This document shows positions 1-43,875 of a stretch of DNA of 43,875 nucleotides, in pieces. Origin of the DNA: an archaeon (GTDB taxonomy: Archaea > Nanobdellota > Nanobdellia > Pacearchaeales > GW2011-AR1); the NCBI GenBank assembly GCA_037140195.1, contig JBAXEZ010000002.1:1-43875 (forward strand), written 5' to 3'. How positions within the stretch are numbered: the first letter of the stretch is position 1; every line of letters begins with the position of its first letter. Position numbers and translations under genes: made by a program. The notes beneath the pieces are model-generated. The model had not been told where the DNA came from, made no database searches, and was given only the letters and a program-made list of their open reading frames with translations.

Positions 1-85
1 TTAAGGGAAAGAAAGTAAACAAGCCAGTTACTTGTTTAGATGTAGAGAAGACAATTAACTTGGGGTAAGATTTTTTGAGAATAAA

Positions 86-93
86 TTTATATA
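86..93 (+). promoter_or_regulatory. TATA-box-like element (TTTATATA) centred ~26 nt upstream of the ATG at 115
   Basis: Read directly from the sequence. The spacing matches an archaeal TATA-to-TSS distance with little or no leader. Confidence 0.35.
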
Positions 94-114
94 GTTATAT
101 TCTATGAGTTTGTT

Positions 115-1854
115 ATGGAAAGAGAAGGTGATAACTCAAAACTGTTTTTGATTGGAGGAATAGTTGTTCTTCTTTTAATAATCCTTGGTGCATTTTTTTG
201 GTTAAATTCTTCTGATATCCCCTCAGAAAATAATCCTCAAAATATTTCTTCTGAGGAAGACTTTGTTCCTGTCGTTACTTCTGGAGGATGTGACAAATTG
301 GGTTTGGATGTAGCGAGTGAATCTAGATTTAGCTGCTTTGATAGCAAAAATAAGTTAGTTAAATTATACATAAGTCGTTCCGGAGAAAATGTTGTTTTTA
401 ATAGGCTGGACTTTGTTTTATATTCTTCAAATGATACAGTTGAGTATACTTCTAATTATGGTTTAGCTCCAGGTTCGTTTTATAGTTATAATATAGCATT
501 TACAGAAGACAGTTTAGAAAAAATCGAGATTACTCCGATTGTTCAGAGTGATGGTGAGGAAGAGGAATGTGTTAAAATTTATGTTAATTCTATTTCACCG
601 TGTGTAACTGAAGAATCTACAGTTGAACCTGCGCCAGGATATTATTTAGATGAAAATCTAAATGTTGTTTTAGTAAATGAAACAGCAAATAATACTATAA
701 ATGCGAGCACAAATAAATCTTCTGAGATTCTGACTGTATTTTCTAGTAAACCTCAAAAGAAGATCCTAAATTTTAGTTTTGAAGAGTTTGGTGATTCTGC
801 AGGAGTTATTGATGAATTAAGACATAGTATTACTGTTATTCTCCCAGAAGGTAGTTCAAAAGAATCTCTAACTCCTAAAATAACTATTTCTATAAATGCA
901 TCTATTTCTCCTTCGGTTGATTTGGTGAAAAATTTTACTTCTCCTAGGGTTTACATGATTACGGCTTCCGATGAAAGTACTCAAAAGTATACTGTTTATG
1001 TGGAAACGTTTGTTCCTCCCGTTGAAGTTGTAATTCCTGAAGCAAATGCTCCTTCGGTTTATTTGTTTAATATCGAAAGTTCAAATAGTACTTCAAGAAG
1101 TATTAAGTTTAATGTCTCTGATGAAAATAATCTTCTTGTCTGTTCTTTATTTTCTAATAATGTACTACAGAAGAATTTAACAAATCTAGTTAATATTTCA
1201 ACTAACTTCTTCGATTTAACTAATTTGGCTGTTGGAAGTTATTCTGTGTTTGTTAAATGTACTGATACTTTTAATAATACTGGTTCTTCGGCTGTTTCTA
1301 GTTTTAATGTAGTTGCTCCGACGGTTGTTGTAACTCCTCCGGTTGTCATAACACCTCCAGTAACTCCGCCGCCAGCTACTCTAACCCCCCCAATAACTCC
1401 TCCCCCTGTTGCTCCAGTAATTGTAACTCAGGTATCAAATACTATTGCGGGTGAATGGAGTACAGATTTGGCTGCAGCTAGTGCGATGGCTACTGCAAAT
1501 AAAAAGTTTTACATCATTAATATTGGAAATTTAGTTAATTGCGGTTATTGCCAAAAGGCGGAAGCAGGAGTATTTAGTAAACCAGAATTTAAGGCATGGG
1601 CAAAAGCAAATGGGATTGCCATGATTTATGCTGACGATAGATATAAGGATAAGGAGCCTACAAAGTCAATTTATTATCGTTATGTTAATTACAACATAGA
1701 TTATCCGCAGATAATTATTGTCGGATATGAAAGTCAGAGTGCTATTGCCTCATTTGAGTTTAGGTCGGGAAAACCAATAAATGGGCTTATAGCACGTATT
1801 ACTCCTTCTTCATTTATAGAACTTGTAGATTCTTATACTTCGAGATATAAATAA
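115..1854 (+). CDS. Membrane-anchored surface protein: N-terminal TM helix, beta-sandwich-like repeats, Pro/Thr/Val linker, C-terminal thioredoxin-fold domain with a CGYC motif
   Basis: 579-aa ORF. TM segment LFLIGGIVVLLLIILGAFFWL. Many N-x-S/T sequons. Linker VVVTPPVVITPPVTPPPATLTPPITPPPVAPV (nt ~1315-1431). The C-terminus EWSTDLAAASAMA..KKFYIINIGNLVNCGYCQKAEAGVFSKPEFKAWAKANGIAMIYADD resembles Thioredoxin_7/DUF255-type domains (CxxC at nt 1540-1551). Confidence 0.7.
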   Translation: MEREGDNSKLFLIGGIVVLLLIILGAFFWLNSSDIPSENNPQNISSEEDFVPVVTSGGCDKLGLDVASESRFSCFDSKNKLVKLYISRSGENVVFNRLDFVLYSSNDTVEYTSNYGLAPGSFYSYNIAFTEDSLEKIEITPIVQSDGEEEECVKIYVNSISPCVTEESTVEPAPGYYLDENLNVVLVNETANNTINASTNKSSEILTVFSSKPQKKILNFSFEEFGDSAGVIDELRHSITVILPEGSSKESLTPKITISINASISPSVDLVKNFTSPRVYMITASDESTQKYTVYVETFVPPVEVVIPEANAPSVYLFNIESSNSTSRSIKFNVSDENNLLVCSLFSNNVLQKNLTNLVNISTNFFDLTNLAVGSYSVFVKCTDTFNNTGSSAVSSFNVVAPTVVVTPPVVITPPVTPPPATLTPPITPPPVAPVIVTQVSNTIAGEWSTDLAAASAMATANKKFYIINIGNLVNCGYCQKAEAGVFSKPEFKAWAKANGIAMIYADDRYKDKEPTKSIYYRYVNYNIDYPQIIIVGYESQSAIASFEFRSGKPINGLIARITPSSFIELVDSYTSRYK

Positions 1855-1887
1855 AAAGATTTAAAACCTGCGTGGTTATATAGTTCT

Positions 1888-4662
1888 ATGATAAAACAGA
1901 GGGTAATTTTATTTTTAGTTATTTTAGTTGTTGGAATTTTTTTAGTGGGGGAGGTTAATGCGACCACCACTAACCAACTAATTAGTTCTGCTGCTAATTT
2001 TAATTATATTGTGGGTAATGCTGGTTCTCAGTGTTTTGATATTGGAATGGCTGTAAATTCTTTTTACTTATATACTTTTGTTAATCAATCGGATTCTACC
2101 TCAGGACCACTATATCACTCAGGATTTTACGTTGCTTTGTATAATAGTACTTGGGGGAGGATTGGTGATTCAACTAAGGGGTATTATACGGGTGATTTTT
2201 CTGGGACGTTAGACTTAGGTACTATTTCCTCTTTAAATGTTGGTTATGTGTGTCTCAGTACTAGTGCGTATCGATATTATAATAATGCCTGGCGTTCTGA
2301 CTCCTCAATTGGGTTTCCGTTTACGTTAACGGTTAATGGTTTTGGTGCTGTTGTACCGACTTGTGCAGAGAAATATCCGATTACTCCTCCTTGTGGCACT
2401 TATCCTAATTGTCGTGCATGTACTTGTGCGGATCCTCCAACAAATAATTGTGGCACTATTGGTTCTTGTCATACTTGTTCTTATGGTGCTTGCAGTACTC
2501 CTCCTAATGGTGGAAGTTATTCTGTAGCGCCAAATACTGGTTTATGTTCTGTTGGAACAAATAGTGCTGTGTCTGAATTATTTCATTCAGTTAATGGTGC
2601 GGTACATTTAGATGGATGGACCTGGAATTGTACATCAACAGATAGCACTGCTAGTTGTTCTGCAAATTATGTTTCTCCAGCATGTGTTGATAATGGTGCA
2701 TGTACTGCAGCAGGTACTTGTGTTGGTTCTACTTGTACTACAAATTGCGGTGTTTCTATTTCTGGAACTAAAACTTGCGGTGCTCCTGTTACTTTATCAG
2801 ATGTAGATGGAGATAATTATTATGAGATTCATAATTGTACTGAATTACAAAATATGTCGGCTAATTTAACTGCGAACTATGAATTAGCTAATGATATCAA
2901 CTGTATCAATACTTCTAATCCAAGTTCTGTTCTGTGGCATAGCGGTGCAGGATTTATGCCGATAGGCGGGGAAACTAGTCAGATTGTATTTAATGGTAAT
3001 TTTAAAGGAAATGGATTTACTATTTCTAATTTGTATATTAATCGATCTACAAGAGTTTATTCTGGCTTGTTCGGTTTTACCAATCGTAGTAATATTTCGG
3101 ATGTGGGGTTGGTTAACGTTAATATTACTTCTTATGGTCAAGTTGGTAGTTTGGTGGGATATCAAGCTTGGGGAATAATTGAAAGATCTTATTCTACTGG
3201 AACTTTGGAGGGGTTAGTATACGTTGGAGGGTTGGTCGGAGTTCAAGCAGGAGGGATAATAAATAATTCATATTCGCGGGCAGTTATAACTAATTCAATC
3301 TCTATGAGCAGCTCGGAGTTATATCCTTTTGGTGGGCTGGTTGCAATGCAACAACCCGGAAGTATTTATAATTCATATTCTACTGGAAAGATAAACGTAA
3401 CTTTCGAATCTATAAATCTGCAAGCATTAGGGATTTATTTTAATGGAGGGTTATTGGGCGGGCCAATTTCTAGTTCAGTTGCTAGTTCTTCTTATTGGGA
3501 TATGAATACTTCGAATAGAACTGTTTCTGCAGCAGGAACTGGGAGAAACACAACTCAAATGCAAACGCAGTCTACCTTTTCTGGATGGAATTTTACGAAT
3601 ATCTGGGGAATAAATTCCTCGATTAATGATGGATATCCTTTTTTAAGAGTGCAGGGGTTAACATATGTTCCCTCTTTATCTTCCTCGATGAATTGGACAG
3701 ATCTTAAAGGTGCTTCAATAAACAAAATTGATAAAGAAGACAGCGTGATTTTATTTTTCGGAAATGAAAATAGAAATGTTGAGGTGAACTATATGATTAA
3801 TAAAACTGGTTTGGCAACTGCAGTTTTATCTGGAACAACAAATAAAGGATTTGCTGTATGGAAAGCAAACGAATTAGGTAATTATACCTTTAGTATAACA
3901 AAAGATAATTGGGTAACTAGAGCTATCTCTGGGCCTTTAAATGTTACCAATGTTACTAATAATGCTCTTGCTGTTATCGATTCTATTATTCCAGTTAATG
4001 GGAAGCGTTTTTCAGTTGGTCAATTAATATGGTTTAATCAATCTTCTAGCGATGAAGATGACTTATTGAATTTGCTTTGGAATTTTAAGGATGGAAATAC
4101 TAAGTCAATTGATAATTATTCTTCCTTCGAAAATTCTTTAAATTCTAGTTTTGGAAGTATACAATATAATTATTCTGTTGCGGGGAATTATTTAGTTGAG
4201 CTGACTGCTAAAGAATCAGAAAGAGAGCAAGAAGCGGTTAAGTTTGCTAATATTCATATTCTTCAAACAGGAGTAAACGTTGTTCCAGTTATAACAACTC
4301 CTACAAATGGAGAGGTATACATTTCAGCAAATGATTTATATGTTACTTTTAATGCTTCTCAAACTTATGTAGTTAATTGTACTCTTTGTACTACTGGATG
4401 TTCTGGAGAAAGAGATAATGGGTTTTATAGCGAGGATGGAAAATTAAACTGTACCTATATGCATACTCCTGGAACGCGTATAAATAGCAATTTGTTAGAT
4501 CACAGTTTATTTTTTAATTGGACAACAGGGGACGGGGTTTCTTATTCTGGATATTGGAATGAAACAAATTATTATGGCTCTGTTGAGTTTGTGCATAGAT
4601 ATGCTAATCCCGGGAGATACACTGCTTCTCTGGCTGTTAGTTATCAAGGAGGGATTGTATGA
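1888..4662 (+). CDS. Secreted Cys-rich surface protein with a GLUG-motif domain and C-terminal PKD-like domains
   Basis: 924-aa ORF with signal-like N-terminus MIKQRVILFLVILVVGIFLVGEVNA. Cys-rich block (CVDNGACTAAGTCVGSTCTTNCG). GLUG-type repeats (GLFG, VGSLVGY, GGLVGVQAGGIINNSYS, WGINSSINDGYPFL). PKD-like segments (LLWNFKDGNTKS..YNYSVAGNYLVELTA; FFNWTTGDGVSYSG..HRYANPGRYTASLAVS). Confidence 0.8.
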   Translation: MIKQRVILFLVILVVGIFLVGEVNATTTNQLISSAANFNYIVGNAGSQCFDIGMAVNSFYLYTFVNQSDSTSGPLYHSGFYVALYNSTWGRIGDSTKGYYTGDFSGTLDLGTISSLNVGYVCLSTSAYRYYNNAWRSDSSIGFPFTLTVNGFGAVVPTCAEKYPITPPCGTYPNCRACTCADPPTNNCGTIGSCHTCSYGACSTPPNGGSYSVAPNTGLCSVGTNSAVSELFHSVNGAVHLDGWTWNCTSTDSTASCSANYVSPACVDNGACTAAGTCVGSTCTTNCGVSISGTKTCGAPVTLSDVDGDNYYEIHNCTELQNMSANLTANYELANDINCINTSNPSSVLWHSGAGFMPIGGETSQIVFNGNFKGNGFTISNLYINRSTRVYSGLFGFTNRSNISDVGLVNVNITSYGQVGSLVGYQAWGIIERSYSTGTLEGLVYVGGLVGVQAGGIINNSYSRAVITNSISMSSSELYPFGGLVAMQQPGSIYNSYSTGKINVTFESINLQALGIYFNGGLLGGPISSSVASSSYWDMNTSNRTVSAAGTGRNTTQMQTQSTFSGWNFTNIWGINSSINDGYPFLRVQGLTYVPSLSSSMNWTDLKGASINKIDKEDSVILFFGNENRNVEVNYMINKTGLATAVLSGTTNKGFAVWKANELGNYTFSITKDNWVTRAISGPLNVTNVTNNALAVIDSIIPVNGKRFSVGQLIWFNQSSSDEDDLLNLLWNFKDGNTKSIDNYSSFENSLNSSFGSIQYNYSVAGNYLVELTAKESEREQEAVKFANIHILQTGVNVVPVITTPTNGEVYISANDLYVTFNASQTYVVNCTLCTTGCSGERDNGFYSEDGKLNCTYMHTPGTRINSNLLDHSLFFNWTTGDGVSYSGYWNETNYYGSVEFVHRYANPGRYTASLAVSYQGGIV

Positions 4663-5426
4663 TAAGTAAATATTTAGTTATTATTTTGTTAATATTTTCT
4701 TTTAGTTTTGTTTGCTCCATAGATGGTTCTAGTCAAGTTTCTTTCTATGCTGGATCTTATAGCTGTGTTTCTAGTCCTTCCGAATCATATTGGCAAAGTG
4801 CTTTAAATCAAAATATTTTTCTAATTCTTAATAGTGCAAAGAGTGTTTTTGGTCAATGTAATAATTCTGCGTATTCTACTATTTGGTGTTGTCCTACCGG
4901 GATGGCTTGCTTTGATGGTTCTTGCGGGTTGAATAAAAAAGGAAAGAATGTTCATGATTGTTCAGATCTTTATACTAAAGAAAGTTGTATTCATGCTCCA
5001 TTAGCTCTTTCTTCTATTGTAATAGAATCGGACGTTGGATGGGGAGGAGCGTGTAGTCGCCCTTCAGTTTCTTATTCATCTGGGGGGAATTTGTGTGCGA
5101 ATGTTTCCTATTGCAATTGTGTTTGGGATGAATCTGCGTCAACATGTGGAGCTACTTGGGTTTTAGAAAATAAATGTAACGATGGGCTTGCTTTGCCTAC
5201 TACTATTAAATCATGTACTTGGACTCTTTTTTCAAGTGAAGATAAATGCGATGAGCCTGATGGAAAAATGACAGTTACTTATTCTGCGTCAGATCCTACT
5301 TGCGGAGAAAAAGTTAAAGAATACAGCTGTGAAGTTTCAACAGTGTTACCTTTCTTCGATAAGTTTAGTTTTATATTTAGTATTTTGGCAATTGTGGGAA
5401 TTTATTTTTTTACTCGAAGAAAATAA
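4659..5426 (+). CDS. Cys-rich secreted protein with a C-terminal TM anchor (type I topology)
   Basis: 255-aa ORF whose ATG overlaps the upstream stop (ATGA). Signal-like N-terminus. 19 Cys counted by eye. C-terminal hydrophobic segment FSFIFSILAIVGIYFF followed by TRRK. Confidence 0.7.
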   Translation: MISKYLVIILLIFSFSFVCSIDGSSQVSFYAGSYSCVSSPSESYWQSALNQNIFLILNSAKSVFGQCNNSAYSTIWCCPTGMACFDGSCGLNKKGKNVHDCSDLYTKESCIHAPLALSSIVIESDVGWGGACSRPSVSYSSGGNLCANVSYCNCVWDESASTCGATWVLENKCNDGLALPTTIKSCTWTLFSSEDKCDEPDGKMTVTYSASDPTCGEKVKEYSCEVSTVLPFFDKFSFIFSILAIVGIYFFTRRK

Positions 5427-5477
5427 TTTTATTCTAGAAGAGGGATTTTTTGTCGTTGTTACTTTAAAATAAAAATA

Positions 5478-5485
5478 TTTAAATA
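5478..5485 (+). promoter_or_regulatory. TATA-box-like element (TTTAAATA) ~26 nt upstream of the ATG at 5507
   Basis: Sequence tatTTTAAATAgtcc. The same TTTAAATAGTC core recurs at 14568. Confidence 0.35.
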
Positions 5486-5506
5486 GTCCTGTTTTCTAAT
5501 TACTAC

Positions 5507-8500
5507 ATGAGTATTAAGAGAGGAAGTGGTTTTGTATTTGTTGCGTTAGCTTTATTTGTATTTTCTATGATGTTTACTAGTGCTGTTGTTAGAACTATTA
5601 ATATTCCAAGTAGTGTAGACTTAACTAAGGGGCAGTGCCAAGTTTTTAATTTTATAGATTCCGCTAATGGAAATACCGCATTTACTATGGATGTTAAAAC
5701 GGTAGATATTTCTTGGGCAAGTAATGGATCTATGGTAAGAAGTGGATTCGTTTCTTCTGCATGTTATCAGGGTACTGGAAGAGTTGCAATTGGTACCTTT
5801 ATAGTTGGAACAACTTCTTCAATAAATAACTATAATCCTAGTTCTCCTCCCCAGTCGAATTCTTATACACTCACTAATGCACTTTCCTCCGGAAGCTTAA
5901 GTGTTTGTTATGTTTCTACTTCTGTTAGTTATTGTAGAAATTTAAAGGTGATTTCTATCGATGTAACTGGAGAAACTTCTTATACAGGTCCAACGAGTGG
6001 AAATACTGGCAGTACTTGTGTTGATAATGGTTTATGTACTGCAGCAAATACTTGTAGTGGTTTGACTTGTACTACTAATTGTGGTGCTACTATTTATGGG
6101 GGTAAATACTGTGGGGGCGGAGCTGGAGTCGGAGTCGGTGCTTGTGTTCCTAATAACGCATGTGCAGTAGCTACTTGTTCTTCTACTACTTGTTTAAATA
6201 CATGCAATCTTCCTGTTCAGGGGACAAAAACTGATGGTGTTTGTGCTGGAAATGCAGGTGTTTCTGCATCTACTACGGTTGGTCAATGTTTTACAAGGTG
6301 TAGTGGTATTTCGGTACAGGATGCAAATTTTCCAATGCCACGTATAATCAATTCTCCTAATTCTTGTCCTTTCGGAACTCGATGTGGTTCTTTAATTAAT
6401 ATTCAAAATATGACTCCCAATAAAATATCTTATGATTTTGTTTGGGAATATAATTATGCGGATGGAAGTTCGAATGTAATTTGTCCATGTAATGCAACTA
6501 CAAAAGTTTATGAAAATATAGTCCGTGCTCCAAATGTTACTGGTTCGTATCAATTACCGATAGTAGCTAATGATTTTTCAAATAAAATAGTTTCTAATGT
6601 TAGTTTATATTTAGTTGCATTTAATGATACCTATAGATCCACTGTTAGTAAGGTAAATTATCCGGTTAGCAATCTTGTTAATGTGCAGGTTAATTATCCT
6701 TGTGATAATGGATGTTATCAGTTGGGATTAAATGCACCTGTTTATTTTTCACCTGGGCAAACAGTAGGTACGACTGTTTGGTACAAAACTTGTGTTAAAA
6801 ATGCTAACAATATATGTTTAAAATGGAGTTCTAAAGTTAAATGTACAAATGGTTTAATATTTAATGAGCAGACAAAGAGTTGTGGTGTTAATCCTAGTTT
6901 AAATTATCCTAATTTTAATTGTAATAATGGAGTTTGTAACCACAGTGGTGTTGCTTCCCCTTATAATTCAGTTTTAGATGCAACAAAAAGTTGTGGAATT
7001 TCAGATTTTAGTTGCTTTGCATGTAATAATGGTTTCGTTGCAGATAGTACTCAAACGAAATGTGTAAAGGCAAATTGTAATGACAATTGTAGCTCTACTG
7101 GCGGGTTTTGTACAAGATTAGAGTCTGTTAATAATGGTTATAATAAAGTTCATAATTGTGTTGAGCTACAAAACATGTCAGCTAATTTAACGGCAAACTA
7201 TGAATTAGCTAATGATATCGACTGTTCAGACACTATTAACTGGAATAGTGGTGCGGGGTTTAAGCCAATAGGAAATATTACTAGTCCATTTACTGGAAAT
7301 TTTAATGGAAATAGTTTTATTATTTCTAATTTAAAAATAGATTTGCCATTAAGTAGTAGTTGGGTTGGTTTATTTGGTCGTTTTGCAGGAAATATTTCTA
7401 ATGTAGGATTGATTAATATAAATATTTCTGGTGGTCAACTTGTAGGGGGTTTAGTCGGGCAATCTTCGGGAATAATTTCTAATTCATATACGACTGGAAA
7501 AGTGAATGGATATGTTGGTAATATTGGGGGTTTAGTTGGACAACAAGCAGGAGGAGTGATTTCAAATTCTTATTCTTTAGCGGAAGTTATTTCTGCTAAT
7601 TATGGATGTGGGGGATTAGTAGGTAATCTTAATTCCGGAACAATTAGTAATTCATATTCAGCTGGAAGCGTAAGTTGTTCTTCTAGTATTGGTGGGTTTA
7701 TAGGAATTAAAGACGGGGGAGAAGTCTATAAATCTTTTTATAATAATGAAACTTCGGGATTGAATGATAATGATGGAAGGGGAATTCCAAAAACAACTGT
7801 TCAGATGAAGGATTTAAGTATTTTTTCAACTAATGGTTGGGATTTTGCAAATATATGGGGAATAAGTTCATCCATTAATGATGGATATCTGTATTTAAAA
7901 AAGAGTTTTGGGGGTATGAACATTAATTCTCAATTAGAGTGTTGTACTGGTGAAGTTTGTGTTCAGTGTAGTGAAGGAAGTCATTTTTATAATGGTACCT
8001 GCGTGTCTGATGATTGTACTAATCTTACTGGTTTTGCTCCTCAAGGATTTAATTTCACTGCTGGTGTAAATAAGACTAATAGCTCTTCAGTTATTATGGA
8101 ATGGAATTATGTTTCTGGTGTTGCCGGTGCTTGTCAATGGAATTGCTCCTATGGATATACATTAAATCTTTCTACAAATAATACTTGTCAAGAAATTGTT
8201 AAAGTTAATTGCACTGCTAATGTTAGTAAGTACATATGTTCAAATCTTTCAATTAGTAATGCTTTCAATAATTCTCAATTGGGTTTCTGTGAAGATAGTA
8301 GTAAGAGTTGTTTTGCTTGTAATACAAATGCTACTTTGAGAGATGGCGTATGTGTCGCTAAGACTTGTGCAGATGACGGGTTAATTGATAATGGCATTGA
8401 ATGTGTTGCCAATATAAGTTGCCCAAGTAACAAATGTACTGTCAAAAGAAATGGCGTAGAAAAATGTGTTCCTGATGGATTAAAAATGAAAGTGAATAAC

Positions 8501-8776
8501 ACTGAAATGTATTGCGATGCAGTCATTGACCATAAGCTTAAACCTTTATTGGCAAATAGTGCGGTTTGTAGTTTTAGTTCTCAATGTAAGAGTAATTTGT
8601 GTGCAGTTAATGCTACTGGTACAATGGTTTGTTTAGATGTTCGGTCTCAAGTAAACTTTATTACTAATGCTTTGATCAGTATTAACTGCTTTTTAACTAA
8701 TGGGTTTAGTTGGTCTTCGACTGCGTATTTAACATGTGTTGATAATAAACAGCAGCAAGCAGGGCTTGGTGCGTGA
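5507..8776 (+). CDS. Very large secreted Cys-rich surface protein with a GLUG-motif domain (paralogue of 1888-4662)
   Basis: 1089-aa ORF with a signal-like N-terminus. It shares the CVDNG.CTAA.TC.G.TCTTNCG and HNC.ELQNMSANLTANYELANDI.C modules with the 1888 gene. GLUG repeats (GLFGRFAGNISNVGLININISGGQLVGGLVGQSSG..GGLVGQQAGG..WGISSSINDGYLYL). The C-terminal half is extremely Cys-rich. Confidence 0.8.
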   Translation: MSIKRGSGFVFVALALFVFSMMFTSAVVRTINIPSSVDLTKGQCQVFNFIDSANGNTAFTMDVKTVDISWASNGSMVRSGFVSSACYQGTGRVAIGTFIVGTTSSINNYNPSSPPQSNSYTLTNALSSGSLSVCYVSTSVSYCRNLKVISIDVTGETSYTGPTSGNTGSTCVDNGLCTAANTCSGLTCTTNCGATIYGGKYCGGGAGVGVGACVPNNACAVATCSSTTCLNTCNLPVQGTKTDGVCAGNAGVSASTTVGQCFTRCSGISVQDANFPMPRIINSPNSCPFGTRCGSLINIQNMTPNKISYDFVWEYNYADGSSNVICPCNATTKVYENIVRAPNVTGSYQLPIVANDFSNKIVSNVSLYLVAFNDTYRSTVSKVNYPVSNLVNVQVNYPCDNGCYQLGLNAPVYFSPGQTVGTTVWYKTCVKNANNICLKWSSKVKCTNGLIFNEQTKSCGVNPSLNYPNFNCNNGVCNHSGVASPYNSVLDATKSCGISDFSCFACNNGFVADSTQTKCVKANCNDNCSSTGGFCTRLESVNNGYNKVHNCVELQNMSANLTANYELANDIDCSDTINWNSGAGFKPIGNITSPFTGNFNGNSFIISNLKIDLPLSSSWVGLFGRFAGNISNVGLININISGGQLVGGLVGQSSGIISNSYTTGKVNGYVGNIGGLVGQQAGGVISNSYSLAEVISANYGCGGLVGNLNSGTISNSYSAGSVSCSSSIGGFIGIKDGGEVYKSFYNNETSGLNDNDGRGIPKTTVQMKDLSIFSTNGWDFANIWGISSSINDGYLYLKKSFGGMNINSQLECCTGEVCVQCSEGSHFYNGTCVSDDCTNLTGFAPQGFNFTAGVNKTNSSSVIMEWNYVSGVAGACQWNCSYGYTLNLSTNNTCQEIVKVNCTANVSKYICSNLSISNAFNNSQLGFCEDSSKSCFACNTNATLRDGVCVAKTCADDGLIDNGIECVANISCPSNKCTVKRNGVEKCVPDGLKMKVNNTEMYCDAVIDHKLKPLLANSAVCSFSSQCKSNLCAVNATGTMVCLDVRSQVNFITNALISINCFLTNGFSWSSTAYLTCVDNKQQQAGLGA

Positions 8777-10185
8777 TGAAATATCTCTTTTTGGTATTTC
8801 TAATTTTATTCTCTGCTGGATTTTCTTTAGCTGCGGAAGGTGATTTATGTGATAATTATGGTGAATCTGTTACAGAGGGCAATTATCACTTTTATTGCGA
8901 TTTTAATACAAGTACCTTAAAGCAACAAGGTACTGTTGGAGCAGTATGTATGAATAATTTTGAATGTGTAGATGGTTACAGTTGTCTTTCTGGAACTTGT
9001 ACTGGTTCGTTTAATGAACTGTTAGATAAATATGCTCAAGCAAATGCTTTGGTTTCAGGGTATTGTTTAGATGGGCCTTTTTGTTCAAATATTAGTGGAC
9101 TAGCAAATGCGAATTTATTGACTAATAAAAATTGTTCTTATAGGGGGGCAGGATTCTTTTGTTATCAATGTAAAGACGCAACTTATACTTTCAATGATAC
9201 TCTAGGGGCATGTATTACGGGGATTTGTAGTTCAACACCTGGATGCCTAAGTTCTCGGGTCAATAATTCTGTGAACAATTCTAATTATTGCTCCGGTACT
9301 CAACAATGTTTTTCTTGTGATTCGGATTATGTATGGAATACGACACTGAGTCAGTGCGTTATGAAATCTTGCACTAGTACTCCTGGTTGTTTGAATATGA
9401 CTAATTTAACTAATGGGTTGGTTGTGCCAAGTAGGGTTTGTTCTACTGGAACTTGCTTTAGTTGTATTTCCGGACGTAGTTGGAATAGTAGTTTATCTGC
9501 TTGTGTTTTATCTTCTACTAGCACTACGTCTACTTGGAATACTGTGAGTTTTACCTTTGCCGAGCTTACTGCAGGTACGCATAAACTTTTGAGTGTGGGT
9601 GATAAAGTTCCTTTTGATTTTGCTGGAAGAACCTACTTTTTTGGATTGCTTGGTGCTGATTCAAAAATCTCATTTAAGATTGATCCTACTTTTAATAACC
9701 AAAATTTATATCTTGGCGAATCAAGAGCATTTGATTTAGACAGTGATGGGGCCTATGATCTAAATGTTAGTCTTCTAGGGCTTAGCTCTGGAAAGGCAGA
9801 TGTGAATTTGAAATTTGTCAGTGTATCATATTTAACTACTGATCCTACAGAATCTGAACCTTATTCTCCTGAACCGGAACAAACTCCCGAGCCCTCAAAT
9901 CCAACTCCCGGATTTTTTGAAAAGAATATGTGGGCGTTAATTGTTATTGGCGTTGTTTTTATTGCTTTACTAATTGGATTAATCTTTTATCTTATAAGTA
10001 GGCGGAACGATACTCCTTTACATGGTACTGATCATCCTGCTAGTGCTGGTAATCCTATCGCACCTAATCAACCAAGGCCTCCCGTAATGCCTGGAAATGC
10101 GCCAGGAGCAATACCTGCTGGAGGATATCATCCTTTACCTCCGAGACCTTTTGCTTCACAGAATCCGCAGTTTAGACCAAATTAG
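8776..10185 (+). CDS. Cys-rich type I membrane protein with a proline-rich cytoplasmic tail
   Basis: The ORF track starts at GTG 8773. The ATG at 8776 overlaps the upstream TGA (TGATG). Signal-like N-terminus, more than 20 Cys in the first ~240 aa, TM MWALIVIGVVFIALLIGLIFYLI, then a tail rich in P/N/Q (PNQPRPPVMPGNAPGAIPAGGYHPLPPRPFASQNPQFRPN). Confidence 0.7.
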   Translation: MKYLFLVFLILFSAGFSLAAEGDLCDNYGESVTEGNYHFYCDFNTSTLKQQGTVGAVCMNNFECVDGYSCLSGTCTGSFNELLDKYAQANALVSGYCLDGPFCSNISGLANANLLTNKNCSYRGAGFFCYQCKDATYTFNDTLGACITGICSSTPGCLSSRVNNSVNNSNYCSGTQQCFSCDSDYVWNTTLSQCVMKSCTSTPGCLNMTNLTNGLVVPSRVCSTGTCFSCISGRSWNSSLSACVLSSTSTTSTWNTVSFTFAELTAGTHKLLSVGDKVPFDFAGRTYFFGLLGADSKISFKIDPTFNNQNLYLGESRAFDLDSDGAYDLNVSLLGLSSGKADVNLKFVSVSYLTTDPTESEPYSPEPEQTPEPSNPTPGFFEKNMWALIVIGVVFIALLIGLIFYLISRRNDTPLHGTDHPASAGNPIAPNQPRPPVMPGNAPGAIPAGGYHPLPPRPFASQNPQFRPN

Positions 10186-10187
10186 TT

Positions 10188-10205
10188 ATGAGCCTAAGAG
10201 GAATT
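10188..10205 (-). repeat. 18-nt copy of the 3' acceptor/T-arm end of the tRNA-Arg gene (distal copy)
   Basis: atgagcctaagaggaatt is identical to 10480-10497 and 10346-10363. It starts 3 nt after the stop codon at 10185. Confidence 0.7.
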
Positions 10206-10345
10206 TGCTCGTTGTTTGCTCTTTCATTTTTTACTTTAGAACGTTAATTGAAAGCCAAACAACTCGACCCCTATTAAAAGAGTTTTCCAGCGACTTGAAT
10301 TTATTTTAGAAATAATTATAGATTTCACTTTGTTCAATCTATAAA

Positions 10346-10378
10346 ATGAGCCTAAGAGGAATTGAACCCCTATCTCCA
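10346..10378 (-). repeat. 33-nt copy of the 3' end of tRNA-Arg (variable loop, T-arm, acceptor 3' strand and 1 flanking nt)
   Basis: atgagcctaagaggaattgaacccctatctcca is identical to 10480-10512. Identity stops where the anticodon stem would begin. Confidence 0.8.
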
Positions 10379-10447
10379 TGTATTCGCAAAATGCACTTCG
10401 CAATAAAGTTGAAAATTATTAAAAATTGCTCAGAGCGTTTTCCTCAC

Positions 10448-10463
10448 CGAAACCTAGGTTTCG
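10448..10463. repeat. Perfect 16-nt palindrome CGAAACCTAGGTTTCG
   Basis: Read directly. 10447-10455 (ccgaaacct) also matches the anticodon-arm segment of the neighbouring tRNA gene (10516-10524). Confidence 0.6.
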
Positions 10464-10480
10464 TCCCTTTCTGAAGTTAA

Positions 10481-10552
10481 TGAGCCTAAGAGGAATTGAA
10501 CCCCTATCTCCAGGGCCGAAACCTGGCATTCTATCCGTTAAACTATGGGCCC
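10481..10552 (-). tRNA. tRNA-Arg (anticodon TCG), 72 nt, no encoded CCA
   Basis: Manual cloverleaf on the minus strand: GGGCCCA-TA-GTTT-AACGGATA-GAAT-G-CCAGG-TTTCGGC-CCTGG-AGAT-AGGGG-TTCAATT-CCTCT-TAGGCTC-A. The acceptor stem has one G-U pair and one C-A mismatch. Confidence 0.85.
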
Positions 10553-10628
10553 ATAGTTATTATTTATTCCATTATTTGATTTATTAAACTATCGGTATCT
10601 TTTTCGTCGATGGAAATAAGAGAAGGTT

Positions 10629-10636
10629 TTTAAATA
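10629..10636 (+). promoter_or_regulatory. TATA-box-like element (TTTAAATA) ~24 nt upstream of the ATG at 10656
   Basis: Read directly. It supports ATG 10656 rather than TTG 10650 as the start. Confidence 0.35.
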
Positions 10637-10655
10637 ATCAAATTGTTGATTGGTT

Positions 10656-12122
10656 ATGGTAGAAAAGAAAATTTCTAAGCAAGTAGATCTTAAGGGTATT
10701 AGTGTAAAGAAAGATGAGAATTTTTCTGAGTGGTATAGTGAAGTTGTTCAGAAATGTGAACTTGCTGACATTCGTTCTCCCGTTAAAGGATGTTTAGTCT
10801 TCCAACCCTGGAGCGTTTTATCTATGGAGAAGATGTATAAATATCTTGAAGAAGTTCTACAGAGGAAGAGTCATAAACCTTATTTTTTCCCAACGTTGAT
10901 ACCCGAAGCTAATTTAGTAAAAGAAGCTCAGCATGTTAAAGGATTTTCTCCAGAAGTTTATTGGGTTACACAAGGTGGAGGTGAGAAATTTGAGGAGAGA
11001 TTAGCTCTTAGGCCCACTTCTGAAACTATTATTTACCAAATGTTTGGTTTATGGATTAAAAGTTATAGAGATTTGCCATATAAAATGTATCAAAGAGCAA
11101 ATGTATTTAGATACGAGACTAAAGCTACAAGACCTTTCTTAAGAAGTAGAGAATTTCATTGGATAGAAGCTCATTGTGCACATCCTAGTGAAGAGGCTGG
11201 GATGAAGCAGGTTCATGAAGATATGGAAACTACAGAAGAAGTTTTACATGGTATTTTCGGATTGCCATTTATATTTTTTGAAAGACCTGCATGGGATAAG
11301 TTTCCTGGAGCACATAGAACTTTTGCTGCAGATGTTTTGAATCCAGATGGGAGAGTTGTTCAGCAACCATCTACACATTTATTAAAGCAAGATTTTGCGA
11401 AGGCTTTCGATGTTAAATTTATGGATAAAGATGGGCAAGAGAAATATGCTTGGTTAACTTGTTATGGTCCTGCAGTTTCTAGAATTTTTGCTTCAGTAAT
11501 TATTGTTCATGGGGATGATAAGGGATTAAGATTTCCGTGGAGAATCGCTCCAGTTCAGATAGCAATAGTTCCAATAAAAAATGATGATAAATTAATTGAA
11601 AAAGCTAATAAGTTAAAAGAAAAACTTTCTTCGTTCTCGTCTGTTGAAATTGACTTAAGTGAAAAAAGCGCGGGAGAGAAATTTAATTATTGGGAAATGA
11701 AAGGGGTTCCATTAAGAATTGATTTGGGCTTTAAAGATATTGAAAATGAATCATTAACTGTTTTTAGAAGAGATTTAAACAAGAAGGAATCTATTAAGGA
11801 AAAAGATTTTGTTGCGAATTTACCTAAATTTATAAAAGAATATGATAAAAATTTATTTTCTGAGGCTGATAAGGTTTTTGACAATAGGATTTCGGATGCT
11901 TCTTCTTTGAGCGAGTTGAAGAAATCTATTGACTCGGGGCATGTTGTGAGATGTAATTTCTGCTCTGTTGATAAAGAAGGTACTTCTTGTGCGGAAACTA
12001 TTGAAAAGGAAGCTGGAGCAACAGTTAGGGGAACTAAGTTAATTAGAGAGAAGGCGTCTGGAAAATGTCTGGTTTGTAGTAAAAAAGCAACGGAAGTTGT
12101 TTATGTTGCAAGACAATATTAA
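10656..12122 (+). CDS. proS: Prolyl-tRNA synthetase, archaeal/eukaryal type
   Basis: Class IIa motifs (LRPTSETIIYQMF, FRYE.KATRPFLRSREFHWIEAH, YGPAVSRI). Anticodon-binding region. C-terminal Zn-type domain ending in the typical ..VYVARQY. Confidence 0.93.
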   Translation: MVEKKISKQVDLKGISVKKDENFSEWYSEVVQKCELADIRSPVKGCLVFQPWSVLSMEKMYKYLEEVLQRKSHKPYFFPTLIPEANLVKEAQHVKGFSPEVYWVTQGGGEKFEERLALRPTSETIIYQMFGLWIKSYRDLPYKMYQRANVFRYETKATRPFLRSREFHWIEAHCAHPSEEAGMKQVHEDMETTEEVLHGIFGLPFIFFERPAWDKFPGAHRTFAADVLNPDGRVVQQPSTHLLKQDFAKAFDVKFMDKDGQEKYAWLTCYGPAVSRIFASVIIVHGDDKGLRFPWRIAPVQIAIVPIKNDDKLIEKANKLKEKLSSFSSVEIDLSEKSAGEKFNYWEMKGVPLRIDLGFKDIENESLTVFRRDLNKKESIKEKDFVANLPKFIKEYDKNLFSEADKVFDNRISDASSLSELKKSIDSGHVVRCNFCSVDKEGTSCAETIEKEAGATVRGTKLIREKASGKCLVCSKKATEVVYVARQY

Positions 12123-12124
12123 AA

Positions 12125-12976
12125 ATGGAAGCAGAAAAAATTTATTCTAATTTAGAAACGGATTTTATTAAGTCTGGATTAACTGATAGTTGGGCGCACC
12201 ATATGGGTGATGTCGTAGAATTTTTAACAGAAAACTTTAAACAAAGGAGTATGGGATTGGTTTGCGATTTTACAAATAAAATCGATAGAGTATATACTGC
12301 GGTTTTTCCGTCAGATCTTGTTATGCAGAAAATCTTGGACGATAAAGTTAAAAATTCTTTGTTGTTCGTTCATCATCCAGCTATTTGGGATATTAGAAAA
12401 TCTCCACAGGTTTTTCAACAAATGAATAGAAAGTTGTTACAACAATTTAAAGAACGAGGAATCTCTATTTATAACTTGCATGTACCTCTAGACAATTTTA
12501 GCGAATATTCTACAAGTAAAACATTAGCTGACGCTTTGGGAATAAAAAATCTAAAACCTTGTTCTCCATATGAGGGCGGGTTGGCAGGTGTTATTGGCGA
12601 AACTAAATGTAAAACTATTAAGGAATTGCAAAATGTTTTTGAGAAGGCCGTCGGGCATAGAATTAAAGTTCATCATTATGGTGATGAAAAGATAGTAAAC
12701 GGAAAAGTTGTGGTAGTCGCTGGTGGTGGGAATGAAGTAGGTTATTTGAAAGATGCATTTGATTTGGGGATTAAAGTGGTCATTACAGGAATAGGTTCTA
12801 GAAATCCTTATAGTGAGAAGGATCATAAATATGAAGAGAAAAACGGAATCAATGTTCTTGGTGGAACGCATTACTCTACTGAAGCATTTGCTTGCATTGC
12901 AATGTGCAAGTATTTTGAGAAATTAGGTTTAAAGTCTGAATTTATTAAAGATATTCCTGTTATGGAAGACATGTAA
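12125..12976 (+). CDS. NIF3-family dinuclear metal centre protein (GTP cyclohydrolase 1 type 2 homologue)
   Basis: LLFVHHPAIWD, YNLHVPLD and GGTHYSTE motifs typical of NIF3/DUF34. 2 nt after the proS stop. Confidence 0.8.
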   Translation: MEAEKIYSNLETDFIKSGLTDSWAHHMGDVVEFLTENFKQRSMGLVCDFTNKIDRVYTAVFPSDLVMQKILDDKVKNSLLFVHHPAIWDIRKSPQVFQQMNRKLLQQFKERGISIYNLHVPLDNFSEYSTSKTLADALGIKNLKPCSPYEGGLAGVIGETKCKTIKELQNVFEKAVGHRIKVHHYGDEKIVNGKVVVVAGGGNEVGYLKDAFDLGIKVVITGIGSRNPYSEKDHKYEEKNGINVLGGTHYSTEAFACIAMCKYFEKLGLKSEFIKDIPVMEDM

Positions 12977-13022
12977 TTGTTTCCACAAAAATCTTTATAA
13001 ACCCTCAGACCCTTTCTATGTT

Positions 13023-13298
13023 ATGATTAAGATAAAGAAGCAATCTAAACCTATATCTCAATTAAAGAAAGGTGATAAAATTCTTATTGATGGTAAGGGA
13101 TTAATTGTTGATGCGCATTATTTATTTATTGATCACAAAACTACTAAGGAAATGATTATTGAAGTTTATAGTGAGAAGACTGAGAAAGATTATCAACTGA
13201 GATATTTCGATGATCAGGTTGAGACAAGTTTGGAATTTTATGCTCTGGAAAATGACTTCCAATATACTAGAAAAGATGTTGGCGAAATAGAATGGTAA
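13023..13298 (+). CDS. Hypothetical small protein (91 aa)
   Basis: Clean ORF whose end overlaps the next start by 7 nt. No recognisable motif. Confidence 0.5.
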   Translation: MIKIKKQSKPISQLKKGDKILIDGKGLIVDAHYLFIDHKTTKEMIIEVYSEKTEKDYQLRYFDDQVETSLEFYALENDFQYTRKDVGEIEW

Positions 13299-13582
13299 AT
13301 AAGTTAAGTAACGCAAAACAAAAATCTCAACTTAGTTTGAGTATTCTTTTTATTCTGACTCTCATTATTTTGTTGATTGGTACTATCGCTTATAGTTATT
13401 TGGAGGGGTGGAACCTGCTAGATTCCTTATTTTTTTCAGTTACAACGCTCACTGCTATTGGTTATGGAGATATGAATCCGACCAATTCTCTTTCAAAGAT
13501 TTTTACTATAATTTATATCTTTTTAGGGATGGGTATTGTTCTCGCTCTCATTAAGGTTATTTCTCGGACGGGTGGAAGATAG
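13292..13582 (+). CDS. Minimal two-TM potassium channel pore protein (96 aa)
   Basis: TM1 (LSILFILTLIILLIGTIAYSYL), pore helix plus selectivity filter SVTTLTAIGYGDMNP, TM2 (IFTIIYIFLGMGIVLALIKVI). No cytoplasmic gating domain. Confidence 0.8.
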   Translation: MVNKLSNAKQKSQLSLSILFILTLIILLIGTIAYSYLEGWNLLDSLFFSVTTLTAIGYGDMNPTNSLSKIFTIIYIFLGMGIVLALIKVISRTGGR

Positions 13583-13612
13583 ATTTAAAAATAGATTTAT
13601 TTTGATTTTTCT

Positions 13613-14530
13613 ATGGTGAAGAATATTATTTACGTATTGGTATTGTTTAGCTTGGTTTTATTTAGTGGATTTGTTTTAGCGGAAAATGAAACTCTGGTGG
13701 TAAACTCTTCCATACAAAATGAGACTAACTTAACGGGAAATCTTTCTAGTTCTATTAACGAGACTATTCAAGTTTCTGATGCAACTATTAATTTAAAGAA
13801 TTTTTTGCCTGGAGAGACTAAACTTGGGGATGTTCAGTTAAGTATTAATGTTCAAAATATTGGAGACAAAGAACTAACTAATTTGTATGCGTTCGTGTCT
13901 GGTGATGGGTTTTCAAGCTATGATGTTATTCCTATAGATTCCTTGCGGCCATCGGAAAAATCTTATATTCTGGTTAGTGGGAATTTTAAGAAGTCTGGAG
14001 CAATAAATTTAACATTAAAAATTAATCAAGAAGTGTTCTATCGTGTCGTAAAAGTTTTTGATGACTCAATCAGCATTGCCGTGTATAACACTGCTCTTGC
14101 TTCTAACTTATCTAACGAGCTTTCTATTTTAAAAGTTAATTATTCTGATTTAGAATCTAATTATCAGATCAAAAAGAACGAGGGCTATGATGTGTCTGGT
14201 GTGAGTTTGTCAGATCTAAAAATCATGCTTCGAGATGCGCAGGCGAATCTATTGTCTGAAAATTTGGTGCAGACAAAGGTAAAGTTAGATTTAGCTCAAG
14301 AAGAGTATCAAATTCAGTTAAATAAGATGAGTAATTTGTCTAAGGTTTCATTAGCTGCAAAATTAAAAGATAATGCTGTTTTATTCTCGACACTTGCTGG
14401 TGCGATTATAACTTTCTTTACATTGTATGAATTATTAAAGAGAAAAAAAGAAAATATAAAGGAAAAAATAAAGAGTATTCAGATAAAAGATAAAGCCGGC
14501 AATAGTTATTCTGTTAAGACGACGGCTTAA
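13613..14530 (+). CDS. Surface or membrane-anchored protein: signal/TM N-terminus, CARDB-like beta domain, coiled coil, C-terminal TM
   Basis: 305 aa. N-terminal hydrophobic segment, many N-x-S/T sequons, LPGETKLGDVQLSINVQNIGDKELTNLYAFVSGDG (CARDB-like), C-terminal VLFSTLAGAIITFFTLYELL then a basic tail. Confidence 0.6.
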   Translation: MVKNIIYVLVLFSLVLFSGFVLAENETLVVNSSIQNETNLTGNLSSSINETIQVSDATINLKNFLPGETKLGDVQLSINVQNIGDKELTNLYAFVSGDGFSSYDVIPIDSLRPSEKSYILVSGNFKKSGAINLTLKINQEVFYRVVKVFDDSISIAVYNTALASNLSNELSILKVNYSDLESNYQIKKNEGYDVSGVSLSDLKIMLRDAQANLLSENLVQTKVKLDLAQEEYQIQLNKMSNLSKVSLAAKLKDNAVLFSTLAGAIITFFTLYELLKRKKENIKEKIKSIQIKDKAGNSYSVKTTA

Positions 14531-14567
14531 AGATAAAATTGTTTAGTTTTCTAAAATAATCGTAATG

Positions 14568-14575
14568 TTTAAATA
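14568..14575 (+). promoter_or_regulatory. TATA-box-like element (TTTAAATA) ~27 nt upstream of the ATG at 14598
   Basis: gTTTAAATAgtcag. It supports the unlisted small ORF being expressed. Confidence 0.35.
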
Positions 14576-14597
14576 GTCAGTTACTAATCGTATACTA

Positions 14598-14765
14598 ATG
14601 GTAACTAACGAAGAAACAACCGTCAAAGTTAGTAAGTGGTTGATAAAAGAAGTCGAGGGTTATCTAACGAGTAGCAGAAAAAATCAGACAGAGTTTCCGT
14701 CTAAGAGAAATTTTGTTGATAAAGCTATAATTGAATTACTCGCGAAAAGGGGGTTAAAACTTTAA
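14598..14765 (+). CDS. Small ribbon-helix-helix (CopG/Arc-like) DNA-binding protein, 55 aa (below the ORF-track cutoff)
   Basis: My translation: MVTNEETTVKVSKWLIKEVEGYLTSSRKNQTEFPSKRNFVDKAIIELLAKRGLKL. It shows a beta-strand, helix, helix pattern typical of RHH proteins and has its own TATA box. Confidence 0.45.
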   Translation: MVTNEETTVKVSKWLIKEVEGYLTSSRKNQTEFPSKRNFVDKAIIELLAKRGLKL

Positions 14766-14893
14766 TGGTAGACATGGAGAAGATCGAATTTGCAAGAGCA
14801 TTATTTGAAAAACTTGAAGGAATCAGTAGACAACGAACAACAATTGATGAGGCTAGAAGAAATTTTAGAATACTCGAGATGATGAAGCGTTAA
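14765..14893 (+). CDS. Small helical protein, 42 aa, translationally coupled to the RHH ORF (TAATG overlap)
   Basis: My translation: MVDMEKIEFARALFEKLEGISRQRTTIDEARRNFRILEMMKR. The last 4 nt overlap the convergent dys stop. Confidence 0.3.
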   Translation: MVDMEKIEFARALFEKLEGISRQRTTIDEARRNFRILEMMKR

Positions 14894-15885
14894 TCAATAA
14901 AAGCGCCAGCTAGTACTAAGGGGAATATAATTGTTGCATCTCCGTAAACTTTCACAGTTTCAGATTTCTGTGCGATTTTTCCCCAGGAGACTGCTTCGTC
15001 AGGTCTTGCTCCAGAGTCGCTTCCGTCAAATTCTTGTGCAGTGTTAATATAAACTGCGTAGTTTGCTCCGTTTCTATATAAGTTACAATTACATATTGCG
15101 TGTTTAACAACTCCTCCACCTAAAATTATCATTCCTGTCTTTTCTTTGCCGATTGAAGAATTGTTGAACTCTTCTGTGTCTGCTACAATGTCTAACCTGA
15201 AATCTTTATTCTTATAATTCTTGTAGAAATAAATCATATCTCCTAGAGAACCGTCCATAATTGCCGGGCAATAAACAGGAATTTCATTTTTCTGGGCCCA
15301 GTAGTAAATAGATTCTTTATTATTAATTTCTTTTCCTACTAGCCTTATTACGTCTGAAGGTGTTTTTATCTCCGTTTTGTACCTTTCAAGGATTGGTAAT
15401 AACCATTCTTCGAATTTAACGTATCTAGAATTTGGAATTAGGATGTTTCCTGCACGATTTATTCCTTTATCTCGTAAATCTGAGCCGTTTAAATTAAATT
15501 CTCCTAGTTTAAAGTCGCCCATACATTTGATGAAATCTTCTTCAATTCCGCCTGCAGTCGTTACAATTCTATCTACTAGTTTGTGTTCTACTAAGTAACG
15601 AATAAGCTCTCTATTGCCTGTTGTGACCATATTTGAAGTATATCCTAGGTAGATGTAGGCTTTTTCTTTTCTCATTTTTTTGATAATTTCGATTGCTTTT
15701 CCTAAGTTAGATGCTTGGGCGCCTGTTGAAGAATAAGAAGCTAAGAATTTTTTGAAGTTAAATTTCTCGTTGAAGTCGTAGCCTTTAATTGTCAAACCTC
15801 CGGGTTCTTGACTGTCTACAAGTAATGCTTGGCTGGCAATATCTGCTTTGTTTATAGAATTGTTGGTTATTTTAGGTTTTTTCAT
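14890..15885 (-). CDS. dys: Deoxyhypusine synthase
   Basis: YLGYTSNMVTTGNRELIRYLVEHKLVDRIVTTAGGIEEDFIKC, GGGVVKHAI and DEAVSWGK motifs characteristic of DHS. Confidence 0.92.
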   Translation of the reverse strand: MKKPKITNNSINKADIASQALLVDSQEPGGLTIKGYDFNEKFNFKKFLASYSSTGAQASNLGKAIEIIKKMRKEKAYIYLGYTSNMVTTGNRELIRYLVEHKLVDRIVTTAGGIEEDFIKCMGDFKLGEFNLNGSDLRDKGINRAGNILIPNSRYVKFEEWLLPILERYKTEIKTPSDVIRLVGKEINNKESIYYWAQKNEIPVYCPAIMDGSLGDMIYFYKNYKNKDFRLDIVADTEEFNNSSIGKEKTGMIILGGGVVKHAICNCNLYRNGANYAVYINTAQEFDGSDSGARPDEAVSWGKIAQKSETVKVYGDATIIFPLVLAGAFID

Positions 15886-15983
15886 TAGAATTAAGATAGT
15901 TCTAACTAGCTTTAGTATTTTGGTATCGCTAGTGTAGATAATTGATCTATCATGTTATTACTGAGAATTGATATCTTTTAAAG

Positions 15984-16304
15984 TTATTGGTGGGATGGTT
16001 CGGAGTTATATTTTTTGAAATCTCGTGCATAAGTTCCGGGTTCTCCCCCTTGGTCCATTTTAAAATATAACATCTTTGTTCCGCATGGCCAAATGCCCAT
16101 CCAAGAAATTTCGTAAGGCCCTGTTGCTTGTAAAAACTCTTTTGTAGAGTCTATTTCTTCTTTGGCAGATTCGAGGTCTTTATCTCTGCCAATTGCGACT
16201 CTTTCTTCTGCAGTGAGCAATTCAACCTTGTCTCCTCTTTTTACAGAAACTAAATTTCCTAATCCATCCGAGATGCTCAATCTTGTAACTTTTGTAAGTG
16301 TCAT
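15984..16304 (-). CDS. Hypothetical protein (106 aa)
   Basis: Clean ORF with an AT-rich TATA-like region upstream. No recognisable motif. Confidence 0.5.
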   Translation of the reverse strand: MTLTKVTRLSISDGLGNLVSVKRGDKVELLTAEERVAIGRDKDLESAKEEIDSTKEFLQATGPYEISWMGIWPCGTKMLYFKMDQGGEPGTYARDFKKYNSEPSHQ

Positions 16305-16344
16305 TTTAATATTTCCTAATTTTAGTTTTTAAAGATTATTGTGC

Positions 16345-17373
16345 TTAAGCATTTACAAGTTTTTCAAAATTCTTCTTAAACTCTTCTAGATTTTCTGTAG
16401 GTACTCTTGCTCCGCAAGCTTCTGGATGTCCTCCGCCCGTTGCACCTAAGATATTCTCTATTGATTTTAATAGATATTCTTTGGCTTTTTTGCCTCTGAC
16501 TGAAATATTTCCTACGTCTTGTTTTTTGTACATAACTAGTATATGTTTATTGGGATTATCGAACTGAAGTTTGTTTGCAAGTTCTGAAGACATACTTGTT
16601 TCTCCGGCGTATTCAAGTAAAATTAAATTTTTTCCTATATTTTCAGTCTTTCTTAGCAAGATTGCCATATGTTTCATAAGTTGTTCATATTTTTGATGAA
16701 GATGTCTCGTTTCTGTGTTTTCGTCTAAAATATCTGTGGGGTTGTTTGACTTTATAAAAAGTCTAAACATATGAAGGACGTTGGTTGTAGTATCTTTTAA
16801 CCCAAAATTAATCATGGCAGATATTTTACCTATTTCTGTTTTATACATGCAATCAAATGGGCTCTTTGTTGTGGACAGAAATTCGGGATTTTCTTTTGCG
16901 TATTCTTTAGCAAAATCAGGCATATAGTTATCTCCGATACAACCCGCAACTGCAAGCCACTGTTCAGTTTTTCTTTCAAAGGTTTTGTAGGCTAAAAAAG
17001 TGGTTGGTTCGCTTGAAGGAAAGCTGTTAAAATAATCTATCTTTTCTTTTATTTCATCTTCGAGCTCTACTTCATGATGGTCTATCCACGTAATTGGAAT
17101 TCCTTTTTCAAATACTCCATCAATAAATTCTTTGCTTACTCTAGGTTTATCCAAAATAAAAACATGATCGGGGTTTAGTTCTTCGACTTTTCTAAGATAA
17201 CTTTTGTCTAAATCTGGGAAAGATTTGATTGCAACTCCTTTTCCTCTTCCAATTGATTTTTGAAAAATAATAAAACTACAGAATCCATCTACGTCGTTAT
17301 CAAAGAAAAATAAAGGATTTTGGGACTTCTCTAGAGACTCTTTTATCTGTTCTAGTTCTTTTTTAGATAACAT
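16345..17373 (-). CDS. DHH/DHHA1-family phosphoesterase (NrnA/CnpB-like size; candidate c-di-AMP or nanoRNA phosphodiesterase)
   Basis: DHH motifs FFFDNDVDGFCS, VFILDKP, ITWIDHH, CIGDNY. DHHA1 motif GGGHPEACGARV. The start lies 1 nt after the DisA stop. Confidence 0.85.
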   Translation of the reverse strand: MLSKKELEQIKESLEKSQNPLFFFDNDVDGFCSFIIFQKSIGRGKGVAIKSFPDLDKSYLRKVEELNPDHVFILDKPRVSKEFIDGVFEKGIPITWIDHHEVELEDEIKEKIDYFNSFPSSEPTTFLAYKTFERKTEQWLAVAGCIGDNYMPDFAKEYAKENPEFLSTTKSPFDCMYKTEIGKISAMINFGLKDTTTNVLHMFRLFIKSNNPTDILDENTETRHLHQKYEQLMKHMAILLRKTENIGKNLILLEYAGETSMSSELANKLQFDNPNKHILVMYKKQDVGNISVRGKKAKEYLLKSIENILGATGGGHPEACGARVPTENLEEFKKNFEKLVNA

Positions 17374-17374
17374 T

Positions 17375-18409
17375 TTAGATGATTATCCTTCCTTCAACTA
17401 TTTTTTCTCTTAGCAGTGCTATTTCTTCTTTTATATTGATATTATTATTTTTCAAAGTTTCTTCCATCTTCGTTGTTTCGTCATTCAATATATCATTCAA
17501 TGAAGCGACTTCCTTTACAATGGCAGATGCTTCTTTTTCAGAGATGTTTAATGCAGACATAAATCTGTATCCTCTAGGTGAAACAATTTCTTCTAGGTCT
17601 TTTTGGAAGATTAGTCTTGATATAGATTCTAGTTCAATTATTCCTTCGAAGCTTAAATTTTCAAGTAACAGTTTTGTTTTTTTCAATGACATTTTAGAAT
17701 AATCTCTTATTATTTCTTCTTCTTTTCTTTCAACGCCCTTTAGGAGTTCTTTAAATCTCAGATTCATTAAGTTTCCTTCTTTTCCTACTTCAATGAAATC
17801 TTTTTTAAGTGTTTCAGAATTTCTCAGGATAATTTCAGCTCTTTGAATTATTTTACAAACGTCTGAAACTGAAACCATATTCGTTATTTCAATTATCCCT
17901 ATTTTGTTTGTTAGTTCATCGAATATTTCTCTTTGTTTTTCTAGTAACTGGATTGTATTGCTAATTTCTCTAAAAACTTCTTCTGTCGGTCTAAGGTAAC
18001 ATCTTGAGTTTCCATAATAAAGAGTTGTTTTCTTTCTTCTTTCGGAGATTGTTATTACTAAGGTGTTCAGTTGCTTTGCTGTTTTTTCTGCAGCTTTGTG
18101 TCTTGTTCCTGTTTCGTTTGTTGGAATCGAAGCGTCAGGAGTAAACAATACATTTGCATATAGAATTCTTCTTAGATCTGAAGAAATAACAATTCCTCCA
18201 TCCATTTTACATAATTCAAAAAGTCTTTGGGGTGTGAAACGGCAGTTAACTCTAAATCCTCCTTCAATTACTTTTTCTATCTCTGGTGTCTCAAAAGCGA
18301 TTATTGCTCCTAAGTCTGATCTAAGTAAATCTGCAATTACTGTTCTAAGAGCTGTTCCTGGGGCGACCTTCTTTATCTGTTCAAGCATTAATTTATCTTT
18401 CTCGTCCAT
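17375..18409 (-). CDS. disA: DisA-type diadenylate cyclase (DNA integrity scanning protein-like)
   Basis: DAC-domain motifs APGTALRTVIADLLRSDLGAIIAF, MDGGIVISSDL.RILYANVLFTPD and ETGTRHKAAEKTAKQ. DisA-like helical linker. The C-terminus shows no clear G-h-G hairpins of the HhH domain. Confidence 0.88.
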   Translation of the reverse strand: MDEKDKLMLEQIKKVAPGTALRTVIADLLRSDLGAIIAFETPEIEKVIEGGFRVNCRFTPQRLFELCKMDGGIVISSDLRRILYANVLFTPDASIPTNETGTRHKAAEKTAKQLNTLVITISERRKKTTLYYGNSRCYLRPTEEVFREISNTIQLLEKQREIFDELTNKIGIIEITNMVSVSDVCKIIQRAEIILRNSETLKKDFIEVGKEGNLMNLRFKELLKGVERKEEEIIRDYSKMSLKKTKLLLENLSFEGIIELESISRLIFQKDLEEIVSPRGYRFMSALNISEKEASAIVKEVASLNDILNDETTKMEETLKNNNINIKEEIALLREKIVEGRIII

Positions 18410-18471
18410 CTTTTTTTATTAACTAACTTCTATTTATATGTTTTGAACTTGATGTTTTTGACTATTTAAAC

Positions 18472-19074
18472 TTATTTCATGACAATTCTGGCGTCGGCGA
18501 CCATATATTCTTTATCGTTTACCATCAATGGATTGATGTCTAATTCAGTTATATGTGAGTTATTTTTTATTAGTTTCTGAATTTTATTTATTGCTTCAAT
18601 TATATTTTTATTTTCTCTTTCAGATAGTTCTTTTGAAAATTTAGTATCTAGTATCATGGATTTTATGTCTTCTTCTTTAATCGGTATTACTCTAAAAGAA
18701 ACGTCTTTTTCCTTTTCTATGTTACTGCCACCCTTGCCGAACATTAAAACGTGTCCGAATTCTGGTGTGTGTTTTATTCCAAGAATAGCTTCTTTTCCGG
18801 AAATCATCTTTTGTATAATGACTTCTTCGAAGTTTTCTATTTTAGAAAGTTCGATGAAACATTTTTCTGCTTCTTCTATTGTTTTGATGTTGACTCTTAC
18901 TCCATTTACTCTGGCTTTGTGCATTATTTTTGTTGAGGAAACTTTCATGACCCATGGAAAAGAAATTTCTACTTTTTTTAGGTCTGTTTTCTTTTTTGAA
19001 AATGCTCTTTGTACTACTTTAAGTTCGTTTTTTTCTAAGAAATCTTCTGTCTCTTTTTCTGTTAATTGCTTCAT
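18472..19074 (-). CDS. acdB: ADP-forming acetyl-CoA synthetase, beta subunit (ATP-grasp domain)
   Basis: PWVMKVSS.KI.HK, GKEAILGIKHTPEFGHVLMFGKGG, ELDINPLMV. The size (200 aa) fits ACD beta. Confidence 0.8.
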   Translation of the reverse strand: MKQLTEKETEDFLEKNELKVVQRAFSKKKTDLKKVEISFPWVMKVSSTKIMHKARVNGVRVNIKTIEEAEKCFIELSKIENFEEVIIQKMISGKEAILGIKHTPEFGHVLMFGKGGSNIEKEKDVSFRVIPIKEEDIKSMILDTKFSKELSERENKNIIEAINKIQKLIKNNSHITELDINPLMVNDKEYMVADARIVMK

Positions 19075-19175
19075 GCTAGTTTTAGTAGGGTAGTATTTAT
19101 ATACTTTCTTTATTGATATTTTATATGAAAAAGGGGATATTCGTGCGAGATTCAGAAGGACTAATTTTCAATATT

Positions 19176-19193
19176 TTCGAACATTCGTTCGAA
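19176..19193. promoter_or_regulatory. Inverted repeat TTCGAAC-ATTC-GTTCGAA in the divergent acdB/acdA intergenic region
   Basis: Read directly. A second perfect 10-nt palindrome, CCGATATCGG, lies at 19203-19212. Confidence 0.3.
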
Positions 19194-19279
19194 GAAAATT
19201 GTCCGATATCGGCAGTCAATGCTTTGCATTTTTTGCCTTGCCATTTTTTCTCAAGTAAACTTTCAAAAAACATGTCAAA

Positions 19280-20542
19280 ATGAAAAAGGTGGGTTTGAGC
19301 AATTTTTTTAATCCGCAAACTATTGCGATTATTGGAGCTTCTGATCATTTGGAGAAGGTTGGCGGGATTTTGCTGAAAAAGGCTTTGGCTAGCAAATTAA
19401 ATATTGTTCCGGTAAATGTTTCGCATGATGTTTTGCTAGGGATAAAGTGTCATAAGTCTGTTTTGGATTATTCGGGCAATATTGACTTGGCAGTTATTGC
19501 TATTCCGGAGGATTTTGTGTTTGGGGCTTTGGAAGAGTGTGGGAAAAAGAACATTCGAAACATTATAATTATCACTTCGGGATTTTCAGAAAATGGCGAT
19601 GGCGCGAAAGTTAAAAAGCTAGTTGATTTATCTAAGAAGTATAATTTTAAGTTTTTAGGAACTAACTGTTTTGGTATTTGTAATCCTTCTAGGAAGTTAG
19701 ACTTGACTTTTGCGGCTTCTATGCCACGAAATGGGAAAATTGCGTTTATTAGCCAGTCTGGAGCTTTGTGGAGCTATATTTCTGACTATGGTGAGATAGG
19801 GTTTTCTTCGTTTGTGAGTTTGGGAAATATGGAGAACTTGGACTTTAACGATTTTATACAGTATTATTCTAGAGATAAGAATACGGAAGCTATTGTTTTA
19901 TATGTTGAGAAGTTTAAAGATGGGCAAGAGTTCGTTAAAGTTTGCAAGAAGGCTATAAAGCGTGGCAAAAGAATTTATGCAATCAAGGGCGGAAGTTCCG
20001 AAGTTGGAGAGAAAGCGGCAATAAGTCACACTGCGAGTGTTGCTTCAGATTATGCGATTTACAAAGGAGTCTTTAAACAGGCAGGAGTTGAAATGTGCGA
20101 TAGTTTTATTGAGATGTTTGAGAAGGCGAGTAGAAGAAAAATAGAATACTCTAAAGAAACGGTTAAATTCAATCGCTCTTTTGTCATAACTAATGCTGGC
20201 GGGGCAGGGGTGTTGCTTTCGGACTATCTTTCTAAAAAAGGAGCTACTTTAATTGAGAAGCCAATGGATATTTTAGGAACTGCACTTGCGGAAGACTATG
20301 CTAAAGCTTTTAATGAAATAAAAGGTAAAGGTTTCGAAACCTTGTATGTTTTGGTAACTCCTCAGAGTATGACGGATAATGAAAATATCGCGAGAAAGGT
20401 AGTTGAGTTTAACAAAGAAATATCTAAGACGAAAAAACAAGTAGTAGCTTTATTTTTGGGTGGAAAATCTGTTGCGAAAGCGAAGGATTTGTTGAAGAAG
20501 AACGGAATTATTTGTTTAGATGCTATTGAAGGATTGAGTTAA
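19280..20542 (+). CDS. acdA: ADP-forming acetyl-CoA synthetase, alpha subunit (CoA-binding and succinyl-CoA-synthetase-like domains)
   Basis: FFNPQTIAIIGAS..VGG (CoA_binding_2), ISQSGAL, AAISHTASVASD (phosphohistidine loop). Confidence 0.85.
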   Translation: MKKVGLSNFFNPQTIAIIGASDHLEKVGGILLKKALASKLNIVPVNVSHDVLLGIKCHKSVLDYSGNIDLAVIAIPEDFVFGALEECGKKNIRNIIIITSGFSENGDGAKVKKLVDLSKKYNFKFLGTNCFGICNPSRKLDLTFAASMPRNGKIAFISQSGALWSYISDYGEIGFSSFVSLGNMENLDFNDFIQYYSRDKNTEAIVLYVEKFKDGQEFVKVCKKAIKRGKRIYAIKGGSSEVGEKAAISHTASVASDYAIYKGVFKQAGVEMCDSFIEMFEKASRRKIEYSKETVKFNRSFVITNAGGAGVLLSDYLSKKGATLIEKPMDILGTALAEDYAKAFNEIKGKGFETLYVLVTPQSMTDNENIARKVVEFNKEISKTKKQVVALFLGGKSVAKAKDLLKKNGIICLDAIEGLS

Positions 20543-20586
20543 CACTCTTTCAAAATCTTTAAATATGCCTTCTTACTGACTATTTT

Positions 20587-22119
20587 ATGAGGTGCGAGAT
20601 TCTTATAGGTGGCAAAGCTGGGCAAGGTCCGAATTTTTTGAGTGAGCTTTTGGCGAATAGCTTGATTAAAGAAGGTTATTACGTTTTTTATTCTAGAGAT
20701 TATCAGTCCTTGATAAGGGGCGGACATAATTTTAATCAAGTTAGTTTTTCCGACAGTCCGGTTTTTAGTAATGTTTCTAAAATTAATGTTATGGTTTGCT
20801 TAGACGAGAATACCTCTAAACTTCACAAGAAAGAGCTAACTAAAGATGCGATTGTTGTTGATTTCGTTCAGGGAAAGGGAAATACTTATTTTGCAGGCGT
20901 TTTATTCAAGATACTTGAGATTCCATTTTCAGTTTTAGAAACTGAGCTTAAGAATTATGGAAAGTTTGAGGAGAATTTGAAAGATGCTAAAGATGGTTAT
21001 TCTCATAATGGTCGTTCTTTGAAAGTTAAAATTAAGAAAGCAAATCATAAATTAGATTTATTAAATGGAAGCGAAGCGACTGCTTTATCTGCGATTAAAT
21101 CTGGTTTGGATTTATATTATGCTTATCCTATGACTCCTGCAACTCCTTTGATGATGGAATTGGGAACTATGCAGTTGGAGGGGGGAAATCATCACAAGGT
21201 GATTGAAGTTGAAAATGAAATTGCCGTCGCTTTGGCTGGAATTGGTTCTTCTGTTGTAGGAAAGAGAGTTATGGTGGGAACTGCAGGTGGTGGATTTGAT
21301 TTGATGACTGAGAGCTTGAGTTTTGCTGCTATGACTGAAGTTCCCTTGGTGTTTTATTTAGCACAGAGGCCCGGACCAGGAACCGGAGTTGCAACTTATA
21401 CTTCTCAGGGTGATTTGAATTTAGCTTTATATTCAGGACATGGTGAATTTTTTAGATTGGTTTTAGCTCCTGGAGATAATGATGAATGTATTAAATTAAC
21501 AAATGATGCTTTCTATTTTTCTCATAAGTATAGAGTTCCTTCAATTGTTTTAACCGACAAACACCTGGGAGAAAGTAAATCTTTGTTTGATAAGGAAAAA
21601 TCTTTGAAATCAGTTAAAGAAATTAAAAGTTCTGTGAAAGTTGGGGAGAGATTTAATAGTTATGAACACGACAAGAAGTTAAATAATATTGCAACTGAAG
21701 ATGCAGAAGTTATCAAATCAAATTTTGAGGTTAGAATGAAAAAAGAAAAAGCGATTATACAAGAGACTGAACGATTTGAACAGATTAAAGTTTATGGAAA
21801 TAAAAATTCTAAAAATTTAATTTTATCTTGGGGTTCTACTAAAGGTGCGATACTCGATGCTATAAATGAAAATAAAATCGACGCAAAGTTTGTTCAGGTT
21901 TTATATATGAATCCGTTTCCAATAAAACAAATTAAGGATGTGATCAGTAAGGCTAAACGAGTTTTAGTTGTTGAAAACAATTCTGAAAGTCCATTAGCTA
22001 GATTAATTGCTGAGAAAACTGGGGTTTTAATTGAAGATAAAAATAAAATTTTAAGGTACGATGGAAGACCTTTCTTTAGTGATGGATTGGCGGAAGAAAT
22101 TAGGAGGAGATTGAGATGA
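20587..22119 (+). CDS. 2-oxoacid:ferredoxin oxidoreductase, fused gamma-alpha subunit
   Basis: The N-terminus ILIGGKAGQGPNFLSELLANSL..RGGHN is the POR gamma domain. LNGSEATALSAIKSGLDLYYAYPMTPATPLM is alpha domain I. TATA-like tctTTAAATAtg ~20 nt upstream. Confidence 0.9.
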   Translation: MRCEILIGGKAGQGPNFLSELLANSLIKEGYYVFYSRDYQSLIRGGHNFNQVSFSDSPVFSNVSKINVMVCLDENTSKLHKKELTKDAIVVDFVQGKGNTYFAGVLFKILEIPFSVLETELKNYGKFEENLKDAKDGYSHNGRSLKVKIKKANHKLDLLNGSEATALSAIKSGLDLYYAYPMTPATPLMMELGTMQLEGGNHHKVIEVENEIAVALAGIGSSVVGKRVMVGTAGGGFDLMTESLSFAAMTEVPLVFYLAQRPGPGTGVATYTSQGDLNLALYSGHGEFFRLVLAPGDNDECIKLTNDAFYFSHKYRVPSIVLTDKHLGESKSLFDKEKSLKSVKEIKSSVKVGERFNSYEHDKKLNNIATEDAEVIKSNFEVRMKKEKAIIQETERFEQIKVYGNKNSKNLILSWGSTKGAILDAINENKIDAKFVQVLYMNPFPIKQIKDVISKAKRVLVVENNSESPLARLIAEKTGVLIEDKNKILRYDGRPFFSDGLAEEIRRRLR

Positions 22120-22622
22120 AAATAACTTACAGATTTGGAAAAGTTGGAGACGAGAAGGGGCTTGCAGAATTAATTAAAGAAGGGATTGAAAGAAAAAATT
22201 GGATTTATAATGGCAGCAATGTTGCTCCTGATAAAAAGAAAATTTCTAAGTTTAGAGAAGATTTTAAACAAGTTTCTAATACTATTACTGTTTTGGCTTT
22301 CGATGGTAAAAAGGTAGTAGGGTCTATTAATGGTAGATTTAAAAAAAGTGGGAGGTTGAGACATAGGGTTGAAATGGGTTGGGGAGTTCATCCAGATTAC
22401 CAGGGGCAGGGAATAGCAACTAATCTAGTTAGGATTATATTGGGTGAAGTGAAGAATAGAGGATTTAAACGAGTTGAAGCAGAATGTGCTATAGAAAATA
22501 AAGCTTCTTGGAGGTTAGCTAAGAAATTTGGTCTTAAAATTGAAGGTAGGCGAAAGGGCGGTTTATTGATTGATGACGGAAGATTTATTGATACTTATTT
22601 ACTTGGGAAGGTGTTGAAATAA
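22116..22622 (+). CDS. GNAT-family N-acetyltransferase
   Basis: HPDYQGQGIATNLV (Q/R-x-x-G-x-G/A motif), RVEAECAIENKASWRLAKKFGLKIEG. ATGA overlap with the upstream stop. Confidence 0.85.
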   Translation: MKITYRFGKVGDEKGLAELIKEGIERKNWIYNGSNVAPDKKKISKFREDFKQVSNTITVLAFDGKKVVGSINGRFKKSGRLRHRVEMGWGVHPDYQGQGIATNLVRIILGEVKNRGFKRVEAECAIENKASWRLAKKFGLKIEGRRKGGLLIDDGRFIDTYLLGKVLK

Positions 22623-23014
22623 TGGGAACAATAATAAAAAAAGTTGAGATAAATGAAGGCGTGAAGAAAATGATAGAAGACAATGCGCTTGGTTTTGCAA
22701 CTGTGGATAAAAAAGGAAATCCTCACAATATCGCTATTGGCTTTGTAAAAGTTGTTTCTAAAAATCAACTGATTGTTTCAGATAATTATCTTTATGAGAG
22801 TGTTAAAAATATAAAAAGCAATCCAAATGTTTCGCTTGTTGTTTGGGCTAAAGATTGGAAAAAGAATTGTATTGGTTATGAACTCTGCGGGAAGGCAAAG
22901 TATTTTTCTTCTGGAGAGTTGTTTGAATTAATTAAGAAAATTCCTGAGAATAAAGGTGCTCCTTGCAAGGGTGCAATATGGATAACTATAAACAAAATGA
23001 AGGTGTTGGATTAA
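22622..23014 (+). CDS. Pyridoxamine 5'-phosphate oxidase-like FMN-binding split-barrel protein
   Basis: NALGFATVDKKGNPHNIAIGFVKVV..NQLIVSDNYLYESVKNIKSNPNVSLVVW. TAATG overlap with the upstream stop. Confidence 0.7.
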   Translation: MGTIIKKVEINEGVKKMIEDNALGFATVDKKGNPHNIAIGFVKVVSKNQLIVSDNYLYESVKNIKSNPNVSLVVWAKDWKKNCIGYELCGKAKYFSSGELFELIKKIPENKGAPCKGAIWITINKMKVLD

Positions 23015-23015
23015 A

Positions 23016-23579
23016 ATGAAAATTGAGACAAAGAGATTAATATTAAGATTGCCTAATAAAGACGATGTCCCGGATTTAGTGATTGCTCTCAATAATAAAA
23101 ATGTTTCTAGATATATGGCTAGTATGCCCTATCCTTACACTAAGAAAATTGCTCAAGATTTTGTTTCAAGAAATATTATAGATTCCAAAAGCAAAGAACG
23201 AAATAAATATGAATTTAATTTAGAATTAAAATCCGAGAAGAAGATTGTCGGAGGAGTCGGATTAAGTAATGTTAAGTATGGGTTAGCTTCAATCGGTTAC
23301 TGGTTAAGGGAGGATTTATGGGGGCAAGGTTTAATGAGTGAGGCGGTCTTGGCAATGATTGATTTTGGATTTTCTAAATTGAAGTTAAGAAGAATAGAAC
23401 TTACTTGCAGTGAGGTAAATTCTGGCTCAAGGGCAATTGCTGAGAAATTTGGATTTAAATTGGAAGGGGTTCTTAGAAAGGCTCACGGAACTTTACATAA
23501 TGGCAATTTTGCGAATAAATGTGTTTATGGTTTGTTAAAGGAAGATTGGCCAGAAGTAAAAAAGAGGATGAAAAAATGA
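23016..23579 (+). CDS. GNAT-family N-acetyltransferase, RimJ/RimL-like
   Basis: IETKRLILRLPNKDDVPDLV..NVSRYM, GYWLREDLWGQGLMSEA, RIELTCSEVNSGSRAIAEKFGFKLEGVLRKA. Confidence 0.85.
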   Translation: MKIETKRLILRLPNKDDVPDLVIALNNKNVSRYMASMPYPYTKKIAQDFVSRNIIDSKSKERNKYEFNLELKSEKKIVGGVGLSNVKYGLASIGYWLREDLWGQGLMSEAVLAMIDFGFSKLKLRRIELTCSEVNSGSRAIAEKFGFKLEGVLRKAHGTLHNGNFANKCVYGLLKEDWPEVKKRMKK

Positions 23580-24004
23580 CTAACAAAATTATTATCCGAA
23601 AAGCAACTATTAAAGACATTAAGGCAGTTAGAGAAATAGCTAATGTTCCGGGACTTAAAGCTGCTGGAGATGATGAAGCTCCTCCTGCAAGATGGTATTC
23701 TCCTCTAATTAAAAAAATGTTTTATATTGCTGAAGTAGATGGAGAAGTTGTTGGCTTTTTAACTGGTGAGAATTTAAGGAATATTGGGCTTTTGTGGGAG
23801 ATAGGAGTATTTCCGAAATTTCGTTCGCAAGGCATTGGAAGTATATTACTTAAGAAATTTATAGATGAATGTAACAAAAAGAAATTAGTGGTAATGATTG
23901 CGTATGGAAGTAATAATGAGAATACTTTAGGATTTTTTAGAAAACATAAATTTATAGAAGGGGGAACATATAAAGAGCTAAGGTTAAACCTTAAAAATTT
24001 TTAA
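23576..24004 (+). CDS. GNAT-family N-acetyltransferase, RimI-like
   Basis: The ORF track gives 23519. The ATG at 23576 (MTNKIIIRKATIKDI) overlaps the upstream stop as ATGA, matching the coupling seen throughout this block. Motif FPKFRSQGIGSILL. Confidence 0.8.
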   Translation: MTNKIIIRKATIKDIKAVREIANVPGLKAAGDDEAPPARWYSPLIKKMFYIAEVDGEVVGFLTGENLRNIGLLWEIGVFPKFRSQGIGSILLKKFIDECNKKKLVVMIAYGSNNENTLGFFRKHKFIEGGTYKELRLNLKNF

Positions 24005-24005
24005 A

Positions 24006-24800
24006 ATGGTCAGTAAATCAATTCGTACAAATGCAGCACCTACGTGGTGTCCGGGATGTTTCAATTTTATGATACTTGCAGGTGTGCAGAAGTTTTTAGA
24101 AAAACAAATTGCGAGTGGAAAAAAGAAAGATGATTTTGCGATGGTTTCTGGAATTGGATGTCATGCGAAGATTTTTGATTATTTAGATTTACAAGGAGTT
24201 AATTCTTTACATGGGAGAGTTTTACCCGTTGCTTTGGGAATGAAAATCGCAAATCCTAAATTGAATCTTCTTGCGTTTTCTGGTGATGGTGATGCTTATG
24301 CTGAAGGAATGGAGCATTTAATTCATATGGCTAGATATAATTCTAATATCAAATATATGGTTCACAATAATCAGGTTTTTGCGTTGACGATTGCGGAACC
24401 TTCTCCGGTTTCTGAAATTGGATATAAAGATAAGACAAATCCTAATGGAGTTAAATTGCAACCTATGAATCCTATTAAATTAATGCTTGGGGCTGGTGCG
24501 AGTTTTGTCGCGAGAGTTTTCGCGGATGTTAGTCAGGTTCAACAGGTTTTAGAAGAAGCTCAGAAACACAAAGGTTTTTGTTTTATTGAAGTTATACAAC
24601 CTTGCGTAATTTTTCATAATGATGCGGGATATAAAGAGAAAACTTATAGCTTACAAGATGCGAAGCATGATAAAACTAATTTTGAAGCAGCGATGAAGAA
24701 AGCTGAAGAGTTCGATTACAATTCTATTAAATCAGATACAAAGATTCCGCTTGGTATTTTTTATCAAAAGGAAAAGAAGGTTTTTGAGGAACTTTTATAG
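24006..24800 (+). CDS. 2-oxoacid:ferredoxin oxidoreductase, beta (TPP-binding) subunit
   Basis: WCPGCFNFMI, SGIGCH, FSGDGDAYAEG (TPP GDGD motif), IEVIQPCV. Confidence 0.9.
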   Translation: MVSKSIRTNAAPTWCPGCFNFMILAGVQKFLEKQIASGKKKDDFAMVSGIGCHAKIFDYLDLQGVNSLHGRVLPVALGMKIANPKLNLLAFSGDGDAYAEGMEHLIHMARYNSNIKYMVHNNQVFALTIAEPSPVSEIGYKDKTNPNGVKLQPMNPIKLMLGAGASFVARVFADVSQVQQVLEEAQKHKGFCFIEVIQPCVIFHNDAGYKEKTYSLQDAKHDKTNFEAAMKKAEEFDYNSIKSDTKIPLGIFYQKEKKVFEELL

Positions 24801-24876
24801 TCTGTGGTTAGGAGAAAGTTCCCCTTCGGGCTTCACATTTTAAATGCTTGCAAAGCCTAGCGGCTAAAGAGATTAT

Positions 24877-26340
24877 TTAAGATTTTTCTTCGTAGTTCTT
24901 TCTTAATAAATCATAAAATCTTTTCATTTCGTTTTGACCTGCCACTTTCAGAACATCAAGTTCTGGTGCAAAAATTTCCGTGTATCTGTCTCTTCGTCTT
25001 ATCAGTCTTGTTTTACCGTCTTTGTTAATCATAATAATGGGGGGTCTTCTTAGGTTGTTGAAGTTTGAGCTTAACACGTTACTATACGATCCACAGTCCA
25101 TAACAACTAGAAGATCTTCCTTTGATAGTTCGGGCATTTTCTGACAGGTTGCTATTAGATCAATGCAATCACAGGTACAGCCCGCAATGTCATATTTTTT
25201 TGTAGATTTTGTTCTCATTTTATTACCTGGTAAAATTTCATAGTCACAGTGTGATATCAAGATGTCTGGAAACATAGAGTAACAAGAGCCGTCGGTAATG
25301 ACAATTTCTTTATTACCTAAATTCTTTTTACTAATCACTTTTACAATACCGATTCCGGAGTTTGCAACGAGTGATTTTCCGGGTTCAAAAATTAAAGTTG
25401 GTAGGGGGATTTCTTTTTTAGCACAAAGTTGTTTGAAGAATGGAACAAATACTTCTCCTAAATCTCCTGGCGTAAAATATTTTCCCGGGCAATAGGTTTT
25501 CGGGGCTACGGTTGGAAAACCTCCTCCGAAGTCTAACATTTCTATTGCAATACCTTGTTTTTTTGCATACACTGCTAAATCTGTAAGTTTTTTTGCGGCT
25601 AATAAATATCCTTTAAAATTATAGGCGTAAGATCCGTGGAAATGAAATCCTTTTAGTTGAATTAAAGGATAATTGCTTACTTTAACAATGGCTTTTTTTG
25701 CATAATTGTACGGGATTCCGTATTGTTGTTTTTTTGTTGTAAACTTTCCATCGTTAATCATTGGATTTACTCTGAGCATGATTGGAATTAATTTGTTTAG
25801 TTTTTTACTTGCTTTAATTACTACTTCTAATTCTTCTAAAGAATCTACAGTTATTGCATTAACACCAATAGAAACTGCGAACATAACATCTTTTTCTGTT
25901 TTGTATAAATTAGTAAATGTTATTTGTTTTGGTGTAAAATCTGCAAGCAGTCCAAGAATTATTTCTCCCACACTACTTGCGTCAAAGTCTAAGCCTTCTT
26001 CTCTCATTATTCTAAGTACTTCTAGTGTGGAATTACATTTACATGCATATTGTGGTCTAAAAAATGGATAGTCAAAACTTTCTTTGAAAATTCTACATTT
26101 TTCTCTTATTTCTTCTTCTACTAAGAGGTAAACTGGTGAACCATATTTTTTTACGATTTCATTAACGCTAACTCCTTCTATTAAAAGATTTCCTTTGTTA
26201 TCTTGACTGATAAAATGTTTCCAACGCTGTCTTAGATATTTTCTAGAAATGTTTTTTCTTTCGCTTTTCTTTTTAGGTTCTAGGTTTGGAACGACTCCAT
26301 TTTCAAGAGTGCTCATAATGTCTATATTCTCTTCCGGCAT
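24877..26340 (-). CDS. PLP-dependent Orn/DAP/Arg decarboxylase family enzyme (alanine-racemase fold); substrate unresolved
   Basis: YACKCNS (PLP-lysine motif), HFHGS, DFGGGF, EPGKSLVANSG, IAGCTCDCIDL. N- and C-terminal extensions relative to typical LysA. Confidence 0.85.
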   Translation of the reverse strand: MPEENIDIMSTLENGVVPNLEPKKKSERKNISRKYLRQRWKHFISQDNKGNLLIEGVSVNEIVKKYGSPVYLLVEEEIREKCRIFKESFDYPFFRPQYACKCNSTLEVLRIMREEGLDFDASSVGEIILGLLADFTPKQITFTNLYKTEKDVMFAVSIGVNAITVDSLEELEVVIKASKKLNKLIPIMLRVNPMINDGKFTTKKQQYGIPYNYAKKAIVKVSNYPLIQLKGFHFHGSYAYNFKGYLLAAKKLTDLAVYAKKQGIAIEMLDFGGGFPTVAPKTYCPGKYFTPGDLGEVFVPFFKQLCAKKEIPLPTLIFEPGKSLVANSGIGIVKVISKKNLGNKEIVITDGSCYSMFPDILISHCDYEILPGNKMRTKSTKKYDIAGCTCDCIDLIATCQKMPELSKEDLLVVMDCGSYSNVLSSNFNNLRRPPIIMINKDGKTRLIRRRDRYTEIFAPELDVLKVAGQNEMKRFYDLLRKNYEEKS

Positions 26341-26431
26341 GTTATTAGTTATTCTACATTTGTTCTATTTAAATATTCACTAAAGGTGTAAATTTAGGCA
26401 GAATTAAAAAGGTCTTTGATTAAGTATCTTT

Positions 26432-26938
26432 ATGACAAAACATACTCTAGTTATTATTCGTGGACCGGTGGGAGTTGGGAAAACCGCAATTAGTAATATT
26501 CTTACTAAGAAGATTAATGCAAAATACTTTTCTTTGGACAAGCTTCTAAAAAAGGAAAAATTAGACAGATTTGACCCTAAAGAGGGTTGTGTTCCCGCAG
26601 CAAATTTTTTAATGCTTCAAGAACAGATTTTGCCTGAAATACAAAAGCATCTAGAAAGGCAAGATGTTATTGTTAGTGGATCTTTTTATCATGGGTCACA
26701 ATTGGAATTTTTTCAAAAGAATATTCACTCTAATATGTTGCTTATTACTATGAAGGCAACTTTGGAAACTTGTATAAAAAGAAATAGTAAGGAAGAGATT
26801 CGATTAGGTGAGAACATGGTCAGAGCAATTTATAATTTAGTTTCTAGATTCGATGTCGGAACGATAATAGATGTTGAAGAGAAACCAAAATATCAGATAG
26901 TTGATCGGATTGAAGGCGTATTAAAAAGAATGAGATAA
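26432..26938 (+). CDS. P-loop NTPase or small kinase (AAA_33-like)
   Basis: Walker A IIRGPVGVGKTAIS. Size and layout resemble small nucleotide or metabolite kinases. Substrate unknown. Confidence 0.6.
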   Translation: MTKHTLVIIRGPVGVGKTAISNILTKKINAKYFSLDKLLKKEKLDRFDPKEGCVPAANFLMLQEQILPEIQKHLERQDVIVSGSFYHGSQLEFFQKNIHSNMLLITMKATLETCIKRNSKEEIRLGENMVRAIYNLVSRFDVGTIIDVEEKPKYQIVDRIEGVLKRMR

Positions 26939-27000
26939 TTAGTTTTTTAGCGTGTCGATGGATTTATAAATATTGGATTAGATACTATTTTATACAAAAG

Positions 27001-27183
27001 ATGGCGATAATCAAAGTTGATAAAAAATTGTGTATCGGATGCGGAGCTTGTGCTTCTATGTGTTCAGATATTTTCGAGATGAAAGGCGGAAAGTCTGTGG
27101 TCAAGAAAGCTAAAGTTGAAGATGCTACTTGTGCTAAAGATGCTGAGTCTGCTTGTCCTGTTGGTGCGATAAGTGTTAAATAG
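27001..27183 (+). CDS. fdx: Small single-cluster ferredoxin (Pyrococcus/Thermotoga-type, 60 aa)
   Basis: CIGCGAC....C plus C-terminal ACPVGAISV. Classic CxxCxxC...CP ligand pattern. Confidence 0.85.
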   Translation: MAIIKVDKKLCIGCGACASMCSDIFEMKGGKSVVKKAKVEDATCAKDAESACPVGAISVK

Positions 27184-27184
27184 T

Positions 27185-27964
27185 TTATCTCTTAAACAAA
27201 GTCCTTTTAGCGGTTCCGTTAATTATTTCTTCAAGGTTCGAGTTAACGTTTGAGATAATTAGCTCTTTATCTTGACTTAGTATTGTTTTTGCTGCATCGA
27301 GTTTTGTTTTGAAACCTCCATTTCCATGTTTGGATTTACCATTACAATAACTATACACTTCGTTATTAATTTCATAAACTCGTTCTACAAGTTCTCCAGA
27401 ACCATTTTTAAGGCCATCGTAATCATGGCCTAGAATTATTAATCTATCCCCTTTACAACTTAGCATAATTTCTGCTGCTAGTGTGTCGTTATCTTTTTTA
27501 ATTTCTTCGAAATCTATAGAATCATTATAGTTTATTAGAGTTAATCTTCCTTTTTTTAAATTTTCTATAATCAAATTTCTTATTTCTTCTGTTTGTTTGA
27601 GTTCCTTTTCGGTTACAAGAATCTGGCAGATATTTTTTTTGAACAGTTTTCCATAAAAATCCATTAATATCTTTTGACCGAGACTAGCGTAACCTTGAAG
27701 TTCTGTCGAACTTAATTGATCTTTATTTCTTGTTTCTTCTTCAGAATACCTGCCCATGGCTATGGCTCCGGATACAATAAGAACGTTTTGGTTTGTGTCG
27801 TTTTCTATTTCATTTGCTTTTTTCTTAAGAACTTCGTAATTTAATTCTCCTTTCGAATTGAATAGGCAAGCAGAGCCTATTTTAATAAACTGAATAAAAT
27901 TGTTAGAGTCCTGATTACGCTGAAGGAATATAATCTGCGCCTTTTGTGAACGCCGATGCTCCAT
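27185..27964 (-). CDS. proB: Glutamate 5-kinase-like amino-acid kinase (no PUA domain)
   Basis: Matches ProB blocks by eye: IKIGS, VLIVSGAIAMGR, ASLGQ..L...Y..LF, INYNDSI, DNDTLAAEI, GNGGFKTKLDAAK. No proA is seen nearby. Confidence 0.75.
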   Translation of the reverse strand: MEHRRSQKAQIIFLQRNQDSNNFIQFIKIGSACLFNSKGELNYEVLKKKANEIENDTNQNVLIVSGAIAMGRYSEEETRNKDQLSSTELQGYASLGQKILMDFYGKLFKKNICQILVTEKELKQTEEIRNLIIENLKKGRLTLINYNDSIDFEEIKKDNDTLAAEIMLSCKGDRLIILGHDYDGLKNGSGELVERVYEINNEVYSYCNGKSKHGNGGFKTKLDAAKTILSQDKELIISNVNSNLEEIINGTAKRTLFKR

Positions 27965-28026
27965 TACTTACTTTTTGAATATTTGCGATTACCATAGTTT
28001 TGATTAGAATTGATCCTTCTTAAATT

Positions 28027-28881
28027 TTATGGTTTTCTAAAATTTATTCCTTCGGCTTTTTTTATCCAGCCTTTGTTGTGCTCGTGTATTGAGGCTCTTT
28101 TTGAGAATTTCATATAATTCTTTATTCTTTTTGTTTTTTCGGTAAGCTTTTTATCTTTCCCTATAAATGGTCCGCCAAGACAACCGCTAACACAAAAGTT
28201 TATGTCTAAAAATCTTATTTTCTTATTAGGCTTTTTTAAGTAGGCATCTAAGAACTTTTTTACTTTGTCTACTCCATCGATTATTTTTACTTCGTTTTTC
28301 TTTAGAACTCCCTTGAGATGTGCGGTTTTGCTTAGTCCTCCAGCAACTGGATAAATTTTAGTGTAGTCATTGTATAAACAGTCGAATTTTTCTATTGTTC
28401 CTTTATTAGTTTTTTTAACTGAGATTTTATTTTTTCCAAATAATTGTTTTAGTTGCTGGTAATCTATAACATAATCTATATATTTGGAGCTTTCAGCTTC
28501 TTGTTTTTTGAAGCTACAAGGAGAGATAAATATTCTTGTGTATTCGGGAAAATTTTTTTTGCAAATCTTTGCTGTTGCAATCATCGGGCTGTCTACTTTT
28601 ACTAGATTATCTTTAAATTGAGGATAGTTCGTTTCAATAAAAGTAGTAATTCCTGGACAAGCTGTAGAAATGTACATTTTTTTATTTTTTAAAATTTCAT
28701 GATATTCTCTATTAACCATTTTGGCTCCGAAAGTTAATTCTGTAACTTTTTTGAAACCTAATTCTTTTAGTGCGACTATGATTTCAGGATAATCGAATTC
28801 AGCAATGAAACTCGGTGCAAGCAAAGCTATGCATTCTTTTTCTCTTATTATTTTTTCAATTTTAAGTATGTCGTTTTTCAT
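28027..28881 (-). CDS. [FeFe]-hydrogenase H-domain-only protein (HydA-like, 284 aa)
   Basis: Collinear with the H-cluster domain: IALLAPSF, LGFKKVTELTFGAKM, ISTACPG (P1; Cys75 kept, preceding Cys is Ala74), ISPCSFKKQE (P2; Cys122, Lys125, Glu128), PVAGG, FLDINFCVSGCLGGP (P3; Cys230, Cys234). No N-terminal ferredoxin-like domain. Confidence 0.8.
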   Translation of the reverse strand: MKNDILKIEKIIREKECIALLAPSFIAEFDYPEIIVALKELGFKKVTELTFGAKMVNREYHEILKNKKMYISTACPGITTFIETNYPQFKDNLVKVDSPMIATAKICKKNFPEYTRIFISPCSFKKQEAESSKYIDYVIDYQQLKQLFGKNKISVKKTNKGTIEKFDCLYNDYTKIYPVAGGLSKTAHLKGVLKKNEVKIIDGVDKVKKFLDAYLKKPNKKIRFLDINFCVSGCLGGPFIGKDKKLTEKTKRIKNYMKFSKRASIHEHNKGWIKKAEGINFRKP

Positions 28882-30044
28882 TTTCTCTTTTTTTGATTCT
28901 CAATTTTTTTCTCTGCTTTTCTTACTACATAAAGTGAAGTCATCGATATTATTCCTAGAACTGCAAGATATATGAACATTGCGGAATTGTTTAGGTCCCA
29001 GATAAATCCTGCTATTAGTCCTCCAAATATTGCGGAAAGACCTCTAATGAAGTAGAAATATCCCATTGCTGTGCCCTTTTCTTTTCCAGCCAAGTCTGCG
29101 ACAACTGCTTTTTGTACTGGTTCTGTCATTGCAGATACAAATCCATAAAGTATGAACAATATTGTGATTGCAATTAAAGAATTAAAATATGCGAATCCTA
29201 AGCAAACAAGTGCGAATAGAAGATATCCGCAGATAAGAGTTAGCCTTTTTCCAAATTTGTCCGCTACTTTTCCAATAGGGTTAGCTGAAAGAGCATAAAC
29301 TAAATTAAATATTGCGTAAAGTACTAGGGGGATGATTTCATTTCCGGAAATATTTTTTGCCGTTACTAAAATAAACATATACAAACCAAAATTTGCGAAT
29401 GCGAATAATGCTATTAGATATATTGCTCTTTTTAATTTCCTGTCGAGTTTTGAAACTCCTTGTAATAATGTGGCTTTTAGAGGATAGGACTTTACGTCTT
29501 TTACAAAGAAGAGAGGTATTAGTGAGAACATTGTTATGAATGCTGCTGCGAAAACTATTGTTCTGAAGTTCCAATGCAATAACCAAAATATTAAAATAAC
29601 TATAATGGTCCCTAGTGCACCGCCAAGGCTATCGAACGTTTGATGTAGTCCGAAGGTGTTTGCGTGTTTACCTTTCATTCTTGCTATAATTGCGTCTCGT
29701 GGTGGATCTCTTATTTTGCCCACCCTTTCTAATGAAACAGCCGTAATAATTTGTGTTGTCGTTTGTGCAAATCCTATAAAAAATTTTAAAATTATAGAAA
29801 GCATATAGCCTATAAATACGATTTCTTTTCTTTTTCCGATCTTGTCAGAGAACCAACCTCCAAATAGTTTTAGAAGACTTGAAAGTCCTTCTCTTAGTCC
29901 ACTTATTAATCCCATTGTGACTCCGCCGCCACCGAGTGAGCTGATAAAAAAAGGTAAAATCGGAGAAATCATCTCACTACCCATATCGTTAAACATACTA
30001 GAAGAACCTAAAAGATAAATATTTTTTTTGTTCTGTTTCCGCAT
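28878..30044 (-). CDS. MFS transporter
   Basis: About 12 hydrophobic segments. MFS loop motif GGWFSDKIGKRK. Its stop overlaps the HydA-like start by 4 nt. Confidence 0.85.
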   Translation of the reverse strand: MRKQNKKNIYLLGSSSMFNDMGSEMISPILPFFISSLGGGGVTMGLISGLREGLSSLLKLFGGWFSDKIGKRKEIVFIGYMLSIILKFFIGFAQTTTQIITAVSLERVGKIRDPPRDAIIARMKGKHANTFGLHQTFDSLGGALGTIIVILIFWLLHWNFRTIVFAAAFITMFSLIPLFFVKDVKSYPLKATLLQGVSKLDRKLKRAIYLIALFAFANFGLYMFILVTAKNISGNEIIPLVLYAIFNLVYALSANPIGKVADKFGKRLTLICGYLLFALVCLGFAYFNSLIAITILFILYGFVSAMTEPVQKAVVADLAGKEKGTAMGYFYFIRGLSAIFGGLIAGFIWDLNNSAMFIYLAVLGIISMTSLYVVRKAEKKIENQKKRK

Positions 30045-30126
30045 TAGTTTACTAGTAGAAATGTATTTTTAAGGATTGTTAATTTAGTGCAGCAATTCTT
30101 ATAAAGGTAATTTGTTCTTTTTTAGG

Positions 30127-30612
30127 ATGGCTGAAGCCCAAGAAGTTATACCAATGGAAAAAGATACTACTGTCTTAGAGATTGAACAGCATGTAATTGG
30201 TCTTGTTGGATGTATGGAAAGGAACTTCCAAAAAGAGTTTGGGCTAGGATTTTTGAAAGCTGATGAGAAATATGTAAAGTATATTCTAGAATCTCACTCG
30301 TTTTCGGGTGTTGGAGGTCATTTTGATGGTTATTTATGGGCAAGTAGTTCTCCAGATATGGATTTTAGATATCTAACTAAATCTACGATACTATCTGATT
30401 GGTCTGACTCTTTTCGTTCGAATGCAAAAGAGTCTAGTAGAAATATTCGGAGTAGGTGGATTGGGGTTCTCAATGAACGAAATGGGCAAGTTGAATTTAG
30501 TTCGGAAGGTAGAGAATATACGGTAGTGTTAAATAAACCTGTTAATTTAGAAGATGCGATAAAAACAGTTTATTCTAGTGTACTTTGTAGAGGATTATTA
30601 CTCCCTCGTTAG
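30127..30612 (+). CDS. Hypothetical protein (161 aa from ATG 30127)
   Basis: The ORF track starts at TTG 30112. ATG 30127 lies ~22 nt downstream of cTTATAAAgg. No recognisable motif. Confidence 0.5.
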   Translation: MAEAQEVIPMEKDTTVLEIEQHVIGLVGCMERNFQKEFGLGFLKADEKYVKYILESHSFSGVGGHFDGYLWASSSPDMDFRYLTKSTILSDWSDSFRSNAKESSRNIRSRWIGVLNERNGQVEFSSEGREYTVVLNKPVNLEDAIKTVYSSVLCRGLLLPR

Positions 30613-30734
30613 CTTAGTTAGTAAAGTTGGATTTTTTACGGAAAACTAACTGCTTAATTTTCTTTCTTTTTAATACAACAAAGCTTTTTAAACGTTTAAA
30701 CTATCGAAATAATAGTTAATATAGTAGCAATAGT

Positions 30735-30786
30735 GCCCACATCGCATAAGGATAGATATCCTTCTACTCCAAATCCAATGTGGACG
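30735..30786 (+). pseudogene. tRNA-like fragment: first 14 nt of tRNA-Ser, a short hairpin and an acceptor-like 3' strand
   Basis: GCCCACATCGCATA is identical to 30801-30814, followed by AGGATAGATATCCT (hairpin) and ...TGTGGACG (compare TGTGGGCG at the end of the real gene). Confidence 0.4.
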
Positions 30787-30800
30787 AACAATCGCAATAA

Positions 30801-30883
30801 GCCCACATCGCATAGTGGTATTGCATCGGATTGCTAATCCGAGCCCTTTACTGGGCCCGGGGGTTCGATTCCCCCTGTGGGCG
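30801..30883 (+). tRNA. tRNA-Ser (anticodon GCT), class II with a long variable arm
   Basis: Manual fold: GCCCACA-TC-GCA-TAGTGGTAT-TGC-A-TCGGA-TTGCTAA-TCCGA-[GCCCTTTACTGGGCCC]-GGGGG-TTCGATT-CCCCC-TGTGGGC-G. Confidence 0.9.
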
Positions 30884-31031
30884 TTTTATTTCTAGGGTCA
30901 TCGAACCCTTTTGCTTCGCAAAAATCCGACATTGATTTCTATGTTAGTATAAAAATAAACTCAATGTCGTCTAGGGGTGTCGCTTCCTCTTCTGACGTTG
31001 AATTTTTAAATGATAACTTCTTTATTTTATT

Positions 31032-31739
31032 ATGTCTAATTTAGTAAATTTGAGAAAAGAGTTAAAGTCTTTGGCTAATTTAGAGAAGGCTAAAATCTTG
31101 CAGGGTTTTTTTAAGACGGGGAAAGGTCAATATGGTGAAGGAGACGTTTTCTTGGGAATTGTTGTGCCTATACAGAGAATTGTTGCTAAGAAGCATTTGG
31201 ATTTGTCTTTTGAGGATTTGCAGAAGTTGATGGATAGTAAAATTCATGAGGAGAGGTTAGTTGCTTTAATGATTTTGGTTTTAAGGTATAAGATTACAGA
31301 TAGCAAAGATAAATTTAAGATTTTTAAATTTTATATGAAGAATTATAAAAATATCAACAATTGGGATTTGGTGGATTTGAGTGCGCCGAATATTGTGGGT
31401 AATTACTTGCTTGATAAAAAACGAGACATTTTGTATGAATTTGTAAATTCTAGTAATCTATGGAAAAAGAGAATTGCTATTCTTTCGACTTTTACATTTA
31501 TTAGAAAAAATCAATTTGAGGATACTTTGAAGATTTCAGAGACTTTGCTAGATGATAAACATGATTTAATTCATAAGGCCGTAGGTTGGATGTTGCGTGA
31601 AGTTGGAAAAAGGAATTTGAAAGTCGAAGAAGATTTCTTGAAAAAACACTACAAAAATATGCCGCGGACAATGTTAAGATATGCGATTGAAAAGTTTGAA
31701 GAGAAGAAGAGAAAAGCTTATTTGAATGGGGAGATATAG
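31032..31739 (+). CDS. DNA alkylation repair protein (AlkD-like HEAT-repeat glycosylase family)
   Basis: LQGFFKTGKGQYGEGDVFLGI, NNWDLVD, LWKKRIAI, GWMLRE. This pattern matches the DNA_alkylation family. Confidence 0.8.
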   Translation: MSNLVNLRKELKSLANLEKAKILQGFFKTGKGQYGEGDVFLGIVVPIQRIVAKKHLDLSFEDLQKLMDSKIHEERLVALMILVLRYKITDSKDKFKIFKFYMKNYKNINNWDLVDLSAPNIVGNYLLDKKRDILYEFVNSSNLWKKRIAILSTFTFIRKNQFEDTLKISETLLDDKHDLIHKAVGWMLREVGKRNLKVEEDFLKKHYKNMPRTMLRYAIEKFEEKKRKAYLNGEI

Positions 31740-31769
31740 TTTTATAAATGGACTTTTGATTTCTTGATT

Positions 31770-32204
31770 ATGGAAAATACTAAAGAGGGCGAGTGTCCTG
31801 AGAATGAAAAGCATCTGATGCAGAGTTGCGAAACTGGTAAAGATTGTTCTACGTGTAAGGGCAATTGTTGTCGATATGTAGTTATAGAACTCGATAAACC
31901 CGAAACTCTAGAGGATTTTGAATTTATTAAATGGTATGTGTGTCATAAGAATATTAACGTTTTTGTAGAAGAAGATGGTTGTTGGAATATAGAATTTTTA
32001 ACTCCGTGTGAACATTTGGGTGAAGATAATTTATGTAAAATTTATGAAAAGAGACCTCAGATATGTAGGGATTTTACCGTTGATGAATGCCCACATCATA
32101 ATGAATATATTGAGAAGCATAGTTTTCATACATTAGAAGACGTTGAAGATTATATAGAGAACGTTTGGAAACCAGAACAAGAAAAGAAAGAAGAGAGTAA
32201 ATAG
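31770..32204 (+). CDS. YkgJ/UPF0153-family zinc/iron-chelating CxxCxxCC protein
   Basis: CSTCKGNCCRY ... CEHL..DNLCKIYEKRPQICRDF. ATG 31770 is preferred over TTG 31764. Confidence 0.7.
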   Translation: MENTKEGECPENEKHLMQSCETGKDCSTCKGNCCRYVVIELDKPETLEDFEFIKWYVCHKNINVFVEEDGCWNIEFLTPCEHLGEDNLCKIYEKRPQICRDFTVDECPHHNEYIEKHSFHTLEDVEDYIENVWKPEQEKKEESK

Positions 32205-32290
32205 TTGAATGTAGAAAAATAGTTTTGTTTAAGTTCTAAGTAGTGAATATTCTCGGAAATCCTTAAATACCTTATTTTTATGAGTAAAGT

Positions 32291-32968
32291 ATGATAAGCA
32301 GAAGCGTAGCATTGTATGAAGTTCCAAAGACATGGGAAAGAGCAACAGTTTTGGATGATTCCTCTTGGAGTATATATTCTGACTCTGTTAAATCTAAATA
32401 TACTAATAAAACGGCAATACAAAATCTTTTAGAATTTGATTCTGTAAGTGGAGAATTAGCTGGTTCAAATATTCCTATGTTAGTTCATTTACAAGAACAT
32501 TGTTATTTAGGCGATGCGAGACTTGCAACAAGAAGTGATTTAGAAGATGTGAAAAAATTCAGTCCAGATCTATTATCTGGAAATCAGATAGATTTTGGAG
32601 TTGCATTAAGAGGAGAAAATGTTTCTTATGCACCGAACAAAACTTCTGCAACAAATTTAGTTTCTCAACTTAAACAAAGAGGAATAGAGCTCGGCAGTGG
32701 AAAGTTAATACCGCTTTCAGCATTGACACAAAGAGAAGATGCAAATTCCGGTTATGGTTTAACTCTAAGCTTAAAAGATGATATTTCTGCAGATTCTATT
32801 AAAGATTTAGCAGATTTCAAATGGGATTATATTACTAACGACGGTTTCGCTAGAGCCTTTCTCAACTGGGATTTTGGTTGGAGCTCCTATGATGATAATC
32901 TTGCTAGCTCGATCGACAGGGGCAGGGTAGTTGTTGTAGGGCCTGAAAACAGATTGCGAGTTATTTAA
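32291..32968 (+). CDS. Hypothetical protein (225 aa); possible distant relative of the 38846-41106 paralogues
   Basis: Clean ORF. By-eye motif echoes: GDARLATRSDL, IDFGV...VSYAPNKT, KLIPLS. Confidence 0.5.
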   Translation: MISRSVALYEVPKTWERATVLDDSSWSIYSDSVKSKYTNKTAIQNLLEFDSVSGELAGSNIPMLVHLQEHCYLGDARLATRSDLEDVKKFSPDLLSGNQIDFGVALRGENVSYAPNKTSATNLVSQLKQRGIELGSGKLIPLSALTQREDANSGYGLTLSLKDDISADSIKDLADFKWDYITNDGFARAFLNWDFGWSSYDDNLASSIDRGRVVVVGPENRLRVI

Positions 32969-33506
32969 TTACAACAGTTAGATTTTTAGCAGGTGGGCGA
33001 ATAAGGGAATACAATTTTTTTAAAAAATTCATAATTGCGTTTTTTTCTCTTTGACAATTTTCTTTTTCTTTAATATATTTTGTATCGCTTTCTAGATCTT
33101 TTTTATTGATGCATCTGCCATTATAACAAACTTTTCCTTCTGTAGTGCAATCATATTCTTTGAAAGCTATAATTGACTCATTTAAGAAGTTAGCTTCTTC
33201 CTTAATACAATACGCTTCCATGAGAATTTCTTTTTCAGGATGTTCGCAACTTTGTTTTTTGTTGGGGTTTGTTTGACAATAATCAAAATTATCTTCTGGC
33301 AGAGCAATTGAAGACTCTATTTCCCAGTTTATCTTTTTTAAAGTTAGAGTTCCATATGTGGAGTAGTTTAGTCCTCCGTCGGTGTCTACGCAACTTACTA
33401 TTTGTACTGGGAAATTTGGTTCTGGTGCTGGTGGGATGTCTTGTGCGTAAACAAAATTAATAAAAACGCTTAAAATAAAGATTGCTAAAAATATTTGTAT
33501 TTTCAT
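32961..33506 (-). CDS. Secreted Cys-rich protein (181 aa)
   Basis: Signal-like MKIQIFLAIFILSVFINFVYA, CVDTDGG motif, 10 Cys. Confidence 0.6.
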   Translation of the reverse strand: MKIQIFLAIFILSVFINFVYAQDIPPAPEPNFPVQIVSCVDTDGGLNYSTYGTLTLKKINWEIESSIALPEDNFDYCQTNPNKKQSCEHPEKEILMEAYCIKEEANFLNESIIAFKEYDCTTEGKVCYNGRCINKKDLESDTKYIKEKENCQREKNAIMNFLKKLYSLIRPPAKNLTVVIK

Positions 33507-33533
33507 ATTGGGTAGTTGTTCTATTTTTTATAC

Positions 33534-34382
33534 TTAATCTATTTTAATTTTTCCTTCTTGCCAGTCTGTTAAAATTGCCCTCGCTGTTCGGTCTTCATCT
33601 ACGACTCCGCCTTTTTTTAAAAGATTTCTTTTCTTTCCAACTTCTTCTATTAGTAAATCTCCGTCGCCATTTGCTACAACTCCATAATGTTCTTCTAGTA
33701 TTGGGCCGTATTCTTCTACTAATTTTTGAATTACCATATCTGGTCTTTTGACTTTGTTTGCATCTCTGGCACTTATTTTTGCGTGTTGGCTAATCATTTC
33801 TTGCTTTTGGTGAGAGTAATCTTTTGCTGGAATAACTCCCGGAGTGTCTAAAATTAATATATCGGAAGTTAGTCTAATTTTTTGCATTCCCTTTGTGAAA
33901 CCAGCTTCGGCTCCAACCTTTGCTGAACCTGTTCCAGTTAAGAAATTAATCAAAGAAGATTTTCCGGTGTTGGGATAACCAATAATTCCTACTTGGAATC
34001 TTTTCATTTCTTCGTGTGGCATAATAACTCTTTTAGCTTCGATTTTCAATTTGTCTCTTAGTTCTTTTGAGCCTTTTCTTGTTGTGCAGGAAACAAAAAC
34101 AAAAGGATACAAACCTAGTGCTTTCATTTCAAGTTTTTTCTTTGGAACGTCAACTAAATCACATTTGTTTAAAACATAGATTAATTTCTTGCCTTTTTTC
34201 TTTACTTGCTCTTCAATATCTGGATTTCGTGTGTCTTCTATAAATCTCGCATCAAGAACTTCCAGGATAATGTCTGAGATTTTTAAGATTTCGGTGACTA
34301 CGTCTGGGTATTTCTTTCTCTGTTTGTCTATATTCTCCAAATGTCCTGTTCTTTTTGAAGAAAATGAGTATCGTACTCTCAT
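33534..34382 (-). CDS. Circularly permuted ribosome-biogenesis GTPase (YlqF/RbgA-like)
   Basis: G4 (LNKCDL) precedes G1 (GYPNTGKSSLIN) and G3 (DTPGV). This is the permuted order typical of the YlqF/YawG family. Confidence 0.85.
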   Translation of the reverse strand: MRVRYSFSSKRTGHLENIDKQRKKYPDVVTEILKISDIILEVLDARFIEDTRNPDIEEQVKKKGKKLIYVLNKCDLVDVPKKKLEMKALGLYPFVFVSCTTRKGSKELRDKLKIEAKRVIMPHEEMKRFQVGIIGYPNTGKSSLINFLTGTGSAKVGAEAGFTKGMQKIRLTSDILILDTPGVIPAKDYSHQKQEMISQHAKISARDANKVKRPDMVIQKLVEEYGPILEEHYGVVANGDGDLLIEEVGKKRNLLKKGGVVDEDRTARAILTDWQEGKIKID

Positions 34383-34402
34383 AAAATAACTAGGAAAGAT
34401 GG

Positions 34403-34410
34403 CTATTTAA
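34403..34410 (-). promoter_or_regulatory. TATA box (minus strand AAACCCTTAAATAGCC) ~24 nt upstream of the ATG at 34382
   Basis: The same AAACCCTTAAATAGC string recurs upstream of the minus-strand gene starting at 42896. Confidence 0.4.
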
Positions 34411-34451
34411 GGGTTTTCGCAACCTTTAAAAATGGGATAACTCTATTAATT

Positions 34452-34766
34452 TTGAAAGAGTTCTGTGATAAGTTGAAAATGATAGATGAACAAAAACAAA
34501 ATGTTGAGAAGTTAGAAAATGTTCAGTGGAATGCAGTGATTGAGGTTCCTAGCGCTAGAATTTCTCTTGAAGTTCAGTTGCCTTATGAAATGCAGGGGAA
34601 TTTTAGGGTATATTCTCTTTCAAGTAATCCTAATAAGAAAGTTTATATTGATCCTACAAAGTTAGAACGTCAAGTAGACACGATGAGACGTTACAATTAT
34701 CATGATTCTGTTGTATGTACTAATGGTTGGGTGATGTCAACTGCAAGAGGGAGTAGAATATCATGA
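34452..34766 (+). CDS. Hypothetical protein (start uncertain: TTG 34452 or ATG 34479)
   Basis: Clean ORF overlapping the next gene by 4 nt. Confidence 0.45.
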   Translation: MKEFCDKLKMIDEQKQNVEKLENVQWNAVIEVPSARISLEVQLPYEMQGNFRVYSLSSNPNKKVYIDPTKLERQVDTMRRYNYHDSVVCTNGWVMSTARGSRIS

Positions 34767-35032
34767 GCGAAGTACCTTTAGTGCAGATGTACTCTAACGC
34801 TTTGTTTTGGGCTAATTTGAGAGTTGGATGGTATGCGGCTACTCGTGGTTTAGGTTCTGAGAAGGTTAGAAAGGTAATTAGAGAGGAGAGTATTGATTTA
34901 CGAAGTATGAAACGAGATGAGGTTGCTTTTAGAACTGGGAAACCAGGGTTGAGGGCTGCAAGGTTCAGTCTTTATGAGAAAAGAGCAGAAGAGGAACGTG
35001 GCACTAGAGATCATTCGCTCTATAGGCTATAA
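34763..35032 (+). CDS. Hypothetical protein (89 aa)
   Basis: ATGA-type overlap with the upstream ORF. No recognisable motif. Confidence 0.45.
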   Translation: MSEVPLVQMYSNALFWANLRVGWYAATRGLGSEKVRKVIREESIDLRSMKRDEVAFRTGKPGLRAARFSLYEKRAEEERGTRDHSLYRL

Positions 35033-35080
35033 TACATAAATCATTTTAAACCCTAAATTTTTCTAGAATACTGATTGAGG

Positions 35081-36802
35081 ATGATAAGTGAATATTGTAA
35101 ATTTATTGAAGAGAATGGTTTGTCTCCGTTTAATAAACTCAAGACTGCTGTGAATGGTGGTTCGGATTCTATTTACAAGACTAAAGATGGGAAGCTGATT
35201 CATAATAAGTTTTTGACTAAGATTTCTTCAAATTTTGTTTTTTCGGATAGTTCGAATCTTTGGCAGTGTCATTTTTTCACTGAAAATGCTAGTGAGATAA
35301 AAAGAAGACAGGAATTTTTTAGAAATTTGGTTTCCGTTGAAAATGATTTTCTTAAGAATTTAAAAAAGCCACGACAAGTTTGGTCTCCAAAGTATGAAGT
35401 TATTGCAGTTACTGAAAATGAAGATACTTTTGTTAAGCTAAACGAACTTGGATGTACAACAAAGTTTTTGTCTTCGGAATATGATTTGAATGATTTAGAA
35501 AGGTATGATATTGTTCAAGTAATTGATTGCGATGCGTTCCAAAGAGCACTCGAAAGTTTGCCTCAGTCTGTTTTTATTGATAACTTGGATGACGTTTATC
35601 TTGAGAGATACTTAGAGATTTTGTCTTCGTGGAGAGAAAATTTAGAAATTTTGAAACTAAATTCTTCTGATGGAGAAATATTAACTATTGTTCAAGAGTT
35701 GGCTCCGTTATTTCCTTTTTTGGGAGAAGTAAATTCTAAGATAATTAAGCGAGAGGAAGTTGCGGTTATTGTTGAAGAAATAAATAATAAGATTGAAGAG
35801 AAAATAAAAGATGTGACTATTTCTGGCGGTTCTTTGATGAAGATTCTTGGTGAGAAAAAACTCCCCCTAGAATTCCAAAAAGTTATCACTGATGCAATTA
35901 ATGAAAGCGGAGTTCCTGAGTATATTTTTAATTTTACTATCCCCGTTTCTGTAGATGAAAAAGAGCTTGATGATTTGATTAAAAGGCAAAGTGCGAATGA
36001 ATTTACTGATTTAGCAGAAGAAATAAAATCTAAGGCTAAGATTTTGAAGTCTATTCCTGAAAAGTTAAATAGGGTTTCTAGTTTGCTGTTGATTATGGAT
36101 TTTCTTGGAGGGATTTCTAAATATCTTGAGACGGTCAATTCAATTCCTATTGAAAGTAAGGAGTTGTTTATTTCGAATTCTAAAAATTATTTTTTAGATA
36201 ATCCTCAGCCTATTAGTTTTAATCTTTCAGGAGAGTATAGATGTTCCATTTTGACTGGGGCGAATAGCGGTGGAAAGACAACTTTACTTGAACATATTAT
36301 CCAGTTGATTTCTGCTTTCCAGATTGGTTTGCCGGTAAATGGCGAGGTGAATATGCCTATTTTTGAGGAAGTTTATTATTTTGCTAAGAATAAGGGTGCG
36401 GCAAATAAGGGTGCGTTCGAGAATCTTTTAACTCAGATGTCTGAGATTAAACCTGGAAATAGAACTTTAATTTTGGCTGATGAAATTGAAGCAGTAACTG
36501 AACCGGGAGTTGCTGGAAAAATAATTGCTTCTACTGCAGAATATTTCCTGAATAAAAATTGTTTCTTAATTATTGCAACTCACTTAGGTCACGAAATAAA
36601 AGATGTTCTTCCGTTGCATGCTAGAATAGACGGAATTGAAGCTAAGGGGCTTGACGCAGAGTTTAATTTAATCGTTGACCATAATCCGGTAATTGGAAGA
36701 CTAGCAAATTCTACGCCAGAATTAATCGTTGAGAAGATGGCTAATATTCATCATACAGAATATTTTATACATTTGAATGAGAAACTGAAACGGGGAAAGT
36801 AA
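35081..36802 (+). CDS. MutS-family ATPase (MutS2-like, domain V only; no Smr domain)
   Basis: Walker A ILTGANSGGKTTLLEHI, Walker B LILADEIEAVTEP, IIATHLGHE. ATG 35081 is preferred over TTG 35075. Confidence 0.85.
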   Translation: MISEYCKFIEENGLSPFNKLKTAVNGGSDSIYKTKDGKLIHNKFLTKISSNFVFSDSSNLWQCHFFTENASEIKRRQEFFRNLVSVENDFLKNLKKPRQVWSPKYEVIAVTENEDTFVKLNELGCTTKFLSSEYDLNDLERYDIVQVIDCDAFQRALESLPQSVFIDNLDDVYLERYLEILSSWRENLEILKLNSSDGEILTIVQELAPLFPFLGEVNSKIIKREEVAVIVEEINNKIEEKIKDVTISGGSLMKILGEKKLPLEFQKVITDAINESGVPEYIFNFTIPVSVDEKELDDLIKRQSANEFTDLAEEIKSKAKILKSIPEKLNRVSSLLLIMDFLGGISKYLETVNSIPIESKELFISNSKNYFLDNPQPISFNLSGEYRCSILTGANSGGKTTLLEHIIQLISAFQIGLPVNGEVNMPIFEEVYYFAKNKGAANKGAFENLLTQMSEIKPGNRTLILADEIEAVTEPGVAGKIIASTAEYFLNKNCFLIIATHLGHEIKDVLPLHARIDGIEAKGLDAEFNLIVDHNPVIGRLANSTPELIVEKMANIHHTEYFIHLNEKLKRGK

Positions 36803-36803
36803 A

Positions 36804-36841
36804 GTCTACATTTTAATTTATGTCTACAAAAATGTCTACAA
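36804..36841 (+). repeat. GTCTACA-box 1 (three GTCTACA motifs in 38 nt)
   Basis: gtctacattttaatttatgtctacaaaaatgtctacaa. 32 of 38 nt identical to 37795-37832. It overlaps the Fic stop codon. Confidence 0.7.
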
Positions 36842-37780
36842 TTTAGATTTAATCTCTTTTTTGGTGGATTTGTACTCTTTTAATAAAAATTCGATTGTAG
36901 GGCGTAAATTTTTGTTCTTTTCATATTCTTGTAGACAGGCATAATATTCGTGTCTATTTGCTAACTTTATGTCTATTGGTGGAAGGTTGTGCTTTATTAA
37001 TATATTATTTAAAATTATTCTTCCCACTCTTCCGTTTCCGTCTGCAAATGGGTGTATATTTTCAAATTGATTGTGGACAACGGAAGCTAAAATTATTCCC
37101 GGATATTTTGCTTTATTGTTATTGTACCAGTCTACTAAATTTTGTAATAGTCCTAAAACTCTTGATTGTGGTGCTCCTTCATGCACTACTTTTCCAGAAG
37201 AAGACATCACAACTACTTCTTGTCCTGGTTTTCTAAATTCACCTGCAAAATTTTTAGAATTTTTAAAAACTTCTTTATGTATTTCTTTTAATAGCTGGAC
37301 TGATAAATGCTCTTTTGTTTCTCTAATAAACTTTATTGCTTCTTTGACTCCATAAGCTTCGGCTATGTCTTCTTTTGATTTTTCTGGCCATTTATTTTCC
37401 GTTAATATTCCAGAAACTTCTTTCGAGGTAAGTTCGCTTCCTTCTATTGCATTTGTATTATATGTGAAATTTGTGGAGAAGATATCCCATTCTTTTTCAG
37501 ATAAATGTGTAACCTTAAAGTCTGCTTGCAATTCTAATTTTTTAATAAAAGAAAGTTCTTCTTTAGAGAGTTCTTTATCTAATGGGTCCTGAATAATTTT
37601 ATATTTTCCAATTTCTTCTAAAATTAGGGTTTCTAGTTTTTTCTTTCGTTCTTCTAGCATTTCTTTAGATAGGTCAGTTCCAATTAATTTTCTTATTTTG
37701 TGAACTTTCTCTCCTTCTCTAAAAGAATGAGCTAAAAAGTATTTTTTCTTTCCTTTGATGATTTTTTCTTCGATGTACAT
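36836..37780 (-). CDS. fic: Fic/Fido-domain protein (AMPylase family) with an N-terminal inhibitory-helix motif
   Basis: Active-site motif HPFADGNGRVGR (HxFx[D/E]GNGRxxR). TNAIEG matches the [S/T]xxxE[G/N] auto-inhibition motif N-terminal to the core (class II layout). Confidence 0.9.
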   Translation of the reverse strand: MYIEEKIIKGKKKYFLAHSFREGEKVHKIRKLIGTDLSKEMLEERKKKLETLILEEIGKYKIIQDPLDKELSKEELSFIKKLELQADFKVTHLSEKEWDIFSTNFTYNTNAIEGSELTSKEVSGILTENKWPEKSKEDIAEAYGVKEAIKFIRETKEHLSVQLLKEIHKEVFKNSKNFAGEFRKPGQEVVVMSSSGKVVHEGAPQSRVLGLLQNLVDWYNNNKAKYPGIILASVVHNQFENIHPFADGNGRVGRIILNNILIKHNLPPIDIKLANRHEYYACLQEYEKNKNLRPTIEFLLKEYKSTKKEIKSKL

Positions 37781-37794
37781 AATATACTAATAGT

Positions 37795-37832
37795 GTCTAC
37801 ATTTATAAACATTTCTACAAAAATGTCTACAA
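37795..37832 (+). repeat. GTCTACA-box 2, containing the Fic TATA box
   Basis: gtctacatttataaacatttctacaaaaatgtctacaa. TTTATAAA at 37802-37809 is ~25 nt upstream of the Fic ATG (minus strand) and is flanked by the repeat motifs. Confidence 0.7.
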
Positions 37833-37838
37833 GCTAGT

Positions 37839-37913
37839 GAGAAGATGGCGAACATTCATCAGACAGAATATTTTAAATATTTGAATGAGAAGCTGAAACG
37901 GGGAAAGAATTAA
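37839..37913 (+). pseudogene. Displaced, diverged copy of the last 23 codons of the MutS-like gene
   Basis: It translates in frame as EKMANIHQTEYFKYLNEKLKRGKN*, versus EKMANIHHTEYFIHLNEKLKRGK* at the real gene end. Confidence 0.7.
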
Positions 37914-37937
37914 AAAGGTTTAATCATTCGGTCGGAT

Positions 37938-38237
37938 ATGAAAAAAGATACATTTCTTAAAAAGTTTCCGAGAAAATATACAACCGAAAATTTTCCAGTA
38001 AAAAATGGAGTCTCTTTTTCATCTCTTCCTTCTAAAGTTAGGTTGGAAATAATTATTCATGTTACTGCAAGTATATTTTTTAATTTATTTCTGATATTTT
38101 TTGGTATATACTTTATTTTTATAGACTTATTGCAGGGATGGGTGGGTATTGTTGCAGGTCTTATTCTATTATCGCTTATATTGTTAGCTATTAAACTAAA
38201 AAAGTGGAATAGCATTTTAAATACTATAAACTGGTAA
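37938..38237 (+). CDS. Small membrane protein (two TM segments)
   Basis: 99 aa. Hydrophobic stretches IIIHVTASIFFNLFLIFFGIYFIFI and WVGIVAGLILLSLILLAI. Confidence 0.5.
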   Translation: MKKDTFLKKFPRKYTTENFPVKNGVSFSSLPSKVRLEIIIHVTASIFFNLFLIFFGIYFIFIDLLQGWVGIVAGLILLSLILLAIKLKKWNSILNTINW

Positions 38238-38284
38238 TTTCTCAAATAGCATAGCTTTATAATGCCATATTTCTGTAAATAAAC

Positions 38285-38719
38285 ATGGGAGACTTTAGAT
38301 CATTCGAACGTGGAGACGACAGAGGAGGTCGTTCTAGCGGAGGCTTTGGCGGACGAAGTGGGGGAAGAAGTTTCGGAGGAAGTAGAGGCGGATACGGAAG
38401 AGATTCTGGAAGTCGAGATAGAAGAGAAATGCCAATGTGTGATGCAGTTTGTGCAAAATGTGGTAAAAATTGTAAAGTTCCATTTAAACCAACAGGTGAT
38501 AAACCAGTTTATTGCAGTGATTGTTTTGGAGCTCAAAGAGGAGAATCAAGAGGCTCAAGTGCTGGTGGAAGTTCTTCAGGTTCAGGTATTACGTCCGAGC
38601 AATTTCAACAACTTAATTCAAAGTTAGATCAAATTTTAGTTATCTTAAATTCCTTAGAAATGATTGATGACGAAGAAGATGAAGATGCTGACGAAGTCGA
38701 AGAAGAAAAAGCAGCTTAA
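38285..38719 (+). CDS. RGG-rich / CxxC-x17-CxxC zinc-ribbon / acidic-tail protein
   Basis: N-terminus GDDRGGRSSGGFGGRSGGRSFGGSRGGYGRDSGSRDRR. CAKC-(17 aa incl. FKPTGDKPVY)-CSDC counted exactly. C-terminus DDEEDEDADEVEEEKAA. Confidence 0.8.
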   Translation: MGDFRSFERGDDRGGRSSGGFGGRSGGRSFGGSRGGYGRDSGSRDRREMPMCDAVCAKCGKNCKVPFKPTGDKPVYCSDCFGAQRGESRGSSAGGSSSGSGITSEQFQQLNSKLDQILVILNSLEMIDDEEDEDADEVEEEKAA

Positions 38720-38786
38720 TTCTAGTTTAAATGTTTAGTTTAATAATTTTCTAGAGATATTCTCTTAAATTTTGTATATTCTTATG

Positions 38787-38800
38787 TAACTTTAAAGTTA
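38787..38800. promoter_or_regulatory. Perfect 14-nt palindrome TAACTTTAAAGTTA ~45 nt upstream of the paralogue operon
   Basis: Read directly. A TATA-like ttttttaaatcc and gcttttatagc follow before the ATG at 38846. Confidence 0.3.
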
Positions 38801-38845
38801 TGACAGTTTCAAAAGTTTTTTAAATCCTGCTTTTATAGCTAGTTT

Positions 38846-39595
38846 ATGGGAAGCAAACTAATTCAGTATAAGGGCGATTTTGTAACTTGTTCCAAAAAGA
38901 TTGCATATGCTGGGCAAAGAATTGCAACGACAAGAGACGGAATGCTGGATGCATTTAGGCGAAAAGCAACCTTTCAAGATAAGATGACTCATGCTTCTAG
39001 TTGTTGGTATTCAGAAGGAACTGCTAGAATTGATGGCGTAAATTATTGGTGTTCGGCAGAATATGCTCCGACAACTCGTTACACTTACAAAGCTCGAGAA
39101 GAAAATGAAATGGGCAATTTCTTAGCATTAACTCCTGATTTAAATGTCGGAAATAAACCGGCATTAGAAGTTATTCCTCGAATTGCAGAGGAAGATAAAA
39201 ACAAACTTCCAGAAAGAAGGAGGGTTCTGATTCCAGAAATACAGAGAAATTTTTCAGTAACTTCTACTGCTTTCGTGTATATTGACATTGCTAGATTTCT
39301 GGCAAGAGATTTAACTCTCGCACAAGACTATGGTCGTCTTTTATCGGAGTATTGCGGAATGAAATCTATTATGTTTTATCAACTTTCTGGACGGAAGGAT
39401 GTTGCAGCAGGAATTTCACTTGCTAGGTTGGCAGCTGCAGATTCTTTTCTTTTTGATGGTCATAATAGTGATTTTTTTGATAATGAAAATTTTATGTTCG
39501 GAAAGCAAAAAGATATTGTGCCAGAAGTTATAACGCCGACAGCAGAACAATCTGCAATTATTGAAATGGTGTTAAAAAATAGGCCTAAAAAATAA
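38846..39595 (+). CDS. Unknown-family protein, paralogue 1 of 3 (249 aa)
   Basis: Shares blocks with the next two genes: FV.C, IAT.R.GM, EGTA.I.GV.YWC..EYAPTT, ALE.IP.IAEEDK.K.PE.RR.LIP, DIARFLARD..LA.DY, FYQ, AAG, IIE..L.NRPKK. Confidence 0.75.
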   Translation: MGSKLIQYKGDFVTCSKKIAYAGQRIATTRDGMLDAFRRKATFQDKMTHASSCWYSEGTARIDGVNYWCSAEYAPTTRYTYKAREENEMGNFLALTPDLNVGNKPALEVIPRIAEEDKNKLPERRRVLIPEIQRNFSVTSTAFVYIDIARFLARDLTLAQDYGRLLSEYCGMKSIMFYQLSGRKDVAAGISLARLAAADSFLFDGHNSDFFDNENFMFGKQKDIVPEVITPTAEQSAIIEMVLKNRPKK

Positions 39596-39596
39596 A

Positions 39597-40352
39597 ATGG
39601 AAAATAAATTAACTAAGTATAATGGAAATTTTGTAAAGTGTTCAAAAAAGATTGCAAAGGCGGGTGAGATAATAGCTACTGCTCGTGAGGGGATGATTGA
39701 GAGGATTGCGAGACGAAAAACTTCTCGGTATGAATCTAAGGGTTGTTGGCATTCGGAGGGCACTGCAAATATTGATGGAGTGACTTATTGGTGTTTAGCA
39801 GAATATGCTCCTACAACTCAAAATATTAAAAGAACATACGCTGCCAACTTTGAAGGGTTATATCTTCCTTTAATAAGTAATGTAAAAATAAGGGTAGAAT
39901 CTGCATTGGAACTTATTCCGAGAATAGCTGCGGAAGATAAAAATAAACTTCCTGAGCAAAGAAGAGTTTTAATTCCCGAGATGCAAGACACTTTTATAAT
40001 AGATTCAGCAGAGTTTGGTAATATAGACATTGCTAGATTTTTAGCTAGAGATGCAACACTTGCGAAAGATTATAGTCATCTTTTAGATATTTTTTATGGT
40101 ACAAAGTTTACTTCTTTTTATCAACTTGCAGTAGATGAAAATTCTGCAGCAGGAGTATTTTTGGGAGTAGTTGGAGATGTATCTCATTTTACAGTTTATG
40201 GTACTGATGGAGATTTTTCAGATAGTAATGGGCGTATGTTTGGAACGACTGCCAAATCGCAGGTTATTGGTTTAGAAAAAAAAGCTATAAAACCTACACC
40301 TAAACAATTAGCAATTATAGAGCAATTGCTTATGAATCGTCCTAAAAAATAA
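39597..40352 (+). CDS. Unknown-family protein, paralogue 2 of 3 (251 aa)
   Basis: Same conserved blocks. Starts 1 nt after the upstream stop. Confidence 0.75.
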   Translation: MENKLTKYNGNFVKCSKKIAKAGEIIATAREGMIERIARRKTSRYESKGCWHSEGTANIDGVTYWCLAEYAPTTQNIKRTYAANFEGLYLPLISNVKIRVESALELIPRIAAEDKNKLPEQRRVLIPEMQDTFIIDSAEFGNIDIARFLARDATLAKDYSHLLDIFYGTKFTSFYQLAVDENSAAGVFLGVVGDVSHFTVYGTDGDFSDSNGRMFGTTAKSQVIGLEKKAIKPTPKQLAIIEQLLMNRPKK

Positions 40353-40353
40353 A

Positions 40354-41106
40354 ATGGAAAATAAATTAAATAGATACGTTGGAAATTTTGTAAGTTGTCT
40401 TAATCAAATTACTGAAGCTGGAGAAAGAATGGCGACAGCTAGGGAGGCTATGATTCGTAGATTTTCAACTGGAAGGATCAACTTATGGCAGGATGGTTTC
40501 TGCCCTGAAGGAACTGCTAGAATCAATGGGGTTACTTATTGGTGTTTGGGAGAATATGCTCCGACAACACAAAATGTTATGCAAACGTTATGCGCAAATG
40601 GTTCTGGTAAGCTTTTAGAGTTAGTAGATACTGTGAGAATTGGAAATGACTTGGCTTTGGAAGTTATCCCGAAAATTGCGGAAGAGGATAAATTCAAACG
40701 TCCAGAAGACAGAAGAATTTTAATTCCTTCTAGGCAGCAAGAATTTTTTGCAATAGATCCCTCTAATCTAGGTGAGGTGGATATTGCTAGATTCTTAGCA
40801 AGAGATTCAGATCTCGCGCAAGATTATGGTAAACTATTGCGTGATAATTGCGGCGTAAAACACTTTAATTTTTATCAACCTTCTGGAAACGTAAATGTTG
40901 CCGCAGGATTCTGGTTTCCGGGAGTACAGCACAATAGTAGTTCTTGTTTTCATGGTAGCTGTTCAGAGCTTTCTTCAGCTATTGGTGCTGCATATGGTAT
41001 CTCTACAACCTCTAAAGAGGCGAGTGCTGATATTGAAGAGATAATCTCTCCGGAGGAGACATCGAATATTATTGAAATGTTATTGAAAAATAGGCCGAAA
41101 AAATAA
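40354..41106 (+). CDS. Unknown-family protein, paralogue 3 of 3 (250 aa)
   Basis: Same conserved blocks. Starts 1 nt after the upstream stop. Confidence 0.75.
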   Translation: MENKLNRYVGNFVSCLNQITEAGERMATAREAMIRRFSTGRINLWQDGFCPEGTARINGVTYWCLGEYAPTTQNVMQTLCANGSGKLLELVDTVRIGNDLALEVIPKIAEEDKFKRPEDRRILIPSRQQEFFAIDPSNLGEVDIARFLARDSDLAQDYGKLLRDNCGVKHFNFYQPSGNVNVAAGFWFPGVQHNSSSCFHGSCSELSSAIGAAYGISTTSKEASADIEEIISPEETSNIIEMLLKNRPKK

Positions 41107-42495
41107 TTAGAGATTTATACTTTCATTTAGAGAAGGAATATAACTTTCATATTTTTCTTTAGTGAGTGTTTTAGATAATGCTTCTTGTTGTTCTAAATCC
41201 CCATGGATTATAAAAACTTTTTTTGGTTTTGGAGCAAAATATTTTATCCATTTTAAAAGTCCAACTCTATCTGCGTGTGCGGAAAAGCCCTCAATGGATT
41301 CTATTTTTGCTTTAACTTCAAGTTCTTTTCCTAGAAGGCGAATATTTTTTTCTCCTTTCTGAATCCAAGAACCTAGTGTTCCTTCACATTGAAAACCTAT
41401 AAATAATAACGTATTTTTTTCGTCCTCAATGTTATTTGCAATGTGATGTTTGATCCTTCCTGCAGAGCACATTCCATTTCCAGCAATTACAATGCAAGGC
41501 TGGGAAACTCCATTAATCTCTATTGATTCTGCTCTTGATTTTGTTAAAGTTAATTCTGGAAAACCAAAAACATCATTAGTTTCTTTAAATCTTTCTTGGA
41601 CATCTGCGTTGAAGTATCTCATGAATTTTCTAAAAACGTCTGTTGATCTTATTGCCATGGGGGAATCTAGGAAAACCGGTAGTTTAGGAATAGTTCCTTG
41701 TTCCATAAACAAGCCAATATTGTAAAGTAATTCTTGTGTTCTTTCAACTGCAAAGGAAGGTATAAACAGTTTTCCTCCGCGATTATATGTTTCTTTGATT
41801 ACTCTAATAAGTTCTCTTGTTCTTTTGTCTCTCGGGTCGTGCAATCTATCTCCGTACGTTGACTCCATAAAAACATAATCAGCTCTTTGTATTGGTGCAG
41901 TATTCTTGACTAAAATAGAATCTTCTTGTCCTAAATCTCCAGAGAACACAACTATTTTGGTTTTGCCTTTTTCAATTACGCTAAGTTGTATAGATGCAGA
42001 TCCAAGAATGTGTCCTGCGTCGTAATATTTTGCTTGAATATTCTTAGTTATTCTAACATTCTCTTCGTATTTTACTATGACAAAAAGTTTCATTGCATCG
42101 TTAACATCTACAAGAGTATAAACTGGTTTTCGGGGAGGGAGATTTTCTTTTGCTCTTTTTTTATTCTCTGTGATTGTATCTTCTTCTGCGATTTTTGCAG
42201 AGTCCATCATAATTACCTGTGCAAGTGCTTTTGTAGCGTCGGTGGAATAAATTTTTCCTCTAAATCCGTTTTTTACTAGCAAAGGAATTCGACCGCAATG
42301 ATCTAAATGTGCGTGAGTTAACAATAGTGCTTTGTATTTTCTTGGACTGAATCCAAATTTTTCATAATTTAATCTTTCTAAATCTTTACTACCTTGAAAC
42401 ATTCCACAGTCAATTAAAATTTGATCATCTTCTACTGAAAGACTATAGCATGAACCGGTAACCTCTTTTGCAGCACCTAAAACTTTTATTTCCAT
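41107..42495 (-). CDS. Beta-CASP metallo-beta-lactamase ribonuclease (aCPSF2-like, no KH domains)
   Basis: LLLTHAHLDHCGRIP (HxHxDH), DAGHILGS, ESTYGD, and the beta-CASP and RMMBL-like C-terminus (GFSAHAD, IHGD). Confidence 0.88.
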   Translation of the reverse strand: MEIKVLGAAKEVTGSCYSLSVEDDQILIDCGMFQGSKDLERLNYEKFGFSPRKYKALLLTHAHLDHCGRIPLLVKNGFRGKIYSTDATKALAQVIMMDSAKIAEEDTITENKKRAKENLPPRKPVYTLVDVNDAMKLFVIVKYEENVRITKNIQAKYYDAGHILGSASIQLSVIEKGKTKIVVFSGDLGQEDSILVKNTAPIQRADYVFMESTYGDRLHDPRDKRTRELIRVIKETYNRGGKLFIPSFAVERTQELLYNIGLFMEQGTIPKLPVFLDSPMAIRSTDVFRKFMRYFNADVQERFKETNDVFGFPELTLTKSRAESIEINGVSQPCIVIAGNGMCSAGRIKHHIANNIEDEKNTLLFIGFQCEGTLGSWIQKGEKNIRLLGKELEVKAKIESIEGFSAHADRVGLLKWIKYFAPKPKKVFIIHGDLEQQEALSKTLTKEKYESYIPSLNESINL

Positions 42496-42527
42496 CTAAA
42501 TAAATTAAGAATTCGTCCTTTTAATAA

Positions 42528-42896
42528 TTAACTACTTTCTAAACTTGAAGGTTTATCTGTTTCTCTTTCGTTTCCTACGGGGGTATGTGGTTTCCAAAGT
42601 TGATTATATCTATAACATTCTGGTTTTCCTCTAGTATCTATTTTATTTCTAGCACAGGGTCCGAAAAATTCTGTTAGAGCACAAGAACCATATGCTTGTT
42701 TATTTTCTCTATCTATCGTTGGATTTCGTAGATAAGGGCATAGTTCTAAATTTTTTTCTGCAAAATAAAGATGATCTTCCTGTGTTACCGGGGAAGACGT
42801 ATGTTCTTTTGGTGCCTTAGGTTTTTTTACTAGAATTTTTTTTGTGTCTATTACTATATGAAGTCCATCTTTTCCTTTTGCGGATATAATGCCCAT
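42528..42896 (-). CDS. Hypothetical protein with four spaced Cys (122 aa)
   Basis: Clean ORF. Upstream TATA AAACCCTTAAATAGC at 42917-42924 (minus). Confidence 0.5.
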   Translation of the reverse strand: MGIISAKGKDGLHIVIDTKKILVKKPKAPKEHTSSPVTQEDHLYFAEKNLELCPYLRNPTIDRENKQAYGSCALTEFFGPCARNKIDTRGKPECYRYNQLWKPHTPVGNERETDKPSSLESS

Positions 42897-42916
42897 ACTT
42901 TCAGTGGCAATTAGTG

Positions 42917-42924
42917 CTATTTAA
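42917..42924 (-). promoter_or_regulatory. TATA box (minus strand CCCTTAAATAGC) ~24 nt upstream of the ATG at 42896
   Basis: Identical core to 34403-34410. Confidence 0.4.
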
Positions 42925-43000
42925 GGGTTTGGATATATTGCCTTTCTGCCATTAAATCTATCACAATAATGCTTTTAAATGGAATATTATCTAAGAAGTT

Positions 43001-43252
43001 ATGGCATTAGAAAACTTAGACTTAAGTTGTGTAAAAGGATCGGAAGGAGTTGCTTTTATGACTGTTGATAGTTATACTCATGTTGAACCAGTTAAAATGG
43101 CTGAACCTCATTCAGTTTATGGCTATATTGGTGCTGCTTTGGCAGTGACTGTCGGGGCCGTGGCAATGATAAACAAGTTCTACAAGAGAGATAGGATTTT
43201 TGCAGAAAAAATTGCTTATCAACAAAGAAAGGAATCTCGGAAAAATAATTAG
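43001..43252 (+). CDS. Small single-TM protein (83 aa)
   Basis: Hydrophobic YGYIGAALAVTVGAVAMI followed by a basic tail. Confidence 0.45.
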   Translation: MALENLDLSCVKGSEGVAFMTVDSYTHVEPVKMAEPHSVYGYIGAALAVTVGAVAMINKFYKRDRIFAEKIAYQQRKESRKNN

Positions 43253-43299
43253 TAATCTAGCACAATAATCCTTTTAAAACAGGGTTGCCATATAGTTTT

Positions 43300-43644
43300 A
43301 TGAAAATAACAAATCTTCAAAAGAAAATTGTTCTGTCTACGTTTGGTTTTATACTTGGAAGTAGAGCAATTAGATATACTTATCTTAAATATATTCCAAA
43401 TATTTGGGGGAATGGGAATTACTTTGAGTGGACTTCTATGTTAAATATTTCTGTTTTTATTATGGGGATTATTGCATTTTTTGCTTCTATTATTGGGTTT
43501 ATGAGTATTGTTCGTGAAATATTGCAGGACAAAAGAAAAGAAGTAGTAAGTGAGAGATTTATCAGATTGTTTATTAACTCCTTCTGGACTTTAGTTGTTT
43601 CGATAGTTCTAGCGATGATAGTTAAAGTATTGATTTGGCCTTAA
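43300..43644 (+). CDS. Small multi-TM membrane protein
   Basis: Three hydrophobic segments. ATG 43300 is preferred over TTG 43285. Confidence 0.5.
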   Translation: MKITNLQKKIVLSTFGFILGSRAIRYTYLKYIPNIWGNGNYFEWTSMLNISVFIMGIIAFFASIIGFMSIVREILQDKRKEVVSERFIRLFINSFWTLVVSIVLAMIVKVLIWP

Positions 43645-43725
43645 TTATTTTCTTTTTATTAAAGTCTAAGTTTTACTTCAATTACAAATACAATTAATAG
43701 AAGTCATTTCTTTTTTAATCGAGAA

Positions 43726-43848
43726 TTACTTTCTTTTTGGCATTTCGCCAGATTCTTGCATCTCTTTTAATCTTTCTGCTTTCTCTCGTTTAAATCTTGC
43801 TAATGCTTCGTCATAACGAGGATCAACAAAATCATTTACTCTTACCAT
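43726..43848 (-). CDS. Possible 40-aa basic/acidic helical protein (below the ORF-track cutoff)
   Basis: My translation: MVRVNDFVDPRYDEALARFKREKAERLKEMQESGEMPKRK. An AT-rich TATA-like region upstream runs to the window edge. Confidence 0.3.
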   Translation of the reverse strand: MVRVNDFVDPRYDEALARFKREKAERLKEMQESGEMPKRK

Positions 43849-43875
43849 AAATAAATATGATATTTTCTCTTTAAA

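Follow-up and report, generated by a model that had tools for sequence, protein, structure and literature searches.

The gene considered here has its closest described relatives among the ultraminimal [FeFe] hydrogenases of group E, enzymes of DPANN archaea that were defined by Greening et al. (Cell 2024; PMC11216029) with a founding set of 30 sequences; their hosts are Nanoarchaeota, Iainarchaeota and Micrarchaeota. Group E enzymes are monomeric, have a mean length of 286 aa, and comprise the H-domain only, with condensed loops. They keep all of the ligating cysteines, and their proton-transfer residues differ. The sister group of the group E clade is group C, the bacterial sensory enzymes, and group E genes often adjoin genes for 2-oxoacid:ferredoxin oxidoreductase (OFOR). 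The maturases HydE, HydF and HydG are missing from most group E host genomes, which is unexplained (PMC11216029). No smaller hydrogenases are known, which makes group E attractive both as a source of streamlined H2 catalysts and for the study of proton delivery to, and maturation of, an H-domain that stands alone.

Activity has been reported for one group E enzyme alone, that of 'Ca. Forterrea multitransposorum' (Iainarchaeota), known as Fm; a Nanoarchaeota group E enzyme (Na) was poorly soluble. Fm was produced in E. coli, and after reconstitution it contained 4.2 Fe per protein. It binds one [4Fe-4S] cluster and [2Fe]adt, which sits in a well-defined pocket, shows the FTIR states Hox, HoxH and Hred', and produces H2 after loading with [2Fe]adt. 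On an electrode, Fm is bidirectional and biased to H+ reduction, unlike the sensory enzyme TmHydS. All published group E activity was obtained with synthetic [2Fe]adt. The DPANN hosts are predicted to be obligate fermenters, generally without carbon-fixation pathways or respiratory reductases, and a group A1 or group E enzyme is often the sole hydrogenase in a DPANN genome (all PMC11216029).

The sensory enzymes of groups C and D are the other system with which comparison is needed. The position of C299, the proton-relay cysteine of group A (numbering of CpI), is in most cases occupied by Ala in groups C and D, e.g. A131 in TmHydS and A137 in TamHydS (PMC10407848). Sensory enzymes have other residues in place of C299, M353 and M497; at M353 these are Gly, Thr or, commonly, Ser (PMC10055695).

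The window, i.e., the whole stretch of DNA that was analysed, is 43.9 kb long and encodes on its minus strand a protein of 284 aa, here called HydA. The gene hydA very likely codes for an ultraminimal [FeFe] hydrogenase of group E from a DPANN host (Nanoarchaeota, labelled Woesearchaeota or Pacearchaeota at NCBI), and the enzyme would dispose of fermentative reductant as H2. A first-pass annotation of the same DNA had pointed out that minimal archaeal [FeFe] hydrogenases were reported only recently, which agrees with the publication of group E in 2024 (PMC11216029). The gene and its three cluster-binding motifs are as follows:

28027..28881, minus strand: hydA, 284 aa, ATG start; H-cluster-domain-only [FeFe] hydrogenase, very likely of the ultraminimal group E.

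28651..28668, minus strand: motif 1, S72-T-A74-C75-P-G77; C75 corresponds to C300 of CpI, a ligand of the [4Fe-4S]H cubane, and A74 lies at the position of relay C299.

28498..28524, minus strand: motif 2, S120-P-C122-S-F-K125-K-Q-E128; C122 corresponds to C355, K125 to K358 and E128 to E361, and S120 lies at the position of M353.

28171..28197, minus strand: motif 3, F229-C230-V-S232-G-C234-L-G-G; C230 corresponds to C499 and C234 to C503.

The sequence, fold, motifs, clade and gene context of hydA were established directly, and it has all the features of group E that can be tested computationally. The reading frame and its identity as an H-domain are real and well past chance. PF02906 (Fe_hyd_lg_C) spans residues 16-238 of the protein and positions 2-245 of the 245 in the profile (E=4.1e-40), and a Pfam scan of the 284 aa found no second domain. 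Thus, the first-pass description of an ORF of 284 aa that consists of the H-domain only, with no accessory Fe-S domain, holds in both respects: the ORF exists, and its single Pfam match runs from end to end of PF02906. In size (284 aa compared with the group E mean of 286), in domain content and in the possession of four ligating cysteines, HydA is as group E is described. Among the NCBIfam models, HydA matches TIGR04105 of group B best, over the stretch for the H-domain (140 bits, far short of the cutoff of 450), and the group A models more weakly (66 bits, cutoff 406). In a phmmer search of the PDB sequences, HydA matched only [FeFe] hydrogenases, including TmHydA, CpI, CbA5H and CrHydA1. 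A structure model, which had been proposed as a check, was calculated with AlphaFold2 from an alignment of 24 sequences (mean pLDDT 85.3, pTM 0.86); when it was compared with the PDB by Foldseek, each of the top 50 matches was an [FeFe] hydrogenase (query-normalised TM 0.69-0.78). Compared with the group A enzymes CpI and CrHydA1, HydA has in common the fold (over this range of TM scores), the H-cluster ligands and the K358/E361 pair, whereas it falls short of the 457 aa of CrHydA1 by about 170 residues, its loops are condensed, the F-clusters are absent, and C299, M353, M497, S319 and E282 of group A are not conserved in its family.

The three motifs (STACPG, residues 72-77; SPCSFKKQE, residues 120-128; FCVSGCLGG, residues 229-237) were read directly from the DNA, and the correspondences listed above are those of a HMMER alignment to CpI. 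C503 of CpI, the equivalent of C234, is the cysteine that bridges to the [2Fe] subsite, and K358 is a CN- contact in CpI. Conservation was determined in 187 distinct relatives (268-300 aa, median 281), in which C75, G77, S98, P99, P121, C122, K125, E128, C230 and C234 are invariant. This confirms the four cysteines that had been proposed as cluster ligands (C75, C122, C230 and C234), as well as the retention of the Lys and Glu of motif P2.

The signature of group A (TSCCP with relay Cys299, MPC and MxC) was not found in HydA, which reads STACP, SPC and NFC at these places. The first-pass annotation had recognised that the relay cysteine is replaced by Ala, and A74 does align with C299; in the 187 relatives this position varies freely among Val (84), Ala (53), Thr (30) and Pro (20) and is never Cys. 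The two methionines that neighbour the ligands had been given as replaced by Ser and Phe, which is correct for the first only. S120 occupies the position of M353 (Ser in 173 relatives, Ala in 11, Thr in 3), whereas the equivalent of M497 is Asn228 (Asn in 80, Thr in 54, Leu in 50): M497-A498-C499 of CpI align with N228-F229-C230, so that Phe229 pairs with Ala498. The equivalent of S319 is V94 (Ile, Val or Ala in relatives), and that of E282 is E62, at which most of the 187 relatives have Lys; the position of E279 is acidic in 162 of them. As in group E, the proton-transfer residues of group A are not kept in HydA, and because the positions of C299, S319 and E282 are altered across the 187 relatives, the loss of the group A proton pathway is a trait of the family and not a peculiarity of this protein. 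Compared with group E at large, HydA differs at position 232, in the CxGGC loop between two ligands, where Gly is nearly universal (180 of 187) and Ser is found in HydA alone.

A word-indexed search with HydA gave 1015 clusters at E<=1e-5, and the best 120 of these were all 269-300 aa long with PF02906 only; those that were named came from Pacearchaeota or Nanoarchaeota MAGs. An exhaustive HMMER search of representatives at 50% identity gave 1981 matches, of which the first 25 or so, up to about 316 aa, were full-length proteins of about 260-316 aa and some fragments. The matches that followed the minimal proteins were 550-1030 aa long, with an H-domain starting near residue 60; according to Pfam, these longer relatives consist of Fer4, the H-domain, 'FeS' (PF04060), and PAS, HisKA-HATPase, sigma54-activator or GGDEF domains, an architecture of the sensory type. 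Two later matches, of 465 and 484 aa, have the layout of group B. When one genome per GTDB species was scanned, 246 stretches were found to encode a relative of HydA. The top match was 86% identical, and the best 80 of the 246 were nearly all titled Woesearchaeota, Pacearchaeota or Nanoarchaeota; these titles of the closest genome records agree with the DPANN hosts of group E. With a relative encoded in no fewer than 246 GTDB species genomes, the family is far larger than the 30 founding sequences of group E.

One of these loci (L062) is CABMGN010000008.1 of CABMGN01, the Nanoarchaeota group E reference (CABMGN01 sp902385635) that was modelled in PMC11216029. Its protein is about 51% identical to HydA over residues 14-283 and has the motifs ISSVCPG, SPCNFKKIE and FCEGACIGG. 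Phylogenetic placement had been called for by the first-pass annotation, and was carried out as a rough neighbour-joining tree, calculated from Kimura distances over 226 columns of the H-domain with 100 bootstraps. The tree comprised HydA, 8 relatives from GTDB, 22 representatives of the minimal type, 28 proteins of the sensory-like type and 2 that are group B-like; group A was represented by two fragments from the PDB phmmer alignments, and Fm was left out. HydA, the CABMGN01 reference and other Nanoarchaeota sequences were grouped in 97 of 100 bootstraps, which places HydA with group E. All minimal proteins, together with one relative of 352 aa that has an N-terminal ferredoxin domain, formed a clade in 72 of 100 bootstraps, and in this rough tree the clade was nested among the sensory-like proteins; groups A and B, which have the relay cysteine, split off in 95 of 100. 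The H-domain of HydA is 54-89% identical to those of the core clade, 36-54% to those of other minimal proteins, 29-37% to those of sensory-like proteins, and 30-33% to those of groups A and B. Since placement, artificial maturation and structure modelling were all done for group E in the 2024 paper (PMC11216029), hydA is less novel than it would otherwise be: it adds one member to a described and biochemically validated group, and the picture of the family is unchanged.

Like the group E enzymes Fm and that of CABMGN01, HydA has the H-domain only, four cysteines, a DPANN host, OFOR genes nearby and no maturase gene nearby. The genes around hydA that bear on its function are:

28878..30044, minus strand: MFS transporter, 388 aa, directly upstream of hydA (Pfam MFS_1, E=4.8e-41).

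27001..27183, plus strand: ferredoxin with a single [4Fe-4S] cluster, 60 aa (Pfam Fer4_13, E=4.4e-14); candidate electron donor of HydA.

24006..24800, plus strand: OFOR beta subunit, TPP-binding (Pfam TPP_enzyme_C and PFO_beta_C; NCBIfam NF008820, E=2.3e-85).

20587..22119, plus strand: OFOR alpha subunit, 510 aa, with POR and POR_N in one protein and PFOR_II (Pfam; TIGR03710, E=2.3e-120).

19280..20542, plus strand: alpha subunit of ADP-forming acetyl-CoA synthetase (acetate--CoA ligase), with CoA_binding_2 and Succ_CoA_lig (TIGR02717, E=1.8e-107, sub-cutoff).

18472..19074, minus strand: beta subunit (ATP-grasp) of ADP-forming acetyl-CoA synthetase (ATP-grasp_5, E=2.9e-44; NCBIfam matches of the acetate--CoA ligase type), divergent from the alpha gene.

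The genes for ADP-forming acetyl-CoA synthetase, OFOR and ferredoxin lie together with hydA in 11 kb, a local context that is unusually complete, and the window offers a ready cognate set of ferredoxin and OFOR for a physiological assay. The frequency of each neighbour was counted in the best 80 of the 246 GTDB stretches or, where 81 sequences are given, in these 80 loci and the window. Of 81 sequences, 36 have a homologue of OFOR alpha no more than 6 kb from hydA, mostly upstream on the same strand, and 42 have one of OFOR beta in this range; in 19 of these sequences the beta gene is directly upstream on the same strand, and in another 19 of the 81 a gene for an RNase Z-like protein is directly upstream. 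In the window, OFOR is encoded on the opposite strand, 3-7 kb from hydA, with no shared operon. Ten of the 80 best loci have a ferredoxin homologue at most 6 kb from hydA, and in three (L001, L004 and L046) the two genes are directly convergent.

The MFS gene had been described as an unusual partner that overlaps hydA by 4 nt. The overlap is there: the ATG of hydA (28881-28879) and the TGA of the MFS gene (28880-28878) can be read in the DNA as ATGA, and the two genes are probably co-transcribed. The partnership is also unusual in being rare, since MFS adjoins hydA in only 5 of the 80 best GTDB loci (L001-L004 and L006), all of them close relatives; the 4-nt overlap likewise distinguishes hydA and its close relatives from group E at large. 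As a functional partner for the whole family MFS was rejected on this count, and the family-wide partner is OFOR. The MFS protein had only weak, sub-cutoff matches of the efflux type in NCBIfam. The coupling looks like a recent local arrangement, in which a functional link is not evident. The exact HydA protein and the MFS-hydA arrangement are present in four independent assemblies, including CAZYDM010000006.1 (GCA_964645175.1).

By homology with Fm and from this gene context, HydA would bind an H-cluster and evolve H2 with electrons from a ferredoxin. C75, C122 and C230 would hold the [4Fe-4S]H cubane and C234 would bridge it to the [2Fe] subsite, with K125 and the backbone region of S98-P99 in contact with the diatomic ligands. 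Because HydA is without accessory clusters, a small soluble ferredoxin may pass electrons straight to a solvent-exposed H-cluster; the probable donor is the ferredoxin of 60 aa encoded at 27001-27183. This ferredoxin would in turn be reduced by the OFOR encoded 3-7 kb from hydA, and the acyl-CoA that OFOR forms would yield ATP via the ADP-forming acetyl-CoA synthetase. The protons would be reduced to H2, so disposing of fermentative reductant, a role suggested because OFOR, ferredoxin and ADP-forming acetyl-CoA synthetase are all encoded nearby. This scheme is the one proposed for group E, and it has the best support here. HydA lacks the proton pathway of group A (C299 is replaced by Ala74 and S319 by Val94, and the equivalent of E282 is not conserved). 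Protons would have to take a different path to the azadithiolate amine, probably through water or solvent access, as in the relatives of groups C and D. The alternative path of group D includes E252 of TamHydS (Val in group A), which would align with Leu183 of HydA, a residue that is nearly invariant (186 of 187 relatives).

A search of the approximately 46 ORFs of the window against Pfam and NCBIfam found no HydE, HydF or HydG, and no radical-SAM protein, in agreement with the first-pass annotation and with the absence of maturases reported for group E (PMC11216029). The sole GTPase, encoded at 33534-34382, was rejected as a HydF: it scored 50.8 bits where the HydF cutoff is 325, and is YlqF-like (146.6 bits). 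Since most hosts of this kind lack the maturases, the [2Fe] subsite is presumed rather than shown to be assembled in vivo. The questions of in vivo maturation and of proton delivery concern the whole of group E and not the hydA locus in particular. There is a slight chance that a working H-cluster is made without HydE, HydF and HydG by an undescribed maturation route or by uptake of a precursor, a process in which MFS might help within its sub-clade; the coupled transporter could, for example, import a cofactor precursor from the host.

An unlikely alternative to H2 disposal is that HydA is not a hydrogenase in vivo and serves as a [4Fe-4S]-only redox protein or an Fe-S scaffold, comparable to Nar1/NARF (IOP1), which belong to the same Pfam domain family. 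Nar1/NARF also are without the relay cysteine; they are eukaryotic and much longer, have an N-terminal cysteine cluster, and do not bind the [2Fe] subsite. As Nar1/NARF are described, HydA lies outside them, being archaeal and without the N-terminal cysteine motif. In favour of a scaffold are that the 43.9 kb of the window hold no maturase, without which the [2Fe] subsite could not be built, and that published activity was all obtained with synthetic [2Fe]adt (PMC11216029). However, all the residues that contact the [2Fe] subsite in CpI (equivalent to Cys234, K125, E128, S98-P99 and P76-G77) are invariant in the 187 relatives, a constancy that would be surprising in proteins without the subsite; HydA has its nearest relatives among prokaryotic hydrogenases of the sensory type and of group B; Fm both binds [2Fe]adt and turns over H2; and eukaryotes and Synechocystis have been cited as making active enzyme without maturases (PMC11216029).

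Sensory hydrogenases provide a second, very improbable alternative, namely that HydA is an H2 sensor like those of groups C and D, which would signal to a separate partner without bulk turnover. The first-pass annotation had stated that similar substitutions are reported for sensory enzymes, and the published work bears this out: Ala in place of C299 and a small residue at M353 (Ser in HydA) are common to HydA and to TmHydS and TamHydS (PMC10407848, PMC10055695). Sensory-type proteins are also, by HMMER, the nearest multidomain relatives of HydA, and they carry PAS, HisKA, sigma54-activator or GGDEF domains. Yet the domains of groups C and D (an N-terminal [4Fe-4S] domain, a C-terminal FeS domain, and a PAS or output domain) were found by Pfam in the relatives P0146, P0147, P0149, P0153, P0155 and P0160 and not in HydA, where neither a signalling domain nor a C-terminal FeS/PAS module nor an N-terminal cluster is present. 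Fm, unlike TmHydS, is biased towards H2 production rather than oxidation, and a group A1 or E enzyme is often the sole hydrogenase of a DPANN genome (PMC11216029), so that there would be nothing to regulate. The conserved neighbour of hydA is OFOR, and no regulator gene is conserved beside it.

A role mainly in H2 uptake, by which environmental or host H2 would reduce ferredoxin and drive a reductive OFOR reaction, is equally improbable. In its favour, Fm works in both directions on an electrode (PMC11216029), and OFOR can in principle run in reverse. Against it, Fm is clearly biased to H+ reduction, the DPANN hosts are predicted obligate fermenters that generally lack carbon fixation and respiratory reductases (PMC11216029), and in the window OFOR is paired with an ATP-yielding ADP-forming acetyl-CoA synthetase, i.e., the oxidative, fermentative direction.

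The other frequent neighbours of hydA are housekeeping genes, encoding an RNase Z-like MBL protein, LSm, S8e, EamA and TatD. Genes of archaeal type in the window include those for deoxyhypusine synthase and a beta-CASP nuclease.

Residue 232 of HydA, the H-domain-only [FeFe] hydrogenase, lies in the CxGGC loop between two of the cluster ligands (window positions 28186-28188) and is a serine, whereas in 180 of the 187 distinct close relatives aligned it is a glycine; in the closest relatives of HydA, this position is occupied by asparagine. HydA also has a fifth conserved cysteine, C107 (28561-28563), which is found in 177 of the 187 relatives, within the core clade, and which aligns with Ser332 of CpI, the group A reference hydrogenase.

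One of the relatives, P0145 (352 aa), in which a minimal H-domain is fused to a 2x[4Fe-4S] ferredoxin domain at its N-terminal side, was placed within the clade of minimal, H-domain-only proteins in the rough NJ tree. Its architecture could be a transitional one, between the sensory type and the ultraminimal type. Three loci encoding close relatives of HydA (L017, L056 and L073; 52-58% identity) are in records titled "Paceibacterota bacterium" or "bacterium". These titles may stem from errors in the labelling or binning of archaeal contigs, instead of indicating that bacteria have group E genes.

Between hydA and the gene for the 60-aa ferredoxin, there is one further gene:

27185-27964, minus strand: amino-acid-kinase/ProB-like protein, 259 aa (TIGR01027, 105 bits; sub-cutoff, the cutoff being 186)

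This gene looks like an insertion, because in L001, L004 and L046, among the best 80 of 246 GTDB loci encoding HydA relatives, the ferredoxin gene is directly convergent with hydA. The genes for the alpha (20587-22119) and beta (24006-24800) subunits of the 2-oxoacid:ferredoxin oxidoreductase (OFOR) are also kept apart, by small genes on the same strand:

22116-24004, plus strand: four small genes between OFOR alpha and beta

Three of these encode GNAT acetyltransferases (168, 187 and 161 aa) and one encodes a PNPOx-like flavoprotein (130 aa). Such a four-gene break within an OFOR alpha-beta pair is unusual.

Elsewhere in the window, the following features were found:

115-10185, plus strand: run of five large ORFs
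16345-18409, minus strand: DisA-type diadenylate cyclase and DHH/DHHA1 phosphoesterase genes
35075-36802, plus strand: 575-aa protein, weak MutS domain V match
36836-37780, minus strand: Fic-domain protein, 314 aa
38846-41106, plus strand: three tandem paralogous genes without a Pfam match

The cyclase (344 aa) comprises DAC and DisA-linker domains, and the gene for the phosphoesterase (342 aa) is directly downstream; together, they look like a pair that makes and breaks c-di-AMP in this DPANN archaeon. The Fic-domain gene and that for the 575-aa protein are convergent. The five large ORFs (579, 924, 255, 1089 and 470 aa), which are nearly silent in Pfam (weak PKD and DUF5018 matches only), may encode surface or secreted proteins. 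The tandem paralogues (249, 251 and 250 aa) have pairwise identities of 45-50%, and all three have the C-terminal end ...NRPKK.

Follow-up and report, generated by a model that had tools for sequence, protein, structure and literature searches.

A single gene for a Fic protein, set between two matching arrays of a heptamer motif, has been inserted immediately behind the 3' end of a MutS-like ATPase gene in a DPANN archaeon, and an orphan copy of the last 23 codons of that ATPase gene lies on the far side of the insert. The array-fic-array cassette occupies positions 36804-37831/2 (1,028 bp) of the window, by which we denote the whole 43.9-kb stretch of DNA that was analyzed. It is a discrete, portable and self-contained unit and not a decayed island. 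The insertion scar is real, and a classical site-specific integrase is probably not its cause. We tentatively regard the orphan tail, with slightly less than even confidence, as an acquisition scar that was left when homology-facilitated illegitimate recombination placed a self-contained cassette, bearing a predicted promoter of its own, at this location.

The target of the insertion (35075-36802, plus strand; 573-575 aa in the ORF list) is conserved and syntenic across related Woesearchaeota/Pacearchaeota genomes, with 845 homologues at 55-90% identity; it is named MutS2 in some sources, and its match to Pfam MutS_V is weak (E 2.4e-5, under the gathering score). The functional last 23 codons of this gene, with the stop codon TAA and one further base (tail1, 36730-36803, plus strand), abut the cassette directly. 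The orphan copy (tail2, 37838-37914, plus strand) consists of the same 23 codons, an extra AAT codon, the stop and one base, without a gene body attached. The direct repeat formed by 36730-36799 and 37838-37907 is identical at 64 of 70 nt (91%) with a spacing of 1108 nt, essentially the value originally given (63/69). Given that the tails end in GGAAAG TAA A and GGAAAG AAT TAA A, respectively, and that AAT is counted as a one-codon indel in the orphan, the homology extends past the stop codon by one base, so that the duplicated unit comprises 74/77 nt and directly adjoins the first GTCTACA heptamer. Local alignment of the two 220-nt flanks yields a score of 55, compared to 9.0 +/- 1.1 in shuffled sequences (z = 40); the repeat is not due to chance. 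Nor is the 72-nt tail segment a dispersed repeat, as all matches in the fetched loci are either 3' ends of MutS-like genes or the window's own orphan.

As originally reported, the orphan reading frame is open and the six substitutions between the tails are evenly divided between synonymous (GCT/GCG, AAT/AAC, AAA/AAG) and nonsynonymous ones (H/Q, I/K, H/Y). The accompanying claim that both tails evolved as coding sequence is based on three synonymous changes out of six, which do not differ significantly from a neutral expectation of ~25% (binomial p ~0.17). For the lineage of origin of the tails, the evidence comprises these six substitutions and the one-codon indel; their polarity is mixed and hinges on one or two sites. 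The Ile codon ATA of tail1 is common to the closest relative, which lacks Fic (L009), and is replaced by AAA in tail2; the two tails fall in one sub-clade (CGG GGA AAG), and the real and orphan tails share one variant in each genome (GGA/GGA in the window, GGC/GGC in the related locus L021). Downstream of the orphan, the window encodes a predicted membrane protein of 99 aa (37938-38237, plus strand; ORF list), a lineage-specific ORFan whose only match among 5.8 billion proteins is itself and which is absent from all related loci. This ORF identifies the DNA with which the orphan tail is continuous as the original downstream sequence; the region of the tail2 stop codon (AATTAAAAA, ~37908-37916), 20-30 nt before the ATG of the ORF, may serve as its TATA box. 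The position past the orphan tail is held by a TrmB gene in L020/L021, so that lineage-specific DNA is found there in both cases.

Just inside the tails lies a second pair of direct repeats that was overlooked earlier (36804-36846 and 37795-37837; 43 nt, 81% identity), built around GTCTACA heptamers. This heptamer occurs eight times in the window, compared to 2.8 copies expected window-wide, and five of the eight fall in the two array boxes. Read in the sense of fic, each cassette end is composed of three direct TGTAGAC heptamers with spacings of 5 and 11 nt, and the two arrays (36804-36846 and about 37795-37832) bound the fic gene exactly. The 3' array (36804-36846, minus strand) reads TTG TAG AC-ATTTT-TGTAGAC-ATAAATTAAAA-TGTAGAC; the fic stop codon sits inside its first heptamer, and its T5 run is a likely archaeal terminator. 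The 5' array (37795-37832, minus strand) reads T-TGTAGAC-ATTTT-TGTAGAA-ATGTTTATAAA-TGTAGAC and appears to include a BRE/TATA promoter, as predicted from the sequence and the established geometry of archaeal promoters; the putative TATA box (TTTATAAA, 37802-37809) ends 21 nt before the fic ATG, which would imply a leaderless mRNA. The end of the cassette is separated from the orphan tail by a filler of 5 nt (GCTAG, 37833-37837) that belongs to neither the cassette nor the MutS sequence. The ends are direct repeats, with no terminal inverted repeats among them.

The same limits were found wherever the cassette was traced. Eight cassettes at six genomic sites, measured end to end, agree in their ends and are 1019-1036 nt long, and three more show the arrays; across the eight, the 30 nt inside the array edges are 70-100% identical, whereas the 30 nt outside are at background (10-47%). 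The architecture of the 3' array is kept in every cassette in which that array was read whole, with homology between cassettes ending at its outer edge, and arrays flank every examined member of the window's Fic family, down to 65% identity. Features specific to the 5' array and to the 3' array are stable across the cassette family. Variants of the motif change jointly in both arrays (TGTAGTCAC in L035 and L045), and so does the N5 spacer (AAAAT/AAAAT in L055, AAAAA/AAAAA in L058). These patterns suggest that the arrays are functional and paired with the Fic protein. The original prediction offered a decayed island or a minimal cassette mobilized in trans; the former does not apply, and the latter, or an acquisition scar, remains a fair description.

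The fic gene (36836-37780, minus strand; 314 aa) is the sole credible gene in the insert. Its product matches Pfam PF02661 with 70.7 bits (cut-off 24) and carries the active-site motif HPFADGNGRVGR at residues 243-254, which fits HxFx(D/E)GNGRxxR and is invariant in 25 homologues. The inhibitory motif TNAIEG (residues 109-114), located in a predicted helix N-terminal to the core, fits (S/T)xxxE(G/N) and is likewise invariant in the homologue alignment. In a PDB sequence search, these two motifs align to HPFIDGNGRTSR and TVAIEG of human FICD, respectively, and the AlphaFold model (pLDDT 85.6) matches FICD in Foldseek with E 1.7e-12. The protein is a class II, FICD-like enzyme, presumably an AMP-transferase held in check by its own TNAIEG helix. 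The initial identification of a class II-like Fic with a TNAIEG motif as sole cargo without a recombinase is confirmed; no recombinase, integrase or transposase domain was detected in the insert, the whole window or the listed neighbors. The class II core is preceded by residues 1-62, which form a three-strand beta sheet and a long helix, and the N-terminal 35 residues are nearly invariant among homologues. The best Foldseek match of this domain is the arm-type DNA-binding domain of an integrase (3rmp_C; E 0.39, probability 0.72, TM 0.47), with 3jtz at rank 5, so that the modeled domain weakly resembles integrase arm-binding domains; no sequence-level support for this resemblance was found, and none of the 113 homologues of the N-domain is fused to an integrase. 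The family is very common in DPANN archaea (3,317 homologues found, all ~311-316 aa), and the existence of a natural allele, E240*, shows that the fic gene can be lost.

That the Fic gene is a genuine insertion, as originally proposed, is borne out by relatives whose MutS-like tail is not followed by Fic: L009, which is the closest (91-92% nt identity), L005, L006, L010/L018, L012, L015 and L016. The exact arrangement expected for an empty site, the MutS-like gene followed by position 37914 onward, was not and cannot be found in the databases; the downstream 99-aa ORF is an ORFan. The suggestion that the same cassette would be present at other loci proved correct: the six sites of the fully measured cassettes are the MutS tail, the tail of a beta-CASP gene, a position ~95 nt past a tRNA-Asp gene, a position beside a DisA-like gene, and two others. 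Comparison of the flanks revealed no core sequence common to the six sites, and no flank repeats accompany five older insertions. The position of the cassette differs even among close relatives, being the MutS tail in the window and L021 and, ~1 kb away, the 3' end of the beta-CASP gene in L016 and L022, where a copy is 90.6% identical at the nucleotide level; in L012, the beta-CASP site is empty. A single cassette copy was found in the window and in each contig examined. In the cassette phylogeny, 32 informative sites join the window with L016, compared to 14 that favor the grouping consistent with the site of insertion, and identity along the cassette is mosaic; this conflict and the mosaicism indicate exchange between strains. 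The intervals between the MutS-like and zf genes and between the zf and beta-CASP genes are hypervariable, and nearly every relative has a small gene of its own in each of them; recombination between the conserved flanks causes the locus to turn over.

The beta-CASP site provided a second, independent orphan tail, which is ~31 nt long and flanks the insertion in L016 (20/21 nt, z = 10). This orphan keeps the native end GAA CTA TAA, and the live beta-CASP gene is finished by TTG TAG of the array. The sister genome, L022, has the same insertion with no duplication, and the far junctions of the two genomes agree over their first 7-9 nt (duplication of 31 and 0 nt, respectively). A comparison of the junctions at these two recent sites, in four genomes, shows that the near junctions are conserved: TAA A/T is directly followed by GTCTACA in the window and L021, and T by TTGTAGAC in L016 and L022. 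Filler of 5-10 nt is found at far junctions only (GCTAG at one site, ACAAAAC / ATAAAAACAC at the other), and beyond it the duplicated tail amounts to 77, 31 or 0 nt; L021 also has the GCTAG(T) junction, a further 31 nt away from the array. The length of the duplication varies (77, ~31, ~0 nt), with no fixed target-site duplication, and the combination of conserved near junctions and variable far junctions is what a homology anchor on one side and a non-homologous join on the other would predict.

Under the scenario that we tentatively prefer, the cassette would have entered the lineage on DNA that also bore the end of the MutS-like gene. Recombination on one side would have been anchored by homology in that gene; at the far end of the cassette, that of the 5' array, a non-homologous join with a 5-nt filler would have connected it to the resident gene at a point 23 codons upstream of the stop. 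The tail of the resident gene would thereby have been pushed downstream as an orphan, still joined to its native downstream DNA, and the tail copy adjoining the cassette would now complete the MutS-like gene; a single crossover of a circular intermediate carrying a tail copy would be an equivalent route. A helper factor recognizing the cassette ends could aid the acquisition. In addition, the basic, conserved three-stranded N-domain of Fic might bind the arrays, so that fic would be autoregulated and both ends of the cassette marked. The varying length of the duplication, the filler at far junctions only, the absence of a common core and the lack of a recombinase all argue against a single site-specific integrase or a classical transposase and fit displacement of a resident tail in homology-anchored acquisition. 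The signature of displacement, namely an intact gene, foreign DNA and a truncated orphan 3' end, is present both at the MutS-like gene of the window and at the beta-CASP gene of L016. A published account of T6SS, Rhs and CDI loci describes orphaned 3' ends produced by displacement, with homology-facilitated illegitimate recombination as the explanation (PMC5361080). Against this scenario, four junctions at two sites lie 0-10 nt from the array edges, whereas illegitimate joins should usually carry extra donor DNA; such sharp ends imply that some end-specific activity is seemingly involved. Moreover, the first arrival of the cassette at each new site is left unexplained. The GCTAG junction common to the window and L021, followed by different DNA past the orphan, calls for a later replacement anchored in the orphan, and given the resemblance of the two tails within each genome (GGA/GGA, GGC/GGC), self-duplication or gene conversion would be simpler.

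The precision of the ends, to a few nucleotides at every site, would also fit an alternative in which an end-recognizing machinery, possibly including array-bound Fic, excises or copies the cassette exactly at the array edges and inserts it at two independent, staggered nicks near gene 3' ends. Gap filling would then duplicate 0-77 nt of host sequence, and the tails, identical at insertion, would have diverged since. The presence of duplications at both recent sites, the lineage-specific variant shared by the two tails of each genome, their common sub-clade and the concerted evolution of the arrays, N5 spacer included, would all be consistent with this, but we consider it unlikely. The cassette ends are direct and not inverted repeats, there is one copy per contig examined and no transposase or nuclease domain, and the far junction that is alike in L016 and L022, with duplications of 31 and 0 nt, implies that duplication is separable from insertion; furthermore, AAA in tail2, against ATA in tail1 and the cassette-free L009, requires a reversal or else loss after an early insertion. 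We know of no prokaryotic transposition with variable duplications of 30-77 nt plus filler, which also counts against target duplication. A bolder version, in which array-fic-array is a new minimal mobile element whose sole protein, with a DNA-binding domain like that of integrase arms joined to a Fic nucleotidyl-transferase, would bind the TGTAGAC arrays at both ends and drive excision and insertion of the cassette beside gene 3' ends, unaided or with a host nuclease or recombinase that it recruits, with variable target duplications as the result and concerted arrays as the trace, appears highly unlikely. The opposite extreme, local rearrangement without any mobility, would invoke a tandem duplication that reached from the MutS tail across the cassette and subsequent deletions after which one extra tail remained; ordinary scrambling of gene order would account for where the cassette lies between genes. 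The MutS and beta-CASP sites are indeed within ~1.5 kb of each other in one hypervariable neighborhood, and the entire region is mosaic among strains; however, at least two independent breakpoints, each exactly at an array edge, would be needed twice, and the same cassette has the same ends at unrelated loci (L023 from GCA_964460535.1, L052, L055, L058). This multi-site distribution already disfavors local rearrangement, to which we assign only a minimal probability.

The explanation originally put forward for the repeated tails was integration by an integrase, with an element-borne replacement tail and attL/attR at the two boundaries. In its most explicit form, a circular cassette with an attP composed of the 5' array, the MutS tail and the 3' array would be integrated into the MutS-like gene at its 3' end by a tyrosine-type recombinase provided in trans; tail1 and tail2 would be attL and attR, and the arrays would be arm-type sites to which either the Fic N-domain or the integrase binds. 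The layout of core-arm and arm-core, with direct heptamer arrays 1-5 nt from each tail copy, matches attL/attR, and the fold of the N-domain is best matched by an integrase arm-binding domain. By analogy only, such arrays do act as arm sites elsewhere, and the unrelated phage contigs L024, L025 and L027 have an integrase gene next to a tRNA fragment that has ATGTCTACA repeats on either side. In L045/L050, a 2.79-kb segment with a 92-nt direct repeat at its two ends contains the Fic cassette of a 70%-identical relative, and one of the contigs is circularly permuted, although the circle of L050 is possibly an assembly loop through the repeat. The comparative data nevertheless speak against this model, which we consider improbable. 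The six unrelated sites have no common core; the supposed core would be the tail of one gene at one recent site and of another gene at the other, and the two are oppositely oriented with respect to the cassette; the beta-CASP insertion is found with an orphan and, in L022, without any duplicated core; and the five older insertions have no flank repeat. The arrays, whose 5'- and 3'-specific features are stable, are not hybrid att products, and neither a recombinase in the cassette or window nor a fusion of the N-domain with an integrase was found.

The locus has partial counterparts in several known systems. One is provided by the orphan ends of Rhs, CDI and T6SS loci, where a module recombines via a conserved upstream segment and the resident 3' end is displaced without a dedicated integrase (PMC5361080). 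There, however, the displaced piece is a toxin tip with its immunity gene, whereas here it is 23 codons of a housekeeping-type ATPase, and the cargo, in a DPANN archaeon, is sharply bounded by terminal repeat arrays that the Rhs-type modules lack. Integrative elements of the lambda, P4 and SSV-like types likewise leave the target gene intact, with direct repeats of its 3' end bracketing the insert, short direct-repeat arrays beside these repeats as arm-type sites, and relatives with empty sites. The differences are the lack of an integrase, the 1-kb insert with a single non-recombinase gene, the many sites without a common core, the duplication of 0-77 nt and the distance of the arrays from the "core", 1-5 nt as opposed to tens of nucleotides. 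Integron and other promoter-bearing single-gene cassettes resemble the present one in being units of one gene and ~1 kb with defined ends that move between positions in related genomes, but here there is no imperfect inverted repeat of the attC type, no integron integrase and no cassette array, and the promoter is predicted to be the cassette's own. Finally, characterized class II Fic proteins (human FICD/HYPE, Bacteroides BT_2513, Clostridium difficile Fic) share the core fold, HPFx(D/E)GNGRxxR and the N-terminal inhibitory helix (S/T)xxxE(G/N); they have TPR or winged-helix modules in place of the 62-residue N-terminal beta sheet and helix, and their genes are not set between matching heptamer arrays.

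DPANN archaea have tiny genomes with few recognizable mobile elements, and gene gain and shuffling in these organisms are poorly understood. The locus described here is a concrete, repeatable example of a single-gene cassette that, among closely related strains, moves from the 3' end of one conserved gene to that of another, and the orphan gene tails left behind date and orient the insertion events. Even if the orphan is merely an ordinary recombination scar, tail duplications of this kind would still be insufficient evidence for an integrase. If the arrays and the N-domain constitute an autoregulatory or end-marking pair, a widespread architecture would be explained, and the 7-nt motif and the 62-residue domain would provide a tractable experimental handle.

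The window comes from the chromosome of a DPANN archaeon and includes the housekeeping genes for ProRS, deoxyhypusine synthase, pyruvate:ferredoxin oxidoreductase and a beta-CASP nuclease; contig CAZYDM010000006.1 (assembly GCA_964645175.1) is identical to it, and its relatives bear the labels Candidatus Woesearchaeota, Pacearchaeota or Nanoarchaeota. The MutS-like gene (35075-36802, plus strand) encodes a C-terminal end EKMANIHHTEYFIHLNEKLKRGK, the last residues before the stop; its start (35075-35083) is a TTG in the ORF listing (575 aa) and an ATG two codons later (573 aa) in the calls on the identical contigs and in all relatives. The last 23 codons of this gene recur 1108 nt downstream, beyond a Fic gene. 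This duplication, the basis of the original prediction, is real (70 nt at 91% identity in the repeat search; z = 40 against shuffled flanks) and has more structure than was seen at first. When the extra AAT codon of the orphan copy is counted as an indel, the homology covers 74 of 77 nt, runs through the stop codon and one further base, and stops exactly where the first GTCTACA heptamer begins. The six substitutions between the tails are, as had been stated, three synonymous and three non-synonymous; the argument drawn from them for a coding history of both tails has no statistical support (3 of 6 synonymous versus approximately 25% expected, p ~0.17). Downstream, the orphan runs without a break into strain-specific DNA encoding a 99-aa ORFan, for which no homologue but itself was found. 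Within 37905-37940, the region of the orphan stop codon (GAATTAAAAAGG, also AATTAAAAA) is located 20-30 nt upstream of the ATG of this ORF, the expected position of an archaeal TATA box for a leaderless mRNA; a role as TATA box of this gene may be the reason that the distal part of the orphan has been kept.

Just inside the tails is a further pair of direct repeats (36804-36846 and 37795-37837) that the original prediction overlooked. These are arrays of the heptamer TGTAGAC (GTCTACA on the plus strand), with five of the eight copies in the window falling within the two arrays (2.8 expected for the whole window), and they bound an insert in which, in agreement with the original prediction, Fic is the lone gene (314 aa, minus strand). 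On the fic-sense strand, the 5' array reads T-TGTAGAC-ATTTT-TGTAGAA-(A/T)(A/T)GTTTATAAA-TGTAGAC and the 3' array reads TTG TAG AC-ATTTT-TGTAGAC-N11-TGTAGAC. The fic ATG is located 21 nt beyond the end of TTTATAAA in the 5' array; because this spacing matches the standard archaeal promoter geometry, TTTATAAA can be read as a putative BRE/TATA promoter for a leaderless mRNA. The fic stop codon is the TAG inside the 3' array, where T5 is a plausible terminator.

Relatives were gathered via the MutS-like protein and via Fic homologues, and the cassette, i.e., the array-fic-array unit, was found at other loci, where the original prediction had proposed to search for it. Apart from the MutS tail, where it is also present in L020/L021 (Fic 92% aa), the cassette sits at the beta-CASP 3' end in L016 and L022 (90.6% and 83.8% nucleotide identity to the cassette in the window, respectively), approximately 95 nt beyond a tRNA-Asp gene in L023 and beside a DisA-like gene in L055; L052 and L058 provide two more sites. 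It is 1019-1036 nt in length, and cassettes from different sites share 70-100% identity in the 30 nt inside the array edges, with a drop to 10-47% just outside them. The distant cassettes of L035, L045 and L060 carry a variant motif, TGTAGTCAC, at both ends.

The short Fic contigs of approximately 1 kb (L059, L060) were checked for circular overlap, and none was found; a scan of IMG/VR with the 18-mer TGTAGACATTTTTGTAGA gave 11 matches and zero Fic cassettes. Some of these matches belong to bacterial phages and combine an integrase with a tRNA fragment that has the same heptamer on either side. In the phage-like, higher-GC contigs L024 (2540-2790), L025 (7340-7620) and L027, a tyrosine-integrase-like gene adjoins the tRNA fragment, and direct ATGTCTACA repeats, with the heptamer of the Fic cassette arrays, lie to either side of the fragment. 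By analogy, these repeats resemble arm-type sites around an att core, and a link to the Fic cassette is probably absent.

Empty target sites, which the original prediction had proposed to search for, are common: the MutS tail lacks Fic in L009, L005, L006, L010/L018, L012, L015 and L016, of which L009 is the closest relative (MutS 91-92% identical at the nucleotide level). All these sites are empty in the functional sense only; the exact arrangement of the MutS-like gene followed directly by position 37914 onward is not among them, the 99-aa ORF downstream having no homologue but itself. The next conserved gene encodes a treble-clef zinc-finger protein, and in the Fic-free relatives the interval between the two is occupied by a small gene that differs from genome to genome, and is vacant in L005. 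Given that nearly every relative has a different gene in this interval, the locus is a turnover hot spot. In the comparison of the window (36803-38284) with L004-L018, the hypervariable stretch extends from the MutS-like gene to the zinc-finger gene promoter CCCAATTACATAGCTTTATAATG, and the Fic gene that L004 has in this interval is unrelated (46% identity over 79 aa) and lacks heptamer arrays. The following interval, between the zinc-finger and beta-CASP genes, is filled in the window by three tandem paralogous genes (38846-41106; 249-251 aa, 45-50% mutual identity, no Pfam or PHROG family) that are absent from all related loci fetched; its place is taken in L016 and L022 by the Fic cassette and in L005 by another small ORF, and in L012 the interval is empty. 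In L005 (8590-8620), which has no Fic cassette, the beta-CASP gene ends in GAA TTG TAG AAAG, followed by a TTAAATAAA-type box and the small ORF; this end resembles the second heptamer and TATA of the 5' array, which could be due to chance or represent a remnant of an earlier cassette.

Comparison of occupied and empty sites shows that the two cassette junctions differ. The empty beta-CASP site of L012 reads AAA CTA TAA ATTAAT and continues into the convergent zinc-finger gene. In L022, the cassette is inserted immediately upstream of CTA TAA, the beta-CASP gene is now terminated by the array's own TTG TAG, and at the far (5'-array) end there is a 10-nt filler, ATAAAAACAC, and no duplication. 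L016 shares the near junction, on the 3'-array side, with L022, and its far junction has the same opening (ACAAAAC), followed by an approximately 31-nt copy of the beta-CASP tail (core 20/21 identical, z = 10) and then by the native CTA TAA. The window and L021 agree at the MutS site in both the near junction (the stop codon and one base, then the array) and the short far junction GCTAG(T); in L021 the orphan is partly decayed, another 31 nt lie between it and the array, and the DNA beyond it is different (a TrmB gene). A flank repeat was sought at five older insertions and none was found. Overall, the junction beside the intact gene is fixed; the far one is ragged, its filler being 5-10 nt long and its duplicated tail 0, 31 or 77 nt, and the orphans fade with age.

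The original prediction attributed the scar to site-specific integration, which implies a dedicated integrase with one core, one target and a recombinase. This interpretation is partly supported: the insertion scar and the empty sites stand, but the measured cassettes occupy six unrelated sites, the two 'cores' differ from each other and are opposite in orientation relative to the cassette, and one insertion has no core at all. Thus, there is no common core, and no recombinase is encoded in the cassette, as already remarked in the original prediction, or in the 43.9-kb window, so that both defining features of an integrase element are missing. Those of an IS or transposon are missing as well, given that a classical transposase is expected to produce inverted ends and a duplication of fixed length, but the cassette has no inverted ends and the length of the duplication varies. 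A single-box circle, with recombination between the arrays and re-integration at a box-like target, was rejected because the 5'-specific (TGTAGAA, TATA) and 3'-specific (TGTAGAC, stop codon) features are stable in the family and because the empty sites contain no box. LTR-type or retro-transposition was also rejected, the array-specific features being stable and a reverse transcriptase being absent.

The scenario that we favor, while giving it slightly less than an even chance, is homology-anchored acquisition of the cassette from another strain. Recombination would be anchored in the conserved gene on one side, and the far end of the cassette would be joined non-homologously, displacing the resident tail. 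The asymmetry of the junctions, the continuity of the orphan with strain-specific DNA, the hypervariable neighborhood and the conflict between the cassette tree and the insertion site (32 informative sites versus 14, with a mosaic identity profile) all fit this model. For T6SS, Rhs and CDI loci, the same displacement logic has been put forward to account for orphan 3' ends (PMC5361080). We do not rate the model higher because it accounts neither for the sharp ends of the cassette nor for its first arrival at a new site, and because the real and orphan tails share a variant within each genome (GGA/GGA in the window, GGC/GGC in L021), which is simpler under self-duplication or gene conversion. 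A recombination breakpoint in the MutS-like gene near the tail was considered and discarded, with no sharp switch in sliding identity against eight relatives.

In a lineage with a 70%-identical Fic, L045 contains a 92-nt direct repeat (1252-1343 and 4040-4131, 98.9%) that brackets a 2.79-kb segment comprising the Fic cassette and two unknown ORFs (165 and 186 aa) without family matches. By eye, each repeat copy appears to lie within its own tRNA-like gene, at positions where ARAGORN calls no tRNA. Contig L050 (2,843 nt) corresponds to this segment in circularly permuted form, its termini overlapping by 55 nt, and represents a real circle or else an assembly loop. Given the tRNA-like setting of the repeat copies, the lack of family matches for the two ORFs and the possible assembly loop, L045 and L050 were left out of the evidence as an integrated/circular pair.

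Judging from its sequence, Fic is a class II enzyme and, as an enzyme, shows the sequence features by which membership in this class is defined; TNAIEG and HPFADGNGRVGR align with FICD, to which Foldseek also matches the protein (E 1.7e-12). Over 5,990 nt, contig L054, which stems from a different sample of this population (ERZ27300065), differs from the window by a single base: a plus-strand C>A at window position 37063 (L054 position 4718) changes Fic codon 240 from GAA to a stop directly before the HPFADGNGR active site, a natural fic null allele. Residues 1-62 are nearly invariant across the family and are predicted to form three beta strands and a long helix (pLDDT ~85-90). The best PDB structural match of this N-domain is 3rmp_C, the arm-type DNA-binding domain of a P4-like (HPI) integrase (E 0.39, probability 0.72, TM 0.47; 3jtz at rank 5), a suggestive but weak resemblance between a predicted model and an integrase arm-binding domain; searches against integrase and transposase DNA-binding domains with Pfam (to E 10) and PDB profiles yielded noise only. 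Similar N-termini may also occur in IS1634-type transposases, a resemblance left out of the evidence. In a profile search of 1.84 billion representatives, the N-domain stands alone or is fused to other enzymes, and none of the 113 matches is a fusion to a recombinase or integrase. It forms the N-terminus of P0323, P0325, P0315 and P0350 (a HAD hydrolase of 284 aa, a PEP-utiliser mobile domain protein of 534 aa and two proteins of unassigned function) and is also carried by many short proteins, and appears to be a portable module.

Every member of this Fic family that was examined has the arrays, the motif variants change at both cassette ends together, and the N5 spacer co-varies between the ends (ATTTT/ATTTT, AAAAT/AAAAT, AAAAA/AAAAA). 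The most economical reading of these patterns would be a protein-site partnership of Fic and the arrays, most simply autoregulation. For a Coxiella Fic, (de)AMPylation is reported to change upon DNA binding (PMC10628234). The same partnership could mark the cassette ends for whatever moves the cassette; that Fic with its N-domain helps to move its own cassette seems to us improbable.

Among the known systems, the cassette works most like the displacement events of polymorphic toxin loci, to which it adds an undescribed feature, a single gene bounded by matching heptamer arrays. In a limited literature search, we found no description of Fic cassettes of this kind in DPANN archaea. The scar itself is ordinary biology; the part that deserves follow-up is the sharply bounded, widespread array-fic-array cassette and its unexplained mobility.

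Follow-up and report, generated by a model that had tools for sequence, protein, structure and literature searches.

Three tandem genes in the 43.9-kb stretch of DNA analysed here (the window) encode paralogs that, by sequence profile and predicted structure, belong to the AvpA-like C-type-lectin (CLec) fold family, a scaffold of variable proteins in the diversity-generating retroelements (DGRs) of archaea, DPANN/Nanoarchaeota included. We consider it likely that they are DGR-orphaned, probably fossil, ligand-binding proteins whose loops are fixed and not actively mutated; no retroelement machinery, neither a reverse transcriptase (RT) nor a template repeat (TR), was found in the window, and the differing binding loops therefore appear fixed.

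Results

Three diverged paralogs in tight tandem array

The three consecutive ORFs all run from an ATG start to a TAA stop, and their coordinates (Table 1), like the lengths of 249, 251 and 250 aa and the single-nucleotide gaps reported in an earlier note on this DNA, proved exact. One base lies between stop and next start at both junctions, which have an identical 21-nt sequence in common, CTAAAAAATAAAATGGAAAAT. The genes are presumably co-transcribed as one tightly coupled operon, and a TATA-like A/T-rich element spotted by eye, TTTTTTAAAT, may serve as an archaeal promoter and give rise to a near-leaderless transcript.

Paralogy of the trio is far above chance (family HMM E 1e-75 to 1e-80 per copy), with no score for any window ORF outside it, and the locus is thus a diversified triplication of real paralogs, as the earlier note had read it. 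Overall pairwise identity is 46–50%, in line with the rough half of residues judged by eye to be shared, and the motifs listed on that occasion are all present (FV.C, EGTA, YWC..EYAPTT, ALE.IP.IA.EDK, DIARFLARD, FYQ, AAG and IIE..L.NRPKK). Three cysteines had also been called conserved, which holds within the trio (C15, C53 and C69) but not in the 19-member subfamily, where the YWC cysteine alone is nearly invariant. By region, pairwise identity is 51–56% in the core and falls to 19–32% in the segment between AAG and the C-terminal block, confirming the hypervariable stretch described there; it is 11–23% in the linker and 59–76% in the C-terminal helix and tail. Because synonymous sites are saturated at ~50% amino-acid identity, the analysis relied on identity by region and on codon tests in place of dN/dS. 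Again in agreement with the earlier note, the trio proteins revealed no TM segment (maximum 19-residue Kyte–Doolittle value 1.21) and no hydrophobic N-terminus, signal peptide or anchor.

Table 1. Features of the three-gene locus, in window coordinates. VR, variable repeat.
Feature	Position	Strand	Properties
TATA-like A/T-rich element TTTTTTAAAT	38816..38825	+	21–30 nt 5′ of gene 1 ATG; read by eye
Gene 1, AvpA-like CLec-fold protein	38846..39595	+	249-aa ORF; family HMM E 2.6e-75; AF2 model; Foldseek top match 5ioo_A
VR-equivalent, gene 1	39413..39502	+	residues 190–219; identity trough 19–32%; NNT 17/18 codons; no IMH; GC 0.33
C-terminal helix and basic tail, gene 1 (..AIIEMVLKNRPKK)	39542..39592	+	59–76% identity within trio; helix 233–244 in model
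Gene 2, AvpA-like CLec-fold paralog	39597..40352	+	251-aa ORF; 50% identity with gene 1; family HMM E 4.8e-80
VR-equivalent, gene 2	40155..40244	+	residues 187–216; NNT 14/18 codons; no IMH, no hairpin
C-terminal helix and basic tail, gene 2	40299..40349	+	conserved in trio alignment
Gene 3, AvpA-like CLec-fold paralog	40354..41106	+	250-aa ORF; 47% identity with gene 1; family HMM E 2.1e-78
VR-equivalent, gene 3	40909..40998	+	residues 186–215; NNT 14/18 codons; no IMH here
Weak GRA-loop inverted repeat TCTCC-GGA-GGAGA, gene 3	41047..41059	+	5-bp stem; 60% GC; no IMH upstream
C-terminal helix and basic tail, gene 3	41053..41103	+	conserved in trio alignment

Profile and structure comparisons lead to AvpA

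Scans of the three proteins with Pfam, NCBIfam, PHROGs and PADLOC gave no meaningful match (PHROGs and PADLOC profiles, nothing at E ≤ 0.1), Pfam yielded two spurious single matches and nothing else across all 73 family members, and a PDB sequence search with the three-sequence trio profile returned noise only. The 73-sequence family profile, run against PDB sequences, retrieved AvpA (5ioo, E 2.8e-4), in an alignment spanning residues 142–254 of 5ioo_A, the half of the chain that contains the VR. An AF2 model from 19 sequences was poor (pLDDT 67) and was set aside in favour of a model of gene 1 from the 73-sequence alignment (pLDDT 92.8, pTM 0.85), for which Foldseek ranked 5ioo_A first in the PDB (probability 1.00, TM 0.59/0.69 for query/target, 232 aligned columns). 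Sequence identity to AvpA in the Foldseek alignment is only ~9%; no other PDB match reached E ≤ 0.1, and canonical C-type lectins were weak.

AvpA serves a DUSEL4 Nanoarchaeota DGR as its CLec-fold variable protein (Handa et al. 2016, PMC5006420; Paul et al. 2015, PMC4372165). It is monomeric in solution and in the crystal, with ~256 aa, a CLec fold at residues 8–209, an internal VR at 181–203 and a helical C-terminal extension. Of the motifs described for its relatives, RFxGV (beta5), GxxVVVYAH (beta3) and HPxxxPFxG (insert 4), one in three, RFxGV, was mapped on the trio, in a residue alignment that covers the C-terminal half. The motif is degenerate there, with FG or YG retained and R and V gone: after the hypervariable segment the proteins read MFGK, MFGT or AYGI, behind which the model has a helix at 233–244.

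The earlier note had found the family impossible to place and without a fold signature, a view that the profile match (E 2.8e-4) and the structure match (probability 1.00) to AvpA overturn. The confident match to this characterised family also removes the claim of novelty: since the family was described in 2015–2016 (PMC4372165, PMC5006420), the trio is not an undescribed system. The family is known but poorly catalogued.

A viral origin was rejected, with nothing significant in the BFVD fold library and no relative in IMG/VR. Scans of genome collections gave no match for A1 and one genome for A4, the A2 alignment being too diverse for use, and a metagenome scan for the NRPKK subgroup found the known contig alone again.

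The hypervariable segment corresponds to a DGR variable region

Each protein consists of three parts: a conserved CLec core (residues ~5–189), a loop and beta-strand (~190–219), and a likewise conserved C-terminal helix with the basic tail NRPKK. The gene 1 tail, IIEMLLKNRPKK, is identical in gene 3 and in the relatives P0004 and P0005. The VR-equivalents of genes 1–3 line up, codon for codon, with the VR/TR of locus L010, which carries a DGR cassette, and that of gene 1 also lines up with the AvpA VR in the profile alignment; the AAY codons of the L010 TR fall on the hypervariable columns of the trio. Residues ~190–219 would thus form a putative variable ligand-binding surface, by analogy with AvpA and the DGR-linked relatives, and the ligand would probably be a molecule of a host cell or another surface, in line with what has been proposed for AvpA. 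The specificity modules mentioned in the earlier note agree with this placement: the variable segment would be a specificity-determining element, located where the CLec fold varies to bind its ligand, binding itself being read from the fold.

NNT codons are more frequent in the VR-equivalents than composition and codon usage would lead one to expect (17 vs 11.7, 14 vs 10.6 and 14 vs 9.5 in genes 1–3), and K, E, Q, M and W, which AAY mutagenesis cannot reach, are depleted (2/54 vs 148/696, p=7e-4), in both cases for segments picked after the data had been seen. This weak codon and residue footprint hints at past mutagenesis of a target that is probably fossil now, and the same pattern could arise if selection favoured residues typical of binding sites (D, N, S, Y, G, F).

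Close relatives are linked to DGRs

An adenine-tolerant TR/VR scan was positive at three loci holding relatives of the trio, L010 (target P0006, 46–52% identical to the window proteins and 46–50% to gene 1), L016 (P0101) and L020 (P0078), all with RT ORFs 3′ of their TRs and, in L010, directly downstream. The L010 VR ends in TGGGGT (IMH) and its TR in TGGAAT (IMH*), the published nanoarchaeal motifs (PMC4372165), and P0006 differs from the TR at 58% of A sites versus 2% of non-A sites. The motif (T)GGGGT stands at nt 633–675 in 7/7 DGR-type relatives (P0006, P0101, P0078, P0014–16 and the L021 copy).

The trio is nested among clades with DGR-linked or IMH-bearing members, and P0005, NRPKK-tailed as well, retains TR-like Asn codons and forms the sister lineage of the DGR-linked P0006/8/10 clade. 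One Woesearchaeota genome holds dispersed copies with an IMH, one of them also with a GRA-loop hairpin; no TR was present in the fetched flanks, and a search for TRs across loci, run on the three contigs of the Woesearchaeota MAG, returned nothing. The differences among variants of P0014–16 within 90% clusters fall into the N-terminal half and spare the VR; these variants are probably paralog chimeras and are uninformative as a control for VR diversification. Locus L001 (proteins MEI7718422/23) resembles the window trio in that its copies stand in tandem, lack TR and IMH and have a distinct C-terminal tail.

Relatives of the trio occur as single genes or pairs, and no neighbour was found to be conserved across ten homolog contexts. 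The RGG zinc-finger (zinc-ribbon) and beta-CASP genes that the earlier note had offered as context are not conserved beside any homolog, and are therefore not part of a system; the small ORF that precedes the genes at L001 bears no relation to the RGG zinc finger, and the one that precedes the L004 copy is no paralog.

DGR components are missing from the window

The same adenine-tolerant scan that was positive at L010, L016 and L020 found no TR in all 43.9 kb on both strands, returning paralog–paralog matches and one poly-A site only. A TR candidate near position 14438, which matches genes 1 and 2 in their variable segments, is an A-rich run (68% A) coding for a lysine tail and was rejected as trivial. 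Searches for an RT gave no RVT_1 with Pfam on 30 window ORFs and nothing at E ≤ 10 in phmmer searches of six-frame window ORFs with the L010 and L016 archaeal DGR RTs. No (T)GGGGT IMH was found at the VR 3′ end in any of the three genes, and neither gene 1 nor gene 2 has a GC-rich GRA-loop hairpin 3′ of the VR. In gene 3 there is a weak 5-bp repeat only, which lies at nt 693 of the gene, compared with hairpins at 691 and 692 in P0101 and P0078, and may be a relic or chance.

Base composition and substitution pattern likewise differ from those of DGR-linked genes. GC content is 0.33–0.45 in the VR-equivalents of the trio and 0.32–0.40 downstream, versus 0.55–0.61 in DGR-linked genes, whose downstream part alone has 0.56–0.61, and adenine bias against the L010 TR is absent, with mismatches at 54–69% of A sites and 50–56% of non-A sites. 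The three VR-equivalents are 43–56% identical in DNA, with 64/90 columns variable and no common non-A skeleton. Across four assemblies the trio shows 0/2261 nt mismatches, and a fifth assembly has one difference, outside the VR; this is weak evidence of invariance, as the assemblies possibly stem from one sample or from closely related ones and consensus sequences hide minority variants. Within the window, the trio is not an active DGR target.

Discussion

Probable orphaned targets and competing explanations

The main competitor to a DGR-orphaned, probably fossil trio is a lineage that is AvpA-like but was never DGR-mutagenised, possibly like the ancestors of DGR targets, with loops that diverged by point mutation under diversifying selection after duplication. 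Such a history would accommodate the AvpA-like proteins that Woesearchaeota have without a DGR, the missing nucleotide trace of templated mutagenesis, the long branches that imply old duplications, and a binding-site-type composition that could mimic the AAY-accessible set. It is nevertheless unlikely given that in 3/3 genes NNT codons are more numerous than expected from amino-acid composition and codon usage, and that the trio is nested among DGR-linked or IMH-bearing clades, with NRPKK-tailed P0005 as sister to P0006/8/10. Less probable still is that the genes are active targets on which an RT and TR from another part of the genome act in trans, as in the multi-target DGRs of Nanoarchaeota. 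The VR ends lack the (T)GGGGT carried by 7/7 DGR-type relatives, the VR and downstream sequence are not GC-rich, adenine bias against a related TR and a shared non-A skeleton are both missing (43–56% DNA identity, 64/90 columns variable), and the sequence is identical in four assemblies. Against this stand the close relatives that are true targets, the remote or partial targets without a local RT documented in DUSEL4 Nanoarchaeota, the VR-equivalents rich in NNT codons and AAY-accessible residues, the weak GRA-loop repeat at the right distance in gene 3, and the coverage of 43.9 kb of the genome by the window.

Two further proposals concern what the proteins do. The three paralogs could be obligate subunits of one hetero-oligomer and not independent binders, for which the 1-nt spacing and identical junctions, suggestive of translational coupling and equal stoichiometry, and a conserved C-terminal helix and tail that could be an assembly element both argue; yet AvpA is monomeric in solution and crystal, and relatives that occur singly or paired imply that three different subunits are not required, which makes the proposal quite doubtful. 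The earlier note had seen in the locus the pattern of a novel effector/immunity or specificity module, here in its fullest form a system acting with the RGG zinc-finger protein, the beta-CASP nuclease or both. A tight operon of diversified paralogs without a match in Pfam, NCBIfam, PHROGs or PADLOC would suit it, but profile and fold put the family with AvpA, none of the ten homolog contexts conserves a neighbour, the ORF upstream at L001 is unrelated to the zinc-finger protein, and toxin-like or nuclease domains are absent; this idea is largely refuted and is the least credible of those considered.

Comparison with known variable proteins

The trio resembles AvpA (5IOO) in its ~250 aa, in a single CLec domain of the AvpA subclass with an internal variable segment near 180–220, in the FG(V)-type beta5 strand that ends this segment and the helical C-terminal extension after it, and, counted as a likeness, in the lack of a detected signal peptide in the window proteins. 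It differs in sequence (~9% identity), in having no TR, RT, IMH or GC-rich hairpin, in a C-terminal extension cut to one helix and the NRPKK tail, and in three tandem copies where the DGR cassette has one target. Cassettes of the P0006/L010 type are closer, with EGTARI, YWC, APTT, DIARFLARD, FYQ and AAG in common and the VR in the same columns, but L010, unlike the trio, has a VR and a TR that differ at adenines only and carry IMH TGGGGT and IMH* TGGAAT, as well as an RT directly downstream, a GC-rich GCGC-GAA-GCGC hairpin and a longer, two-helix C-terminal extension.

AvpA-like proteins of Woesearchaeota GW2011_AR3 and AR17 are listed as 'no DGR' (KHO51710 etc.; Table 3, PMC5006420). Compared by description, they too are DPANN proteins with no associated DGR and several paralogs per genome; a tandem arrangement or NRPKK tail is not reported for them (PMC5006420). 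The partial or 'fossil' DGRs of DUSEL4 OTU1, with target gene, VR and cis elements but no RT, have been interpreted as fossils or remote targets (PMC4372165). They have variable-protein genes without a local RT in common with the trio, but keep the cis elements and adenine-patterned VR/TR differences, both of which the trio has lost. Canonical C-type lectins share the general CLec fold displaying a variable ligand-binding surface and gave weak, partial Foldseek matches, whereas FGE-type CLec proteins are a different subclass: they gave no match, and the inserts and VR conformation of the trio are of the AvpA type.

A proposed history and its implications

In the history that we propose, an ancestral DGR target would have been duplicated in tandem and would have shed its cis elements, the region that codes for IMH and hairpin in relatives being AT-rich here and containing neither. 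The trio today would represent three fixed binding specificities from one tightly coupled operon, with loop sequences presumed to stem from past DGR mutagenesis. A more specific version, a 'frozen repertoire', is put forward tentatively: the loops may owe their sequences to adenine mutagenesis of AAT codons by a DGR and may then have been fixed, via tandem duplication, as three germline-encoded specificities, with a new and strongly conserved tail, NRPKK, in place of the IMH/hairpin extension and possibly in the role of a docking or sorting signal.

Our results remove a false lead, in that the trio is not the undescribed system that it had seemed to be. Neither Pfam nor NCBIfam offers a model for the AvpA-like CLec family, routine annotation misses it, and its genes consequently carry the label 'hypothetical' everywhere; with an HMM of the family, made from the trio and its relatives, both DPANN annotation and DGR target prediction would improve.

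Ultra-small archaea are thought to depend on attachment to a host. Within one subfamily, a graded series leads from full DGR cassettes (L010) through dispersed copies that keep an IMH to tandem copies without TR or IMH (the window and L001), and offers material on the birth, orphaning and fixation of DGR targets in these organisms. If the frozen repertoire is real, a DPANN symbiont would have exchanged retroelement-driven, somatic-like diversification for a hard-wired multigene family, and the trio would document this transition.

A tandem trio of AvpA-like paralogs

Genes 1-3 are the three consecutive ORFs, separated by single nucleotides, that the earlier note had described, and they lie at exactly its coordinates with every motif it listed (see table). 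One base separates each stop from the next ATG, and the two junctions match each other over 21 nt. Whole-length protein identity is 46-50% between pairs, falling from 51-56% in the core (columns 1-189) to 19-32% past the AAG motif, the stretch already noted as hypervariable, and to 11-23% in the linker, with 59-76% in the C-terminal helix and tail. No transmembrane segment or hydrophobic N-terminus was found in any of the three proteins, in agreement with the first reading, and no other window ORF belongs to the family.

The same reading could not place this family, a view that the deeper searches overturned. Scans of the trio proteins against Pfam, NCBIfam, PHROGs and PADLOC gave no match, nor did a PDB sequence search with a three-sequence trio profile. 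A word-indexed search of 5.8 billion proteins matched 19 clusters, none with a functional name (source names read only 'hypothetical protein'), and exhaustive profile searching across 1.84 billion representatives matched 89 proteins, nearly all ~250 aa or shorter fragments. The HMM searches proposed in the earlier note thus came back empty for Pfam and for the trio profile, but a 73-sequence profile drawn from the 89 proteins had one match among solved structures, AvpA (5ioo; E 2.8e-4), over the C-terminal half. The structural check that it also proposed agreed: with the 73-sequence alignment, AlphaFold2 gave a confident model (pLDDT 92.8, pTM 0.85; pLDDT only 67 with 19 sequences), whose sole significant Foldseek match in the PDB was 5ioo_A (probability 1.00, TM 0.59/0.69, 232 aligned columns), followed by weak, partial matches to canonical C-type lectins. 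A viral structure library gave none.

AvpA, which serves a Nanoarchaeota diversity-generating retroelement (DGR) as its variable protein, is a 256-aa monomer with the fold of C-type lectins (CLec) at residues 8-209, an internal variable repeat (VR, residues 181-203), an IMH encoding strand beta5 and a 46-residue helical C-terminal extension after beta5 (PMC5006420). The window proteins match this architecture in fold, internal VR position and helical extension; the trio are AvpA-like CLec-fold paralogs.

Coordinates of features in the window and in relatives' loci (L-numbers)
Sequence	Feature	Coordinates	Strand	Details
Window	Gene 1	38846-39595	+	ORF, 249 aa
Window	Gene 2	39597-40352	+	ORF, 251 aa
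Window	Gene 3	40354-41106	+	ORF, 250 aa
Window	C-terminal helix and tail	39542-39592 (gene 1), 40299-40349 (gene 2), 41053-41103 (gene 3)
Window	Zinc-finger protein	38285-38719		144 aa
Window	Fic/DOC gene	36836-37780	minus	flanked by ~113-nt direct repeats
Window	Fic/DOC-flanking repeats	36730-36846, 37795-37907		81-91% identical
Window	MutS2-like ORF	35075-36802		3' end is left repeat
Window	Large paralogous ORFs	1888-4662, 5507-8776		924 and 1089 aa; PKD and GLUG motifs
L010	DGR cassette	8001-9423		target P0006
L010	VR	~8575-8660		P0006 residues ~190-219; ends TGGGGT (IMH)
L010	TR	~9016-9105		~450 bp downstream of VR; ends TGGAAT (IMH*)
L010	RT N-terminus	from ~9163		rest cut by contig end
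L016	DGR cassette	8001-10795		distant member P0101
L016	RT (YVDD), two frames	~9762-10403, ~10265-10792
L020	DGR cassette	1588-3120		distant member P0078
L001	P0005	9250-9999
L001	RtcB gene with intein	4786-7707
L018/L019	Fic gene and P0086	6932-8681

The hypervariable segment at the VR position

In the profile alignment, the AvpA VR falls on the trio's hypervariable columns. An adenine-tolerant repeat scan written for this analysis found true pairs of VR and template repeat (TR) at three family loci, L016, L020 and L010, the last encoding P0006, a close homolog (46-52% identity to the window proteins); in a codon alignment, the L010 TR has its AAY codons at the trio's variable columns. With these three independent mappings in agreement, the segment is assigned as the putative ligand-binding variable region of the CLec fold.

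L010 carries an apparently complete archaeal DGR cassette, with VR and TR mismatched at adenines only, a GCGC-GAA-GCGC hairpin and a reverse transcriptase (RT) ORF after the TR. Nanoarchaeal DGRs have the same published IMH (TGGGGT) and IMH* (TGGAAT), and a GRA-loop hairpin within the target gene (PMC4372165). A Bro-N domain gene lies immediately upstream of the L010 cassette. The L016 and L020 cassettes carry GC-rich GAA-loop hairpins, and the split in the L016 RT is a frameshift or else an error of assembly.

Three dispersed copies in Candidatus Woesearchaeota MAG SRP050083_co1_89 (L021, L022, L023) retain a GC-rich VR. The VRs of P0014-P0016 share a common non-A skeleton, an IMH-like GGGGT ends the VR in every Woesearchaeota-type copy examined, that of L021 included, and one copy among this set, P0016, has a 7-bp GAA-loop (GRA-type) hairpin. 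The fetched flanks of the MAG copies contain no TR or RT, and these copies may be remote targets that a DGR would reach in trans.

No active DGR at the trio

No TR was found by the adenine-tolerant scan on either strand of the 43.9 kb; the sole non-paralog match, near 14438, was rejected as a 68% A run coding a lysine tail. No RT was detected among window ORFs by Pfam or by phmmer with archaeal DGR RTs. The window is ordinary small-archaeon chromosomal DNA, encoding ProRS, deoxyhypusine synthase, POR, ADP-forming acetyl-CoA synthetase and a DisA-like DAC, among others. Against the L010 template, mismatches affect 58% of A and 2% of non-A sites in P0006, the true target, 50-54% and 16-22% in P0014-16, and 54-69% and 50-56% in the trio. 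DGR-linked genes have a GC content of 0.55-0.61 in the VR and next 75 nt (0.39-0.46 gene-wide), versus 0.33-0.45 in the trio VR-equivalents and 0.32-0.40 in the stretch that follows. (T)GGGGT ends the VR in 7/7 DGR-type relatives versus 0/3 trio genes, and the trio lacks GC-rich GRA hairpins (gene 3 has only a weak 5-bp one). The VR-equivalents, mutually only 43-56% identical in DNA, therefore cannot share one TR as targets, and the trio is unchanged (0/2261 nt) across four assemblies from possibly non-independent samples. With apparatus and cis elements absent in the window segment, the three genes do not make up an active DGR locus.

A faint trace of past DGR activity may persist. In the central 18 codons of each VR-equivalent, NNT codons number 17, 14 and 14 in genes 1-3, versus the 11.7, 10.6 and 9.5 that local codon usage and amino-acid composition would predict, and K/E/Q/M/W, unreachable by AAY mutagenesis, are scarcer than elsewhere (2/54 versus 148/696, p ~7e-4). 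Because these windows were chosen after the data were seen and binding-site residue selection could mimic the pattern, a past DGR origin is suggestive only.

Distribution and neighbours

The subgroup with the basic NRPKK tail occurs in three places only: the trio organism, a second MAG of the same samples (L001-L003), where its genes form a tandem pair (P0004 and P0005), and one short contig. A tree built on the core alone puts the trio in a long-branched clade of its own, to which P0004 and P0007 are sister; P0005 clusters with the DGR-linked clade. The P0005 VR-equivalent (..SNNSDFAGNNMYF..) has Asn AAT/AAC where the L010 TR has AAY and looks like unmutated, template-like sequence, yet P0005 lacks an IMH and has the NRPKK tail. 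The extreme C-terminus, IIEMLLKNRPKK, is the same in gene 3 as in the other organism's P0004 and P0005, whereas outside it these proteins are only ~50% identical. Such identity implies that the tail is strongly constrained, perhaps as a signal for docking or sorting, or that gene conversion has acted. The tandem-pair MAG also has an RtcB RNA ligase gene split by an intein (PF14890), adjoining an Archease gene.

The earlier note had pointed to an RGG zinc-finger protein next to the trio and a beta-CASP nuclease convergent with it. No neighbour is shared across homolog contexts, so both are incidental; the former combines an RGG/SGG-rich low-complexity N-terminal region with a treble-clef CxxC-x17-CxxC finger (PF23477, TIGR04272) and an acidic C-terminus, and is not conserved beside other members. 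The nearby Fic/DOC gene with its repeats (36730-37907) resembles a target-duplicating, att-like insertion, but there is no integrase. In a Nanoarchaeota MAG (L018/L019), distant member P0086 has a Fic gene directly upstream in divergent orientation; Fic proximity to AvpA-like genes at these two unrelated loci (window 36836-41106) may be coincidence. The two large window ORFs have several repeated modules in common (82-87% identical) and probably encode surface or adhesin-like proteins.

Because AvpA-like proteins without a DGR are already reported from Woesearchaeota (PMC5006420), and RT-less 'fossil' DGR targets from Nanoarchaeota (PMC4372165), the trio adds to a known type. Its two novelties are modest: the genes stand in tandem and their C-terminal tail is distinct. 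Its biochemical role, like that inferred for AvpA itself, is presumably ligand binding.
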